55,435 nt of DNA from a bacterium (GTDB lineage Bacteria > Margulisbacteria > Marinamargulisbacteria > UBA817 > JAQBTH01): positions 1 through 55,435 of the forward strand of contig JAQBTH010000003.1 of NCBI GenBank assembly GCA_027623425.1. Reading direction: 5' to 3'. The notes below the pieces were generated by a model. That model made no database searches and was not told where the DNA came from. It was given only the letters and a program-made list of their open reading frames with translations. Of the stretch, positions 1 to 55,435 are shown one piece after another. How positions within the stretch are numbered: the stretch's first letter is position 1; every line of letters begins with the position of its first letter. Position numbers and translations under genes: made by a program.

Positions 1-2118
1 ACGGGTTTTCTTAATGGTGGTTTCATCGGCTAAAAAGATGTCCGCTAACATGTGTACCAAGCCATTGTAGTTTTCTTCGATGGCATTTTGGTACTGCGTA
101 TAAACATTATTATTATGTTCTTCCCAGGCTTCAATAAACTGGTTAATAAACGTGTTCATTTCCTCAATTTTGCGTTGGCTTGCCTTATTGATGGCCTTTA
201 ATACTTTTCTTCCGTTCTTAATTTGTGGGCTAACTTCGGAATCTTGGGCTAACTCTGTGGCGATTTTATTCCAGGTATCGCTAGCGGTAAAAACGGCTCC
301 CATAAACGACATAATCATCTGGTGGGCGGCCATAATTTTCATGTAATCGCGATTGATTCTGGCATAATCATAAATAACAAAACCCGATTCGGTTTGCCCT
401 TTATATTTGTTCATCGCACTGGTGGTAATGTTTTCACGCATTTCTTGCATTTCAAGATCAAAACGATATACATGTTCAGAAAAACCAGACGCGCTATACC
501 AGTTTTTCACACTATCTTGCGTGGCGTACTGAGTTATATCAACATCCACACCGTCATCGGCAATCGCATCAATAATATCGCCTAATAGGGGAACGTCTCC
601 AATGTTTAGGATATTAGTAAATACCCAATCAATCATGTCATCAATAGCAGTTCTTGAATTTGCAGATTGGGGTGATGCTGCTGGCGGGGCGCCAATATCG
701 GTTGCTAATGCAGCACGATAATCGAGTACGTGCTGATAAAAGACTTCAAAGTCCCCCGATGCACCATTCTGTTCTTCCAGGGCGCCTTCTAAATGATCTA
801 GTATACTTTGTGCCAACGTGGCCGCGTCTTGTATGCCTCCGCTACCTTGCAAACTCGCCAATAAGCCTGTGCGTTGAGACTCAATAAATGCATCAAAGGC
901 TGCAGTGGCTGTCGTAAAGCCTATTAAATCTGTTTTTGAAACCTTTACTGAGGTAATCGACTGCGTTGATGAAAAATAGATCTCAAATCCATATTGATTT
1001 TGAATGTTACTAAATAATAGGTGGCTATTCGCAGTGGCATCTAAGCTAGTTAGAGCTCGCCGGTCTGTGGCATCTAACGCCCATACATTGCCTGACAGGT
1101 CTTGGTATTGCACAAGGGCATGGCCAGCTGTTGTGCCGTAGGCTGTCATTTGTCCTGCAACGACTGACACATTCGCAGCAGCCTCACTCATACCAACCGC
1201 CTCAAAAGCCGCAATTAATAAACTGGCTTGTGTGTTTGCTAAATCCTCACAATCTCCGCTCTTACTGGCTAACGTGTCTTCAACGCTTGCCCATTGCTCG
1301 CCTTCATCGGCAAGATACTCAAAATTATCCAACATATAATCGTGAACCATGGTCACAATTTGTTCTTCGGTTAACCCTGAAAGATCCGATCCAAATATAA
1401 GGCTTAGTTCCGCTTGTACCGCGGCACTGTCGGGTTGAATGTACGTACTTGCTTGTGTGTAATCGACGGTGGTGTTGTCGTGGTTGATAAGCGTGCATTC
1501 ACCGGTATCACAGCAATTTTCAGAATAGGCTGAATAGTTGCTTGGCTCGTGCTCCACACTATCGTACTGACCTGCGATCAAGGCGAGGTTTTCGTTGGCT
1601 GTTTTATAGACCAATGCGGCTTCGTATTGGTTGAACCATGTGCGACCTTCCACCACTTTCACATCCATTGCGGCAATGTCTTTGTCGCATTTTTGGGCGC
1701 AGGCTGTTAATAGCGAGCCTTCGTAATTCAGAATTGTGCTGACCGGCACCTGCTTCTCGAAAAATAGATCTTTGGAATATTTGCGAATGGCGGTGGCCAT
1801 GGATTTGGCATCCATGTCGGTAGTGATGCGATTTGTATTTACAAAATGAGCGGCCTGTTTTTGAACTAGTTCGTGATTTGGATTGAGTTCCAATCCAAAT
1901 TCGCGGGATAGTTCGGACCAAAACTCAGACGTGTAGTTGGGGTTTCCAAACTGGTCTTTACCGTAGTCGCGCACGAAGACTTCATCTCTGAATGACTCCG
2001 TTGATTCACGGGTGTTATCATACTCAATTGTGCTGATGTAACTGGGAGAAGAAACGTCAAAACCCACGCGGGATGGCGTGTTTGGATCGAACCCCCAATT
2101 AAATTCTTTCATCTGCAC
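1..2118 (-). CDS. Large protein (>=706 aa, runs off window start) with transglutaminase-like Cys-His-Asp domain
   Basis: Not in the ORF track because its stop lies outside the window. Manual translation from GTG 2118 (or ATG 2112; SD-like AGGGGG at 2128-2133) found no stop in the stretches read, down to base 1. Contains W-x3-DTL-x4-GDCEDLA (Cys codon 1249-1251), GHALV (His 1120-1122) and WALDAT (Asp 1072-1074). Confidence 0.85.
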   Translation of the reverse strand, partial: MQMKEFNWGFDPNTPSRVGFDVSSPSYISTIEYDNTRESTESFRDEVFVRDYGKDQFGNPNYTSEFWSELSREFGLELNPNHELVQKQAAHFVNTNRITTDMDAKSMATAIRKYSKDLFFEKQVPVSTILNYEGSLLTACAQKCDKDIAAMDVKVVEGRTWFNQYEAALVYKTANENLALIAGQYDSVEHEPSNYSAYSENCCDTGECTLINHDNTTVDYTQASTYIQPDSAAVQAELSLIFGSDLSGLTEEQIVTMVHDYMLDNFEYLADEGEQWASVEDTLASKSGDCEDLANTQASLLIAAFEAVGMSEAAANVSVVAGQMTAYGTTAGHALVQYQDLSGNVWALDATDRRALTSLDATANSHLLFSNIQNQYGFEIYFSSTQSITSVKVSKTDLIGFTTATAAFDAFIESQRTGLLASLQGSGGIQDAATLAQSILDHLEGALEEQNGASGDFEVFYQHVLDYRAALATDIGAPPAASPQSANSRTAIDDMIDWVFTNILNIGDVPLLGDIIDAIADDGVDVDITQYATQDSVKNWYSASGFSEHVYRFDLEMQEMRENITTSAMNKYKGQTESGFVIYDYARINRDYMKIMAAHQMIMSFMGAVFTASDTWNKIATELAQDSEVSPQIKNGRKVLKAINKASQRKIEEMNTFINQFIEAWEEHNNNVYTQYQNAIEENYNGLVHMLADIFLADETTIKKTR

Positions 2119-2140
2119 TATGGTGTGCCCCCTAACATAG

Positions 2141-2186
2141 GTTTGGTTTGTACCTAGTTTATCGATTAAAATTTACGAAAACTTGT
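2141..2186 (-). promoter_or_regulatory. Putative sigma28/FliA-like promoter (ACAAG-N15-ATCGATAA)
   Basis: Minus strand reads ACAAGTTTTCGTAAATTTTAATCGATAAA. The -10 resembles GCCGATAA, and the same 11-mer recurs at 7780-7790. Confidence 0.45.
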
Positions 2187-2252
2187 GTGGAAAATCATAC
2201 ATCCACGTATTTCGTCGAATTTACACGCTGTTTTTTCGCGTGCGAAAGTGGC

Positions 2253-2648
2253 TTAGATTTCGATACCCTTCATCAATTCGGCATCATCTATGGTTTTTCC
2301 AAAATTGGATTGTGATAATTTTTCGGGCATGCCTAACAAGAAATTCCCTGCTTTACCCACCACTTCTAAGCCCACTTCAAGCACGGCGGTTTGTTCTTCC
2401 ATTTCATAATGTGGGTATTGTTCGATCTCCTCGAGCAAGGTTTTCATATTTTTAAAATGATAGTCGTATTCATCGGCTATTTCTTTGTATAGTGCTGCAT
2501 CCGCAGATGTCACTTGAGCCGAGCGTAATTTTCTAACAAACTCAGTTAATTGAGCTAACATTTCTAAATATTTAAGCGTTAAGGCATGTAAATCAGCCTT
2601 GCTTTTTTCTCTTAATTTATCCGCTTCAAAACTATTTTCTGGAATCAT
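2253..2648 (-). CDS. Hypothetical acidic helical protein (131 aa), possibly an export chaperone
   Basis: Starts 2 nt after the rod/hook-like gene stop; amphipathic helical pattern. The function is a guess from size and context. Confidence 0.7.
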   Translation of the reverse strand: MIPENSFEADKLREKSKADLHALTLKYLEMLAQLTEFVRKLRSAQVTSADAALYKEIADEYDYHFKNMKTLLEEIEQYPHYEMEEQTAVLEVGLEVVGKAGNFLLGMPEKLSQSNFGKTIDDAELMKGIEI

Positions 2649-2650
2649 TA

Positions 2651-3535
2651 CTATGCTTTATCGATAGCAGAAAGGAATTTCGATAGCGTTGAAGAAATCA
2701 ACGTTAATGCAGACTGTACGGCGTTATAGCCTCTTTGGAGTTGAATACCTATGATGGTGGTTTCGGCTGGGTCAACGTTTGATGATTCTGCAAATCCACC
2801 ACGCACTTCCCCAAACCCCTCAGTGCCACTCACATCATACCGCATCACTTCACCCGATCCCGCATTAGTACGGTAGGTGTTGCCACTATGCGCGGTTAAT
2901 AAAGAGGGGTTTGGAATCTTGGCCAACGCCAATTGAAATAATACTTTACCTTCTGGGGCTTCGCCTTCACCAGAATCTTGAACATCTTTTCTAGCCGCAT
3001 AATTTGTGACTAAGGCGCCTGAATCTTCAAACCCTAGGTCTGTTACGTCCACTTCATCTGGGTCTACGGTAATGGCTGTTAAGGTGGATTTATCCACCGT
3101 TCCATCGTCTTTTACTTTATCCCCCATTACTTTTCGGCCGAATGAGTCAATTAATGTGCCATCGGCAGCAAAAATAAAATCACTGGCACGGGTGTATACA
3201 AAATCATTTAAGTTATCGGGTTTCAGTACAAATAGTCCACTACCTACTACCGCTGCATTTGTTGGTTCAGCAGGCCTTAAGCCACCTTGCGACCAATTGT
3301 AACCTAACGGAGAGAGTAACACACCTTGGGACACGCGCTGCGTGTTAAATGCGCCTCTATTTAAACCAGCCCCACCACCCATACGGTTAATTTGTTGGGT
3401 ATAGAGCGACACAAAGGTATATCGGGTTTGCTTGTAACCATCTGATTGAAAGGCCTGTACGTCGGCAGCTAATAATTTCATCGCTTCTGAATACGACTGA
3501 ATGGAACCTTCTATCATTTGTAACGTTTCAAACAT
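2651..3535 (-). CDS. Divergent flagellar rod/hook family protein (FlgG/FlgF/FlgE-like)
   Basis: Motifs GYK..R..F, WSQGGL, AAVVGSGLF, YTRASDF..DGTLI...G, and C-terminal G.AESSNVD.A......QRGY; strong SD AGGAGG. Confidence 0.85.
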   Translation of the reverse strand: MFETLQMIEGSIQSYSEAMKLLAADVQAFQSDGYKQTRYTFVSLYTQQINRMGGGAGLNRGAFNTQRVSQGVLLSPLGYNWSQGGLRPAEPTNAAVVGSGLFVLKPDNLNDFVYTRASDFIFAADGTLIDSFGRKVMGDKVKDDGTVDKSTLTAITVDPDEVDVTDLGFEDSGALVTNYAARKDVQDSGEGEAPEGKVLFQLALAKIPNPSLLTAHSGNTYRTNAGSGEVMRYDVSGTEGFGEVRGGFAESSNVDPAETTIIGIQLQRGYNAVQSALTLISSTLSKFLSAIDKA

Positions 3536-3566
3536 TGATTTCCTCCTGTGTCATTGTATCATAATC

Positions 3567-5360
3567 CTACGCGGCTTCTCGTATACTCGAGGTCTTAATT
3601 GGTTCGCCCTTATTATGTGCATCGATCAATTTGCTCTCACCCTTTATTCTGTCGTATGTTTCAGACAAGATTTTATGGTTTTGCGCATAATATGGACTAG
3701 GGTGCACTTCCATGGCAATTTCTAGCTGACTTATCTCTTCTCTGATAACAGCTGCCATTTCGATATTTTTACGATCTCTCACGCGATTCATTTGGTCTTT
3801 TTTGATCTTATAGCCCATTTTGCGCAATAATCGAATAATAGTCGCGCGGTCATTCTTTAATTTTGAAAATGCTGGCCCAGATAGTTTATGCAATGTTGCT
3901 TGCTCTAAATACCCGCCCTCTAAGCGATCCATTAACTGTATTTTAGCCAATAACTCGCCTTCTTTTCGCAGCTGCTCTTCTTTTTCATCTGTGTAAACAC
4001 CCAGTTTGATTAAGCCATTTTTCATGCGTTTCATTTTAAACGAAATGTCTATTTTTTCTTTGAAGTTGGTATTTAGCGATTTCAGCATGTATAAATTGCG
4101 CAACTTATCTTCTAATTGCTCGCCGCGATTAATATAGATTTTTTCTATTTCCTCTTGCCTATCTTTGCCTCTTGGGTCGCCCTCCCTAAAGTTCATATTG
4201 GATTGGCCAATTGGCGGAATAAATTCTGTTAGCCCCAAATCATCGATGGATTTATTTAATTTTTTCTGCAGGTCGGCTTCATCGATAATAACGCCTGCAG
4301 CGGCGGCGGCCTTCATGATCTTGGCGGTGCGTTCAGAGAATTCGTCTAAGGTTAATTGCCCTAACGATTGTTTGGTAAATTGATTCGTTGTTTCATCATA
4401 AAGTAAGGCCTCAAGTTCCTGGCGAAGCTCAATACCTAACCCTTCCATAATGCCGTTTAGGCCCCCTTTAACGGTTCCGTCTTTGGCCACTGCTGATAAG
4501 GCGTCTGCATTATTTTTGTGGTCAAACTTAGCCGATATCGCGCCTTCTGCATCGCCCTCACCTTGTGAAAAGAAGAATTTGATCAAACTGGATTTTAACT
4601 GCCCAACATATTGCTGCTTTACCATCTGTCCGACATTGGTTTCCATGCTTTGAATCTGTTTTAATGTCACCCCAGTTTTCTGAAGCTCCTTTTTGATCTT
4701 CTCCATCTTCTGTTTTTCATGGGGGTTTTGGGATACCACATACTTACCGAGTGCTTCGGTGTATTCTTTTAACCCCTTTTGTTGCCCTATCATTTGCTCT
4801 TTGTTGGTGTTCGCGCTCTGGCGCGCTGATTCTGCTTTTGTGTTTTTGGTATTACGCTTAGCCAATTCTAAAAGTGGGTTCCCGTCGTCTTCTTGAACTA
4901 GCCCTTCTTCTCCGGCGCCACCTTCAATAAATTCTGAGCGTTCTGTTTTACCCTTTGGCTTTGATTGCAATGCCGATTGAGACAACTGCACTTGGTCTTC
5001 TGGGTCATCGCCCTTTTTAAATTGATTTTCCAATTCCTGCACCAATTTGGCTTGTAATTCTTTGTTGCTTTTCTTTAATTCATTTTGACCATTTTGCTGT
5101 AGTGATTTCTGCATGATTTCATCTTTAGCGTCTTGGTGATCCGTACCCAACATTTGCTGAATTAAACTGTCGGATTTTTTGGTTTTACTTCCCTCTTTTG
5201 CGTCTTTACCCTTTTCCTTTTTGCCACGCAAATCAAGCTCTTCAACCATGGACTCGCCGGCAATCTCAGCTGCAAAAGTTGCATCCGGCTCAAACGAACG
5301 TTTGTTCTGATTCTGATTTGTATTTATATTCGTATTATTTAAATTTAGTCCGTTTGACAT
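3567..5360 (-). CDS. Hypothetical protein (597 aa), low-complexity charged N-terminus and helical/coiled-coil C-terminus
   Basis: Long ORF, SD AGGGG, operonic spacing; no recognisable motif. Confidence 0.8.
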   Translation of the reverse strand: MSNGLNLNNTNINTNQNQNKRSFEPDATFAAEIAGESMVEELDLRGKKEKGKDAKEGSKTKKSDSLIQQMLGTDHQDAKDEIMQKSLQQNGQNELKKSNKELQAKLVQELENQFKKGDDPEDQVQLSQSALQSKPKGKTERSEFIEGGAGEEGLVQEDDGNPLLELAKRNTKNTKAESARQSANTNKEQMIGQQKGLKEYTEALGKYVVSQNPHEKQKMEKIKKELQKTGVTLKQIQSMETNVGQMVKQQYVGQLKSSLIKFFFSQGEGDAEGAISAKFDHKNNADALSAVAKDGTVKGGLNGIMEGLGIELRQELEALLYDETTNQFTKQSLGQLTLDEFSERTAKIMKAAAAAGVIIDEADLQKKLNKSIDDLGLTEFIPPIGQSNMNFREGDPRGKDRQEEIEKIYINRGEQLEDKLRNLYMLKSLNTNFKEKIDISFKMKRMKNGLIKLGVYTDEKEEQLRKEGELLAKIQLMDRLEGGYLEQATLHKLSGPAFSKLKNDRATIIRLLRKMGYKIKKDQMNRVRDRKNIEMAAVIREEISQLEIAMEVHPSPYYAQNHKILSETYDRIKGESKLIDAHNKGEPIKTSSIREAA

Positions 5361-5372
5361 AACCTGCCCCCT

Positions 5373-5609
5373 TTATCGCTTTGCCGAAAGATTTGTTGAT
5401 ATATTCATTAATTCCATGCCTTTTTGAACGAGTTCCTTTTCCTGCTTTTTATTGATCTCTGCTTCACGTTGGCGCTGCAACTGTTTTACCCGAGATTGAA
5501 CCCTCTCAATATATATATCGAGTCTTGTGAGTTTTTCTTGCGTCTCTTTTCGATCTATGAGGCTATTTGTATCATCGCTGATAATGGTTACATTGTTACT
5601 TTTCATCAT
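5373..5609 (-). CDS. Small coiled-coil hypothetical protein
   Basis: ATGA overlap with the upstream stop; heptad-like charged sequence. Confidence 0.65.
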   Translation of the reverse strand: MMKSNNVTIISDDTNSLIDRKETQEKLTRLDIYIERVQSRVKQLQRQREAEINKKQEKELVQKGMELMNISTNLSAKR

Positions 5610-6403
5610 TGATAGTCCCTTATTAGTTCCAATGTTTGTTTCTCTAAGAGTAGTTCTTGCAGGATTTTTTTGACCTGATCTTCCTTAATTTCATTCACCT
5701 TTTCGCTGGTGTAATAATTAATACCTGTCAGTAGGTCCATTTGTTTCATTAATTGTGAACGCGTTTCTTTCAAAATCTTCTGACGGGCCTTATCTTTCTG
5801 TGACGAGGTAAATGCGGATATCAGCTCAAAGTTATACTCATTTTGCTCGAATAGCATTTCATTGTCCTCTATGGCGGCTTTGAGGGCCTTCTTCTGCATA
5901 ATTCGCAGCTCATCGGTGCTAACACCCATTAAACTTAATACAAATTGAATCATACCAAACTTAATTTCCGCATATTTTGCCATTAAAAAGTTATGGGATT
6001 TCGCCTCAATAAAGAATTTTTGATATTTGACTGACAAATCGGCCACTTTCGAGCCCATGTCGATCTTGTAACCTAAGAAATTTACGATACGGTCACGCGC
6101 GTGTTCCACCGGAGCCGCTTTACCTAAATTGCGCTTTTCCTGCGGCTTAATAAAATAATCACCCGTCTCATCTTTTCCCCATTTAAACTTGGGTTTTGCC
6201 CCAGGTGGCTGCTTGGCTCTATTGGTATTGACCAACACCGCTTCGTCCTTAGTATCAACCCCTTTTACAGTGGTTTCTTCGCGTTTTTGAGCGATTTCAG
6301 ACTGAAGCTTTTTATAGTATTGATTGTCCTTAATCTTATTAAATCGACTGTGTTGGTCGACCTGACTGGGATCATATTCGGCTATGCGATCTTCGCCGGC
6401 CAT
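5606..6403 (-). CDS. Hypothetical helical protein (265 aa)
   Basis: SD AGGGGG; coupled to neighbours; no recognisable motif. Confidence 0.8.
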   Translation of the reverse strand: MAGEDRIAEYDPSQVDQHSRFNKIKDNQYYKKLQSEIAQKREETTVKGVDTKDEAVLVNTNRAKQPPGAKPKFKWGKDETGDYFIKPQEKRNLGKAAPVEHARDRIVNFLGYKIDMGSKVADLSVKYQKFFIEAKSHNFLMAKYAEIKFGMIQFVLSLMGVSTDELRIMQKKALKAAIEDNEMLFEQNEYNFELISAFTSSQKDKARQKILKETRSQLMKQMDLLTGINYYTSEKVNEIKEDQVKKILQELLLEKQTLELIRDYQ

Positions 6404-6416
6404 ACCTTAACCCCCC

Positions 6417-6965
6417 TTACCCTTTTTTACGATTCGATGCTCGGCGTTCTGCCCGTGCTTTGGCTGCCATTTCTTCATGGTGCCTCATGTCATCGGCTTC
6501 AACTTCCTTGCGCTCTTTTTTAGTGGCTTCATTTCTCTGCTTTGTGGATTTATGTAAACTGCGATTTGACATCATTGCCATATTAAATTCCAAAAGTGCT
6601 GTACCATGCACAAGGTTACGCTCCGCAGTTGTCAGCACACCTGCTTCGCTTCTGTTATCGCCATCGCCTTCGATGCCAATTGAACCGGCGCCATCGCCAC
6701 CGCCACGTAATGCGTCAAAATCATCGCCACCGCCAATTGCACCAGCACTGTCATTATCGCCGATATTTGGTCGATTGGCTTGCGCACTATCTAAATCGAT
6801 CGATTCATCGGCAGCATCGATATCTTCAAGGTATTTTGAAAACCGTGCGGCAAATTGAGTTGGATCGCCTACCTTTTCAGCGGCGGCACGATCGAGACGT
6901 TCTTGAATGAACCGATCTAAGTATTCCGGGTCAGAGCCCATAAATCCTACTAGATTAATTGTCAT
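6417..6965 (-). CDS. Hypothetical protein (182 aa) with Gly/Asp-rich linker and charged C-terminal helix
   Basis: SD GGGTG; operonic spacing of 11-13 nt. Confidence 0.75.
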   Translation of the reverse strand: MTINLVGFMGSDPEYLDRFIQERLDRAAAEKVGDPTQFAARFSKYLEDIDAADESIDLDSAQANRPNIGDNDSAGAIGGGDDFDALRGGGDGAGSIGIEGDGDNRSEAGVLTTAERNLVHGTALLEFNMAMMSNRSLHKSTKQRNEATKKERKEVEADDMRHHEEMAAKARAERRASNRKKG

Positions 6966-6976
6966 AACGAATCACC

Positions 6977-7297
6977 CTAACCAGATAACATATTGTCGAG
7001 CTTTTGCTCAAAGTTACGAATAAATGTAAATACGTTGTTTACGAGCTCTAAGTTAGCTTGCTGAAAGTTCATATGAACTTGGAATACTGTCATGCCTGCT
7101 ACTGATTGCGTATCAACTTTGGTTCCATCGGAAAGAGTGACCTCTGATCCATCTTCAAGCTGCGATGCAAATGCATTTAAATCTTCATAAAACTGCCCCG
7201 TCGCCTCTCTAGTTAAGCCATAAATATCTAAATTAAATTGTTGGTCATTACGGCGTACGTTAATATGTGAAAAGAATGCTGTTGATGATGCTGTCAT
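6977..7297 (-). CDS. Small helical-hairpin protein, type III needle/inner-rod (SctF/SctI)-like
   Basis: SD AGGAGG. C-terminal amphipathic helix (MTVFQVHMNFQQANLELVNNVFTFIRNFEQKLDNMLSG) resembles needle/inner-rod C-termini. The CDS is secure; the function is tentative. Confidence 0.5.
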   Translation of the reverse strand: MTASSTAFFSHINVRRNDQQFNLDIYGLTREATGQFYEDLNAFASQLEDGSEVTLSDGTKVDTQSVAGMTVFQVHMNFQQANLELVNNVFTFIRNFEQKLDNMLSG

Positions 7298-7355
7298 AGT
7301 CTTTCCTCCTTTATCTTTTTAAATTTTTAATCATTTCGTGTTTTAGCTTGTTGTG

Positions 7356-7377
7356 TGGAGACCCATAAGGGCCTCCA
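7356..7377 (-). promoter_or_regulatory. Intergenic stem-loop after the 83-aa gene (mRNA stabiliser or weak attenuator)
   Basis: Minus strand TGGAGGCCC-TTAT-GGGTCTCCA: 9-bp stem with one G-U pair and no downstream U-tract. Confidence 0.6.
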
Positions 7378-7391
7378 TCACGATGTTAGTT

Positions 7392-7643
7392 CTACGAACC
7401 AGATACTTTACGACCTTGACCTTTAACGTGGTCAGATGCGTTTTTAGCAATACCTGCTGCATACTCTGTTAGTGATTGACCAACTTGTACCGCTGTGGTT
7501 GCTAGCGTCGCCGCTGAAATACTTAAAGATTGCGCGCTTGAAGATGAGTTGGCTGCGTTCTCTAGGTCGAACAAGGCATTCTCATATTTCTTTGCGTGTG
7601 CGTCTACTGCGTCTTTTAAATTCTGAAAACTTACACTAGTCAT
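7392..7643 (-). CDS. 83-aa Ala/Ser-rich protein, type III needle subunit (SctF)-like
   Basis: First gene of the operon, SD AAAGGGG. Size and helix-turn-helix pattern resemble the chlamydial needle protein CdsF as recalled from memory (not aligned computationally). Confidence 0.5.
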   Translation of the reverse strand: MTSVSFQNLKDAVDAHAKKYENALFDLENAANSSSSAQSLSISAATLATTAVQVGQSLTEYAAGIAKNASDHVKGQGRKVSGS

Positions 7644-7765
7644 AGTTAAAATCCCCTTTCAAGAATTGCGAGACTTATCTCGCGGATTTTGGTTTATTAC
7701 AGTTTTTTTTGATTTTGCCAATGCTAAACCAACGAGTGATTTGTTCCTGGCGCTCCCTCCTTTTT

Positions 7766-7807
7766 GTTTGTTTGACTTATTTATCGATTATACCTGGAAT
7801 TATGATG
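7766..7807 (-). promoter_or_regulatory. Putative promoter of the needle-like operon (sigma28-like -10 ATCGATAA overlapping TATAAT)
   Basis: Minus strand GGTATAATCGATAAATAAGTCAAACAAAC; shares its motif with 2141-2168; -35 is poor. Confidence 0.4.
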
Positions 7808-7848
7808 TATTGATATTTTATAATACGTTGCGCTATAGTAAATTTTAG

Positions 7849-8418
7849 ATGTTAGATCGAGCCCACGATAGTCCCCTTTTGAATTATTACTATAATAACC
7901 AAAAGGAAAGTTTACTAAATGCAATTCTTGAAATTATGGAATCTGGCGGCGTTCCGCCACTGGATGATATGTTTCATATTTTGGCAGAAACCGAGGATGT
8001 GGAAATCCTGGGGCTTAGTCTTGAACTATTATATTTAAATCATGAGACGTTTCAAAAACAACTGTTTGCAAAGTTTAATGAGTCTGATTCAGATCGCCTT
8101 AAACTTTGGATACTTGTTGTGCTTTGCATTCAACCGAATGAAACCACCATGTACTTTATCGTTGAAATCTATATAAAGCATGAGGAATTTCGGCCTCATA
8201 TCGCCAAAACAGCTTTTAAACAAAAAATCAAAATGTTTATGGGCCTCACTCGGTACGTAGAGATTACCGATCTCTCGGAAGACGATGAACAAATCGTGTT
8301 GGATTTACTCGAAACCGTGCCTCGTTCTACGATTATGCGCATTGGCGGTGGGTTAGGAATGCTTAAAATAATGGATTATTACTATAAAGTCCCCCCTAAT
8401 AAACGTCGCCAAGATTAA
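7849..8418 (+). CDS. Hypothetical Leu-rich helical protein (HEAT/ARM-like pattern)
   Basis: 189-aa ORF filling the gap between two minus-strand operons; possible TTGATA-N18-TATAGT promoter at 7810-7839. Confidence 0.75.
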   Translation: MLDRAHDSPLLNYYYNNQKESLLNAILEIMESGGVPPLDDMFHILAETEDVEILGLSLELLYLNHETFQKQLFAKFNESDSDRLKLWILVVLCIQPNETTMYFIVEIYIKHEEFRPHIAKTAFKQKIKMFMGLTRYVEITDLSEDDEQIVLDLLETVPRSTIMRIGGGLGMLKIMDYYYKVPPNKRRQD

Positions 8419-8471
8419 AAGGTTAAATTTAACCCTCTAGGCATATTTGTGAACTTAAATAAACCGTCAGG

Positions 8472-10310
8472 TCATCTTTTCCAGTAGGGCAACCAAAGCA
8501 TTTCGATAAGGGCTTCATTGGACTCACACAGGGTTTGGGCTACCAATACAGGGTCGGTTTTTAGCAACGTCTTAAGTTTGGCTATTTTAGCGCGACTTTG
8601 TGCAATAAGCGGGCTATCAGGGAGGTCTTTGGCGCTTAGCAACTGCTCTTCATTGTGCAATAACACGTTTATCCACATCAAAAAGGGAAATACTTGTAAG
8701 GCGGCGTCACTCTCCAACACATCTTGCTGTTCATCGATCGAAAAGGTAACATAACTGTCTCTTTGACCCACCTCACCCCTCTCTACATATCCTTTTACTT
8801 CCTCTAGAATACGTTTCAACCTCTTTACACGTACTCCTAAGGCATCTAAATCAGAAATTGGCCGAAGAAAACTGGCGTTAAAGGTGGTTTTGGTCACGTA
8901 ACGGCCATAGGGCGCAGGTCGGCCTGAAGTCAGCTCATTCACTACGGCTTCGGACTGTTGAAGCACCGTAAATAACATGCACATATTCCCTTTTGCCTCA
9001 CCGGTTTCAATAAAATGATTGTATTCGGATACGTCTTCTTCATCGGCACCATCCGCTAACTGTTCTAAAAAGTCATATTGCAGTGAAAGGGCTGGTAATA
9101 ATTCCGCTTTTACCCACACCTCCAGGCCCTCTTTCCAATAGGTGGGCATGGCAAAACTCTTTGTTGCGTGCCTATTTTCAATGATCTGAGTCGGGTCAAA
9201 GGGCGTGTTTAAACGGTGCGTCACAATATGAGCGGCCATGTTATGAACCATGCGTGTATTCCATTTCCAAATTTGGTCCAAATACGGTGTGTTTGAGTCT
9301 AAAACGAGACTATTTGGCATTACCTCATTTACCCCATCTGCAAAGGCATGAGCCGCAGACTGGTCATTGCCATATTTAAGTAGCGCGTATGGAAATATAT
9401 AGTCTGGAAAATCCAAGTTACAATGGGGGGTTGTGCATGGCGTCAGTTCTTCTAAATCCGACAGTACCAACTGATTTTCAGGCAACACTACCATGTTATT
9501 CCAACTGGCATTTCGATGCAACGATGGGGGCGATAAAACCAAGAAATTGGCCACGCATTTTCCTGCTTGGTGTAAATAGTGTGTAAAGGTGGGCTTATAG
9601 GACGAATCAAACGCCGGATTATCCGTAAATGAATAGCGAATGGAACCCGGGCTAAGTCGCAACAATTCGCCCAAATCAAATTTAAAATCAGGCCCAACCA
9701 AGGCCATTGGCACCGCGCCACAGGGCAACAATTGTTGTTTTTTTTCGTCATCATCTAATTTATCGTGAAGTTGGCATAAGTGATTATGTTCCGCCTCAAT
9801 GCCTTCCCAATCGCTGCCACCTGTAATGCGTAAATGGGCTTTAAGATAGGCCCCTGCCTGGTTTCTTAAATGAAACGATGGAAAGCCACCGGTTGGTGCG
9901 CCAGCCCCTTTTAACTCAACGACAAATTCCGCGTCGGCTAGTCTTGCGATTAGTGGTTCGTAGTTGGAGTCTGGTGTGGCTCGGTGTAAAACGACGCCCG
10001 ATCGCGACATTTCTGGCGAGTCTTCTGGGGCCACCATCAGCAGAGCCCAAAGCGACTGTGTGGCCGCAGGATCAGTGGCGAGTACCTGATTGTTTTGCAT
10101 CAGCTCAGTTAGTTGTGGTGGTAATTCAGTGGCGATAGTGGCACGTTGCCACGGTTGATCACTATCTTGCACGCTTAAGGGTACAATGTGGGTCACCATT
10201 TGCGTGTCTAAATTGATATCGCGAAACGACGGCGAATCTGAATACACCGGTGTTATTTTGTGTGCCTTATTCCGGCTAAATCCAAGTAAGTATGGGGTCA
10301 ATTTGGCCAC
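8472..10310 (-). CDS. SelO/YdiU-like atypical kinase-fold protein, paralog 2
   Basis: Motifs VELKGAG, LLRLSPGSIRYSF, HRNASWNNM, LSDLEE in SelO order; overlaps the upstream paralog by 13 nt. Confidence 0.65.
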   Translation of the reverse strand: MAKLTPYLLGFSRNKAHKITPVYSDSPSFRDINLDTQMVTHIVPLSVQDSDQPWQRATIATELPPQLTELMQNNQVLATDPAATQSLWALLMVAPEDSPEMSRSGVVLHRATPDSNYEPLIARLADAEFVVELKGAGAPTGGFPSFHLRNQAGAYLKAHLRITGGSDWEGIEAEHNHLCQLHDKLDDDEKKQQLLPCGAVPMALVGPDFKFDLGELLRLSPGSIRYSFTDNPAFDSSYKPTFTHYLHQAGKCVANFLVLSPPSLHRNASWNNMVVLPENQLVLSDLEELTPCTTPHCNLDFPDYIFPYALLKYGNDQSAAHAFADGVNEVMPNSLVLDSNTPYLDQIWKWNTRMVHNMAAHIVTHRLNTPFDPTQIIENRHATKSFAMPTYWKEGLEVWVKAELLPALSLQYDFLEQLADGADEEDVSEYNHFIETGEAKGNMCMLFTVLQQSEAVVNELTSGRPAPYGRYVTKTTFNASFLRPISDLDALGVRVKRLKRILEEVKGYVERGEVGQRDSYVTFSIDEQQDVLESDAALQVFPFLMWINVLLHNEEQLLSAKDLPDSPLIAQSRAKIAKLKTLLKTDPVLVAQTLCESNEALIEMLWLPYWKR

Positions 10311-12082
10311 CTTTGGTAGGGTAATGCGATCAGATCATGAACGGCCTTGTTGCCTAGCGCGAACGCCGCTTTGATGGTTTCGGGATCCGTTTTGAGTTGC
10401 TCATAGAGGGTTTGGCACTTTGTCAGCGAGTCGCTTAGCACTTTGCGTGTTGCCGCGTCCCACTCATTCGATTTTAAGGCGCCCTCTAAAAACCGTGTTT
10501 CGGTGTTGCAATACACTGACAGCACACCAAGAAACGGATAGGCGATAAGGCCAAAATCAAAGAATTTAATATTAATGCGTAAGCGTTGATGTTCGGTTAA
10601 GTAGTGGGTATCAATGGGAATTTTTCCTGTTGCTACGGCGGCCTTCATTTCCTCTATCCATCTCGCGGCCATTTGCTCGCGCTCATACACCTCATAAGAG
10701 AATTTAAACTCGCCTAAAAGTAAATTCTCAATTTTTTGAGCGGTGATATACGCGCCAAACTCACTGGCCTGATCGCTTGCAGGTTTATGGGTGTCTACCA
10801 CCTCATTTTGGTGCTGCAGAGTTGCGTTTTTGGCGATTAATTCTTGCAATACTTTGCGTTGCTTTTCCATACTTGGAATACCGTGGCGCTCTACCCATTC
10901 GAGTGTGGGCATAGAAAAATAATCCGAGTGGGCAAAATAATGAATTGCCGTTACATTTTCATCAATAAAATCCGTATTCATGGTCATATTTAGCCGGGTT
11001 TTAATCACATTTGGCGCAACTTTTTCCATCATATAGGCATTATATAGGCACAAATCGGTTGTGGGCGCATCTTGAGCCCATTTCGATGCGCACCCCACAC
11101 CTGCTTTTAAGCCGCTTATAAACTGGGGCGTCCACATATGCCGAAACGGGTGGGTATGCAAGTACGGTGGGTACAAACATTCCATCAAGTCCAAATTACA
11201 ATGACCGGTGGCCAAGGTGGTTAGCTCTTCAAAATCCGTTAATACGTAGCGATTCTCACTCACATACACCATATTATTCCAGCTATTATTTCGGTGTTGC
11301 GCGGGCGATGGCAATGAAAAGTACTTACTGCTTTCTTTGCCTGCATCAATCATAAATTGAGACTGACTTCCGCCTAAGTGCTGCGTCATTGCCGGGTTGT
11401 TATAGAAACTAAATCGCAGTGTGGATGGCGCTAAACGTAGCAGCAGCGCCATGTCGATGCGTTGGTTTTGTGTATGAATTGCGAATGGCATTAATCCAAG
11501 CGCTCGCATGTCTTCCCCATCGGGTATCTGGTCTTCGATCGCCTTCATATTGCATAGGTTTAAAAATTCCCGTTCTGCTCCAGCCAGCCCCATTCCACCC
11601 GTCACACGTAAATGGGAATTATTGGTACCTGCCTGGTTTCGAAAATGAGTGTGTGGAAATCCTCCCACTGGGCTTCCGACTCCTTTGGCTTCGATCACAT
11701 ACTCGTAGCCACTTACTTTGAGCGTCATTGGTTCGAAGCCGGTATCTGTCTTTCTCATCAATGCTCCCATACGGGCCATGGCCACTTGGAAACGGTCGAC
11801 GGTGTCGGCTTTTGGCATATACATTAGCGCGTAATACGGTGATTTTTCTTCGGTCGTGGTGCAAAAGAATTGGTTTTTCGCGATTATCGTCTTTAGATCG
11901 TCAGGCAAATAGTCCTTATCATCGGTTAAGTACCATTGATTGGCGCTTTGCACGATTTCTAGTGGAATTAGCGTCGCTGAATACCATTCTCGCTTGATGC
12001 CCATATCTTGAAAATGAGGCGAGTCGCCCAATAATGGAACTATTTTTCCGTTTTCCCGATATAAGCCAATAATATGTTTCAC
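10298..12082 (-). CDS. SelO/YdiU-like atypical kinase-fold protein, paralog 1
   Basis: Motifs IEAKGVG, AEREF, LLRLAPSTLRFSF, HRNNSWNNM, LTDFEE; GTGA overlap with the GT4 stop. Confidence 0.65.
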   Translation of the reverse strand: MKHIIGLYRENGKIVPLLGDSPHFQDMGIKREWYSATLIPLEIVQSANQWYLTDDKDYLPDDLKTIIAKNQFFCTTTEEKSPYYALMYMPKADTVDRFQVAMARMGALMRKTDTGFEPMTLKVSGYEYVIEAKGVGSPVGGFPHTHFRNQAGTNNSHLRVTGGMGLAGAEREFLNLCNMKAIEDQIPDGEDMRALGLMPFAIHTQNQRIDMALLLRLAPSTLRFSFYNNPAMTQHLGGSQSQFMIDAGKESSKYFSLPSPAQHRNNSWNNMVYVSENRYVLTDFEELTTLATGHCNLDLMECLYPPYLHTHPFRHMWTPQFISGLKAGVGCASKWAQDAPTTDLCLYNAYMMEKVAPNVIKTRLNMTMNTDFIDENVTAIHYFAHSDYFSMPTLEWVERHGIPSMEKQRKVLQELIAKNATLQHQNEVVDTHKPASDQASEFGAYITAQKIENLLLGEFKFSYEVYEREQMAARWIEEMKAAVATGKIPIDTHYLTEHQRLRINIKFFDFGLIAYPFLGVLSVYCNTETRFLEGALKSNEWDAATRKVLSDSLTKCQTLYEQLKTDPETIKAAFALGNKAVHDLIALPYQRWPN

Positions 12083-13146
12083 CGTGCTGCAATTTCCTTT
12101 AATTTCTCTTCAAATTTATCTACTTCTGTTTCAATTGTAATGGCCTTTGCTACTCGATCGCAATTTTTAGCCAATCGATTGTAGGTGTCCGCATCATCCA
12201 GCGACTCAATTGCGGCCTGCCAATTTTCCAACACAGTAAACTCATTAAGTGCAATGGCACTGTCGTTTATGGCTTCTTTTACGCCACACACATTACTCAC
12301 TATAGCAGGCACATTGTTGTATGCGGCTTCAAACAACACTCTAGGCAAACTGTCTTTTACTAAAGATGGCACGATTACAATCCTGCTTTTTGCGTAAATC
12401 GGCCTCATATCTGTGGTGTTTGGCACGTACAACACATTTGGGTATTTATAGAAATGAAAATCATGATATCGCGGGTCTACCCACCCCTGCACCACCTGGA
12501 ACTGCCGATCGGGCATGCGTTGAATCAGCCACTCTAACACTTCGGCGCCTTTGGCCGGCATTGGGTTTATCATGGTGATGTAGCTCGGTTGTCTGTCTGC
12601 CGCGTTAGACACACAAAACTCGGGCTCCGGCGCCGAATAGACCACAGTCGCCTCTTTCCCCCACCGCACCCGCGTCTGCTCTTTCATGTACTCGCATACG
12701 CTGAAGAGCGCTTTAAACTCGTCCTTCACGCCATCTAACATGGTATACACGTTCTCACTTCGAATAAAACACACATAGTTTTGCGACTTGTCTTTAAAGA
12801 ACTGGGTCACATCGGTGTCAAAATACGGGTTATGCATCATCACAATATCTGGCTTAAATTCCGCTAATAAACGCTCGTATTTTGGAAAATAATCCGCCTC
12901 TTTTACCACCCGAAGCCGCACGCCATCCCACTCATAATGCAACTCTTCATCTTCTATGCGCCCGTGAAGGCCTGTTCCAGCAAGCTCTTTGAGCAAGCGG
13001 TCAAAGTCAAACGGGCCTGTTGTAAATAGGGTTTCTATTTGGTGCCCGCGTTGTTGCAGGTGCTTTACGAGCACTTGGTTACTTAAATCCGCCCCACTTG
13101 GATACAGCGGAAATGGTTTTCTGTAATTTGCGAGTACGATTTTCAA
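12079..13146 (-). CDS. Glycosyltransferase family 4 (GT-B)
   Basis: N-terminal KIVLAN...SGA..S...L...L..RGH; KG motif; PS..D.LPRV.FEA....P.I.S...G..E. Start reassigned to TTG 13146 (SD AGGAG, TTGA overlap). Confidence 0.88.
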   Translation of the reverse strand: MKIVLANYRKPFPLYPSGADLSNQVLVKHLQQRGHQIETLFTTGPFDFDRLLKELAGTGLHGRIEDEELHYEWDGVRLRVVKEADYFPKYERLLAEFKPDIVMMHNPYFDTDVTQFFKDKSQNYVCFIRSENVYTMLDGVKDEFKALFSVCEYMKEQTRVRWGKEATVVYSAPEPEFCVSNAADRQPSYITMINPMPAKGAEVLEWLIQRMPDRQFQVVQGWVDPRYHDFHFYKYPNVLYVPNTTDMRPIYAKSRIVIVPSLVKDSLPRVLFEAAYNNVPAIVSNVCGVKEAINDSAIALNEFTVLENWQAAIESLDDADTYNRLAKNCDRVAKAITIETEVDKFEEKLKEIAAR

Positions 13147-14282
13147 TTTGAATCTCCTGTATTTGGGCGTTTGCTTTTGGCATGTCTCAAACAAAAGTCG
13201 TGTAGAGAAGCCGCACGTTGGAAGCGCGGGTACGCCTGCAAAACAGGCTCTATTTCGGGACAAACGCGAGCGGACTCTCTTGTTAGTATGTGACTGTGAG
13301 CGAGAAAAAACAACCGTAGAGTGTGACATGGCAGTAGCGATACGGCCACATCAAATTCAGGCGTCACAATAAGCGGCATGGCATTATCAAGCACCGTAAT
13401 TAACAATTCAGAAACTAAAATCTTATCGGGCATCTGAGCATCCATATACTGGGACGTCAGTGTGGGAATCTGTCCGTTTAAAGCCTCTTTTAATACCTCG
13501 GTGTAGTGGGCCAAAGCTGCGGCACTTTTATCTAACCTTAATCGCTCCCATGCCGCGTCTCTTTTGGTATGAAATGGGCGTGTTTGGTGTGGCGCGTCAT
13601 GGTGTTGGATCAATCGGGTTACCTGCGTTAAATGACTATAGTCCGTGTTTAGCGGCACGGCCTTGCTCTTTAACATGTGAATGGTAAAACTGGTGCGATC
13701 TAAACTGCTCTGGCGAATCAATCGCGGCGCCAGTTCCCCACAATACTGTGCGATTTCAGACTCATTGGCGTAGTACCGGCTATTATCCAACTGGTAAAAT
13801 TCGTTTTCCTCTAACAGTTGGTCCGACAACATGTTAAAGATCACGCCCAAGCGCGCCACTTGATAGGCCTTTGCAATCATCTGGCGCACATGGGCCTCAT
13901 GATCCTGTTCAATGATGGTCATCACACCACTCATAACCACCCAATCTGGCGCTATTTTGGGCGTATACTCTAGTAAATCTTGTATATGAAAGTGGTGGTG
14001 AGGAAATTGAGCCTCAGCTTGTTTTACGGCGAATTCAGACACGTCTATGCCGTCATAATGTAGGGGAGCTGTACCACGCACATGGCGCAAGTAAGCGAGT
14101 AATTCGCCGGTGCCGGCACCGCAGTCTAATACCGATAGATTGTGGCAGGAAATTGGCCCTGTGATCTGTTCGAAGTTTGTGGCGAGAATGGCGTAGTGCG
14201 ACCAATCGTTTGTACGAAGGAGCGTCGGGGAACCGGACTGTGCGGTGGCCTCGTAATGGGCTTTATTTCTTGTGCTTTTCAT
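13143..14282 (-). CDS. Class I SAM-dependent methyltransferase with C-terminal extension
   Basis: VLDCGAGTG motif I, YDGIDVS, DWVVMSG; start reassigned to ATG 14282 (ATGA overlap). Confidence 0.85.
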   Translation of the reverse strand: MKSTRNKAHYEATAQSGSPTLLRTNDWSHYAILATNFEQITGPISCHNLSVLDCGAGTGELLAYLRHVRGTAPLHYDGIDVSEFAVKQAEAQFPHHHFHIQDLLEYTPKIAPDWVVMSGVMTIIEQDHEAHVRQMIAKAYQVARLGVIFNMLSDQLLEENEFYQLDNSRYYANESEIAQYCGELAPRLIRQSSLDRTSFTIHMLKSKAVPLNTDYSHLTQVTRLIQHHDAPHQTRPFHTKRDAAWERLRLDKSAAALAHYTEVLKEALNGQIPTLTSQYMDAQMPDKILVSELLITVLDNAMPLIVTPEFDVAVSLLPCHTLRLFFLAHSHILTRESARVCPEIEPVLQAYPRFQRAASLHDFCLRHAKSKRPNTGDSN

Positions 14283-15613
14283 CGGGCAGCAATCCGCAGA
14301 GCTAAACGACCAAATCGGCATGTGGTATCTGTTTCATCATAGGGAATACGACGTGTCACATCGGCATCGTATTCCACGTACTGACTTATCATGCATGTTC
14401 GCCCCGTTTGTTGAATTAATTCAATCACGTCATCTTTAGAAATCGGCATTAAATATTGGGCAACATCCTGGTATTCCATGCATAATAACCCATAAAATTC
14501 AGGAAAGGCCATGGTGTTTGTGACCAGCACAATCTCGTTGTTATGTTGGATACATAAGTCTTGAATAACGCCCTGCCAATTGTCCTGTTTTGCACACTCA
14601 TCGATGCTCCATAGTGGCGTTTCTTTATTTTGAATATCTAAAACAGACGCGGCCCATTCTTTCTCGGCGATCTGCTGCTGGGTATTGATCTGCATCATCC
14701 CTTCTCGGTATAACCGTATCTTTTCAAGTATCCGCTTTGTTTCTACTGCATCGACTAAATTAAGGCTCTTGATACACGCGCTTTCGGCCTCATCCCACGC
14801 AGCGATTTTCATGTATTGCTGGGCTAATAAATACTGTCCCATGGCCTCTTTCACATTGGGTGATTTATCACGAATGGTAGGGAATAAGTCCTCTAAACTG
14901 TATTGCTTTAAAATGCGGGCATACACATGTTTTAAGTAGGGCCATTCAAATGCCATTTCTTTATAGGTCTTTGGCCTTTGGCGGTACTGATAAATAATCT
15001 CATCTACCCGCACCGTCTCAATTTTGCCTGCGATTCTGGCAAAATGCTCATGATCCTGCGAGCGTTCAAGTATGACATCTAATTTTCCCCATCGGTCATA
15101 GACGGATTTCTGAATTAAAACGCCGCCCATATAAAACGGACATCCCACCAAAATAGTTGCCATAAAAGCATCCGGGTCACGGTAATATTGATCGGGTTTG
15201 AACTCCCCTATGGCTGTTTTTCCGTCTGCCGTCACGTACCGGGTAATGCCATATACCAGCTGTGCGTCTTGCACCTCGATTACCTTGGACAGTAGATGGG
15301 TCAATCCATCCGGAGTTAAACGGTCGTCACCCCCCACCCAACACACCCATTCACTACACACTGCATCCAAGGCCGCGTTCATTGTTTGAGGTCGCCCCAG
15401 ATGCCCTAATTGCAGCACTCTGTCTGCATGGGATTTACTTACCAGCACCGTTCCATCATTAGACCCGTCATCAGCCACTATAATTTCGATGTCTTGCCTG
15501 GCTATCACTCCAGATGAAACGGCATGTTCAACTGCAACCTGGCAACTTGTAAGACACTCTTCTATGTGGTCTTCAACGTTATATGCTGGAATTAAAATGG
15601 ATACGGTAGTCAT
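14279..15613 (-). CDS. Glycosyltransferase family 2 with TPR-like segment
   Basis: VSILIPAYN, ADDGSNDGT, WVGGDD, SQDHE; TPR-like helix pair QYLLAQQYMKIAAWDEAESACIKSLNL. Confidence 0.88.
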   Translation of the reverse strand: MTTVSILIPAYNVEDHIEECLTSCQVAVEHAVSSGVIARQDIEIIVADDGSNDGTVLVSKSHADRVLQLGHLGRPQTMNAALDAVCSEWVCWVGGDDRLTPDGLTHLLSKVIEVQDAQLVYGITRYVTADGKTAIGEFKPDQYYRDPDAFMATILVGCPFYMGGVLIQKSVYDRWGKLDVILERSQDHEHFARIAGKIETVRVDEIIYQYRQRPKTYKEMAFEWPYLKHVYARILKQYSLEDLFPTIRDKSPNVKEAMGQYLLAQQYMKIAAWDEAESACIKSLNLVDAVETKRILEKIRLYREGMMQINTQQQIAEKEWAASVLDIQNKETPLWSIDECAKQDNWQGVIQDLCIQHNNEIVLVTNTMAFPEFYGLLCMEYQDVAQYLMPISKDDVIELIQQTGRTCMISQYVEYDADVTRRIPYDETDTTCRFGRLALRIAAR

Positions 15614-17142
15614 TAACTAAAATTATCGGTAATAAACTGCTGCGTCGTATAAAGATGGTGCGTTAATTCATGGGTCTCAAATAATCGGTATAAAAAAGAA
15701 TCGGGATGCACCACCACTTTTGGTAAGGCTTGCCCGCATTTATTGTATTGTTTTAAGCTTGAGCCAAATAGGTGAAATAGAACACTGGAATTGGACGTGT
15801 TCTCATAAAATGCAACATCCTTTGGCCCCATTTGGCGGGTGTAACTAAAGCGCATATCGCAAGTAACTGGACATATGTGCTCATAGGGCACGATTTTAAC
15901 ATCATGCGCGCTAAAGTCAGAGTGATGAAAGACCTTGGTGACCAAATCCGGTCCAATGCAGCCCCAATCTTTCGGATTATAGTGCAATGGCATTTGATTC
16001 AGAATCTCGTGGATGAATGGATGTTGAGCCTGAAATGCCAAAACACCGTTGCAAACCCCTTTTGGATCGCCTGACATGGTTTCATAAAAAAGGCTATTTT
16101 CTAATGCTTTTGGTACTTTTTTTGCCAAAAACACGTCAGTATCTAAGTAAATACCACCATATTTAAATAAAAGCGCGAATCGTAACACGTCAGTTTGATG
16201 GGAAAACCAAAACGGATGAGACTCGGCATCTGGTGATGCGGCAATCGTCCACGTTTCAAGCGGGGTGTTTTGTATAATATCCGACACTTTGTACGGCACG
16301 ATGGTGACATGAGTTGATGCCTCGCCTAAATGGGAGGCGTTTAAACCGTTACTAAACAGATAAATCGGTTTGTCCGGGTACACCTTTGCTGCGCGTTCTA
16401 TGCACGCCAAGTAAATGGGATCTAAGGTCTGTGCCGTTGTGCTCCAAATCATGATTAAATGGTCGTCCACACTTGTGGCTTTAGATAAAGGGTAACTTAG
16501 ATCGTGTTCTGGTTCCGGTGCGAGTTGCGGTGGGGTGCTGTTTGTTTCAGGATGTATTAATCCTGAACTTAGCGTCGCGATGCAGCGTTGCAGTGCTTTA
16601 AAAGTGCTTGGATTGATTGGGTTTGAAATCGCGTCGTGTAACAGCATACGCGCGCGCGCCACATTTCCCTTGGTAAATTCGCAAATACCTTGCAAGTAGG
16701 GAATCGTCACTGAGAGCAGTTGTTGGTATTTTTCATTTGATTCTAAGCGTTGATACATGGGTAGAGCCTCTTCAAACCGCATTGTACGTTCATAGAAAGC
16801 CGCTAACTGAAATATGGCGTCATGGTTATCCGAATTGTCTTCAATGGCCTTGAAACAGCTTAATTCGATACGCTGCCCGTCTAGGAGTGTTTTTGTTTGT
16901 GACACTAAGGATTGTTCACTTGTGCCGTCGTCGGGTATGGCGTCTAAGATGCGTGAGGCATCAGCCATGCGACCATCGAGTAGCAAACACAGTGCTTGGG
17001 CCGCTTGCAATTCAGGGTCTAACTCTATCAGATGTGAATTGGCATCCAATAAGGCGCTTACATCTTTGAACTTCTGACCTTGTAATAGGGGTGCTAGAAC
17101 GGGCTTAAATAATTCAATAGTGTCGTACCGGTGCATAAGCAC
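15613..17142 (-). CDS. TPR-domain DXD glycosyltransferase (GT32, alpha-1,4-glycosyltransferase-like)
   Basis: TDVLRFALLFKYGGIYLDTDV, NGVLAFQAQHPFI and WGCIGPDLVT; N-terminal TPR-like repeats. Confidence 0.85.
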   Translation of the reverse strand: MLMHRYDTIELFKPVLAPLLQGQKFKDVSALLDANSHLIELDPELQAAQALCLLLDGRMADASRILDAIPDDGTSEQSLVSQTKTLLDGQRIELSCFKAIEDNSDNHDAIFQLAAFYERTMRFEEALPMYQRLESNEKYQQLLSVTIPYLQGICEFTKGNVARARMLLHDAISNPINPSTFKALQRCIATLSSGLIHPETNSTPPQLAPEPEHDLSYPLSKATSVDDHLIMIWSTTAQTLDPIYLACIERAAKVYPDKPIYLFSNGLNASHLGEASTHVTIVPYKVSDIIQNTPLETWTIAASPDAESHPFWFSHQTDVLRFALLFKYGGIYLDTDVFLAKKVPKALENSLFYETMSGDPKGVCNGVLAFQAQHPFIHEILNQMPLHYNPKDWGCIGPDLVTKVFHHSDFSAHDVKIVPYEHICPVTCDMRFSYTRQMGPKDVAFYENTSNSSVLFHLFGSSLKQYNKCGQALPKVVVHPDSFLYRLFETHELTHHLYTTQQFITDNFS

Positions 17143-17170
17143 CAGTATACCACCAGAATGTTGAAAGACC

Positions 17171-18334
17171 TTAGATTAAACGGGCTCGAATAACGCCCTG
17201 TACGGCACGGATTCTATCTTCTAAATCCGGAACGGCTTCACCATTAAAATCCACAATGTTATAAGCAAGTTCACCACGGGACTTATTCACCATTTCGGTA
17301 ATATTAAGATTGGCATCTGCAAGAACTGTGGTAATTTTACCAATGATACTGGGTACATTACTGTTGCAAATGGTGATTCGGCTTTCGCCACTACGCTCTA
17401 ATTGGCAGCTTGGGAAGTTAACCGAATTGGTAATATGGCCATTCTCAAGAAAGTCTTTTAATTGATTTACAGCCATTACCGCACAATTGTCTTCCGCCTC
17501 TTCAGTTGATGCGCCTAAATGGGGAATAGAAATGACGTTTTTAACACCTGTTGTAATATCATTTGGAAAATCGGTAACGTAACGGGCCACATTACCAGCC
17601 TTAATGGCTTCCACTAAAGCAGGCTCATCAATAAGTTGGTCCCGAGAAAAATTAAGAACCACAGTGCCCTTCTTCATTTGACCGATGCGTGTTTCGCTAA
17701 TAATGTGTTTGGTTTTTTCACTGAAGGGAACATGAATACTGATAAAGTCAGACGTCCTAAGTAGATTCTCAAGTCCGGCTGCAGGCTTTACAGTGCTAGA
17801 CAGTTCCCACGCTCTATCGACAGAAATAAACGGGTCATACCCCTCAACTTCCATTTCTAGCGCAACACCTGCGTTTGCTACCATCATTCCGATCGCGCCA
17901 AGACCAATAACACCTAACTTTTTCCCCATGATCTCATAGCCTTTGAAATTACCTTTGTTGGTTTCCACCAAACCGGCTATTTCTTGGCCTTGATCACTAA
18001 TACTATTGGAATAGTTAATGCCACCCACAATATCGCGAGATGCTAATAACATACCCGCAATCGCTAACTCTTTAACCGCGTTAGCGTTTGCACCAGGAGT
18101 GTTAAATACAACGATTCCTTTTTTGGTGTATTCCTCAACAGGAATGTTGTTTACACCAGCGCCCGCTCTTGCGACAGCTTTTACCTTCTCGGTGATGGGT
18201 TCATCATGAAGCTTGTAACTGCGCAGAACGATCGCATCAGGATCTGTGCTTTCACCGCTAACCTCATAAGTATCATGATCAAACTTATTGAGGCCTTTGG
18301 AAGAAATTTTATTAAGTGTTTTGATCTTAAACAT
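17171..18334 (-). CDS. serA: D-3-phosphoglycerate dehydrogenase with C-terminal ACT domain
   Basis: RAGAGVNNI, NTPGANANAVKE, GLGAIG, PHLGAST, NSVNFP, ACT-like tail. Confidence 0.9.
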   Translation of the reverse strand: MFKIKTLNKISSKGLNKFDHDTYEVSGESTDPDAIVLRSYKLHDEPITEKVKAVARAGAGVNNIPVEEYTKKGIVVFNTPGANANAVKELAIAGMLLASRDIVGGINYSNSISDQGQEIAGLVETNKGNFKGYEIMGKKLGVIGLGAIGMMVANAGVALEMEVEGYDPFISVDRAWELSSTVKPAAGLENLLRTSDFISIHVPFSEKTKHIISETRIGQMKKGTVVLNFSRDQLIDEPALVEAIKAGNVARYVTDFPNDITTGVKNVISIPHLGASTEEAEDNCAVMAVNQLKDFLENGHITNSVNFPSCQLERSGESRITICNSNVPSIIGKITTVLADANLNITEMVNKSRGELAYNIVDFNGEAVPDLEDRIRAVQGVIRARLI

Positions 18335-18342
18335 AGTGATAC

Positions 18343-18840
18343 TTAACGTTTTCTGTACTGAGGCCCTTTACGTGCACCACGTTTTCCGTATTTTTTACGC
18401 TCTTTAATGCGTGTATCACGGGATAAGAATGAATGTTCACGAAGCGCTTTTCTAAAATTTTCGTCGGCACACAAGATTGCGCGCGCTAAACCCATTTGAG
18501 CGGCTCCGGCTTGACCTGTTAATCCGCCACCTTTAGAAAAGATTTTGACATCGTACTTACCATCTAATTTAAGAATACGAAGCGGTGATAACACAACGTC
18601 TACCAATGTTTCGCGACAGATATAGTCTTTTAATTCTAAATTGTTCATGATGATTCTTCCTTTACCAGGAAATAACCACACACGTGCTACAGATGACTTA
18701 CGACGACCTGTGCCATAAAAAGAACCATCTTGAGGTATTTTTAAATCACTTTTAACGGATTTAGCTTTAGCAACTGGTTTTGCACTTTTAGATGCTGACT
18801 TAGTCGCTGATTTAGTCGCTTTTACTTTTGTTTCGGCCAT
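18343..18840 (-). CDS. rpsI: 30S ribosomal protein S9
   Basis: GTGRRKSSVARV, GGGLTGQAGA, ERKKYG; K/A/S-rich N-terminal extension. Confidence 0.98.
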   Translation of the reverse strand: MAETKVKATKSATKSASKSAKPVAKAKSVKSDLKIPQDGSFYGTGRRKSSVARVWLFPGKGRIIMNNLELKDYICRETLVDVVLSPLRILKLDGKYDVKIFSKGGGLTGQAGAAQMGLARAILCADENFRKALREHSFLSRDTRIKERKKYGKRGARKGPQYRKR

Positions 18841-18843
18841 TGT

Positions 18844-19296
18844 TTACTCCTTCTGCAGTGTTACTGGCGTTGGGTTTTGCGCTTGATGAGGATGCTCCGC
18901 ACCAACATAAACCTTTAACTTTTTAATAATCTTACGGCCCAAGCTGTTATGAGGAACCATTCCCCAAACTGCCTTTTCAATAATTTCAGCTGGATTCTTA
19001 GCCATCATTTGCTTGTAGGTAGTAGCGGTTAAACCACCTGGATACCCACTATGACGGTAATATACCTTCTGATCAAATTTCTTACCTGTAACTTTAATTT
19101 TTTCTGCATTAATAACGATAACAAAATCACCTGTATCTGCAGATGGTGTGAAGTTTGCTTTTTCTTTGCCTCTAATGATGCTGGCTACACGGGATGCTAA
19201 ACGTCCAAGAGTTTGGCCGTTTGCGTCTACCAAAACCCAGTCATGAGTAATCTCACTGGGTTTGGCGTGATAGGTTTTTTGTTGTTTAGTTGTCAT
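18844..19296 (-). CDS. rplM: 50S ribosomal protein L13
   Basis: WVLVDA..LGRLAS, HSGYPGG, HPHQAQ. Confidence 0.98.
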
Positions 19297-19307
19297 ATTC
19301 TATCTCC

Positions 19308-20072
19308 TTACTTATACGTCACGTTTACTAAGCATAGTCCTTTTGCCGGAGCCAAGGTGCTATGGAATTTTTTTTGTTTTGAATGAAGCGATTCTACCAT
19401 AGCTTCCCATGATTGTTTACCACGGAAAACGTCAAATAGATCACCAACAATGTGGCGAACCATATGGTAGAGAAAGCTATTGGCACCAATTCTAAATTCG
19501 AAGCATGTAAATGGTTCTCCTGTATATAAATTACTTAGCTTGCGCGTTTGTAATGAGAACAATTCAACTGTCTTAACAGGATTTGATGGCGTTGAGCCTG
19601 TGCTCTTGAATGCCGAAAAATCATGGGTTCCCAAAAATGCCTTCTCAATTTCAGGAAAGCTTGATACTTCCGGAGTAAAAGAGATTGGCGTTATAAAGTC
19701 TTGAAGCGACATTGGAACCGGGTATTGTGCAAATAAATACATATACTCCCGATAAATGGCCGATTTCTGCGCATGAAAGGAGGCATCACTCTCCTCTACG
19801 CTGACCACTCCACAATCGCTGGGAAGCCCGCTGTTTAATGCTTTCTTTAGACCTTCTGCGGGAATACGCTTAGGCAGGCGAAGGCTAAGGACTTGCCCCT
19901 GAGCGTGAACACCACTGTCTGTACGACCGGCAGCTGTAACGGTAATCGGTTGACCAGCAATTTTTGCTAGTGCCGTTTCCACTGCCTGCGCGACTGTGCG
20001 TCCGCTTTTCTGTTTCTGAAGGCCTAAATAATTAGTGCCGTTATACCAAAGAACTATTTTGTAGACCCACAA
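19308..20072 (-). CDS. truA: tRNA pseudouridine(38-40) synthase
   Basis: AGRTDSGVHA, GTHDFSAF, FLYHMVR, APAKGL. Confidence 0.95.
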   Translation of the reverse strand: MWVYKIVLWYNGTNYLGLQKQKSGRTVAQAVETALAKIAGQPITVTAAGRTDSGVHAQGQVLSLRLPKRIPAEGLKKALNSGLPSDCGVVSVEESDASFHAQKSAIYREYMYLFAQYPVPMSLQDFITPISFTPEVSSFPEIEKAFLGTHDFSAFKSTGSTPSNPVKTVELFSLQTRKLSNLYTGEPFTCFEFRIGANSFLYHMVRHIVGDLFDVFRGKQSWEAMVESLHSKQKKFHSTLAPAKGLCLVNVTYK

Positions 20073-20077
20073 GGGAT

Positions 20078-20431
20078 CTATTCGACCAATTCAAGCATGG
20101 AGACAGGTGCACCATCACCTTTGCGAAACCCAAGTTTCACAATGCGGGTGTAACCACCTTCACGCTTTTGGACCTTTTTAGCTATGTTATCAAACACTAG
20201 TTTAATAACATCTTTCTGCGGGATAATCCGCAACGCTTGACGGCGCGAATGTAAATCGCCCTTTTTGCCAAGTGTAATAATCTGTTCCGCCATCTTTCTG
20301 GCTTCTTTTGCTCGTGTATCTGTTGTTTCAATACGGTTGTAAATAAACAACGATTGAACCAAGCTTTTAAGTAGCGCCAACCGTTGATCGGTCGGTTTTC
20401 CTAGCTTCTTATTTCCTCGTTGGTGTCTCAT
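20078..20431 (-). CDS. rplQ: 50S ribosomal protein L17
   Basis: MRHQ..KKLG, REGGYTRI, RKGDGA. Confidence 0.98.
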   Translation of the reverse strand: MRHQRGNKKLGKPTDQRLALLKSLVQSLFIYNRIETTDTRAKEARKMAEQIITLGKKGDLHSRRQALRIIPQKDVIKLVFDNIAKKVQKREGGYTRIVKLGFRKGDGAPVSMLELVE

Positions 20432-20444
20432 TAGTTAGCCTCGC

Positions 20445-21395
20445 TTATGCCTCAACCTTTTCGCCTTTTAGCGAAAGGTTGTATTGCTTTAATTTGTCAT
20501 TAATCTCTTCAGCTGATTTCTTACCGAAGTTTTTAATCTTAATCAAATCGGCCATATCCTTTTCAACCAACTCGGTTACCGATTCAATACCGGCTTTTTT
20601 CAAGCAGTTTAATGACCGTGCTGATAATTCTAAATCTTCAATCGTTAGGTTAGTAGATGCTTCAGAAGGTTTTACAACTTCTTTCTCCTGAGCTTGATCC
20701 ATAAGGGCCAAAGGACGGTTGTTTAATTGACCAAAAAGATTAAAGTGCTCAAGCAAAATGGCAGTGGCTTCTTTAACGCAATATTCAGTATCCACAGACC
20801 CATTGGTTACAACATCCATTACTAGACAATCGTAATCAAGTGAACGGCCCACGCGAATCTTATCAACTTTATAATTAATGCGGTTGATCGGTGAAAAACT
20901 TGCGTCTAACGTAATCGTATTTACATCTTGATCATCTCTTTTGTGATTCTCAGATGCTGAATAACCAACTCCACGTTCAACATTAATTGTAATGTTTAAG
21001 TTCGTCTCTTTTGTCGTTTCGCAAATGAATTGATCTTTATTTACGATTTCCACGTCGGCATCATGTTGAATGTCCTTCGCTGTCACTTTACCCTTACCTT
21101 TGTACGCAATCCTAACGGTACATGGCTTATCAACATTTAATTTAAAAATAATTGATTTCAAATTACAGATGATATCTAACACATCTTCTGCAACATCATC
21201 AATTGACGCAAATTCATGCTCAACGCCTTCAATTACAATAGATGTAACTGCTGCCCCACTTAGTAACGACAACATGACTCGACGCAATGTGTTACCGATG
21301 GTTAGTCCCATACCTGCCATAAGTGGCTGCATGATAAATTGACCATGCTGATCTGACAATTTGTCGTATTTAACCCAAGTTTTGTTCTCGCTCAC
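20445..21395 (-). CDS. rpoA: RNA polymerase alpha subunit
   Basis: TIGNTLRRVML, LELSARSLNCLK, NFGKKS. Confidence 0.98.
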   Translation of the reverse strand: MSENKTWVKYDKLSDQHGQFIMQPLMAGMGLTIGNTLRRVMLSLLSGAAVTSIVIEGVEHEFASIDDVAEDVLDIICNLKSIIFKLNVDKPCTVRIAYKGKGKVTAKDIQHDADVEIVNKDQFICETTKETNLNITINVERGVGYSASENHKRDDQDVNTITLDASFSPINRINYKVDKIRVGRSLDYDCLVMDVVTNGSVDTEYCVKEATAILLEHFNLFGQLNNRPLALMDQAQEKEVVKPSEASTNLTIEDLELSARSLNCLKKAGIESVTELVEKDMADLIKIKNFGKKSAEEINDKLKQYNLSLKGEKVEA

Positions 21396-21419
21396 AATTT
21401 TCCTCCTGATTCTTTATTA

Positions 21420-22037
21420 TTATCTAGAATAGTATTCAACAATTAACTGCACATCTACTGGTGATTCAATTTCTTCAAACGTAGGCAAATGCTTTACAGT
21501 AAATGACGTGTCTTTAGTGGCGTATTCAATCCATGTAGGTGCTACATAGTTTTTCAACACTTCAACTCTGTTCTTGGTGAATTCACGGTTAGTATCACGG
21601 AATGTGATTACATCGTTTTCACGAACAAGAGTAGATGGAATATTATTTTTACGACCATTTAAATTAAAATGGTTATGACGCACCAACTGACGCGCCTCTT
21701 TACGAGATGGCGTGATGCCAGCTTTAAAGATGACGTTATCTAAACGACGCTCAAATAAACGCAATAGATTGTGACCGGTAACGCCTTTCTGACGCGCTGC
21801 TTTTGCAAAATACGCACGGATGGCTTTTTCTGTAACACCATAGAAATGACGTAATTTTTGCTTTTCACGCAATCGGATACCATACTCAGACAAACGGCGT
21901 TTCATGCCCCGAATACCTGGCGGAAAATTACGCTTCTCTATTGCACATTTTGCTGTGTGACAACGTTCGCCCTTAAGGAATAGCTTAACTCCTTCTCGAC
22001 GACACTTCTTACACGCTGGCTCTCTATCTCTAGACAT
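21420..22037 (-). CDS. rpsD: 30S ribosomal protein S4 (Cys-containing type)
   Basis: CKKCRREG..LFLKGERC, LREKQK, ERRLDNV, IVEYYSR. Confidence 0.98.
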   Translation of the reverse strand: MSRDREPACKKCRREGVKLFLKGERCHTAKCAIEKRNFPPGIRGMKRRLSEYGIRLREKQKLRHFYGVTEKAIRAYFAKAARQKGVTGHNLLRLFERRLDNVIFKAGITPSRKEARQLVRHNHFNLNGRKNNIPSTLVRENDVITFRDTNREFTKNRVEVLKNYVAPTWIEYATKDTSFTVKHLPTFEEIESPVDVQLIVEYYSR

Positions 22038-22050
22038 TCATTACTCCTCT

Positions 22051-22434
22051 TTAAACGCGACGACGCTTAGGTGGCCGACAACCATTATGTGGCATCGGCG
22101 TTACATCACGGATTGATTTAATTACAATTCCAGCGCTCTGAATAGCACGGATTGCGGTTTCTCGGCCTGAACCTGGGCCATTCACTTCAACATCAACTTC
22201 TTTAACGCCATGCTCTCTGGCTTTTTCTGCTGCGTACTCAGCGGTTTGCTGAGCGGCGAAAGGAGTGCCTTTCTTTGCGCCTTTAAACCCAACTACACCT
22301 GTTGAACACCAGGATAGTACATTACCCTTTTCATCGGTAATCGTTACAATTGTGTTATTAAACGTTGCTTTTACATGAGCGATTCCCGATGGAATGCTTT
22401 TCTTAACTTTTTTCTTACCTTTAGTTACTGCCAC
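22051..22434 (-). CDS. rpsK: 30S ribosomal protein S11
   Basis: [27 protein letters not shown]. Confidence 0.98.
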
Positions 22435-22444
22435 TTAAGTCCTC

Positions 22445-22819
22445 CTACTTGGTTACTTTCTTCTTGCCTGCGATAGCCAAGCGCTTACCTTTTTTGGTGC
22501 GCGCATTGGTGTGTGTACGTTGTCCACGTACTGGAAGCTTGCGCTTATGGCGATTGCCGCGGTATGAACCGATATCCATAAGTCGTTTCACATCTTGTCC
22601 AACACGACGACGTAAGTCGCCCTCTGTTACTTGCTCACGCACTTCGTCGCGAATACTTACAATTTCAGACTCTGATAAATCTTTAACTCGTGTTGAAAAA
22701 TCAATTCCTAATTTGCTTAGGATTAAATCAGCCGTAGTAGGGCCAATTCCAAATATATAAGTTAACGCAATAATTATGCGTTTGTTTTTAGGTAAATCTA
22801 CACCAACAATTCGTGCCAT
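22445..22819 (-). CDS. rpsM: 30S ribosomal protein S13
   Basis: [24 protein letters not shown]. Confidence 0.98.
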
Positions 22820-22838
22820 CTAAATAATACTCCTTCTC

Positions 22839-22955
22839 TTAACCTTGACGCTGCTTGTGCCGTGGGCTTTTGCGACAAATGACGCGTAGTATACCACCAC
22901 GTCGTATAATTTTGCAATCCTTACATCTTTTTTTAACAGACGCTCTAACTCTCAT
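22839..22955 (-). CDS. rpmJ: 50S ribosomal protein L36 (below the ORF track cutoff)
   Basis: Manual translation [38 protein letters not shown]; SD AAGGAG; canonical position. Confidence 0.97.
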
Positions 22956-22969
22956 TGTCTAACTCCTTC

Positions 22970-23191
22970 TTATTTCAATCGATATATTATACGGCCTCTA
23001 GTGAGGTCATACGGGGATAATTCAATTTTTACAGTATCACCCAAGAGCACTCTAATATAATGCTTTCTTATCTTTCCTGACAAGTGGGCTAAAATTTCCT
23101 GCCCCGTTTCGAGCTTAACACGGAACTGAGCGTTAGGTAGAGATTCTACCACAACACCCGATACTTCGATAACATCTTCTTTTTTAGCCAT
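22970..23191 (-). CDS. infA: Translation initiation factor IF-1
   Basis: [20 protein letters not shown]. Confidence 0.98.
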
Positions 23192-23205
23192 TTTTTAGCG
23201 TGTCC

Positions 23206-23955
23206 TTAATGTATTGTTAAAATTTCTGGTCCGTCGTCTAATACTGCGATCGTGTTTTCATAATGAGCAGACCATTTTTTATCCGCGGTAATTATAGTCC
23301 ATTTATCGTCTAATGTTAAGATGTCTGCTACACCAATATTTACCATGGGCTCTAACGCAAAGGTAAATCCGGCTTCTAGGGTGATACCTTTACCCTTCTT
23401 TCCATAGTTTGGAATAAGAGGATCTTCATGTAGATTTTCACCAATTCCGTGGCTATAGAGGTCTTTTACGACCGTTAAACCAGCGGACTCAACATGGTGC
23501 TGTAGCGCATTTGATACATCTCCCATTTTATTTCCAGGAATGGCTTGTTCCGCACCTTTAAAAAAGGATTCTTCAGTAATTTTTGCAAGATGCTTGATCT
23601 CTTCTGCAACCGGCTCAATCAAGAATGGCCGCGCGCAATCCGCATGAAATCCTTTAAAATAGACACCACAATCTATACAGCAAATATCACCTGGCATAAA
23701 TTCCTTTTCGCGATAGGGAATGCCGTGAACGATTTCCTCATTTACAGAAATACATGTTGCCCAATGGTAATTAGGCACCCCCATAAATGACGGTTCTGCT
23801 CCATGTTTACGTATGAATTCTCGCGCTACATCATCAATTTGAGCGGCATTAGCACCCACTTTCATGTGCTTCGCCATTTCTTCAAAAGTGGCAGACAATA
23901 TACGTCCTGCTTCGCGCATTTTATCAATGTCGCTTTTGCTCTTTAGTTTAATCAT
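23206..23955 (-). CDS. map: Methionine aminopeptidase type I
   Basis: CISVNEEIVHGIP, HGIG..LHEDP, EPM, SAHYENT. Confidence 0.96.
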   Translation of the reverse strand: MIKLKSKSDIDKMREAGRILSATFEEMAKHMKVGANAAQIDDVAREFIRKHGAEPSFMGVPNYHWATCISVNEEIVHGIPYREKEFMPGDICCIDCGVYFKGFHADCARPFLIEPVAEEIKHLAKITEESFFKGAEQAIPGNKMGDVSNALQHHVESAGLTVVKDLYSHGIGENLHEDPLIPNYGKKGKGITLEAGFTFALEPMVNIGVADILTLDDKWTIITADKKWSAHYENTIAVLDDGPEILTIH

Positions 23956-23958
23956 TGA

Positions 23959-24612
23959 TTACTCCTCGAGGGCCATTATTTGACCCTTAATCGTCTCATA
24001 GACCTTATCTGGGGCCTCTGACGCGTCTAATGTAACTAATTTAGATCGGTAATAATCAATCAATGGAGCGGTTTGTTCCTGATAAACGGTATAGCGATAG
24101 CGAATTTTTTCTTCGGTATCATCAACGCGAATTTTTAGGTTGCCATCACAAGGATGAGATTCAGCCGTTGCTGGGTTATGTTTGATATGAAATATACGAT
24201 GACAAGTAGCACAGATTCTTCTTCCGCCAAGCCGCTCAATCGTTTCCTCAAGAGAGATATCAAATAAAAATACTTTATCCAATGAAATTGATAATGCCTC
24301 TAATAGTGAGGACAATCCCTCTGCCTGAGCAATAGTTCGTGGAAATCCATCTAATATACAACCCTTTTCACGAATTTTAGGATCTGTTAAAGACTCTTTG
24401 ATTAAATCTAGTATAAGAGCATCTGGCACCAAATCTCCGGCCGCGATATAGGATTCGGCGGCCTTACCTAATTCTGTTTTATTATCCCGCGCTTCACGTA
24501 ATAAATCACCCGTAGACAGATGAATGATGTCTAGATTCTCAGACAGCTTTTGTGCCTGCGTTCCCTTACCTGAACCGGCCGTTCCTAAAAATATCATTAT
24601 TGGCGCGCTCAT
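23959..24612 (-). CDS. adk: Adenylate kinase
   Basis: GSGKGTQA, STGDLLR, LDGFPRT, LID domain. Confidence 0.97.
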   Translation of the reverse strand: MSAPIMIFLGTAGSGKGTQAQKLSENLDIIHLSTGDLLREARDNKTELGKAAESYIAAGDLVPDALILDLIKESLTDPKIREKGCILDGFPRTIAQAEGLSSLLEALSISLDKVFLFDISLEETIERLGGRRICATCHRIFHIKHNPATAESHPCDGNLKIRVDDTEEKIRYRYTVYQEQTAPLIDYYRSKLVTLDASEAPDKVYETIKGQIMALEE

Positions 24613-25871
24613 TCGATTAAGCCCTCATATCGTCGGTTAAGCAAAAATGTTTCAACCTGTTTAACAAAATCCAACGCAACACCCACTATTATCAACATCG
24701 CGGTTCCACCAAGACCTTGAAAACTAGTGACTTGGGTTACATTAGAGGCGATTGTAGGAACTAGGGCAACAAATGCCAAGAAAGATGCTCCAACAAGCGT
24801 TAATCGCGTTACGATCTTCTCTATGTATTCCTCAGTAGGGCGACCAGGACGAACGCCTAATATAAAACCACCATGCTTTTTAATGTTATCGGCTAAATCT
24901 TTGGGGTTAAATGAAATTGCAGTATAAAAATAGGTAAAGAAAAATATAAGAAAACACAAAACACCATTATACAAAACGCCATCGTAGCGATAATACGTTG
25001 AAAAGAAATCCTTCAAAACTTGTACACCGGAATATTCAGAAATCACTAACGGGAATTGCATTAATGCTGACGCAAAAATGATGGGAAGAACGCCACCTTG
25101 AATTAATTTAAGCGGAATATATGTATTTTGCCCCCCATACATTTTTCGACCAATAACGCGCTTAGCGTATTGCACCTGAACACGCCTTTGGGCCTCTTGC
25201 ATAAACACAATACTTACAATCATCACTAATAACACGACTACCATCGCAATCACGCCAACACGGCTTGCTCCACCAGAGAGCAGGACAACCGTATTCTTAA
25301 TAAAAAACGGTAGTTGAGAGATAATACCAACAAAGATTAACAGCGAGGCACCATTGCCTATGCCATTCTCAGTCATGATCTCGCTTAACCACATGACTAA
25401 AACGGATCCGGCCACTAAACCAACTACCGCATAAAATACAAAAAAGACAAAATGCACATCAGGTAAAACAAAATTTCTGAAACCAATGGACATCACTATT
25501 CCTTGGATAAAAGCCAAGATTACCGTTAGGTACCGAGTGTACTGAGAAATTTGTTTATGACCCGACGCACCCTCTTCAGCCAATTCCTTAAGTTTTGGCC
25601 AAATAAAGGTTAGCATTTGCATGATAATAGAGGCATTAATGAATGGTAAAATACCCAATGCAAAAATACTGAAACGGCCTAATGCACCACCAGAAAATAA
25701 ATCAACGAAACCTAATAAGCCACCTTGGTTAAATAACCCCTGAAGAGCCTGCAAATCTACACCAGAAATAGGAATATGACTTCCTAATCTGTAAACACCG
25801 ATCATAGCCAGTGTAAACATAAACCGTTTTCTTAACTCAGGAACTCTAAAGAGGGTTAAAATTGATTCCAT
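24609..25871 (-). CDS. secY: Preprotein translocase subunit SecY
   Basis: SIFALGILPFINASIIMQ, GIGNGASL, GVRPG, GGTAMLIIVGV. Confidence 0.98.
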   Translation of the reverse strand: MESILTLFRVPELRKRFMFTLAMIGVYRLGSHIPISGVDLQALQGLFNQGGLLGFVDLFSGGALGRFSIFALGILPFINASIIMQMLTFIWPKLKELAEEGASGHKQISQYTRYLTVILAFIQGIVMSIGFRNFVLPDVHFVFFVFYAVVGLVAGSVLVMWLSEIMTENGIGNGASLLIFVGIISQLPFFIKNTVVLLSGGASRVGVIAMVVVLLVMIVSIVFMQEAQRRVQVQYAKRVIGRKMYGGQNTYIPLKLIQGGVLPIIFASALMQFPLVISEYSGVQVLKDFFSTYYRYDGVLYNGVLCFLIFFFTYFYTAISFNPKDLADNIKKHGGFILGVRPGRPTEEYIEKIVTRLTLVGASFLAFVALVPTIASNVTQVTSFQGLGGTAMLIIVGVALDFVKQVETFLLNRRYEGLIE

Positions 25872-26333
25872 TTATGAAACGAATTCCAGTGTCGCCCCTG
25901 CCTTTTGAATTTTTTCTACTGCTGTTTTAGACGCTTTGTTAGCTTTAATAGTCACTTTTTTTGTTAACTCACCGTCACCCAGTATTTTAAGAAGCTCATT
26001 CTCTTGAACAATACCCTTATCTACTAAGCTATCAAGATCCACGATCTCATTATCTTTGTATAATGTATCGATTAATGAAAGATTGATTGCAGTATAAGTC
26101 ACTTTGAACTTAAAGTTCTTAAACCCTTTATTCTTAGGGATTCGACGATAAAGTGGATTCTGACCACCTTCAAAACCAGCTTTTCGAGAATAACCAGATC
26201 TACTTTTTTGACCTTTATGACCACGTCCGCATTCGCCACCATGGCCAGATGCGTTACCTCGTCCAACACGAGTACGATTCTTAGTCGACCCTGCTGCAGG
26301 AGATAATTGATTACTTTTTGGCTGCTTACTCAT
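25872..26333 (-). CDS. rplO: 50S ribosomal protein L15
   Basis: GRGHKGQKSRSG, GFEGGQNPLYRR. Confidence 0.97.
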   Translation of the reverse strand: MSKQPKSNQLSPAAGSTKNRTRVGRGNASGHGGECGRGHKGQKSRSGYSRKAGFEGGQNPLYRRIPKNKGFKNFKFKVTYTAINLSLIDTLYKDNEIVDLDSLVDKGIVQENELLKILGDGELTKKVTIKANKASKTAVEKIQKAGATLEFVS

Positions 26334-27108
26334 CTTTTTTCTCCGCCTCCTTAGGCTCTGGCTTTTGTTGAGCTACTTCGACCGGGGCCTTTTTATCTTC
26401 TTTTGGAGCTTTCTTCTTTGGAAGTCCCTTTTTATTTTGTTCTTTATCCTTTTTAGCTTTATCTTCTTCTTGGTCTTTTGCTAATTTTTTAGTCACTAGA
26501 GTTGATTCGTCTAATTTTACATAGCGAATTGGAAGTCTTTTTCCACGATTGGCTTCTTCTTGTTCTTTTGAACGAAGTGCAGCCAAACCTTGCAATGCGG
26601 CTCTAGCAGTATTAATTGGATTATCTGACCCTAAAGATTTAGCAACCACATTTTTTAGGCCCGCAGCTTCTAAAAGAATTCGAACCGATCCACCAGCGAT
26701 TACACCTGTACCAGGAGATGCAGGCTTCATAATAACCTTGGCTGATCCAAACACACCCATGATTTCATGAGGCAATGTACCTTCCACAATATTTACCGAT
26801 TGAAGCGACTTTTTAGCGCGTTCAATTCCTTTTTTAATTGCACCAGGAACTTCAGTTGATTTTCCAAGTGCAATACTAACTTTACCTTTTTGGTCTCCAA
26901 CAATTACCAATGCCCTAAAAGCAAGTCTCTTACCACCTTTACATACTTTAGTTACACGATTAATACGTATAACCTTTTCCATATAAGGTGATTCATTAGA
27001 CTGATTTGGTTTACGGTTACGTGAACCTCTACGACCCTGATCTCTATCTGGCCTAGATTCATTTGTTCCTTTATTGGCTGTTGGTGCTGATTTTGATTCG
27101 TCCATCAT
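26326..27108 (-). CDS. rpsE: 30S ribosomal protein S5 with N- and C-terminal extensions
   Basis: INRVTKVCKGG, PASPGTGVIAGG, KSLGS.N. Confidence 0.97.
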   Translation of the reverse strand: MMDESKSAPTANKGTNESRPDRDQGRRGSRNRKPNQSNESPYMEKVIRINRVTKVCKGGKRLAFRALVIVGDQKGKVSIALGKSTEVPGAIKKGIERAKKSLQSVNIVEGTLPHEIMGVFGSAKVIMKPASPGTGVIAGGSVRILLEAAGLKNVVAKSLGSDNPINTARAALQGLAALRSKEQEEANRGKRLPIRYVKLDESTLVTKKLAKDQEEDKAKKDKEQNKKGLPKKKAPKEDKKAPVEVAQQKPEPKEAEKKDE

Positions 27109-27116
27109 ATATCTCC

Positions 27117-27434
27117 TTAAAAATCTAACCCGTTTTCCCGGGCTGCTTCAGCCAAGGCTTTAACTCTACCATGATATACGTGGTTTCCGCGGTCGAAAAC
27201 AACTTTCTTAATCTTTTTGCTTTTGGCTTTCTCTGCGATGTCTTTTCCAACTTCAGCAGCAGCCTTTATGTTTCCACCATTCTCTAATTTTAAAGAAGAG
27301 GATGACACAATAGTAAGATTCTTTTCATCATCAATAATTTGAGCATATATTTCTGCGTTGCTGCGAAATACAGATAATCTCAATCTATCTTTAGTGCTTT
27401 TAATTCTAGAACGATTTGGTCGACGTTTACTCAT
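27117..27434 (-). CDS. rplR: 50S ribosomal protein L18
   Basis: [23 protein letters not shown]. Confidence 0.97.
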
Positions 27435-27435
27435 C

Positions 27436-27981
27436 TTATTTTACCTTCTTGCCCGCTTTTTTGCGTAAATATTGGCCTTTATATCTTACACCCTTTTGCT
27501 TATAAGGGTCCTTTTTAGCTGGTCTAACTTTAACAATTTCAGCGGCCACATGACCGACAGTCTGCTTATTAATTCCGCTAATTTTTATATTTGTCTGCCC
27601 CTCTAAGGTGAATGTAATGCCTTCTGGAGCCTTAATGTCTACTGGGTGAGAAAAACCTAAAGCAAGGTTTAAATCATTACCCTTCATTTGGGCTCTATAT
27701 CCCACACCATATAATTCTAAATTAACTTCAAAACCCTTACTTACACCCTCGATCATATTGGCTAATAAGCTTCTATATAATCCGTGAAATGCAGGGCCTT
27801 CTCTATGAGTGCTTGTGTTTGACACAATAATTTGCCCGTTGTCACGTTCAACAGAAATGCCACCCTGCGGTACAGCCTGGGTTAATTCACCCTTTGGGCC
27901 TTTGACCGTGAGTACATTCTCGTTAAATGTGACTTCAACGTTTTCTTCTACAGCGATTGGTTTGTTTCCTTTACGTGACAT
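27436..27981 (-). CDS. rplF: 50S ribosomal protein L6
   Basis: [26 protein letters not shown]. Confidence 0.97.
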
Positions 27982-27993
27982 TATTTACCTCTT

Positions 27994-28395
27994 TTAATAG
28001 ACTTCGCCGATTAACTCGCCGCCAACATTTTGAACACGCGCGTCTCGTCCAGTCATAATTCCTTTATTTGTGGATACAATAGATATACCAAAACCATTCA
28101 ACACTTTAGGTATACGCTTCTTTGGTGCATAAAGACGTTTACCTGGTTTACTAACTCTCTGAATATAAGTAATAGTTGGGTTTCCATCCTCGTTATACTT
28201 TAGTTCAATTCTAATAGCGCGCTTTTTAGCGTCTTGATTCAAGATTTCAAATGAATGAATAAAACCTTCTGCTTTAAGAATTTCAGAAATAGCTACCTTT
28301 GATTTTGAGAAAGGCATAACCACCTCATCATGCCTAGCTTGGAGGCCGTTTCGTATTCGAGTGAACATATCTGCAATAGTATCTGTAACTGCCAT
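27994..28395 (-). CDS. rpsH: 30S ribosomal protein S8
   Basis: DTIADMFTRIRN, RVSKPG.R.Y, VGGE. Confidence 0.98.
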   Translation of the reverse strand: MAVTDTIADMFTRIRNGLQARHDEVVMPFSKSKVAISEILKAEGFIHSFEILNQDAKKRAIRIELKYNEDGNPTITYIQRVSKPGKRLYAPKKRIPKVLNGFGISIVSTNKGIMTGRDARVQNVGGELIGEVY

Positions 28396-28406
28396 GATTT
28401 AACTCC

Positions 28407-28589
28407 TTACCAAGATGATTTGGTTACCCCAGGCAGGTGACCCAGGTTAGCCAATGTGCGAAAACACAGCCGACAAATACCGAAAAATCTCATAAATCCT
28501 CTAGGACGACCGCAAATATTACATCTATTACGATGCTGAGTCGTTCCTTCTTTTCTTTTATTCTTAATAACCATTGATATTTTTGCCAT
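28407..28589 (-). CDS. rpsN: 30S ribosomal protein S14, zinc-binding type Z
   Basis: [10 protein letters not shown]...[15 protein letters not shown]. Confidence 0.97.
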
Positions 28590-28601
28590 AATTTACTCCT
28601 A

Positions 28602-29168
28602 CTATGCTGCCTTCTCTACAATAACTGGCTTATGCGCAAATGGCATGCCTAACTGAACCAATAACTCATATGCCTCTTCTTTTGTATGTGCAGAAGTTAC
28701 AAAGGTTATGTCCATTCCTCGAGTTTTGTCCAATTTATCATAGTCAACTTCTGGGAATATAATATCTTCTTTCAGGCCAAGGTTATAATTTCCGTCGCCA
28801 TCAAAGCCTTTATTCGGAACACCTCTAAAGTCACGGATCTTAGGAAGAACAATATTTATTAACTTTGTCAAAAAGTCATACATTTTGTCATCTCGCAATG
28901 TTACTTTACAACCGATTACTTGGTTCTCGCGCAATTTAAAATTAGATATCGCCTTCTTGGAACGCGTTGCCAACGGTTTGTTGCCTGTTATCGCCTGAAA
29001 TTGCTCTAAAGTTAAATCTACACATTTACTATTTGAAGTGGCTTCACCTAAACCGCGGTGAATCACAATTTTTTCAAGCTTTGGCGTTTCCATATCATTG
29101 GAATAACCAAATTTCTCTTTGAGTGCTTTACGTATCTCTGTTTTGTACTTTTCTTTCAACGTTGCCAT
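28602..29168 (-). CDS. rplE: 50S ribosomal protein L5
   Basis: [26 protein letters not shown]. Confidence 0.98.
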
Positions 29169-29180
29169 TACTATTTCTCC

Positions 29181-29489
29181 TTAAAAAAGCTCTCCGCTTA
29201 CTTTTGCCTTGCGCCGCTTCTTACCGTCAACTGTCTCAAAACCGATTGATGTCGGTTTATTTGAACTGGGATCGATAATTTTTGCTTTTGACCAATGAAT
29301 TGGCGCAGGCGACTCAACAATACCGCCATCTTTTTCTTTAGATGCTTTAAGGTGACGCTTGATTATGTTAATGCCTTCAATTGTAATGCGACACTTCTCA
29401 GTGTTCACGTCTAATATTGTGCCTTCTTTTCCGGAATCTTTTCCAGAAATCACAACTACCTTATCGCCTTTTTTATATCGTGTTGCCAT
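29181..29489 (-). CDS. rplX: 50S ribosomal protein L24
   Basis: KKGDKVVVISGKDSGKEG (KOW motif). Confidence 0.97.
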   Translation of the reverse strand: MATRYKKGDKVVVISGKDSGKEGTILDVNTEKCRITIEGINIIKRHLKASKEKDGGIVESPAPIHWSKAKIIDPSSNKPTSIGFETVDGKKRRKAKVSGELF

Positions 29490-29498
29490 ATCTTTCTC

Positions 29499-29867
29499 CT
29501 ATACTACTTCTGGTGCTAGCGAAATAATTTTCATATAGTCGCGATCGCGTAACTCACGAGGAATTGGTCCAAAAATACGTGTTCCTTTAGGGTTTCCATC
29601 AGCATTCACAATTACAACCGAATTTGAATCGAAGGAAACACAGGTTCCATCATTACGCTTGATTTGCCGCTTTGTACGTACAACTACCGCTCTAACAACA
29701 TCGCTTTTTTTAACTTGGCCATTTGGAGAGGCTTTCTTAACAACCGCCACAATAAGGTCTCCAACATAAGCGTATCGTCGTTTGGAACTTCCTAATACCT
29801 TAATGCAAAGAACTTCTTTTGCACCTGAGTTGTCTGCAACTTCTAATCTTGTTTCTTGCTGAATCAT
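29499..29867 (-). CDS. rplN: 50S ribosomal protein L14
   Basis: [25 protein letters not shown]. Confidence 0.98.
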
Positions 29868-30145
29868 TACTCTTTATCACTTTCTAATGTACGGGCGCGC
29901 TCAACAATACGAATTACACGCCATTTCTTAGTCTTGCTAATCGGACGAGTGTCCTCAATCTCGACCAAGTCACCCTCATTTGCTTGATTGCCTTGATCAT
30001 GAGCCATAAAACTTTGAGTAAAGTTGATTACTTTTTTATATAGGGCATGCGGTTTGCGGCTTTTAACCTGTACCTTTACAGTGTCCTTACCGGAAACCTT
30101 ACTTACAACTCCTGTGCGTTTACGCCTTAATCCTGTCTTAGTCAT
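29867..30145 (-). CDS. rpsQ: 30S ribosomal protein S17
   Basis: [22 protein letters not shown]; start reassigned to ATG 30145 (SD AAGGAG). Confidence 0.95.
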
Positions 30146-30338
30146 TTTGAGCAAGCTCCTTTTCACGAATCACGGTTTTAATTTTAGCAATTGTGCGACG
30201 CGCCTTTTTAATTTGAGTCGTGTCTTTAAGGCTGCTGTTGACCAATTGAAATCTCATTGTTGTCAGAGATTGCGTTTGCTCAGATAGCGTTTTGCCCAAA
30301 TCTTGCACGCTTTGTTTTCTTAGATCTTTTAATTCCAT
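30138..30338 (-). CDS. rpmC: 50S ribosomal protein L29
   Basis: LR....DL, MRFQ, IKKARRTIAKIKTV. Confidence 0.95.
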   Translation of the reverse strand: MELKDLRKQSVQDLGKTLSEQTQSLTTMRFQLVNSSLKDTTQIKKARRTIAKIKTVIREKELAQND

Positions 30339-30751
30339 TAGATTTCTTCCTTCACTCGGAATCGCGTTTTAATTGGCAGCTTGTGTGACGCCAATCTAAA
30401 CGCCTCACGAGCTATATCTTCAGCAACTCCGCTCAATTCAAACAACATATGACCAGGCTTAACCTTGGCCGCCCAAAATTCTGGACTACCTTTACCTTTA
30501 CCCATACGTGTTTCAGCTGGGATACGAGTCATGCTTTTATCTGGGAATACACGAATCCAAACTTTACCGCCACGTTTAATATAACGTGTCATCGCGCGTC
30601 TTGCCGCCTCTATTTGTCGGTCGGTCATATAGCACGCACCTTCGGATTGTAACCCAAACGAACCAAAGGATACTTGGTTGCCGCTATGAGCCTTACCTCT
30701 ATTGCGTCCACGTTGTAGCTTTCTGTATTTGGTTTTTTTAGGCTGTAACAT
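30338..30751 (-). CDS. rplP: 50S ribosomal protein L16
   Basis: [24 protein letters not shown]. Confidence 0.98.
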
Positions 30752-30765
30752 GTCTTATTCCTCCA

Positions 30766-31467
30766 CTAAGCTACAGAAACAGTGTCTGCTAACACTGAAT
30801 CCACTTGTTGATCCACTACTTCTTGAACTGAGCGTTTGTTGTGTTCAATAATGTCGCCATTATACACCCAAACTTTTACACCGATCTTACCATAAGTGGT
30901 TAGCGCTTCTGAAAAGGCATAATCAATACTTGCACGTAATGTGTGCAATGGAACCTTTCCTTCGCGATACCATTCACTACGCGCAATCTCTACGCCACCT
31001 AATCGACCGGCACAGGCCACTTTAACGCCTTCAGCACCAGCCTTCATCGCCCACTGCACAGCAGCTTTCATTGCACGACGAAACGGAATTCGTTTTTCTA
31101 GCTGCGCACAAATAGACTCCGCTAGAAGTCTCGCGTTTTTCTCTGGGTCCTTCTCTTCAACAATTTTAATATTGACCTTTAGACCTAACTTCTGGCCTAA
31201 CGCTTTACGATGAGCCGTAACAGCCTCGCCACCCTTACCAAGTAGAACACCTGTTCTTGCTGCATGAACAACCACTTCGATAACATCAGCTTTACGATTA
31301 ATACGCAGCTTGGAAACGCCACCTCTTTTAAAATGTTCTTTTACATAGGCACGAATATCACGGTCCACTAAAATATAGCGACTATAATCCTTCTCGGCGT
31401 ACCAGCTACTTTCCCAATCTTCAACGATTCCTAGTCGCAGACCTTTTGGATGTGCTTTTTGTCCCAT
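30766..31467 (-). CDS. rpsC: 30S ribosomal protein S3
   Basis: MGQKAHPKGLRLG, GRLGGVEIARSE, PLHTLRA. Confidence 0.98.
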   Translation of the reverse strand: MGQKAHPKGLRLGIVEDWESSWYAEKDYSRYILVDRDIRAYVKEHFKRGGVSKLRINRKADVIEVVVHAARTGVLLGKGGEAVTAHRKALGQKLGLKVNIKIVEEKDPEKNARLLAESICAQLEKRIPFRRAMKAAVQWAMKAGAEGVKVACAGRLGGVEIARSEWYREGKVPLHTLRASIDYAFSEALTTYGKIGVKVWVYNGDIIEHNKRSVQEVVDQQVDSVLADTVSVA

Positions 31468-31871
31468 TATTTAACTCCTCTGCTTTGTACGCCTACAGTT
31501 ATATGAGACGTTTTCTTTATAATTGGGAAAATACGACCTCTTGCTCTCGCTCTGAATCGAGTGGAATAAGGTCCCTCATCAATTAATAATGTAGAGATAA
31601 CCAAGTTGCCAAGATCTTCTTTATTATTATGCGCCGCATTAGATGCCGCAGATTTAACAACATTATATAATAAATCCGCACCTCTGTGGGATAGGCTTTT
31701 TAATAAGCTCAATGCATGCGTAACAGGTAACCCTCTTACTTCATTAGCAACGCGCCTAATCTTTTTTGCAGACCCTTTTAAAAACTTGGCTTGTGCACGG
31801 ACTTCTTTACCGACAACAACTTGCTTTGCTTTAGACTTTGTATTTGACACTTTTTTTGTTTTAGTCGCCAT
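31467..31871 (-). CDS. rplV: 50S ribosomal protein L22
   Basis: S.KK.R.VA..VRG, SAASNA, RARGR, SHIT; Lys-rich N-terminal extension. Confidence 0.96.
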   Translation of the reverse strand: MATKTKKVSNTKSKAKQVVVGKEVRAQAKFLKGSAKKIRRVANEVRGLPVTHALSLLKSLSHRGADLLYNVVKSAASNAAHNNKEDLGNLVISTLLIDEGPYSTRFRARARGRIFPIIKKTSHITVGVQSRGVK

Positions 31872-31882
31872 GATAATCTCCT

Positions 31883-32149
31883 CTATTTCCTATGACCTGC
31901 ATGGGAACGGAATGTGCGAGTATACACAAACTCACCCAACTTATGACCAATCATGTCTTCTGAAACAAATACAGGTATATGTTTCTGCCCATTATAAACG
32001 GCGATTGTATGACCAATCATATCTGGCAATACCGTAGAACGACGCGACCAAGTCTTTATCATCTTTTTAACGCCTGCTTCATTCATAACTTCTATTTTCT
32101 TTAGTAGGTGTCCGTCCACAAACGGTCCTTTTTTAAGTGATCTTCCCAT
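31883..32149 (-). CDS. rpsS: 30S ribosomal protein S19
   Basis: [22 protein letters not shown]. Confidence 0.98.
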
Positions 32150-32158
32150 TGTGCTCTC

Positions 32159-32986
32159 CTATTTCCTACGCTTCACAATATGACTAGTACTACGCTTCTT
32201 GCGATTACGAGTAATCTTACCAAGCGCCTTTTTGCCCCAAGGGGTCAAAGGACCAGAGCGCCCGATAGGAGCCCGACCTTCACCACCACCATGCGGGTGA
32301 TCGCAAGGGTTCATAACAGACCCTCTAACAGTGGGCCTTCTACCTAACTTACGCGCCGTACCAGCATTACCTAGAACAGTATTTCGTTTCTCTTGATTAC
32401 CTACCTGCCCAAGCGTTGCGCGACATCTACCATCGACTAAACGAACTTCGCCAGAAGGCATTTTTAATGTCACATACTTTGGATTACGGGCCATCAACAC
32501 GATGCTCACTCCGGCACTACGACCAAGTTGGGCACCACGTCCGGGATGAAGCTCTACATTATGAACAATACTTCCTACAGGAATATCTTTCATTTCTAAT
32601 GTATTACCCTGCCTAATTGGTGCTTCTGCACCAGAATTGACTTCGTCGCCCACCTTCATTTTTTGTGTTGCAACAATATATCTTTTTTCACCATCTTTAT
32701 AAAAGACAAGCGCAATATTAGCACTGCGATTTGGATCATACTCAATTGACTTTACTAGTCCAGGCACGCCATCCTTATTGCGTTTAAAGTCGATCTCGCG
32801 GAAACGGCGCTTCGCACCACCGCCACGATGCCGAACAGTTAATCTGCCCGAGCTATTGCGGCCGGCATGCTTTTTAGAGCGTCGGATAAGTGATTTCTCC
32901 GGCGTTTTTGTTGTAATTTCTTCAAAATCCAAAACTTGTTTGGTTCGAAGAGCTGGTGATGTTGGTTTATAATTTCTAGTTCCCAT
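32159..32986 (-). CDS. rplB: 50S ribosomal protein L2
   Basis: [26 protein letters not shown]. Confidence 0.99.
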
Positions 32987-32996
32987 GGCTAACCTC

Positions 32997-33281
32997 TTAG
33001 AATAGATCCTTGACAGTGTCTATAGACTGTCCTTCGGCTAACGTCACGATTGCTTTTTTGCGATCTGACGTTCTCCCTACAATACGACCTCTGCGGCGTT
33101 TTTTACCTGGTGATTTTGTAATATTTACTTTTTCAACCTTGGCACCAAAACGTGACTCAATAAACTGCCTAATCTGAATTTTATTTGCGTCTTCAGTTAC
33201 AAAGAAAGCATATTTATTAACGGCAATTTGTTCTGCCGTTTTCTCTGTAATAATAGGCGATACTAATACTTCGCTACTCAT
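32997..33281 (-). CDS. rplW: 50S ribosomal protein L23
   Basis: PIITEK, ANKIQI, KKAIVTL. Confidence 0.97.
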
Positions 33282-33904
33282 GATTTAAATGTCTCCTTAA
33301 TAACCTCAAACGCTTCCTTCTCTACATATACCACATCCGCGTCCAACAGTTCATTCACATCCAGTGAGATAGGCGTTGCAATTAAACTGTTCTTAATATT
33401 ACGACAGGCCCAATAAAGCGGAGAGTCAAAATCGCCAATTACAAACAAAGCTCGCTTCGCATCTGCAACAGCGGTCTTCATAATTAGCGCCTGAACTTCT
33501 TTAGTCTTACAGGCATCCTTAGGGGCATCCACTACAATTACCGCATCGTTACGGGAATTAAACACATAATTGATTGTTCTACGAGCAAATCGCTTATTAA
33601 TATCTTTAGAATGACTACGTGGAGATGGTCCAAAAATAACACCACCACCAACTCTCAAAGGAGTACGGTTAGTACCACGACGCGCACGCCCAGTACCTTT
33701 TTGCTTATACGGCTTAGCGCCCCCACCTCTTACAGCAGCACGATTCTTACATGAATGAGTACCCTGCTGGCGAGTTGACCGTTGATAATTGGCAACCGTC
33801 CATAACCAATGATCTACATTGGCCTTTTTTTCATCAAACGACACATCAGGAAGGGTATCCTTGCCGAGTTCTTTTCCTTTAATATCTACAATTTTAAATT
33901 CCAT
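33278..33904 (-). CDS. rplD: 50S ribosomal protein L4
   Basis: GGGAKPYKQKGTGRARRG, GGGVIFGP. Confidence 0.97.
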   Translation of the reverse strand: MEFKIVDIKGKELGKDTLPDVSFDEKKANVDHWLWTVANYQRSTRQQGTHSCKNRAAVRGGGAKPYKQKGTGRARRGTNRTPLRVGGGVIFGPSPRSHSKDINKRFARRTINYVFNSRNDAVIVVDAPKDACKTKEVQALIMKTAVADAKRALFVIGDFDSPLYWACRNIKNSLIATPISLDVNELLDADVVYVEKEAFEVIKETFKS

Positions 33905-33929
33905 AATCTAAATCTCCTAAAACTCGGCC

Positions 33930-34553
33930 TTAGGCCGCCTCTATCTCAAGAATGCCGTTTCGCTTACCAGGGACAGCGCCCTTAACGAATAGCAGATTCT
34001 TACTCGCATCGACCTTTACCACCGCGAGGTTGCGTATTGTTACATTATCATTACCGTACCGTCCAGCCATTTTTTTACCTTTAAGTACACGGCCAGGTGT
34101 AGTACCTGCGCCAATAGAACCCGTGATACGGTGTGACTTGGAGCCATGAGTCATAGGTCCTCGACGGAAATTCCACCGCTTAATTGTACCCGCAAATCCA
34201 CGACCGATAGTTCGACCGCGCACATTAACTTTTGTTTGTGGCTCGAAAGTAGTTGCGGAAATATCCTGCCCCACTTCGACACCGTGCTGCTCGTCTGTAC
34301 GAAACTCGCTAAGAATACGGTAAGCACCCACTTTTTGTTTCTTAAAGAAACCTTGCAGCGGCTTAGACACTTTCTTTTCATCTATAGATACAAAACCCAA
34401 AAGAACGGACGAGTAACCATCGCGTTCTGGAGTTTGAATTTTAACAACCTTGCATGGGCCTGCTTCAATTACAGTTACGGGAATAACTTCCCCATCCTCT
34501 GTAATTAATGAGGTCATACCAATTTTTTTACCAAGTAAGAATTTTTTACTCAT
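33930..34553 (-). CDS. rplC: 50S ribosomal protein L3
   Basis: LGKKIGMT, PVTVI, HGSKSHR..GSIG, KGAVPG. Confidence 0.98.
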   Translation of the reverse strand: MSKKFLLGKKIGMTSLITEDGEVIPVTVIEAGPCKVVKIQTPERDGYSSVLLGFVSIDEKKVSKPLQGFFKKQKVGAYRILSEFRTDEQHGVEVGQDISATTFEPQTKVNVRGRTIGRGFAGTIKRWNFRRGPMTHGSKSHRITGSIGAGTTPGRVLKGKKMAGRYGNDNVTIRNLAVVKVDASKNLLFVKGAVPGKRNGILEIEAA

Positions 34554-34626
34554 AATAACACCTTAATTTAATCGTCATTCACTTTATAAGCCAGAGGACG
34601 ATGATATAACAAACGAGCTGACTAGT

Positions 34627-34953
34627 TTAGTTCAGTCTGATCTCGATGTCAACACCTGCCGGTAAGTCTAATCCCATCAAAGCATCAATCGTAGTTGATG
34701 GCGGATCCACAATCTCTATTAAACGCTTGTGGATACGCACTTCGTAATGCTCTCCTCCACGCTTATCGACGTGAGGTGATTTCAATACACACCATACACG
34801 CTTACGAGTAGGAAGCGGCACTGGGCCAAGCACTTTCGCGCCTGACCGCTGCGCAGTTTCAACAATCTTCGCTGCAGATTGGTCGATAAGGCGACTGTCA
34901 AATGCCTTTAGACGAATCCGTATTTTTTGATTTGCTTTAGTTTTAGTTGCCAC
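34627..34953 (-). CDS. rpsJ: 30S ribosomal protein S10
   Basis: [30 protein letters not shown]. Confidence 0.98.
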
Positions 34954-34961
34954 AGTTATTC

Positions 34962-36164
34962 CTACTTAATGATCTTGGTTACAACGCCAGCGCCAACTGT
35001 ACGTCCACCTTCGCGAATCGCGAAGCGTAACCCTTCTTCACATGCTACCGGTACAATTAATTCAACGACCATCTTGATGTTGTCGCCTGGCATTACCATC
35101 TCAACATCTGCCGGTAATTCCACATTACCAGTTACATCCGTTGTACGGATATAAAACTGTGGACGGTAACCTTTAAAGAATGGTGTGTGGCGTCCGCCTT
35201 CTTCCTTCTTCAAGATATACACTTCCGCTTCAAATATGGTGTGAGGCTTGATTGAACCCGGCTTACAAATAACTTGTCCGCGACTCAAATCCTCTTTCTC
35301 AACACCACGTAATAGCGCACCCATGTTGTCGCCAGCTTGGCCTTCGTCTAATAATTTACGGAACATCTCGATTCCTGTAATAGTTGATTTCACAACAGCC
35401 TCTTGCATACCAACGATCTCAACCTCGTCTCCAACTTTGATGGTACCGCGCTCTACACGACCAGTACCTACTGTACCACGACCTGTGATTGAGAATACGT
35501 CCTCAATTGGCATCAAAAATGGCTTATCTTTATCACGAACTGGTTCTGGAATGTAGTTATCTACCGCATCCATCAATTCCCAAATACATTTCGCATCTGC
35601 GCTCTCACGGCTCTTATCTGTGGCCTCTAGCGCTTTTAATGCTGACCCTTTAATGAAAGGAATATCATCGCCTGGAAAATCGTACTTGCTCAATAGCTCA
35701 CGAAGCTCCATTTCAACTAATTCTAATAACTCTGGATCGTCTACTTGATCCGTTTTGTTCATAAATACAACTATACTAGGTACGTTTACCTGACGCGCTA
35801 GCAAGATGTGCTCACGCGTTTGTGGCATTGGACCATCAGCTGCACTTACAACCAAGATTCCACCGTCCATTTGTGCCGCACCCGTAATCATGTTTTTGAT
35901 ATAATCCGCGTGTCCTGGACAATCCACATGGGCATAATGACGTTTTTCTGTTTGGTACTCAACGTGTGCTGTTGCAATGGTAATACCGCGCGCCTTTTCT
36001 TCTGGGGCTGCGTCTATCTGGTCATACGCTCTTGCCTCTGCAAATCCCACGCTTGCCAATGTTGTAGTAATCGCCGCTGTTAGTGTCGTTTTACCATGGT
36101 CAACGTGACCTATGGTCCCGATATTTACATGTGGTTTACTACGATCAAATTTTTCTTTCGCCAT
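34962..36164 (-). CDS. tuf: Elongation factor Tu
   Basis: [31 protein letters not shown]. Confidence 0.99.
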
Positions 36165-36188
36165 CGTTAATCTCCTTCTATCTTTTCT

Positions 36189-38285
36189 TTAGTCTTTGCT
36201 TGACGCTTTATTACTGCGTTCCGACAAAATTGTTTCATAAATTGTTTTAGGCACATCACTATACCCAAAAAACTGCATGGTGTAAACACCGCGACCCTGC
36301 GTGGATGAACGTAGAGATGTGGCATATCCAAACATATCAGCCAAAGGTACTTTAGCCTTAACAATCTGAAGACCCATTTTAGTCTCCATTTGCTCAATCT
36401 TACCCTTTCGTGAATTCAAGTCTGAAATCACGTCTCCCGAATTTATTTCAGGGGCTTCAACTTCAACAGCCATTATCGGTTCGAGGATGGTATGATCAGC
36501 AGATTTTACAGCATCCTTGATCGCATATTGAGCCGCCACTTGGAACGCGATATCTGAAGAGTCAACAGGGTGAAAGGACCCATCAAGAACCGTCACCTTA
36601 ACATCAACAACAGGGAAGCCTGCTTTAATTCCAGTTTGAAAAAGATTCTTAGCGCCTTTTTCTACGGACGGAATGAATTCACGTGGGATGCGACCACCAA
36701 CAACTTTGGAAACAAACTCAAAGCCTTTTCCAGTTTCATTTGGCTCTATTTCTAATACAACGTGCCCATATTGGCCTCGTCCACCTGTTTGCTTGATGAA
36801 CTTACCTTCGCCCTTCGCCTTCTTACGAATAGACTCTTTATAAGACACCTGTGGTTTACCTATGTTCGCCTCAACGTTAAACTCTCGCATAAGACGATCA
36901 ACAATAATCTCAAGATGCAGCTCTCCCATACCTGAAATGATGGTTTGGTTTGTATCCTGATCGGTTGAATAGATGAACGTAGGATCTTCGTCACCTAACT
37001 TTTCTAAAGAAGTTCCTAGTTTTTCCTGATCTGCTTTTGTTTTTGGTTCAATCGCAACAAAGATTACCGGTTCTGGGAATTCAATGTTTTCCAGAATAAT
37101 TTGTTTGTCTTGATCGCAAAGGGTGTCACCAGTGGTGGTATCTTTCAAACCAATAATCGCAATGATATCGCCGGCTTCTGCTTTTGTGATTTCTTCACGT
37201 GTGTTTGCGTGCATCTGCAAAATACGCCCTACTCGTTCACGTTTGCCTTTGGTGGAATTCTGAATGTAGGTTCCTGGTAACAATGTGCCTGAATAAATAC
37301 GTGTGAAGGTTAAGCGACCAACAAACGGATCTGTTGCAATTTTAAATGCTAAAGACGCTAATGGACCCGTTTCAGAAGGTTCACGGAATATCTCTTCGCC
37401 ATCTGGGCTTTCGCCTTTAACGGCACCCACATCAATTGGTGAGGGAAGGTAAAATCCAACGGCATCTAGTAGTGGTTGCACACCTTTGTTCTTAAAGGCT
37501 GTTCCGCACAATGCAGGAATAATTTCACCCGCAAGAGTGCGCATACGAATGCCTTTTTTAATTTGATCTTCCGTAAGCTCGCCGTTTTCGAGGAAGGCCT
37601 CTAGCAAATCGTCAGATGCTTCTGCAGCAACTTCCATTAACACAGCGCGATACTTTTCGTATACTTCTTGATTTTCTGGGGAAATCTCTCTGTCTTCGAA
37701 CTTCGCGCCAAGCTCTTCACCAAAATAATGAACTTCCTTACCGCGAACCAAGTCAATAACACCTGCAAAGCCTGATTCTGCACCGATTGGCAGATTCAGA
37801 GCAACTGGATTGGCATTCAGATTCTTACGAATCATACTAAGAACATTATAGAAGTCGGCTCCAGTGCGGTCCATTTTATTCACGAATGCAATACGAGGTA
37901 CTTTGTATTTCACCGCTTGGCGCCATACCGTCTCGGATTGAGGCTGAACACCTGCAACACCGCAGAAAACAGCTACCATACCATCAAGTACGCGTAACGA
38001 ACGCTCTACTTCAACAGTGAAGTCCACGTGACCTGGAGTGTCAATAATATTGATATTAATATCTTTCCAGAAACATGTTGTTGCCGCGGACGTGATTGTA
38101 ATACCACGTTCTTGCTCTTGTGCCATCCAGTCCATTGTCGCATTTCCGTCATGAACCTCACCAATTTTGTGTGAACGGCCCGTATAAAATAGAATGCGCT
38201 CAGTTAAAGTTGTCTTACCCGCATCAATGTGGGCAGCAATACCAATATTACGTAAATTTAATAGTCTTTTTTTGGGGTCGCTCAT
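36189..38285 (-). CDS. fusA: Elongation factor G
   Basis: [39 protein letters not shown]. Confidence 0.99.
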
Positions 38286-38315
38286 ATTAGCTCCTGTTTT
38301 CGAATGTGTGCAATA

Positions 38316-38786
38316 TTACCAACGGAAGTGAGCAAATGCTTTATTTGCTTCTGCCATTTTGTGAGTATCTTCACGCTTCTTTACAGATGTACCAACATTG
38401 TTGAACGCATCTATTAATTCCTGTGAAAGCTTACTTACCATGGAGCGACCGGAACGTTTACGAGCATACTCGATAATCCATTTCATTGCCAAAGCAATAG
38501 CGCGAGGCTGACGCACTTCGATAGGTACTTGATAGGTAGATCCACCAACTCGACGGGATTTAACTTCCATCAATGGCATTACATTTTTAATCGCTGTATT
38601 AAACGCATCAATCGGCGTTTCTTTTGTTTCTTCTGCTAATTTAAGAAGACAGCTATACACGATGCCTTCAGCAGTAGACTTTTTACCCTGCAACATAACG
38701 CGGTTAATAAACTTTGTTATATTTGGGCTACCATACTTACTGTCTGGGAGATGAACTCGTTTGAAATCCTTACGACGCCTTGTCAT
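38316..38786 (-). CDS. rpsG: 30S ribosomal protein S7
   Basis: [24 protein letters not shown]. Confidence 0.99.
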
Positions 38787-38790
38787 TTAC

Positions 38791-39174
38791 CTAGCTCTCC
38801 TTTTTCTTTGGACGCTTTGCACCGTACTTGGAGCGTCCTTGATTACGGTTATTTACACCTTCAGTGTCTAGTGTTCCACGCACTGTGTGATAACGTACAC
38901 CAGGTAAATCTTTCACACGTCCGCCACGAATCATAATAACGGAGTGTTCTTGTAGATTATGCCCTTCGCCTGGGATATAAGTCGTAACCTCCACGCCAGT
39001 CGTTAGACGGACACGGGCCACTTTACGCAAAGCCGAGTTTGGCTTTTTAGGAGTAGTTGTATACACTTTTGTACACACCCCTCGACGTTGAGGACAGTTC
39101 TTTAGAGCGGGAGATTTTCCCTTCTTCTTAATTATTTTTCGTTTTTTGCGTAATAGCTGATTCGTTGTTGGCAC
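38791..39174 (-). CDS. rpsL: 30S ribosomal protein S12
   Basis: [20 protein letters not shown]. Confidence 0.99.
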
Positions 39175-39210
39175 GACTTTTCTCCTTAACTTTTTTCAAT
39201 GAGGTTGAAG

Positions 39211-39239
39211 ATGTTAGCTTTTTTATGATTAAAAGTCAA
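39211..39239 (-). promoter_or_regulatory. Sigma70-type promoter for the str operon
   Basis: TTGACT-N17-TAACAT between rpoC and rpsL. Confidence 0.65.
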
Positions 39240-39249
39240 CTTCTTTTTA

Positions 39250-42200
39250 TTATACATTTGCGAGTTCGCCTGACTTTTCTTGGTCCATGAAGGCTAGCTC
39301 TTCTTCTGTTACTTCTAGTGATTCGCCAGTTGTAGACTTCAAAGATATGTTGTTGTAATGCTTGAAGCCTGTACCTGCCGGAATCAATTTACCAATAATG
39401 ACGTTCTCCTTTAGACCGTACATCTCATCTTTTTCACCGTTTATAGCGGCGCGAGAGAGAACCTTTGCTGTTTCTTGGAATGAAGAAGCAGAAATGAAAC
39501 TTTCCGTGCTCAAAGATGCCCGAGTAATACCCAATAATGCTCTATTTCCAGTCGCAGGTTCTTTACCTTCAGCTTTTGCTTTAAGGTTTGCTGCCTCGAA
39601 TCGACGGACATCTATCATGTCGTTTGGAAGTAAACTTGTTCCACCCATCGTTTCGATAAGAATCTTGCGGGTCATCTGCCTTACAATAACTTCGATGTGC
39701 TTGGAATTGATGCTTACACCTTGTGAACGGTATACACGTTGTACTTCTTCTACAAGGTATTTTTGAGTGGCTTGAACGCCTGTTGTTTCAAGTAAATCAT
39801 GAGGGTTAATCATGCCACTGGTTAGCTGATCTCCCCGTTTGATTTGCTGACCAGAGAAGATGATGACACGCGTGCCATCAGCGACTTTGTATTCCTTACG
39901 GTCAGACTCTCCAACAACAGCAACCATTTTTTGAGTTCCGGTTGTGAATACATCTGCAATACCTTCAACTTCACTCAATATTGCATTATCACGGTAACGA
40001 CGTGCTTCAAAGAGCTCTTCAACTCTTGGAAGACCCTGTACGATGTCTTTTGTTTTGGATGCTTCCTCTGAACTGATGCGATCCATGGCCAGTACATCGT
40101 TTTCCTTGATCTTAGTGCCATCTTCAACATGTAGAATGGATCCGGCATACACTTGGTAGGCATCGCCAAGATTGATCGTTACATCAAATAGAGGGTCTTT
40201 CTTGGCTTGTTTTGCAGAACTTTCTACTTTGGAGACAATACCACTGACGGCAAGTGACTCTTTAGAATTCAGACTCATGCCAGTATGGGCTCTTTTGCCT
40301 TTTTGGAATTGGTCTTTATAGTCTTTACTTACCGTGAATGTTTGCGATTTTCCTGTATCAACGAAGATTTCTCCTGCGTTATCAGCAAATACACCGGTTA
40401 CTTTACCTTTGCTGTCTTTATCAACCTGAGCTGAAAAGCCTACAAACTGAACCTTACCGCTATTGCGAGCGATGATAAAGTTGTAACTTGGATCGTATGA
40501 CAATACTGTGTCACCAATCTTAACTTTTGCTTTATCCTTAACTGCTAACTGAGAATTTTGAGGTACATAGACGGTGTATTTACCGCTGTTCTCTGTATTG
40601 ATATAGATTGTGCCTTCATTAATGGCCAACCATGCGTCATTACCCTCTTCATCACGAATCTTAGCAACTTGAAGACCTGCTCCTAGCTCAATCGTACCAG
40701 CAGACTTCGCAGAAATCGTAACCAACGATGCTTTACGTAAGTCAACACCACCTGTGTGGAAGGTTCTCATGGTTAACTGTGTGCCTGGCTCACCAATTGA
40801 TTGAGCCGCAATAATACCCACAGCTTCACCAATATTAATGATTCGACCAGTCGCCAAATCTAAGCCATAACATTGTTGACATACACCGCGCTCTGACAGA
40901 CACGTATATATGCTTCTTACTTTTAAAGCCTTAAGACCAAGCTCATCAATGCGTTTCGATTTTTTGATCGTCACAACTTCACCTGGTTCGACCAAGGTAA
41001 TATTGTTTGCTTTATCTTCTACTTTTTCAAGACTGATACGGCCTTCTACTAATTCGCCAAGAGACACGATTTCTTGCGCCTCATCACGAATTGGCTCTAG
41101 AACAATACCTTCTTTAACACCGCAGTCCTCTTCTACAATGGTCACATCTTGAGCCACGTCGACTAAACGACGCGTCAGGTAACCAGAGTCAGCTGTACGA
41201 AGTGCCGTATCTACAAGACCCTTACGGGCACCGTAACAAGAGATGAAGTATTCCGCTAATGATAAGCCTTCTTTAAAGTTGGATTTAATAGGAACCTTAA
41301 CTGTACGGCCCTGAGCATCAGACATCAAACCACGCATTCCAGCTAACTGTCTTACCTGGTCAATGTTACCTCTAGCTCCAGAATTGGCCATGATAAAGAT
41401 GTTGTTTAGTCGGCCAAACTCATCTTCCATCATTTCGGAAATTTCACCCGTTACACGACGCCAAACATCATGGCTACGAAGAGTTTTTTCTTCCTCATTC
41501 ATTGAACCCTTTTTATGCTGTGCATCAAGTAGTTCAACGTCCTTCTCTGCTTTGGCAATCAAATCGCCCTTATTCTTAGGTATGCGTAAATCCGCAATAG
41601 AGATGGAAATACCAGAGACTGTTGCATAATGAAAACCAGTGTTTTTCAATCGGTCAGCTAGTATCGACGTAATTTCATTGTCATACAAGTTGTACCAATC
41701 AAGTATCAAGTCTGCTAGTTGCTTCTTACCAATAGTGCGATTAAGGTAACCTTCGCGTTCTAGTGAGAACTCGTCAAACACTGTCCAAATTGCGTTGTTG
41801 AAAATAGCGCGACCGACTGTGGTTTCAATCCACTCTCCATCAAAACGGATTCTGATTTGACTGTGCACCTTAATAACATCAGCTTTGTATGCACGGTATG
41901 CTTCGTCGTATGTGGCAAAATACTTATTTCTACCAATTTCAACAGTTGGATCATCAACGGTTAGGAAATAAATGCCTAGTACCATATCCTGTGTAGGAGT
42001 AATGATGGATCGTCCGTTTGAAGGCGATAGAACATTGTTGTTAGACATGATGAGCAATCGGCATTCTGCCTGTGCTTCTAACGATAATGGTACATGAACC
42101 GCCATTTGGTCACCGTCAAAGTCGGCGTTAAACGCTGTACATACTAGAGGATGGACCTGAATAGCAGATCCTTCTACAAGTACAGGGTCAAATGCTTGAA

Positions 42201-43479
42201 TACCCAAACGATGGAGGGTTGGTGCACGGTTAAGAAGAACTGGTTGCCCTTTGATAATTTCTTCTAAAACATCCCATACATAAACGTCTTTTTGTTCGAT
42301 TTTGCGTTTAGCGCTCTTAACGTTTGTAACATAACCCTCTTCAACTAATTTTCTGATAACAAATGGTTTGAACAACTCCAATGCCATTTCTTTTGGTAAT
42401 CCGCACTGGTGAAACTGTAAATGAGGACCGACAACAATAACTGAACGGCCAGAATAATCCACACGCTTACCAAGTAAGTTTTGACGGAAACGACCCTGCT
42501 TACCTTCGATAATATTACCTAAGGATTTTAATGGGCGTCCATTTGAACCTGTAACAGCGCGCCCACGCTTACCGTTGGCAATTAACATGTCAACGGATTC
42601 TTGTAACATACGCTTTTCGTTTCGCACGATCATTTCAGGCGCACCGATATCGATAAGACGCTTAAGGCGATTGTTTCTATTTACTACGCGACGGTATAAG
42701 TCGTTTAAGTCAGACGTCGCGAAACGGCCACCTTCCAACTGAACCATAGGACGCAGATCCGGTGGCATAATAGGAATGGCTTCTAGAACCATCCATTCAG
42801 GACGATTGCCTGATGACTTAAGCGACTCAACGATTTTTAAACGCTTAGTAAGACGAAGTAATTTATGGCTTTTCGCGCCTTCTATTTCCTCACGAAGACG
42901 CTTCATTTCTTCTTCAAGATTCATGTTAGCAAGAAGCGTTTTGATGGCACTTGCGCCCATTTCCGCTTCAATTTTATCGCCATGCTCTTCTTTAGCGTCG
43001 TAATAGTCGTCTGTACCCAGAATTTGTTTATACTTGATATCAGAAATATCAGGGTGAATTTTAGTTACGATGTAAGAATCATAATAAATTACTTCTTCAA
43101 GTTCTCTAGATGTCATGTCCAAAAGCAATCCCATATAGCTAGGAATTCCTTTGAGGAACCAAATATGAGATACTGGCGCGGCCAATTCAATGTGACCCAT
43201 TCTCTCACGACGTACTTTAGAGTGAGTAACTTGTACACCACATCTCTCACAAACGATACCTCGGTAACGAACCCGACGGTATTTACCGCAGGAACATTCC
43301 CAATCTTTCACAGGTCCAAAAATCTTTTCACAGAACAAACCTTTGCGTTCAGGCTTGAAGGTACGGTAGTTGATGGTTTCTGGCTTTTCAACCTCACCAT
43401 GGGACCAGTACCTAATTTTATCTGGTGATGATAGACCTATTTCAATATATCCAAAATCTTCTGGGCTAGTTATTAACAT
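39250..43479 (-). CDS. rpoC: RNA polymerase beta-prime subunit (unsplit)
   Basis: NADFDGDQM catalytic motif, N-terminal zinc finger, [18 protein letters not shown]. Confidence 0.99.
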
Positions 43480-43501
43480 GCGCGTTCTCCCTTTACTTTA
43501 A

Positions 43502-46500
43502 TTACCGTGTGTCTATTTCATGACCATCATGCGCCATAACTCGTATGTCTAGCGCAATGGAACGCAACTCGCGAAGTAACACTCGGAATGATTCCGGGGT
43601 ACCTGGACGAGACAGCGGCTTACCTTTAATGATGGCTTCGTATGCTTTCGCACGACCGGTAAGATCATCTGATTTAATGGTCAACATTTCTTGTAGGGTA
43701 TTTGCAGCACCATATGCTTCAAGCGCCCATACTTCCATCTCACCAAATCGTTGACCACCATACTGCGCTTTACCACCCAACGGCTGTTGAGTTACAAGAG
43801 AGTACGGTCCAGTTGATCGTGCATGAATTTTGTCGTTAACAAGGTGAATCAGTTTCAGTACATACATGTACCCAACTGTTACCTCACGTTCAAACGATTC
43901 ACCGGTACGTCCATCGCGTAATGCAACAGTTCCCGTTTCTTTAATCCATTCGAATCCATCATGCTTTGACGCGTCTTTTAACTTGCCTTCTACAGTAGTT
44001 ACAGACGTATTTTTACCTTCTTTTTCAAGCGTTTGGTCAAAGAGTTGAACCTGGTAGTTTTCACCTAATACATGGGATGCCATACCAAGCAATGTTTCAA
44101 ATAACTGACCGACGTTCATACGAGATGGAACACCAAGTGGGTTCAAAATAATGTCCAATGGAACTCCATTTGGGCAGAATGGCATATCCTCTTCTGCAAG
44201 AATGGTTGAAATTACACCTTTGTTTCCATGACGTCCCGCAATTTTATCCCCGATAGAGATTTTGCGTAGCTGAGCCACGTAAACACGAACGATACAGTTT
44301 ACGCCTGGTGGTAAATCATCGTTGTTGTCTCTAGAGAAAACACGAACACCAATTACTTTTCCGGATTCACCTGATGACACTTTAAGAGATGTGTCTCTCA
44401 TGTCTCTGGCTTTGTCACCGAAAATAGCGCGTAATAGTTTTTCTTCGGCTGGTGGCTCAGTTTCGCCTTTTGGCGTCACTTTTCCTACTAAAATATCTCC
44501 GGCCTTAACAATCGCACCAATGCGAATGATACCAAGTTCGTCTAGATCGCTTAGTGCGTCTTCAGATACATTTGGAACCTCACGGGTTAACTCTTCAGGG
44601 CCAAGTTTTGTAGTTCGAACATCAACTTCATAGCGGTGAATATGTATGGATGTGAAGACATCTTCTTTAACAAGGCGATTTGAAATAATAATCGCATCCT
44701 CAAAGTTATAGCCTTCCCATGGCATGAAACCAACCAGGATATTTCGTCCTAATGCTAACTCACCATTGTGTGTAGAGGCACCATCAGCGATTAAATCGCC
44801 TTTCTTGACCTTCTGACCAAGGGTAACGACTGGATACTGATTTTTACATGTATTCTGATTTGAACGCACATACTTATGCAATTCATACGTTTCCTTTTTA
44901 CCGCCATTACCTTTAATGATAATGCTGTCTCCAGAAACGTAATCTACCACCCCATCAAGATCAGAGTGAAGCAATCCACCTGAGTCACGGGCAACCACGC
45001 GCTCCATACCAGTCCCAACGTAAGGGGCTTCTGGATTAATAAGAGGCACAGCCTGACGTTGCATGTTAGCGCCCATTAAGGCTCTGTTCGCATCATCATG
45101 TTGTAAAAATGGAATCAAGCTACATGCCACACCAATTAACTGGCGAGGAGATACACCTACGTATTCAACCTCTTCTGGTGTTACAAATTCAAAGTTTCGC
45201 GCATAACGGGCAACGACTGTCGTGCCGAGTAGCTTTCCGTTCCTAGACGGAGTGTCCCATGGGGCAATATAGAATTTTTCTTCCATATCAGCTGTCATAT
45301 GCACGACCTCTTCAGAAATTTGACCCTTCACAACTTTATGATATGGTGTTTCGATAAATCCATAGTCATTAACGCGACCATAGGTTGAAAGCGGACCAAT
45401 CAAACCAGCGTTAGGACCCTCTGGCGTTTCAATCGGGCAAATACGTCCGTAGTGAGTCGCGTGAATATCGCGCACTTCAAAGCCTGCGCGCTCTTTCGTT
45501 AAACCACCTGGCCCAAGCGCACTCAAACGTCGTTTGTGAACGATTTCAGCAAGTGGGTTAGTCTGATCCATAAACTGCGATAACTGAGAACTACCGAAGA
45601 ACTCACGCATTACCGCAACTAATGGACGAATGTTAATTAAATGTTGAGGAACTATTTTTTCATTGCCTTTAAGCGCCATTTGCTCACGGATTAAACGCTC
45701 TAAACGTGCTAATCCGATTCTAAATTGACGCTGTAACTGCTCACCAACTGTGCGAACACGTCGGTTACCTAAATGGTCGATATCATCAACCATGCCCTCT
45801 TTTTTAATTAAGGATATTAAATAGTTAACAATTCCAAGGACATCTTCTCTGCTTAAAACAGTTAAGTCGTCTTTTGTATCTATGTGCTCTAAACGACGAT
45901 TTACTTTGTAACGACCCACTTTACTTAGGTCGTACTTCGCTTCGTTAAAAAACAAGTTATCTAACAATAATTTTGCGCCATCCAATGTGATAGGCTCGCC
46001 AGAATGAAGAATCTTATAGATTTCCAACAAACTGTCTTCTTGTGACAACATTGGAGCTTTAGCTGTAGTCAATGCAAACACGTCGTTATCGATGATAGAT
46101 TTTGATAAATCTGCCTCAGAATAACCAAGCGCTCCCAAAAGATACGTAACAGGAATACGCTTCATTTTGTTTATATGAGCATAAATAATGTTATTGTGAT
46201 CGCATTCGATCTCTAACCACGCACCACGGTTGGGGATGATGGTGGCAATATAGCCGCTTTTACTTGTTGCAGTTGCTGTTTTATCACGAAAATACACGCC
46301 TGGTGAGCGTACAAATTGGCTAACAACAACCCGTTCGGCGCCATTTACAAGGAAAGTACCGCGATCTGTCATCAACGGAATATCACTCATAAACACTTCT
46401 TGCTCTTTTATCTCTCCAGTTTCACGATTTATAAGCCGCACTGGAACTTTAAGAGAGGCAGAATAGGTAACTTCCCGGCGCTTACACTCTTCAAATGATA

Positions 46501-46720
46501 ATTCAGGATCTTCTAAGTAGTACCCTTCTAAAAACTCGAGTTCATACTTACCGCCATACCCAACGATTGGGCTGACATTTTTGAACTCTTCCTTTAATCC
46601 ATCTTTAATAAAGATTTCATAGGATCGGGTTTGAATCTCTAATAAATTCGGAACGTCTAACGTTTCCTTCGGAGCTTCAGGATTTAAAAATACGCGATTT
46701 CTTGGCTTGACTTTAAACAA
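43502..46720 (-). CDS. rpoB: RNA polymerase beta subunit
   Basis: SQFMDQTNPL, GDKIAGRHGNKG, GQRFGEMEVWALEAYGA; TTG start. Confidence 0.99.
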   Translation of the reverse strand: MFKVKPRNRVFLNPEAPKETLDVPNLLEIQTRSYEIFIKDGLKEEFKNVSPIVGYGGKYELEFLEGYYLEDPELSFEECKRREVTYSASLKVPVRLINRETGEIKEQEVFMSDIPLMTDRGTFLVNGAERVVVSQFVRSPGVYFRDKTATATSKSGYIATIIPNRGAWLEIECDHNNIIYAHINKMKRIPVTYLLGALGYSEADLSKSIIDNDVFALTTAKAPMLSQEDSLLEIYKILHSGEPITLDGAKLLLDNLFFNEAKYDLSKVGRYKVNRRLEHIDTKDDLTVLSREDVLGIVNYLISLIKKEGMVDDIDHLGNRRVRTVGEQLQRQFRIGLARLERLIREQMALKGNEKIVPQHLINIRPLVAVMREFFGSSQLSQFMDQTNPLAEIVHKRRLSALGPGGLTKERAGFEVRDIHATHYGRICPIETPEGPNAGLIGPLSTYGRVNDYGFIETPYHKVVKGQISEEVVHMTADMEEKFYIAPWDTPSRNGKLLGTTVVARYARNFEFVTPEEVEYVGVSPRQLIGVACSLIPFLQHDDANRALMGANMQRQAVPLINPEAPYVGTGMERVVARDSGGLLHSDLDGVVDYVSGDSIIIKGNGGKKETYELHKYVRSNQNTCKNQYPVVTLGQKVKKGDLIADGASTHNGELALGRNILVGFMPWEGYNFEDAIIISNRLVKEDVFTSIHIHRYEVDVRTTKLGPEELTREVPNVSEDALSDLDELGIIRIGAIVKAGDILVGKVTPKGETEPPAEEKLLRAIFGDKARDMRDTSLKVSSGESGKVIGVRVFSRDNNDDLPPGVNCIVRVYVAQLRKISIGDKIAGRHGNKGVISTILAEEDMPFCPNGVPLDIILNPLGVPSRMNVGQLFETLLGMASHVLGENYQVQLFDQTLEKEGKNTSVTTVEGKLKDASKHDGFEWIKETGTVALRDGRTGESFEREVTVGYMYVLKLIHLVNDKIHARSTGPYSLVTQQPLGGKAQYGGQRFGEMEVWALEAYGAANTLQEMLTIKSDDLTGRAKAYEAIIKGKPLSRPGTPESFRVLLRELRSIALDIRVMAHDGHEIDTR

Positions 46721-46744
46721 TTTTCCAACCTCTCGTTCTAATGC

Positions 46745-46789
46745 AAAATACCCGAGGCTGCGATAAGATCGCAGTTCCTCAGGTATTTT
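46745..46789 (-). terminator. Long stem-loop between rplL and rpoB (terminator/attenuator)
   Basis: Minus strand AAAATACCTGAGG-AA-CTGCGAT-CTT-ATCGCAG-CCTCGGGTATTTT. Confidence 0.7.
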
Positions 46790-46798
46790 AACGTTTGT

Positions 46799-47218
46799 TT
46801 ATTTGAACTCAACTGTAGCGCCTTGTTCTTCAAGTTGCTTTTTGATTACTTCAGCTTCTTCCTTAGCAACGCCTCCCTTAATTTCTTTCGGGGCAGCATC
46901 AACTAATTCTTTAGCCTCTTTAAGACCTAGGCCTGTGATTTCACGAACCACTTTTAACACCTGGATCTTCTTGTCTCCAGCATTCGCAAGTACAACACTA
47001 ACTGTTGAGTCTCCTGCGTCAGCATCGTCGGCACCTGCAGCACCAGGTGCAGCAGCCATCGCCATTGGGGCAGCAGCAACAACACCGAATTTGTCCTCAA
47101 GTGCTTTCACTAAATGAGACAATTCTAGTACTGTCATGCTTTCCACGCTCTCTACTACCTTTTGAGCAGTTGGAGTTAATTCGATCTTTTCTTTTGTTAC
47201 GGTTGTTTCTTCTGACAT
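46799..47218 (-). CDS. rplL: 50S ribosomal protein L7/L12
   Basis: [28 protein letters not shown]; start reassigned to ATG 47218 (SD GGAGGTG). Confidence 0.97.
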
Positions 47219-47234
47219 TATTTTCACCTCCTAT

Positions 47235-47774
47235 TTATTCTTTTTGGTCTTTAATCGCACTCAGCACGTAGACCAAGCCACGAAGAGGGCTAGAAAGATT
47301 AAGGACAAACTGATCGATAGGAGCACGGAATGATCCGACTACTTTCGCTATCAATTCATCTTTTGACGGTAATTTGGCCAACTCCTGTATGGTGGCCTCG
47401 CTGATTGGTGCGCGGCTAAGAATGCCGCCTTTAAGCACTACAGCGTCGTTCTCTTTCATGAACGTCACAATCGCTTTAGAAGCCGTTGCGGCATCATCCT
47501 TAATAAAGAACAATGCGGTCGGGCCTTCCGTTGCGTCGCCGGAAAGATCAACTGAAAGGTTCTGAAGGGCAATACGAGTAAATGAATTCTTGTAGACTTT
47601 CATTTGAGTATTATGCTCACGCAAGATACTACGTAGAGCGCCAAACTGAGATACTTTTAAACCTCTATAATTAATAAAGATTGTGGCAACACTATCTTCC
47701 ATTCGATCCTGTAATTCGGAAACGATCTCTTGCTTTTCAGGCAATATGTGGCGTTTTACAGCTGTTTCGCTCAT
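47235..47774 (-). CDS. rplJ: 50S ribosomal protein L10
   Basis: YRGLKV, LR, VYKN, GPTA, LAKLPSK.EL; start ATG 47774 (SD GGAGG) overlaps the rplA stop. Confidence 0.95.
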   Translation of the reverse strand: MSETAVKRHILPEKQEIVSELQDRMEDSVATIFINYRGLKVSQFGALRSILREHNTQMKVYKNSFTRIALQNLSVDLSGDATEGPTALFFIKDDAATASKAIVTFMKENDAVVLKGGILSRAPISEATIQELAKLPSKDELIAKVVGSFRAPIDQFVLNLSSPLRGLVYVLSAIKDQKE

Positions 47775-48478
47775 GCTGAAACCTCCCATTTATTTTTCTG
47801 AGACTCTACCTTAACACCAGGGCCCATTGTTGGGGCCAATACGATAGATCTCATGTACACACCTTTAGATTTTGAAGGTTTTGCCTTTTCAATAACTTCG
47901 TATATTGCAACAAAGTTATCACGCAATTTTTCACTATCAAATGACGCTTTACCAATAACACTGTGAATAATTCCGTTTTTATCATTACGGTATTCTACCT
48001 TACCTGCCTTGAAATCGGTAACTGCTTTTACAACATCTGGCGTAACAGTTCCGCTTTTAGGGCTTGGCATCAAACCTCTAGCACCAAGTACTCGGCCCAA
48101 CTTACCCACTTTGGCCATCATATCTGGAGACGCGATCAAAACGTCAAAATCTAGGAAACCGCCGCTTATTTTTTCAATAAGGTCATCGGAACCCACTTCA
48201 TTTGCGCCAGCCTTCTCAGCTAACTTTTGATTTTCACCTTCGCAAATTACAACCACGCGAACATCTTTACCAGTTCCATGCGGAAGAATAATGGTGCCGC
48301 GCACTAACTGATCAGCATGCCTAGGGTCAATTCCTAAGTTAAAATGAACTTCGATAGTTTCGTCGAACTTTGCGTTAGAGACGCCTTTAACTAATTCAAT
48401 CGCATCTGTTGGCACATAGTGCTTTTCGTTATCGATCTTTTTCGCTGCTTCAGCGTACTTTTTACCACGAAAACCCAT
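47771..48478 (-). CDS. rplA: 50S ribosomal protein L1
   Basis: [30 protein letters not shown]. Confidence 0.98.
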
Positions 48479-48909
48479 TAGTCTACTACCTCCACGCCCA
48501 TACTGCGAGCCGAACCAGCCACAGTATTCATGGCAGCCTCAACGTCATATGCATTAAGGTCTTTCAATTTGATTTCAGCAATTTCACGAACTGCAGAACG
48601 GGAAATAGTTCTACCTTTTTCCCGACCAGGCATACTAGCACCTTTCTTCAGTTTTGCAAGCTTTTTTATCAGGTCGCTAACTGGCGGTGTTTTTAAAATG
48701 AATGTGAACGAGTTGTCTTCGAATACAGTAATTTCAACAGGAATAACCTGCCCCATCTTGTCTTTTGTTCTGTCGTTGTATGCTTTACAAAAATCCATAA
48801 TAGGCACACCGTGCTGACCCAATGCTGGACCAACTGGTGGTGCTGGAGTGGCTTTTCCACCCTCAATTTGTAATTTAATTAATGTTTTAATTCTTTTCTT
48901 AGGAGCCAT
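48478..48909 (-). CDS. rplK: 50S ribosomal protein L11
   Basis: [23 protein letters not shown]. Confidence 0.98.
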
Positions 48910-48928
48910 GTGTCTCGCGCCCTTTCTT

Positions 48929-49729
48929 CTAAGTGCCTAGTGCTTTTTCTACCTGGTCGAAGTCTAACTCTACTGGAGTTTCGCGACCAAAGATAGAAAT
49001 TAACGATTTCAACTTACCACGATCCGCATTGATCTCCGAAATAGTACCGGAATATCCGCGGAAAGGACCCGAAATAACTTTGATCATTTCATTTAACTCA
49101 AAGTCCACTTCGATTTTCTTAGTCTTGTCGCCAACTTTACGTAGGATTTTATCAATTTCTTTTGGTGAGATTGCTGTTGGGGCCTTTTTGTCTCCGACAA
49201 TTTTGGCAACACCTGGTATTTGCTTAAGCAGAAACCATGCCTCTTGATCTGGCAACATGCAAACAAAAATATATCCTGGATAGATTTTAGTCGTTCTTTC
49301 CATTCGTTTGTTATTTTTGATCTCGACCGTTTCCTCTTCAGGTAGAAGCACCCTGAAAACCTTCCCTTGAACAACATCGTTCATCATCAACAAAATGCGA
49401 TCACGAACCTTATGTTCTTGCAGAGAATAACACTGAAGTGTGTACCAACGCCGCCCGTCGTTTTCCTCATCATCATCAGAAGACGCATCACTTTCCTCTG
49501 ATTCATCTGATTCATTTTTAACAGGCTCTTGGTTGTCTATCTCTTCACTGCTTTTTTCGGCAGCTATTTCTATTGCATTCTCAGCAATAGGCTCAGCAAC
49601 TTGCGCCGCTGTGTCATCACTTGAGTCTGTCACTTCATCAGTGGACTCTTCGTCAACCGAAATCGTTTCCATCAAGGATGATTCGGAAGTGTCTTCAAAT
49701 TCGTCGATTACACCTTTGTTTTCGTCCAC
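48929..49729 (-). CDS. nusG: Transcription termination/antitermination factor NusG with acidic N-terminal extension
   Basis: [28 protein letters not shown]. Confidence 0.96.
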
Positions 49730-49733
49730 TTAT

Positions 49734-49955
49734 CTAAATTCCTTTCAATGAGATTAATATCTTTGAAAATCCCATATCGTATATTGCTACTAACGTTGTA
49801 AAAAATATTAACATTATAATAATGATGAAACTGGCTCGTGTTACGACTGGCATTGCGGGCCAATCCACTTTGCGCAATTCGCATTGGACTCCTGATGCAA
49901 ATTCCCGAACTCCGGTTTTTGCTTTTTTTCCTTTGCTAATCGCTTTTTGACTCAT
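49734..49955 (-). CDS. secE: Preprotein translocase subunit SecE
   Basis: ELRKVDWP followed by one transmembrane helix; canonical position. Confidence 0.93.
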   Translation of the reverse strand: MSQKAISKGKKAKTGVREFASGVQCELRKVDWPAMPVVTRASFIIIIMLIFFTTLVAIYDMGFSKILISLKGI

Positions 49956-50003
49956 CTATCATAAACCCTTTCAACTTGCTTAACCTTTAGACCGTAATTC
50001 TTT

Positions 50004-50079
50004 TGGCAGGCCCGGACGGATTCGAACCGACAACACTCGGTTTTGGAAACCGATGCTCTACCGTTGGAGCTACGGACCT
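50004..50079 (-). tRNA. tRNA-Trp (CCA)
   Basis: 76-nt cloverleaf AGGTCCG...TCGGT-TTCCAAA-ACCGA...GGTTCGAATCC...CGGGCCTGCCA with encoded CCA end; upstream of secE as usual. Confidence 0.96.
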
Positions 50080-50129
50080 AAGGCCACACAAACTATACCG
50101 CCATGCCGAGCAGGCAGAAAGAAACAATG

Positions 50130-50158
50130 ACGATATCATAGGGCATTTGGGGTGTCAA
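50130..50158 (-). promoter_or_regulatory. Sigma70-type promoter for tRNA-Trp-secE-nusG
   Basis: TTGACA-N17-TATCGT with extended TGn. Confidence 0.6.
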
Positions 50159-50195
50159 TAATATTTTTACCCTACCTCACCTCGCAACTAATGTA

Positions 50196-50224
50196 TTGAC
50201 ATATGTGTTTTAGAATGATAGCTT
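50196..50224 (+). promoter_or_regulatory. Sigma70-type promoter for rplU-rpmA-obg
   Basis: TTGACA-N17-TAGCTT with extended TGn; divergent from the tRNA-Trp promoter. Confidence 0.6.
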
Positions 50225-50299
50225 TGTAGCCTCACAATTAGTCCACTAGGTAGCCCCTGGGGGGACCGTTGTGTTGAAACATTTGAATGGAGAGATAAC

Positions 50300-50770
50300 A
50301 TGTACGCAGTTGTTGAGATTAAATCTAAGCAATACACAGTAGAAGAAGGCCACATTATTGCTGTGGACAAGCTAGAAGGTAAAGAAAAAGAAGCTATTTC
50401 GTTTGAATCAGTTTTATTATTAAATGATGGTAAAGCAACCTCGATTGGTCAGCCTCACGTTGCTGGCGCAACGGTTGAAGCCACTATTCTAAGTCAAGAG
50501 CGCGACGATAAGATCGTTGTATTCAAATTTAAACGCAAAACTGGTTATAAAAAGACACAAGGTCATCGTCAAGATATAACTGTTATACAAATTGGTAAAA
50601 TATCAGCAAAAGGCGGCGCTGCAAAACCAGCCGCTAAAGCTGAGGCTAGCACTAAAGCAGAGGCTCCTGAAGCAGAGGCTCCTGAAGCAAAAGCGAAGGA
50701 CGAGAAAAAGGTTGCTGCTAAAAAGCCAGCCGCCAAAAAACCTGCTGCTAAGAAGGAAACTAAGGAGTAA
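50300..50770 (+). CDS. rplU: 50S ribosomal protein L21 with Lys/Ala/Pro-rich C-terminal tail
   Basis: MYAVVE...KQY.V, KFKRK, GHRQ. Confidence 0.97.
   Translation: MYAVVEIKSKQYTVEEGHIIAVDKLEGKEKEAISFESVLLLNDGKATSIGQPHVAGATVEATILSQERDDKIVVFKFKRKTGYKKTQGHRQDITVIQIGKISAKGGAAKPAAKAEASTKAEAPEAEAPEAKAKDEKKVAAKKPAAKKPAAKKETKE
50655..50689 (+). repeat. 15-bp tandem repeat in the rplU tail
   Basis: AAGCAGAGGCTCCTG x2 plus AAGCA, encoding AEAPE-AEAPE. Confidence 0.85.
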
Positions 50771-50773
50771 GAA

Positions 50774-51034
50774 ATGGCACATAAAAAAGGAAAAGGTAGT
50801 ACTAAAAACGGTCGCGATTCCCAGTCTAAAAGACTTGGCGTAAAGCGCTATGCCGGTGAAGTTGTTTCTGCTGGAAGCATCATCATTCGTCAACGTGGTA
50901 CTAAATTTCATGCTGGTGAGAACGTGGGCGTTGGTAAAGACTTTACCTTATTCGCAAAATCGGATGGCACTGTGAAATTTGAAAATGTGAATCGTCAGAA
51001 AAAACGCGTTGTAATCGTACCGGTTACTGCTTGA
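50774..51034 (+). CDS. rpmA: 50S ribosomal protein L27
   Basis: [23 protein letters not shown]. Confidence 0.98.
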
Positions 51035-52041
51035 AGTTTGTTGATCAAGTAACTATTTCTGTGGAGGGGGGCCACGGCGGGGCTGGTGCTGTCAGCTTTC
51101 GCAGAGAGAAGTATGTGCCCAAAGGTGGGCCTGATGGGGGGAAAGGTGGTCGTGGCGGCCACGTTATTTTACTTGCGAGTACATCTGTTCAAACCTTAAT
51201 GGACTTTCGCATGGCGCGGTTATACAAAGCTAAACCAGGTGGAAAAGGTGGAAAAAAAGATTGTAGTGGATCGAATGGACAGGATACGATTGTCCGGGTA
51301 CCTTGTGGCACTATTGTTAGCAATGAAGACGGCGAAATTCTTGCCGATTTGGTGCATGATGGTGAAACCTATATTGTTGCAAAAGGTGGACAAGGTGGCC
51401 GAGGTAATGGGTCCTTTGCAACGTCTACTAATCGTTCCCCACGAATTAGCCAACCGGGCGAACCCGGCGACATACTAAAAGTTCATTTGGAATTAAAATT
51501 ATTAGCTTCAATCGGATTAGTGGGTCTGCCAAATGCTGGAAAATCTACTTTACTAAAAGCGCTTACTGCGGCTTCTGTTCGCATCGCTGACTACCCGTTT
51601 ACAACGCGGTATCCAAACTTAGGTGTATTAAAGTGGGTAGACAAAGAGGCCGTTCTTGCCGATATTCCTGGGCTTATTGAAGGCGCCTCTAAAGGACATG
51701 GACTTGGAACAGAGTTTCTTAGGCATATTGATCGCACAAAATTGTTAATTCATGTTGTGGCATTGGATGCCGATGATACACAAACGCCTCTTACCTCTTT
51801 TGATGTTGTTGTAAAGGAATTATCGACGGCAGAATACAATTTACTTGAGCGTCCAAGCATGTTGGTACTGAATAAATCTGACCTTGTGGATGAGGCGCAC
51901 ACAGCGGCGGTTGTTTCATTGTTTCAAGAACGCGGATTAACACCAATTGTTATTTCAGCGATGGGGCAACTTGGGCTTGAACCACTGAAGGATGAAATTT
52001 ATTATTCACTCTCTCGTCTTGAGGATGCAAAACCGTTATAA
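51031..52041 (+). CDS. obg: GTPase Obg/CgtA (no C-terminal extension)
   Basis: [39 protein letters not shown]; TTG start overlapping the rpmA stop. Confidence 0.97.
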
Positions 52042-52048
52042 TAAGGCT

Positions 52049-54100
52049 ATGATTGAATTAATTAAGAGCCATCCGGGGCCCATTATTGTAAAAATGGGAA
52101 CACGGATTTTAACGAATGAATCTGGTGCTTTGGATGAATCGCAAATCAAGTCGATTGCCAAGCAAATTGCCGATATACGACGTACCTATAATAAAAAAGT
52201 GATCCTTGTTAGTTCAGGTTCAATTGCGTGTGGAATGGAATCTGGAAAATATGAGCTTCGGGATATTCCTGATAAGCAGGCTGTGGCATCAGTCGGGCAG
52301 GTTCTTTTAATGACACGTTACCATGATGCATTTAAATCGGAGGCGCTTACCATCGGACAAGTATTAATTACCCGTTATAGCTTCCGTAATGAGATGCGCC
52401 AGAATCACGCAATCGATACGATTAACCGCCTTCTTCAACTGGGTGTTGTGCCTATTATAAACGAAAACGATACGGTTTCGATTGAGGAAATACAGTTTGG
52501 CGATAACGATAGTTTGGCTGCACTTGTGGCCACTTTAATTGATGCCTCTGCGCTAATTTTGATGACCGATACGCACGGGGTTTATACAGCAAATCCAACA
52601 CTCGACTCTAACGCAAAATTGCTATCTGAATTGGTTGGTATTGATGATTCTATTTTTGATTATGTGAATGATGTTGAAAACACAAAGAGTCGTGGTGGCA
52701 TGAAATCAAAACTTTTGGCCGCGAAATCTGCTACTGATAAAGGTGTTCCAACCATTATTTGTCATGGACGGGAGCCTGACCTGTTGATGAAACTATTTAG
52801 CGGTTCAAAACTGGGGACTCACATTAGCCCTCTACCTGAAGCCATGCGATCTAACGTTACCATCGAATCTCAATGTCGCGCGGCCCATAGCGTGAGGGAT
52901 GCGTATGGTTTGGCGTCTACCTCAGTGAAGAATAATGCCCTGGACTTGATGGCTAGTGCTATTGAACGCAATGCGGATAAGATTATACAAGAGAATAAAA
53001 AAGACTTAGCTTTGGGTGAAAAACATGGTTTATCCAAAACCCTGTTAGATCGGCTTACATTAAATGACTCCCGTTTAAAAGGTATGGCCGATAGCCTGCG
53101 CATGATTCGTAAATTGGATGACCCGATAGGCGAAGTTTTGGATCAATGGACCTTAGAAAATAAATTAGTTATTACCAAACAGCGCACCCCGTTTGGCGTA
53201 ATTGGCATCATCTATGAGGCGCGGCCAAATGTGACCGCAGATGCCATCGGTTTAGCGCTAAAATCGGGAAATTCAGTTGTGTTACGCGGTAGTAAGTCCG
53301 CTCGCTATTCGAACAAAGTGATTTCAGAATTGTTACGAAACGCCGCTGTAGAGGCGGGATTACCAGGTGAGGGCATTCAACTTCTAGAAGATGTGACACA
53401 TGAAGGCGTGACTGTATTCGCTCAAACAACTAAATATTTAGACCTTGTGATTCCACGAGGTGGCGACAGCCTTATCAAACGCGTGGTAGACACAGCTAAA
53501 GTGCCGTCTATCGAAACGGGTGTTGGTAACTGTCATGTCTACGTCGATAAAGACGCGAACTTGGATATGGCGGAACCTATTATTATCAATGCCAAAGTGC
53601 AGCGCCCAAGCGTGTGTAACTCTGCTGAAAGCGTGTTGATTCATGCGGATGTGGCTGACGTGTTTGTACCTCGAATTGTGTCTGTTTTACAAGAAAAAGG
53701 CGTTGAAGTACGCGGTTGCGAACGAACGGTTTCGCTTGCATCCGGTGTAGTCGCAGCCACAGAGGCGGACTGGGGCAAGGAGTACTTGGATTTGATTATC
53801 GCGGTAAAAGTGGTGGAGTCCTTGGACGAGGCCATTTCTCATATTGGTCGCTATGGTAGCATGCATTCAGAAGCGATTATTACTGATAATTCTGTGGCTG
53901 CAAAACGCTTTGAACGGGAAATTGATGCAGCCGCTGTATTGCACAATTGTTCGACGCGATTTACGGATGGTGGTGAATTTGGGTTTGGTGCAGAAATGGG
54001 AATATCGACTCAAAAGATGCATGCACGTGGACCGATGGGGTTGAAGGAAATGACATCGTATAAGTATGTTGTCGAAGGCTCTGGCCAAATCAGAGGATAG
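52049..54100 (+). CDS. proBA: Fused glutamate 5-kinase / glutamate-5-semialdehyde dehydrogenase (ProB-ProA)
   Basis: ProB motifs IVKMGT, VSSG, PIINEND, GDNDSL, GGM.SK, then ProA motifs IYEARPNVT, IPRGG, RPSVCNS, GISTQKMHARGP in one frame. Start uncertain (52025 or 52049). Confidence 0.92.
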   Translation: MIELIKSHPGPIIVKMGTRILTNESGALDESQIKSIAKQIADIRRTYNKKVILVSSGSIACGMESGKYELRDIPDKQAVASVGQVLLMTRYHDAFKSEALTIGQVLITRYSFRNEMRQNHAIDTINRLLQLGVVPIINENDTVSIEEIQFGDNDSLAALVATLIDASALILMTDTHGVYTANPTLDSNAKLLSELVGIDDSIFDYVNDVENTKSRGGMKSKLLAAKSATDKGVPTIICHGREPDLLMKLFSGSKLGTHISPLPEAMRSNVTIESQCRAAHSVRDAYGLASTSVKNNALDLMASAIERNADKIIQENKKDLALGEKHGLSKTLLDRLTLNDSRLKGMADSLRMIRKLDDPIGEVLDQWTLENKLVITKQRTPFGVIGIIYEARPNVTADAIGLALKSGNSVVLRGSKSARYSNKVISELLRNAAVEAGLPGEGIQLLEDVTHEGVTVFAQTTKYLDLVIPRGGDSLIKRVVDTAKVPSIETGVGNCHVYVDKDANLDMAEPIIINAKVQRPSVCNSAESVLIHADVADVFVPRIVSVLQEKGVEVRGCERTVSLASGVVAATEADWGKEYLDLIIAVKVVESLDEAISHIGRYGSMHSEAIITDNSVAAKRFEREIDAAAVLHNCSTRFTDGGEFGFGAEMGISTQKMHARGPMGLKEMTSYKYVVEGSGQIRG

Positions 54101-54215
54101 AAATATGGGGGCATGCCGCGTTAGAATAAAACTTCCGGTACTCGATGTATCAGATATACACCTCCGTTCCTCTTTTTTATCCTGCCTTGCCTGACACCAT
54201 ATTTCTATCCTCTGA
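54090..54215. repeat. 19-bp perfect inverted repeat
   Basis: TCAGAGGATAGAAATATGG (54090-54108) and its reverse complement CCATATTTCTATCCTCTGA (54197-54215). Confidence 0.85.
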
Positions 54216-54267
54216 CTGTTTATTTTTTATTCCGTTCCCGAGAAAAATATGCCGCGTTAGAATAAAA
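54113..54267 (+). repeat. 19-bp perfect direct repeat
   Basis: ATGCCGCGTTAGAATAAAA at 54113-54131 and 54249-54267. Confidence 0.85.
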
Positions 54268-54281
54268 TCTCAGGAGAATGA

Positions 54282-54663
54282 TTAGAGTAGCGTCATTAAG
54301 GCGGTACGAAGTTCTGGCAGTAGATGCTCGTGCTTCGCCAATTTACATAGTTCCAATTTAAATGTACTCCTCTGTGCTTCTGTGCCCGCTTCTAATAACA
54401 ATTGAATTGATTTTATAAACTGCGGTAGTCTATCTATTCCTAAAAGAGAGGCGTGATTCGGGTGTTGCTGAAGATAGCGATTTAAATGAGGTAGATTGTA
54501 AATGCTTATGCGCAAGATATCTTGTATATGAGTCTCGTTTAACGGAAGAAACATCACCTCACGAACATCACCACTTCTAGGTGTTAAAATATAGGTTTTC
54601 GAATTTGATAGTAGGCAGAACACATCTGCTTTTATTCGGGTTTTTTCGCCACAATATAAGGTG
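54282..54663 (-). pseudogene. Probable 3-prime remnant of a hypothetical gene interrupted by the IS
   Basis: The frame is open from the IS end to the stop at 54282; the GTG start called at 54674 lies inside the IS terminus. Confidence 0.45.
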
Positions 54664-55435
54664 TGTAATGTCACCAGTTAAGTCAAGCCAATATAAGAGA
54701 GTGTTGACGTGCTAGTTTGTCCTCCTTTCGTTGGTGGTTTTTCATGAATTGTTCAGGTGTGTTGTAGCGTAATGATTGGTGTGGGAAATCGGTATTGTAT
54801 TGAGTCACCCACTTAGCAAATGCTTGCTCAAACTCAAATGGGGACTGCCAATCATAAGGCCAGACGATGTCTTCTTTGAGGGTTCGCATGACGCGTTCAG
54901 TATCGGCGTTGCCTTTTGGGTTGTTCCAGGTGGTGAAGATTTGTTTAATCTTCATTCCAGCACAAGCTTTCATGAACCCTTGAGAGGTAGGCTGGCACCC
55001 GTTATCCGTGACGAGTTTCAGGTCATGTTGTGCGTGTAGAATGCCGTTGGGAAAGCGGGCATTAATCGCCATGTTAAGCGCGGCTAACCAATGGTCTGTT
55101 TTGGACTGAAATGCCACTGAATGGCCAATAATTTCCTTGGTATACCAATCCAACACCACATGGATATAAACCCATCCAAATGACCCAATTTTCACTTTGG
55201 TCATATCCGTTCCCCAAATCTGATTGGGTTGTATCCGCCCGTGGCTTTGGCTTAATGGGCACACGCTTGGCTAATAAACGGCTTTGCTTGGTGATAATCA
55301 GTCGGTTTTCTTTCATGATACGGTAAATCCGATTTTTCCCCACCACAATACCGTCTCTGTAGCGCAAATAGGCCCACACGCGCCGATATCCCCACAATGG
55401 ATGCTCACTTTTGATGCTGGCAATCTGTACTAACA
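54664..55435 (-). mobile_element. IS3-family insertion sequence, right part (truncated by window end)
   Basis: OrfB motifs plus a terminus ending in CA on the minus strand (plus strand TGTAATGTCACCAGTTAAGTCAAG from 54664). Confidence 0.8.
54683..55435 (-). pseudogene. IS3-family transposase OrfB with internal frameshift
   Basis: WGYRRVWAYL...KNRIYRIM in one frame; PNQIWGTDMT, DNGCQ, N...ER..RTLKE (DDE) in another. The two join if one G at ~55235 is removed. Confidence 0.82.

Follow-up and report, generated by a model that had tools for sequence, protein, structure and literature searches.

A small helical-hairpin protein resembling the needle subunit SctF in a flagellar gene setting of Marinamargulisbacteria: a candidate filament subunit

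Flagella and injectisomes are regarded as separate outcomes of a single ancestral type III machine, and it has long been asked how one of them could have arisen from the other. The gene described here raises this question for a bacterium whose own genome is a Marinamargulisbacteria MAG (1.86 Mb, 90% complete, 119 contigs). Within the window, i.e. the whole stretch of 55,435 nt that was analysed, it encodes a protein of 83 aa, termed hairpin A, which a preliminary description made from the sequence had compared with the needle subunit of a chlamydia-like type III secretion system. Which structure might such a protein build if the export machinery at its disposal is flagellar? From the data presented below, the chances are about even that hairpin A is exported and, as the major subunit, builds a needle-like distal filament in place of flagellin. 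In the openly accessible literature, no paper was found on this locus, on a flagellin-less motor in Margulisbacteria or on flagellar or type III genes of Marinamargulisbacteria, and the word stem 'flagell' is absent from the main text of two genome papers on the group (PMC6349859 and PMC6784892).

Hairpin A, its family and its expression signals

The hairpin A ORF is located on the minus strand, its ATG at positions 7643-7641 and its stop codon at 7392-7394. The translation contains all segments that had been quoted, namely the string of the N-terminal helix, the Ser-rich stretch and the C-terminal GRKVSGS. It is also devoid of Cys, Trp and Pro and has no signal peptide, a hydrophobic N-terminus being absent, as had been stated. 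The long C-terminal helix is closed by a tail of Gly, Ser, Lys and Arg. An AlphaFold2 (AF2) model based on a 14-sequence alignment comprises a helix (residues 6-33), a loop (34-40) and a second helix (41-81), with a moderate confidence (mean pLDDT 66.9, pTM 0.32). By its length of 83 aa and by this model, hairpin A is predicted to be a two-helix hairpin of SctF-like size (about 70-90 aa).

No Pfam family, co-chaperone families included, was matched by hairpin A at E<=1. FlgK identity, suggested by a NCBIfam match (E 0.0092), was rejected as noise (15.3 bits compared to a cut-off of 170.75). A profile of the protein retrieved 43 representatives at E<=0.001 from a library of 1.84 billion proteins, while a word-indexed search of 5.8 billion proteins yielded three relatives, one of which stems from a single-cell genome of 'Candidatus Marinamargulisbacteria'. 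Relatives identified by DNA pattern belong to Marinamargulisbacteria or Margulisiibacteriota MAGs, and class-wide profiles detected hairpin A in 35 of 61 related genomes. Judging from its conservation in relatives and its matches in the protein library, the ORF is more than a chance reading frame, and hairpin A appears to represent a new, unannotated small family. The sequencing runs containing the locus are two DNA runs of one aquatic-metagenome study, with no RNA run among those listed.

Throughout the family, the N-terminal and the C-terminal helix are conserved and the loop between them, which is rich in Ser, Thr and Gly, varies in length and composition (alignments A1 and A2). Inserts between the helices reach about 160 aa and bring some members to 129-238 aa (P0007, P0021, P0028, P0033). 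Tandem copies of the gene were found in three genomes (three copies each in G002 and G029, two in G007). The family hence displays the pattern known from flagellins, with conserved termini, a hypervariable middle and multi-copy genes. An insert-tolerant loop and tandem copies are traits typical of surface filament subunits.

Upstream of hairpin A, a promoter-like pair of boxes precedes a leader of considerable length (Table 1). The pattern AT[AG]CA[ATC]-N15-20-CGAT[AT] was present upstream of 16 of the 18 hairpin A genes examined, a count which overstates its significance since the pattern was derived from the same upstream regions; in 500 shuffles, the count averaged 0.12 and did not exceed 2. 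The classical sigma-28 promoter (TAAA-N15-GCCGATAA) is not present upstream of hairpin A. As a matter of speculation, the ATACAT-type box might be read by the second FliA-like sigma factor which the genome encodes besides FliA/sigma-28. The leader harbors an SD-like GGAGGGAG (GGAGG) near its 5' end (7753-7760) and a small hairpin (7666-7685) before the true SD at about 7652-7659. Most relatives possess a GGAG/GAGG element shortly after the -10 box. Control of the long leader by CsrA/FliW was considered and dismissed, as neither was found in the 90%-complete genome.

A hairpin downstream of the gene had been proposed as well, and a stem-loop does follow the stop codon. The 103-nt stretch containing it folds with -23.6 kcal/mol (z = -3.09), and only one of 200 shuffles folds as well. 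However, there is neither a U-tail nor a terminator call on the minus strand, and the stem-loop is not a conserved feature because the spacer between hairpin A and the next gene, B, measures 6-26 nt in four of the five relatives read.

Among 1550 ORFs, hairpin A ranks at the 99.4th percentile with a CAI of 0.77. This is more than the median (0.72) of the ribosomal reference, for which 28 ORFs of the window were taken as ribosomal-protein genes from their size and order. B has a CAI of 0.73 (95.7th percentile), the FlgE-like gene of the operon one of 0.66 and the other operon genes range from 0.60 to 0.72. The earlier assumption of a high-copy filament subunit is thus backed indirectly, namely by the codon adaptation, by the tandem copies in three relatives and by a conserved promoter of its own.

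Operon and flagellar setting

Hairpin A is indeed the first gene of its operon. Seven complete co-directional ORFs follow, and an eighth runs off the window (Table 1).

Table 1. Features of the hairpin A locus (positions refer to the window)
Feature	Position	Strand	Description	Basis
Divergent 189-aa gene	7849..8418	plus	no family match	counterparts of 177-214 aa in relatives
Promoter-like pair	7781..7813	minus	ATACAT-type box, about 18 nt, CGATAA (sigma-28-type -10)	sequence
Hairpin A leader	7644..7780	minus	about 130 nt; SD-like GGAGGGAG, small hairpin, true SD	
Hairpin A gene	7392..7643	minus	83-aa protein, two helices and Ser-rich loop	ORF translation, AF2
Stem-loop after hairpin A stop	about 7353-7381	minus		folding z -3.09
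Hairpin B gene	6977..7297	minus	106-aa conserved partner, beta-hairpin and long helical hairpin	AF2, profiles
182-aa gene	6417..6965	minus	no family match	positional counterpart of 177-836 aa in relatives
265-aa gene	5606..6403	minus	no family match	281-aa counterpart at same position in G019
78-aa gene	5373..5609	minus	coiled-coil-like	weak HrpB7/SctO-type match TIGR02559 (E 0.0011); G019 counterpart
597-aa gene	3567..5360	minus	highly charged protein	no family; 600-aa counterpart in G019
294-aa gene	2651..3535	minus	FlgE/FlgF/FlgG-family axial protein, hook or distal-rod type	TIGR03506, FlgE D1, Flg_bbr_C
131-aa gene	2253..2648	minus	no family match	ORF list, Pfam, NCBIfam
Eighth co-directional ORF	1-2172	minus	runs off window	ORF list

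A comparison of coordinates revealed that in 32 of the 35 genomes with hairpin A, its gene immediately precedes B on the same strand; in the remaining three, the two genes reside on different contigs. Even G019, a member of a different family of the class, has kept the order A, B, a long ORF, genes for 281, 77 and 600 aa and an FlgE-like gene. The divergent gene (177-214 aa) accompanies the A-B pair across the class wherever the flank is available. A gene for a glycosyltransferase is found 4.4 kb upstream. The match of the 78-aa protein to TIGR02559 reached 19.3 bits compared to a cut-off of 134.4. The gene for the 597-aa protein is located directly upstream of the FlgE-family gene and, at a guess from position and composition, the protein may be a ruler (FliK/SctP-like). 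For the 294-aa protein, the score obtained with TIGR03506 (94.6 bits, E 9.3e-27) exceeds the cut-off of 70.25, and since the genome contains only three Flg_bbr_C proteins, it is the sole hook-type candidate. To judge by size, the rest of the window contains operons of ribosomal-protein-sized genes and two very long ORFs of RNA-polymerase size.

One FHIPEP (FlhA) gene was detected in the genome, representing its sole type III export gate. It adjoins FliM and FliN as well as FliP, FliQ, FliR and FlhB, whose best scores are those of the flagellar equivalogs; FliP and FlhB lie above the flagellar cut-offs, FliR just under its own. A second cluster encodes FliF, FlgB, FlgC, an FlgF-like protein, FliA/sigma-28, an FlhB-related protein, FlgG, FlgH and FlgI, and a third one a weak FliG match together with MotA (E 2e-58) and a MotB-family protein (E 3e-45). 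By gene content, the context of hairpin A is that of a flagellar-type basal body with rod, P/L rings, C-ring and MotAB, and not that of an injectisome. The chlamydia-like injectisome setting implied by the preliminary description had to be abandoned, as both the neighbours and the sole export gate are flagellar.

The filament module of this machinery was not found. In the genome, Flagellin_N, FliD_C, CsrA and FliW were not found and Flagellin_C gave no match above the cut-off, and FlgM (PF04316) matched neither the genome nor hairpin A at E<=1. Within the phylum, FlhA is present in 55 of 61 genomes (the own genome counted) and Flagellin_N in two of 61. FlgK exceeded the cut-off in one of 61, a genome which has four flagellins and two FlhA genes, and FliS was found in none of 31 genomes. 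Since all genomes are MAGs or SAGs, these absences mean 'not found', and a very divergent flagellin could escape; the absences are consistent across 23 genomes of high quality. A flagellin survey, in the part relevant here, names Margulisbacteria among the phyla with few observed flagellins (PMC7018530). Hairpin A gave no match to a flagellin HMM. When A, B and SctF were aligned by hhalign with three Margulisbacteria flagellins taken from a related genome, the probability was at most 0.4%.

In view of these genes, hairpin A could also be an analogue of FlgM, i.e. a small exported anti-sigma-28 factor whose departure releases late gene expression. The genome has FliA/sigma-28 and a second FliA-like sigma factor with PF04316 not found at E<=1, the protein is small and lacks a signal peptide, and its gene is preceded by a sigma-28-type -10 box. 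The flgM gene, too, is expressed from a late (class 3) promoter. By contrast, it is not merely a C-terminal, sigma-binding half that is conserved in hairpin A but both helices, and the multi-copy tandem genes, the inter-helix inserts, which reach about 160 aa, the very high codon adaptation and the SctF-type signals described below speak against a regulator as well. This alternative is very improbable.

Likeness to SctF and the position of protein B

In an unbiased feature search of the ESM-Atlas (7.7 million clusters), the three best clusters for hairpin A were T3SS_needle_F (PF09392), sharing 181, 177 and 176 of 256 features with it. The top cluster belongs to Chlamydiota and reached a score of 0.90, which by the tool's own guidance ranks as a lead and not as proof. 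For shuffled proteins, too, the first match reaches 0.9 in 4-10% of cases, and with a third of them all ten matches fall into one family.

Profile-profile alignment, which had been named as a check of the needle-subunit likeness, was carried out with eight SctF sequences (EscF of E. coli Sakai, five plasmid-borne SctF and two database homologues). An alignment of 41 hairpin A sequences matched SctF by hhalign with a probability of 62.7% (E 7.2e-5) over 71 columns, from end to end. With an alignment of 46 sequences, which comprises the former one and five syntenic class-wide homologues, the probability was 72.3%; the E values over the alignments range from 7e-5 to 3e-5. A control with reversed SctF gave 0.8%, and none of 100 column shuffles (mean score 9.1, maximum 17.5) reached the observed score of 29.8. 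When 157 small proteins of the own genome were compared with the hairpin A profile, the maximum score was 13.9, while six of the eight single SctF sequences scored 14.9-18.7 and hence above all of them. The signal is confined to the broader alignments: the narrow alignment A1 of 14 sequences gave 0.5%, below its reversed control (3.8%).

The PF09392 HMM did not match hairpin A at E<=1, nor did it match anywhere in a six-frame search of the whole genome. A scan of 41 family members at E<=10 did not bring it up either, as far as the 25 of 52 families listed are concerned. A sequence search of the PDB with the family profile returned four matches (E 0.27-3.2), none of which is tied to type III secretion. 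For the hairpin A model, Foldseek found no match in the PDB at E<=10, and a wide search by VIA-align gave generic helical hairpins with a best Z of 7.6 and no needle protein among the best 50 rows. What has held of the proposed needle-subunit likeness is thus a remote similarity, seen in the Atlas and, at a moderate level, in hhalign with its controls, whereas a match to the family HMM was not obtained and structure searches pointed to generic hairpins. That hairpin A is a very distant relative of SctF, or at least a close architectural analogue, is supported by these comparisons, not proven. Plausibly, it works like SctF and is distantly related to it, yet it should not be filed as a member of the SctF family.

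Helical hairpins are common, and the likeness to SctF as well as the flagellar position might reflect no more than this, hairpin A being an unrelated cytoplasmic or membrane-associated helical protein. The generic hairpins returned by the structure searches (Z<=7.6), the lack of a family HMM match, the moderate hhalign probability and the caveats of the Atlas are what one would point to. On the other hand, the synteny of hairpin A with B and the FlgE-family gene extends across the class, the sigma-28-like promoter is kept at 16 of 18 loci, and six of the eight SctF sequences, taken singly, score above every one of the 157 small proteins from the own genome. Coincidental similarity has, for these reasons, only a slight probability.

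Protein B was found in 43 of the 61 genomes of the phylum by class-wide profiles. All of its 38 homologues are annotated as 'hypothetical' and have no Pfam match. In the AF2 model (pLDDT 76.2), a beta-hairpin precedes a long helical hairpin, which bears a small beta tip. In the Atlas, B reached a score of 0.93 with 195-198 shared features, 19 of its 30 matches belonging to the PF09392 set, and is tied to needle clusters more strongly than A. By contrast, hhalign of the B family with SctF gave 0.2-1.5%, so that protein B appears needle-like by language-model features only. Paralogy of A and B is unproven because their comparison by hhalign gives 3.5-15.4%. Structural relatives of B were sought in vain: the best Foldseek match had an E of 0.45, a flagellar proximal-rod chain followed at E 0.67, and in the VIA search the best Z was 7.6, CdsO/YscO, hook-filament junction and hook chains standing at background level (Z 6.7-7.1).

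Protein B bears on two further readings. The first is that hairpin A is exported but is not the bulk polymer, acting instead as tip, cap, adaptor or junction, or else as an effector or regulator that is secreted. The filament, should one exist, would then be formed by B or, in a polyhook-like manner, by the protein of the FlgE family. B is more widespread and more conserved than A (43 vs. 35 of 61 genomes) and scores higher against the PF09392 clusters of the Atlas (0.93). Moreover, an FlgE-family protein and a long charged, ruler-like protein share the operon, and for rotation by MotAB, a straight needle would be less suited than a curved filament of hook type. However, it is A and not B that has its own promoter, tandem copies, an insert-tolerant loop and the higher codon adaptation, and B is without profile similarity to SctF (0.2-1.5%). 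This reading is therefore considered unlikely.

According to the second reading, hairpin A never leaves the cytoplasm and is a co-chaperone of the SctE/YscE type which keeps a needle-like B monomeric before export. On a Photobacterium plasmid, a small gene annotated as a co-chaperone of the EscE/YscE family is located directly upstream of sctF, an arrangement matched in 32 of 35 genomes by A, which immediately precedes B, and B is needle-like in the Atlas. Yet the Atlas matches of A are PF09392 needle clusters and not chaperone families, A aligns with SctF from end to end in hhalign, and no Pfam chaperone family was matched at E<=1. It would be unusual for a chaperone gene to be duplicated in tandem, to acquire large inserts in the loop, to be codon-adapted to a very high degree and to have a strong promoter of its own. 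In sum, this function is quite unlikely. Should hairpin A nevertheless turn out to be a chaperone or a regulator, what is left of the finding would be a small new family at an unusual flagellar locus.

Proposed role and comparison with known systems

If hairpin A is the major subunit of a distal filament, it would, lacking a Sec signal, be exported as a late substrate through the flagellar-type gate and would polymerise on the rod or hook into a thin filament. The two conserved helices would line the wall of the tube, while the variable loop, or the domain inserted in some relatives, would face outward. Protein B might serve as minor partner, be it an adaptor, a cap or a second subunit. A tentative and rather doubtful extension is that the whole organelle is rotary, a flagellar basal body bearing a filament of SctF-like hairpins of ~85-125 aa (A, with B) in place of flagellin, FlgK/L and FliD. 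It would then be either a surviving relative of the transition from flagellum to injectisome or the outcome of a separate event in which a minimal subunit, reduced to the core helices, took over from flagellin. Whichever function the organelle may have, be it swimming, secretion or attachment, the stators are in tension with a needle: MotA and MotB point to rotation, and as a propeller a straight needle would serve poorly.

With the SctF proteins (EscF, SsaG, PrgI, MxiH, YscF and CdsF), hairpin A shares the size of about 70-90 aa, the helix-turn-helix architecture and the lack of a signal peptide. In both cases, the gene opens a type III operon and adjoins those of other small helical proteins. 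Apart from the missing HMM match, there are further differences. The turn of hairpin A is rich in Ser and free of Pro, while all eight aligned SctF sequences have Pro at the turn; its loop accepts inserts, some members comprising 129-238 aa; and the machine around it is flagellar, with rod, P/L rings and MotAB.

Like the flagellin FliC (PF00669 / PF00700), the hairpin A family combines conserved helices at its ends with a variable middle of surface type, and the role proposed for it is the same. Both also have tandem paralogues, a promoter of sigma-28 type and, by prediction, a very high expression. Flagellins, however, are at least about 250 aa long, and because hairpin A has about 83 aa, there is no room for a D1 domain. 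The partners of flagellin, FliS, FliD, FlgK, FlgM, FliW and CsrA, were not found.

Flagellar basal bodies without flagellin are familiar from reduced symbionts such as Buchnera, which have kept the flagellar export apparatus and the basal body and possess no flagellin gene. By contrast, stators, C-ring and sigma-28 are retained here, and the place of the late genes is taken by a dedicated and conserved operon, highly codon-adapted, of small proteins of exported type. Furthermore, the pattern recurs throughout an entire class, whose MAGs are mostly aquatic and free-living.

A profile similarity of SctF to FliC/FlgL was reported by Abby and Rocha 2012 (PMC3459982). In the sections of the article drawn on here, it is argued that the first NF-T3SS descended from a flagellum and had a structure based on SctF that resembled its flagellar homologue. 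The same sections describe an 'intermediate' NF-T3SS of Myxococcales which is devoid of FlgBCDEK, FliEG, FlgH and MotAB and also of SctF (PMC3459982). As far as this description goes, the Myxococcales system and the one studied here are both type III machines outside the textbook classes, but the combination is the opposite one, FlgB/C/G/H/I and MotAB occurring here together with an SctF-like protein. A lineage with a complete flagellar basal body and stators, no recognisable filament genes and a conserved operon that starts with an SctF-like hairpin and is apparently highly expressed makes the transition between flagellum and injectisome testable in a living group. It would also point to a blind spot of annotation, FlhA being found in 55 of 61 genomes and a recognisable flagellin in two of 61.

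Promoter-like motif and neighboring protein B

The gene of hairpin A, an SctF-like two-helix protein of 83 aa, is preceded by a conserved promoter-like motif, which consists of an ATACAT-type box, a spacing of about 18 nt and CGATA. Downstream of this motif, the leader is long and carries an SD-like GGAGG close to its 5' end. The -10 element looks like the sigma-28 type, even though the upstream box differs from the classical TAAA. Two FliA-like sigma factors are encoded in the genome, one on contig C106 (222 aa) and one on C30 (300 aa).

For protein B, encoded by the next gene downstream, family members were detected in 43 of the 61 related genomes, in some of them as a tandem pair. Its company in the ESM Atlas consists of clusters of the needle family (PF09392, score 0.93), and a comparison of B with SctF by hhalign revealed no similarity. 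The two genes are adjacent in 32 genomes, unlike in G013, where an A-like gene (L026, contig C5) and a B gene (L041, contig C2) were found on different contigs. The A-like protein of this genome comprises 110 aa and has a long loop rich in Ser, Thr and Asn.

Features of the window and of L017, a stretch of contig C106 of the same genome (G000)
Feature	Location	Strand	Remark
Conserved promoter-like motif and leader	window 7644-7813	-	also upstream in loci L003-L011, L026, L040-L046 and L060 of relatives
B, 106 aa	window 6977-7297	-	own unannotated family
78-aa coiled-coil-like ORF	window 5373-5609	-	weak HrpB7/SctO-type match, E 0.0011
Frame of at least 724 aa, open at window start	window 1-2172	-	same strand as operon
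Two neighboring paralogous ORFs, 612 and 594 aa	window 8472-12082	-	
Group-1 glycosyltransferase	window 12079-13329	-	PF00534, E 1.2e-8, above cut-off
Pro/Ser/Gln-rich ORF, 424 aa	L017: 10411-11685	-	upstream of FlhB-related gene
198-aa ORF	L017: 3198-3794	-	at usual fliE position

Operon strand and upstream flank

The 78-aa ORF has a counterpart of 77 aa at the equivalent operon position in the relative G019. For the frame open at the window start, weak transglutaminase/peptidase-like matches were obtained (E 7e-6 and 7e-4), both below the cut-offs. Pfam scans of the paralogous ORFs gave nothing for the first at E<=1 or for the second at E<=0.01; a C-terminal look-alike occupies the corresponding position in G003 (L003: 2681-3175). 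The glycosyltransferase gene lies 4.4 kb upstream of the hairpin A gene, and it is pure speculation that the enzyme is relevant to hairpin A, should the Ser/Thr-rich loop be O-glycosylated.

Flagellar genes

The usual gene order is flgC, fliE, fliF. Neither the 424-aa nor the 198-aa ORF of the flagellar cluster on C106 gave a family match; they may encode divergent FliK- and FliE-type proteins, respectively.

Among the 61 genomes, FlgK exceeded the cut-off solely in G057 (loci L013, L015, L016 and L063), in which neither hairpin A nor B was detected. G057 also has four flagellin and two FlhA genes; it seems to possess a conventional flagellum plus a second flagellar-type cluster.

Follow-up and report, generated by a model that had tools for sequence, protein, structure and literature searches.

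A tandem pair of SelO-like kinase-fold proteins beside glycosyltransferase genes in a Marinamargulisbacteria genome, candidate nucleotidyl transferases of a new family

What might two adjacent proteins of ~600 residues do at the end of a run of sugar-transferase genes, when neither matches any Pfam family (E up to 10) or NCBIfam family? The window considered here is the whole 55,435-nucleotide stretch that was analysed, from an uncultured bacterium, and both genes lie on its minus strand. P0002 (594 aa, GTG start, 10298..12082) is followed by its more diverged paralog P0001 (612 aa, GTG start, 8472..10310), the last gene of the run, with 13 nt shared between its start and the end of P0002. BLASTP aligned the two proteins end to end over 620 columns with 27% identity and 46% positives (E 6e-75), a similarity well outside what chance would give. 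The first-pass annotation had described tandem ~600-aa paralogs with common motifs, and all of the listed motifs were recovered in both proteins, with coordinates verified by translation. The genes are indeed adjacent and paralogous over their full length, but a quick tree did not place P0001 and P0002 as mutual nearest relatives; the duplication is therefore old, or one copy was acquired. Related genomes have a single copy, which is orthologous to P0002, and in the tree P0002 clusters with the G003 copy; the closest relative of P0001 is another family member, P0003, at 71% identity.

An AlphaFold2 model of P0002 reached a pLDDT of 95.4 and a pTM of 0.93. Residues 1-360 (11003..12082, minus strand) were modelled as an N-terminal beta region and a two-lobed kinase-like catalytic domain. 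Among 48,161 chains searched with VIA-align, the top structure was SelO from P. syringae (6eac_A; Z 12.7, rmsd 4.6), with 259 residues aligned at 15% identity between model residues 12-358 and chain residues 8-366. The runners-up were NIS synthetases and Bud32 (Z 9.4-9.8) followed by aminoglycoside kinases (Z ~8), which places SelO ~3 Z units above all true kinases. Similarly, Foldseek ranked SelO/YdiU structures first to fourth (E 4e-4 to 1e-3, probability 0.96-0.99). The predicted fold of P0002 is thus protein-kinase-like, as the annotation had proposed, and its nearest solved structure is SelO. The likeness to SelO/YdiU (PF02696; PDB 6eac, 6k20, 6lna) covers the N-terminal region and both kinase lobes, with the motifs in equal order.

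The C-terminal regions differ. Residues 361-594 of P0002 (10301..11002, minus strand) constitute a family-specific domain of ~235 aa that ends in LPY, and from residue ~360 onwards the model is almost entirely helix, which bears out the ~250-aa helical tail noted earlier. Folded alone, this domain reached a pLDDT of 89.8, but no structural relative was found, the best match being designed helical bundles at Z 6.2. An LPY is present near the C terminus of both paralogs (…ALPYQRWPN and …WLPYWKR). SelO instead ends in a Cys/Sec motif, which the accessible text of PMC3281104 describes as frequent in that family, not universal; the C-termini of P0001 and P0002 contain no Cys, and the redox motif is absent.

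Alignment of the family on SelO suggested that the catalytic machinery is retained. In P0002, the motif KGVGSPVGGF (11657..11686, minus strand) aligns with lKGgG of SelO and contributes K133, equivalent to the beta3 lysine (SelO Lys113). R216 and R223 lie in LLRLAPSTLRFSF (11405..11443, minus strand) and correspond to SelO Arg176 and Arg183, with the same alignment register and the same spacing of 7 residues. The catalytic loop HRNNSWNN (11273..11296, minus strand) includes N265, at the position of the kinase HRD aspartate, and N270, the counterpart of SelO N253. D283 in TDFEEL (11222..11239, minus strand) corresponds to the DFG/DYG aspartate, SelO Asp262, and aligns with the 'iDfg' column of SelO/MchC and the DFG of BIKE. 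E172 and H263 align with SelO E136 and the His of HGVMNTDN. The equivalent P0001 segments, on the same strand, are KGAGAPTGGF (K134; 9882..9911), LLRLSPGSIRYSF (R218, R225; 9627..9665), HRNASWNN (N272; 9495..9518) and SDLEEL (D285; 9444..9461), and HCNLD is present in both proteins. Motifs of SelO/YdiU cited in the annotation (lKGaG, mRVApsHLRFG, HGVMNTDN, DYG) were found in the same order in the aligned E. coli YdiU chain, and the motif-by-motif correspondence with SelO stood in profile alignments.

Conservation of these residues contrasts with a mean identity of 14% per column across the 83 aligned sequences. K133 is kept in 37/38 core and 42/42 distant members (79/80 non-gap sequences overall), E172 in 81/81 non-gap sequences, R216 in 35/36 and 42/43 (77/79), R223 in 36/36 and 43/43 (79/79), N270 in 36/36 and 40/42 (76/78), and D283 in 35/35 and 40/40 (75/75). 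Nine positions were invariant in a 63-sequence alignment, and both P0001 and P0002 keep every family-conserved residue. By alignment, the SelO-type Lys, Glu, Arg pair, Asn and Asp are present in the family. Roles for K113, E136, R176, R183 and D262 of SelO are given in the accessible portion of PMC8097203, where Arg176 and Arg183 hold the gamma-phosphate of a flipped ATP.

The loop itself is distinctive: HRNxSWNN replaces HGVMNTDN of SelO, and TD(F/L)EE replaces DYG. Both loops start with His, and neither has the HRD aspartate; SelO carries HGV at this point, according to the available text of PMC8097203 and PMC3281104. N265 aligns with the HRD Asp of BIKE ('IHRDLKVEN'), and the column holds Asn in 36/37 core sequences and Ser, Thr or Asn in 36/42 distant ones, in which Asp is outside the three commonest residues. 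Just before the metal-binding Asn, SelO has Asp, 39/42 distant sequences have Glu and 32/36 core sequences have Asn.

At the level of sequence, the similarity of the family to SelO is marginal. Using hhalign, an N-domain profile of the 83 sequences yielded P 0.0025 against 11 SelO sequences, P 0.0044 against 9 MchC-like sequences (reversed control 0.27), and P 4.3e-5 against SelO and MchC merged (probability 69%, 147 columns, K133 to D283). Reversed-sequence controls ranged over 0.27-0.9, the core family alone gave P 0.2-0.3, and a single MchC sequence produced no signal against the family. No SelO/YdiU chain appeared in the best 60 of 192 family-profile matches, and 0/38 distant relatives matched PF02696 at E 0.001. 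MchC, with P 3.9e-10 against SelO, is much nearer to SelO than the family is to either. One distant relative scored 0.89 with the Atlas row 'MchC protein', which we treat as a lead only. Overall, the proteins most likely form a third, very divergent and unclassified branch of the SelO/YdiU/MchC group, farther out than MchC, and their absence from both Pfam and NCBIfam agrees with the earlier suggestion of a new family. In a separate observation, the genome also has a true SelO gene, on contig 103 of G000 (PF02696, E 4.3e-110), whose product was the only protein of that genome to match this model; P0001 and P0002 did not.

With slightly better than even confidence, we predict that P0001 and P0002 are active SelO-type enzymes that bind a flipped NTP, transfer an NMP and share a pathway with the neighbouring glycosyltransferases. 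NMP transfer is predicted because SelO is the best structure, its active-site residues are aligned and the HRD aspartate is missing. A nucleotidyl transferase is favoured over a phosphotransferase because that aspartate is absent while the arginine pair that contacts the gamma-phosphate in SelO is conserved. In the proposed mechanism, with the flipped pose deduced from residue homology, K133, E172, R216 and R223 would hold the buried gamma-phosphate of the NTP while N270 and D283 bind the metal. AMP or some other NMP would then pass to an acceptor, with release of pyrophosphate. The acceptor might be a protein hydroxyl, giving AMPylation or UMPylation as in SelO/YdiU, or a carboxylate subsequently joined to a sugar hydroxyl, as inferred for MchC/MceJ. 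Substrate choice would fall to the helical C-terminal domain; distant relatives have in common with the family only the N-terminal part (P0002 residues 1-360).

NIS siderophore synthetases offer a chemical parallel to the second option. These ATP-dependent enzymes form an acyl-adenylate, chemistry that would resemble the carboxylate-adenylating variant of the proposed P0002 mechanism. SbnC, AcsD, AsbB and IucA/C were the second-best structures (252-277 residues, Z 8.1-9.8), but their domain order is different, no sequence similarity was detected, and among the top Foldseek hits only AcsD appeared, at rank 38.

MchC/MceJ, from microcin H47/E492 maturation, has also diverged from SelO and serves a tailoring pathway that includes a glycosyltransferase, and the portions of PMC7472721 and PMC3281104 that were available report that MceIJ/MchCD links C-glycosylated enterobactin to the microcin peptide. 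Like the P0002 family, MchC/MceJ is an accessory gene of patchy distribution, and the marginal score of the family profile is about the same for MchC-like proteins as for SelO. Of the MchC-like loci fetched, a GT2 gene lay directly downstream at 2/8 plasmid loci and an annotated acyltransferase beside the gene at 7/9. Pfam searches detected no HlyC-type acyltransferase (MchD/MceI), microcin precursor or ABC exporter among the window neighbours or the related loci scanned.

The genomic neighbourhood bears on the proposed role. Both genes belong to a run of overlapping genes on one strand and occupy its 3' end; the run begins with the first gene of a variable island, encoding TPR repeats and a DXD glycosyltransferase (Gly_transf_sug / Gb3_synth by Pfam; 15613..17142, minus strand). 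A GT2 glycosyltransferase (14279..15613, minus strand; PF00535, E 7.7e-17), a SAM-dependent methyltransferase (13143..14321, minus strand; Pfam Methyltransf_12/25/31) and a GT1/GT4-type glycosyltransferase (12079..13329, minus strand; PF00534, E 1.2e-8) follow, the stop of the last overlapping the start of P0002 by 4 nt. The pair had been placed inside a glycosylation operon; the overlapping same-strand run with sugar-transferase genes is real, but the pair sits at its 3' end. It adjoins flagellar-type genes: in this genome an accessory island with four sugar-modifying genes is inserted between serA and the cluster of flagellar type, and the pair is its tail. From this position, P0001 and P0002 probably share a pathway with the glycosyltransferases, and their target is possibly an exported subunit of the flagellar-type apparatus.

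Alternatively, the gene context may be coincidental, and the proteins free-standing accessory enzymes, for stress, defence or host interaction, in a variable spot, a reading that concerns role and leaves the chemistry as proposed. The family is rare, with 92 cluster representatives among 1.84 billion, and patchy, with 8/146 genomes of the phylum carrying it, 7 of these 8 as a single copy, a count that lends no support to the heterodimer suggested in the first-pass annotation. At one locus the gene is present in G002, G005 and G006 and absent in G007 and G008, of a related genus, which retain serA and the flagellar-type cluster; because these two genomes are without the gene at the same locus, we regard it as accessory. 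Glycosyltransferases adjoin the family gene in only 3/8 genomes. In three genomes it directly follows serA and no glycosyltransferase accompanies it, and in G036, G037 and a pair of short metagenome contigs (L047, L048) the genes around it are unrelated. Around 10 distant relatives, 51 neighbours included no common family, with no glycosyltransferase among the 25 of 90 families listed. Against coincidence, flagellar-type genes lie nearby in 5/8 genomes, and frames overlap with a glycosyltransferase in three genomes representing two or three lineages. One such case is G003, where a methyltransferase-GT2 fusion overlaps the family copy. Two separate families of the class have homologous GT1 partners: in G045 (L046), a GT1 (3510-4583 of L046) with 30% identity (E 3.6e-59, BLASTP) stands next to a family member and is followed by fliH, fliI and fliJ, an independent context of flagellar type. 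PADLOC defence models gave no match. The link of the family to glycosylation or an appendage is weak, and coincidence, while on balance doubtful, has an appreciable chance of being correct.

A different chemistry is conceivable within the same fold. As canonical phosphotransferases, whether glycan, small-molecule or protein kinases, P0001 and P0002 would hold ATP in the conventional pose and phosphorylate a sugar or glycoprotein intermediate made by the adjacent glycosyltransferases. WaaP is a kinase of this sort in LPS core synthesis, and POMK and Fam20B are eukaryotic glycan kinases. Consistent with this possibility, the overall fold is common to WaaP, aminoglycoside (APH), macrolide (Mph) and homoserine kinases and Bud32/Rio (Z 7-9.6), the genes stand among glycosyltransferases, as WaaP likewise works among them, and the kinase-core Lys, Glu, Asn and Asp are conserved. 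The family profile also matched the segment of NAK kinases from catalytic loop to DFG (BIKE E 3.6e-4, AAK1 1.2e-3). In contrast, WaaP, APH, Mph and Bud32/Rio need the catalytic-loop aspartate that is Asn in the P0002 family, and every true kinase scored below SelO. From the part of PMC8097203 available, these kinases would also be without the SelO-type arginine pair, which the family conserves at identical spacing. We consider a canonical kinase unlikely. Least probable, and rather improbable, is that the proteins are pseudoenzymes, serving as a scaffold or regulator such as an accessory subunit of the adjacent glycosyltransferase with nucleotide at most a ligand: the HRD aspartate is missing, the core family has Asn in place of the acidic residue that precedes the metal-binding Asn in SelO and the distant relatives, and a helical domain of this size could serve to bind other proteins, but 83 otherwise divergent sequences show little or no variation at Lys, Glu, both Arg, Asn and Asp, as is typical of a maintained active site, and the same set supports catalysis in SelO (PMC8097203, in the text available).

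SelO-type NMP transfer therefore remains our preferred account of the pair, and a more specific version of it is offered as a speculation that we hold to be a long shot. The family would comprise SelO-type nucleotidyl transferases or ligases that, with a GT4 partner, decorate one of the exported subunits of a flagellar-type apparatus that has no flagellin, either by attachment of AMP or UMP or by joining a glycan to a protein carboxylate in an ATP-dependent, MchC-like reaction. If true, this would be a post-translational modification that is not known from filaments of flagellar or type-III-exported kind. In that case the wider 'HPEN' branch, which occurs in DPANN archaea and Omnitrophota, would be a clade of kinase-fold enzymes with NMP transfer, so far unexplored, in symbiotic cells of ultra-small size.

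Two overlapping genes on the reverse strand encode the proteins under study, the 594-aa P0002 (10298-12082, GTG start) and its 612-aa paralog P0001 (8472-10310), whose ORFs share 13 nt. An alignment spanning both proteins from end to end shows 27% identity (E 6e-75), and translation placed every motif that the first-pass annotation had listed for both paralogs at verified coordinates in each. The GTG start of P0002 lies over the stop of the upstream glycosyltransferase gene GT1 (12079-13329, same strand) in a 4-nt overlap, and genes for a SAM methyltransferase, a GT2 glycosyltransferase and a TPR+DXD glycosyltransferase precede GT1 on that strand, within 12079-17142. As listed, the methyltransferase and GT1 ORFs overlap by 187 nt (13143-13329); GT1 translation probably begins at a start codon further downstream. 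Further upstream come a serA-like phosphoglycerate dehydrogenase gene and then an rpsI-rplM-truA-rplQ-rpoA-rpsD block. Promoter-like sites between 7300 and 18600 occurred at chance level (20 found versus 21.3 expected); terminator-like sites in the same interval numbered 20 versus 11.7 expected, none of them placed so as to mark operon ends.

Pfam-A and NCBIfam held no model that matched either protein, even with the cut-off relaxed to E 10, and phmmer with P0002 returned nothing from all PDB sequences. A word-index homolog search recovered only the near relatives P0003 and P0095, which are 71% identical to P0001 and 78% identical to P0002, respectively. When 1.84 billion cluster representatives were searched exhaustively with phmmer, 92 proteins matched at E <= 1e-3; tightening the threshold to 1e-10 left 46, and to 1e-30, 29. 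About 30 of the 92 are full-length relatives of 550-630 aa, hereafter the core family. The weaker matches have only the first ~300 residues in common, embedded in proteins of 370-3082 aa, and no Pfam family covered this shared region in the 38 distant proteins examined. Positions conserved in at least 90% of an 83-sequence alignment comprise (P0002 numbering) T75, R104, G106, P118, E131, K133, G134, G136, G140, G162, E172, R216, P219, R223, N270 and D283; R104, G106, K133, G136, G162, E172, R223, N270 and D283 are invariant in a 63-sequence alignment. P0001 and P0002 both keep all conserved family residues. The catalytic loop reads H-R/Q-N-x-S-x-N-N in the core family and x-x-S/T-x-H-P-E-N in the distant (HPEN) branch. 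Giant proteins with an internal SelO-like domain, from Omnitrophota and an uncultured bacterium, include P0052 (2897 aa), in which it is combined with GNAT, ARMT1-type phosphatase and GlpX-like domains, P0060 (3082 aa, L066 3831-13076) and an 1855-aa protein (L067 31-5595). PADLOC defence models matched neither the two window proteins nor six distant ones.

The first-pass annotation had proposed a SelO-like kinase fold, and both structure and conserved catalytic residues now back that reading. An AlphaFold2 model of P0002 built from an 83-row alignment was of high confidence (mean pLDDT 95.4, pTM 0.93), and Foldseek against the PDB ranked Pseudomonas syringae SelO (6eac) and E. coli YdiU (9jyn, 6lna) first (E 4e-4 to 1e-3, probability 0.96-0.99), followed by AAK1/BIKE and other protein kinases. 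VIA-align agreed: among 48,161 representative chains the best match was SelO, with Z 12.7 and 4.6 Å rmsd over 259 residues at 15% identity, superposing residues 12-358 of the model on 8-366 of the chain. NIS synthetases and Bud32 formed a second tier (Z 9.4-9.8), and aminoglycoside/macrolide kinases, WaaP and Rio a third (Z 7-8.8). Folded alone, the C-terminal 234 residues of P0002 gave a helical domain (pLDDT 89.8) whose best structural match, to designed bundles, reached Z 6.2, below the level that the tool treats as meaningful for helical proteins. SelO's own C-terminal part was absent from the structural matches of this domain, which, as modelled, counts as one with no recognisable structural relative.

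Profile comparisons located the relationship at the level of individual residues. Searched against PDB sequences, the family profile matched NAK kinases over the segment from the catalytic loop to DFG (BIKE, E 3.6e-4), aligning HRN with HRD, N270 with the loop Asn and TD283F with DFG. With hhalign, P values were 0.0018-0.0025 against 11 SelO proteins (the PF02696 matches of related genomes), 0.0044 against nine MchC-like sequences (E. coli CFT073 and eight plasmids) and 4.3e-5 against the merged 20 SelO and MchC sequences, the last at 69% probability over 147 columns running from K133 to D283. Reversed-sequence controls gave P 0.27-0.9; for scale, SelO and MchC score P 3.9e-10 against each other. 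Without the distant branch, the core family gave no significant score (P 0.2-0.3), and the signal therefore depends on the diversity that this branch contributes; no signal came from comparing one MchC sequence on its own with the family profile. A protein-language-model atlas offered two further results, leads only: for P0002, clusters with PF02696 on 14% of members, and for one distant relative an 'MchC protein' cluster at 0.89.

In the hhalign alignments, with SelO numbering taken from residue spacings in a YdiU/SelO alignment, K133, E172, R216 and R223 correspond to SelO K113, E136, R176 and R183, and H263, N270 and D283 to the His of HGVMNTDN, N253 and D262. SelO Lys113 coordinates the gamma-phosphate of the flipped nucleotide, a contact stabilised by Glu136; Arg176 and Arg183 likewise hold the gamma-phosphate, and Asp262 is part of the DFG motif (PMC8097203). 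SelO has no HRD aspartate (PMC8097203; Dudkiewicz et al. 2012, PMC3281104), and the core family resembles it in this respect, with Asn in that column in 36 of 37 sequences. Just before the metal-binding Asn the groups differ: SelO has Asp there, 39 of 42 distant relatives have Glu, and 32 of 36 core members have Asn.

P0001 and P0002 are outside PF02696 as defined: its HMM misses both proteins, and the window's genome, G000, has a bona fide SelO gene at another place (contig 103, 6121-7515, PF02696 E 4.3e-110). Of 41 related genomes searched, 16 had a PF02696 match. What the pair shares with SelO is the fold, the motif order and every residue assigned to nucleotide or metal binding, the two arginines specific to the flipped-ATP pocket among them, and on these grounds we read the two proteins as a third branch of the SelO/MchC group, more divergent than the other two. 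We infer that the conserved residues converge on one pocket. Predicted from the modelled fold and the catalytic residues, nucleoside monophosphate (NMP) transfer would be the likeliest chemistry, and we hold it with moderate confidence.

The family is sparsely distributed. Searching with a single protein gave matches in 9 of 61 related genomes, one of them weak and 70 residues long. A profile search (E <= 1e-5) detected the family in 8 of the phylum's 146 genomes, and the eight belong to one class; many of the genomes are incomplete, and an absence therefore means that no match was found. Pattern scans detected the HPEN branch at seven loci of DPANN archaea (Nanoarchaeota, Woesearchaeota, Micrarchaeia and unclassified archaea), at two loci of Omnitrophota and in one uncultured bacterium. 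A locus scan with alignment A4 matched nothing in genome or metagenome contigs, and one with alignment A8 found three metagenome loci. Marinamargulisbacteria include a host-associated species, according to a paper on placozoan symbionts (PMC6784892).

Among the eight family-bearing genomes of the phylum, only the window's carries two copies; a near relative known from protein clusters alone has both paralogs. A quick maximum-likelihood tree of 42 rows, which left out core fragments below 480 aa (P0023, P0030, P0034-P0041), used only five distant relatives as outgroup and did not resolve the basal branches, joined P0002 and P0095 to the single copy of G003, a genome of the same order (SH-aLRT 89), and P0001 and P0003 to the family protein P0020 (SH-aLRT 97). 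The genes described at first pass as tandem paralogs are adjacent and 27% identical, but their separate placement argues that they are not recent tandem duplicates and that P0002, of the two, is orthologous to the ancestral copy. With a single copy in seven of the eight genomes, any P0001/P0002 heteromer would be limited to the window's lineage.

We compared the junction between serA and the downstream flagellar-type cluster (window 12079-17142) with five other loci (L035, L036, L037, L044, L045). Four genomes of the same order carry a family gene at this junction: in G005, G002 and G006 it comes immediately after serA and without a glycosyltransferase, and in G003 it overlaps a gene for an 812-aa methyltransferase-GT2 fusion. 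G007 and G008 belong to the genus of those first three; in both, serA abuts the flagellar-type cluster, and neither a family gene nor a tblastn remnant was found. In G004 the cluster lies at another place. Within the window's order this spot is variable: the family gene is an accessory insert there, accompanied by glycosyltransferases in some genomes and not in others, and the flagellar-type cluster does not depend on it. The contents of the spot range from four sugar-modifying and two SelO-like genes here, through the fusion and one SelO-like gene (G003) or one SelO-like gene alone (G002, G005, G006), to none (G007, G008).

G045, from a different family of the class, has the order lgt, family gene, GT1, fliH, fliI, fliJ; a metagenome contig, L046, matches it at 96% identity, and this GT1 is 30% identical to that of the window (E 3.6e-59). 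The GT1 gene is two ORFs in G045 (L033 10830-11903) and an intact 357-aa frame at L046 3510-4583, on a contig 93-96% identical; one of the two sequences has a frameshift or an assembly error. In G036, G037 and two short contigs the family gene has unrelated neighbours, and the 51 neighbours of ten distant relatives included no common or recurrent family. Two MchC-like relatives of SelO, encoded on plasmids of Vibrio and Photobacterium, are followed by a GT2 gene. These 'SelO family' genes (L054, Photobacterium; L055, Vibrio) have an HlyC-type acyltransferase gene upstream and the GT2 gene downstream, an arrangement from which the E. coli mch cluster differs. Setting the pair in a glycosylation operon, as the first-pass annotation did, is close to correct for the window. 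Among homologs, glycosyltransferase coupling recurs but is not universal, G002, G005 and G006 having none.

The genes downstream of the pair form a conserved cluster that encodes small and coiled-coil proteins (2253-7643, reverse strand, with a further part at 7849-8418 on the forward strand), also present in L032, L035, L036 and L043-L045 and inverted relative to serA in G002 and G005. It encodes an 83-aa protein (one to three copies in relatives), proteins of 106, 182, 265, 78 and 131 aa, a 597-aa coiled-coil protein and a 294-aa FlgE/F/G-type axial protein, the only one with a family assignment and the one clear flagellar component (TIGR03506 FlgEFG, 94.6 bits; PDB matches to FlgE/FlgG). 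The cluster ends with a gene that runs off the window (1-2118, reverse strand) for a protein of more than 706 aa with a transglutaminase-core/CEP76-peptidase-like region, whose homologs of 668-881 aa occupy the same position in L032, L035 and L036. Elsewhere G000, which is 90% complete, encodes FlhA (C30:16359-18329, E 8e-249) and FlgEFG-type proteins, and neither Flagellin_N nor Flagellin_C was found in it. Its export apparatus of flagellar type may build something other than a flagellum, for which the 83-aa paralogs are candidates as a filament or needle-like subunit; alternatively, flagellin may be unassembled or too divergent for recognition. We hypothesize that P0001 and P0002 act on this flagellar-type apparatus.

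No earlier description of such a SelO-like family emerged from the full-text literature, from titles and abstracts or from passages of PMC3281104, and a full-text search found no work joining SelO, flagella, AMPylation and glycosyltransferase. KINtaro comprises 72 kinase-like families, 32 of them without an entry in domain databases (PMC10870513), and may already catalogue this family, whole or as its HPEN branch.

Kinase-fold enzymes are known to act beyond phosphorylation, as in AMPylation by SelO, UMPylation by YdiU, RNA capping by NiRAN and glutamylation by SidJ. The family described here keeps the SelO catalytic set, including the flipped-pocket arginines, yet is invisible to SelO profiles, and it adds a new helical domain and a coupling to glycosyltransferases that recurs in several lineages. 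It is therefore a candidate for a further activity of the kinase fold, and a tractable one, with a high-confidence model and clear sites for mutants. The family is rare, a new, divergent branch within a known kind of enzyme, and it extends the SelO-like branch into poorly known groups: the phylum of the window's genome, DPANN archaea and Omnitrophota.
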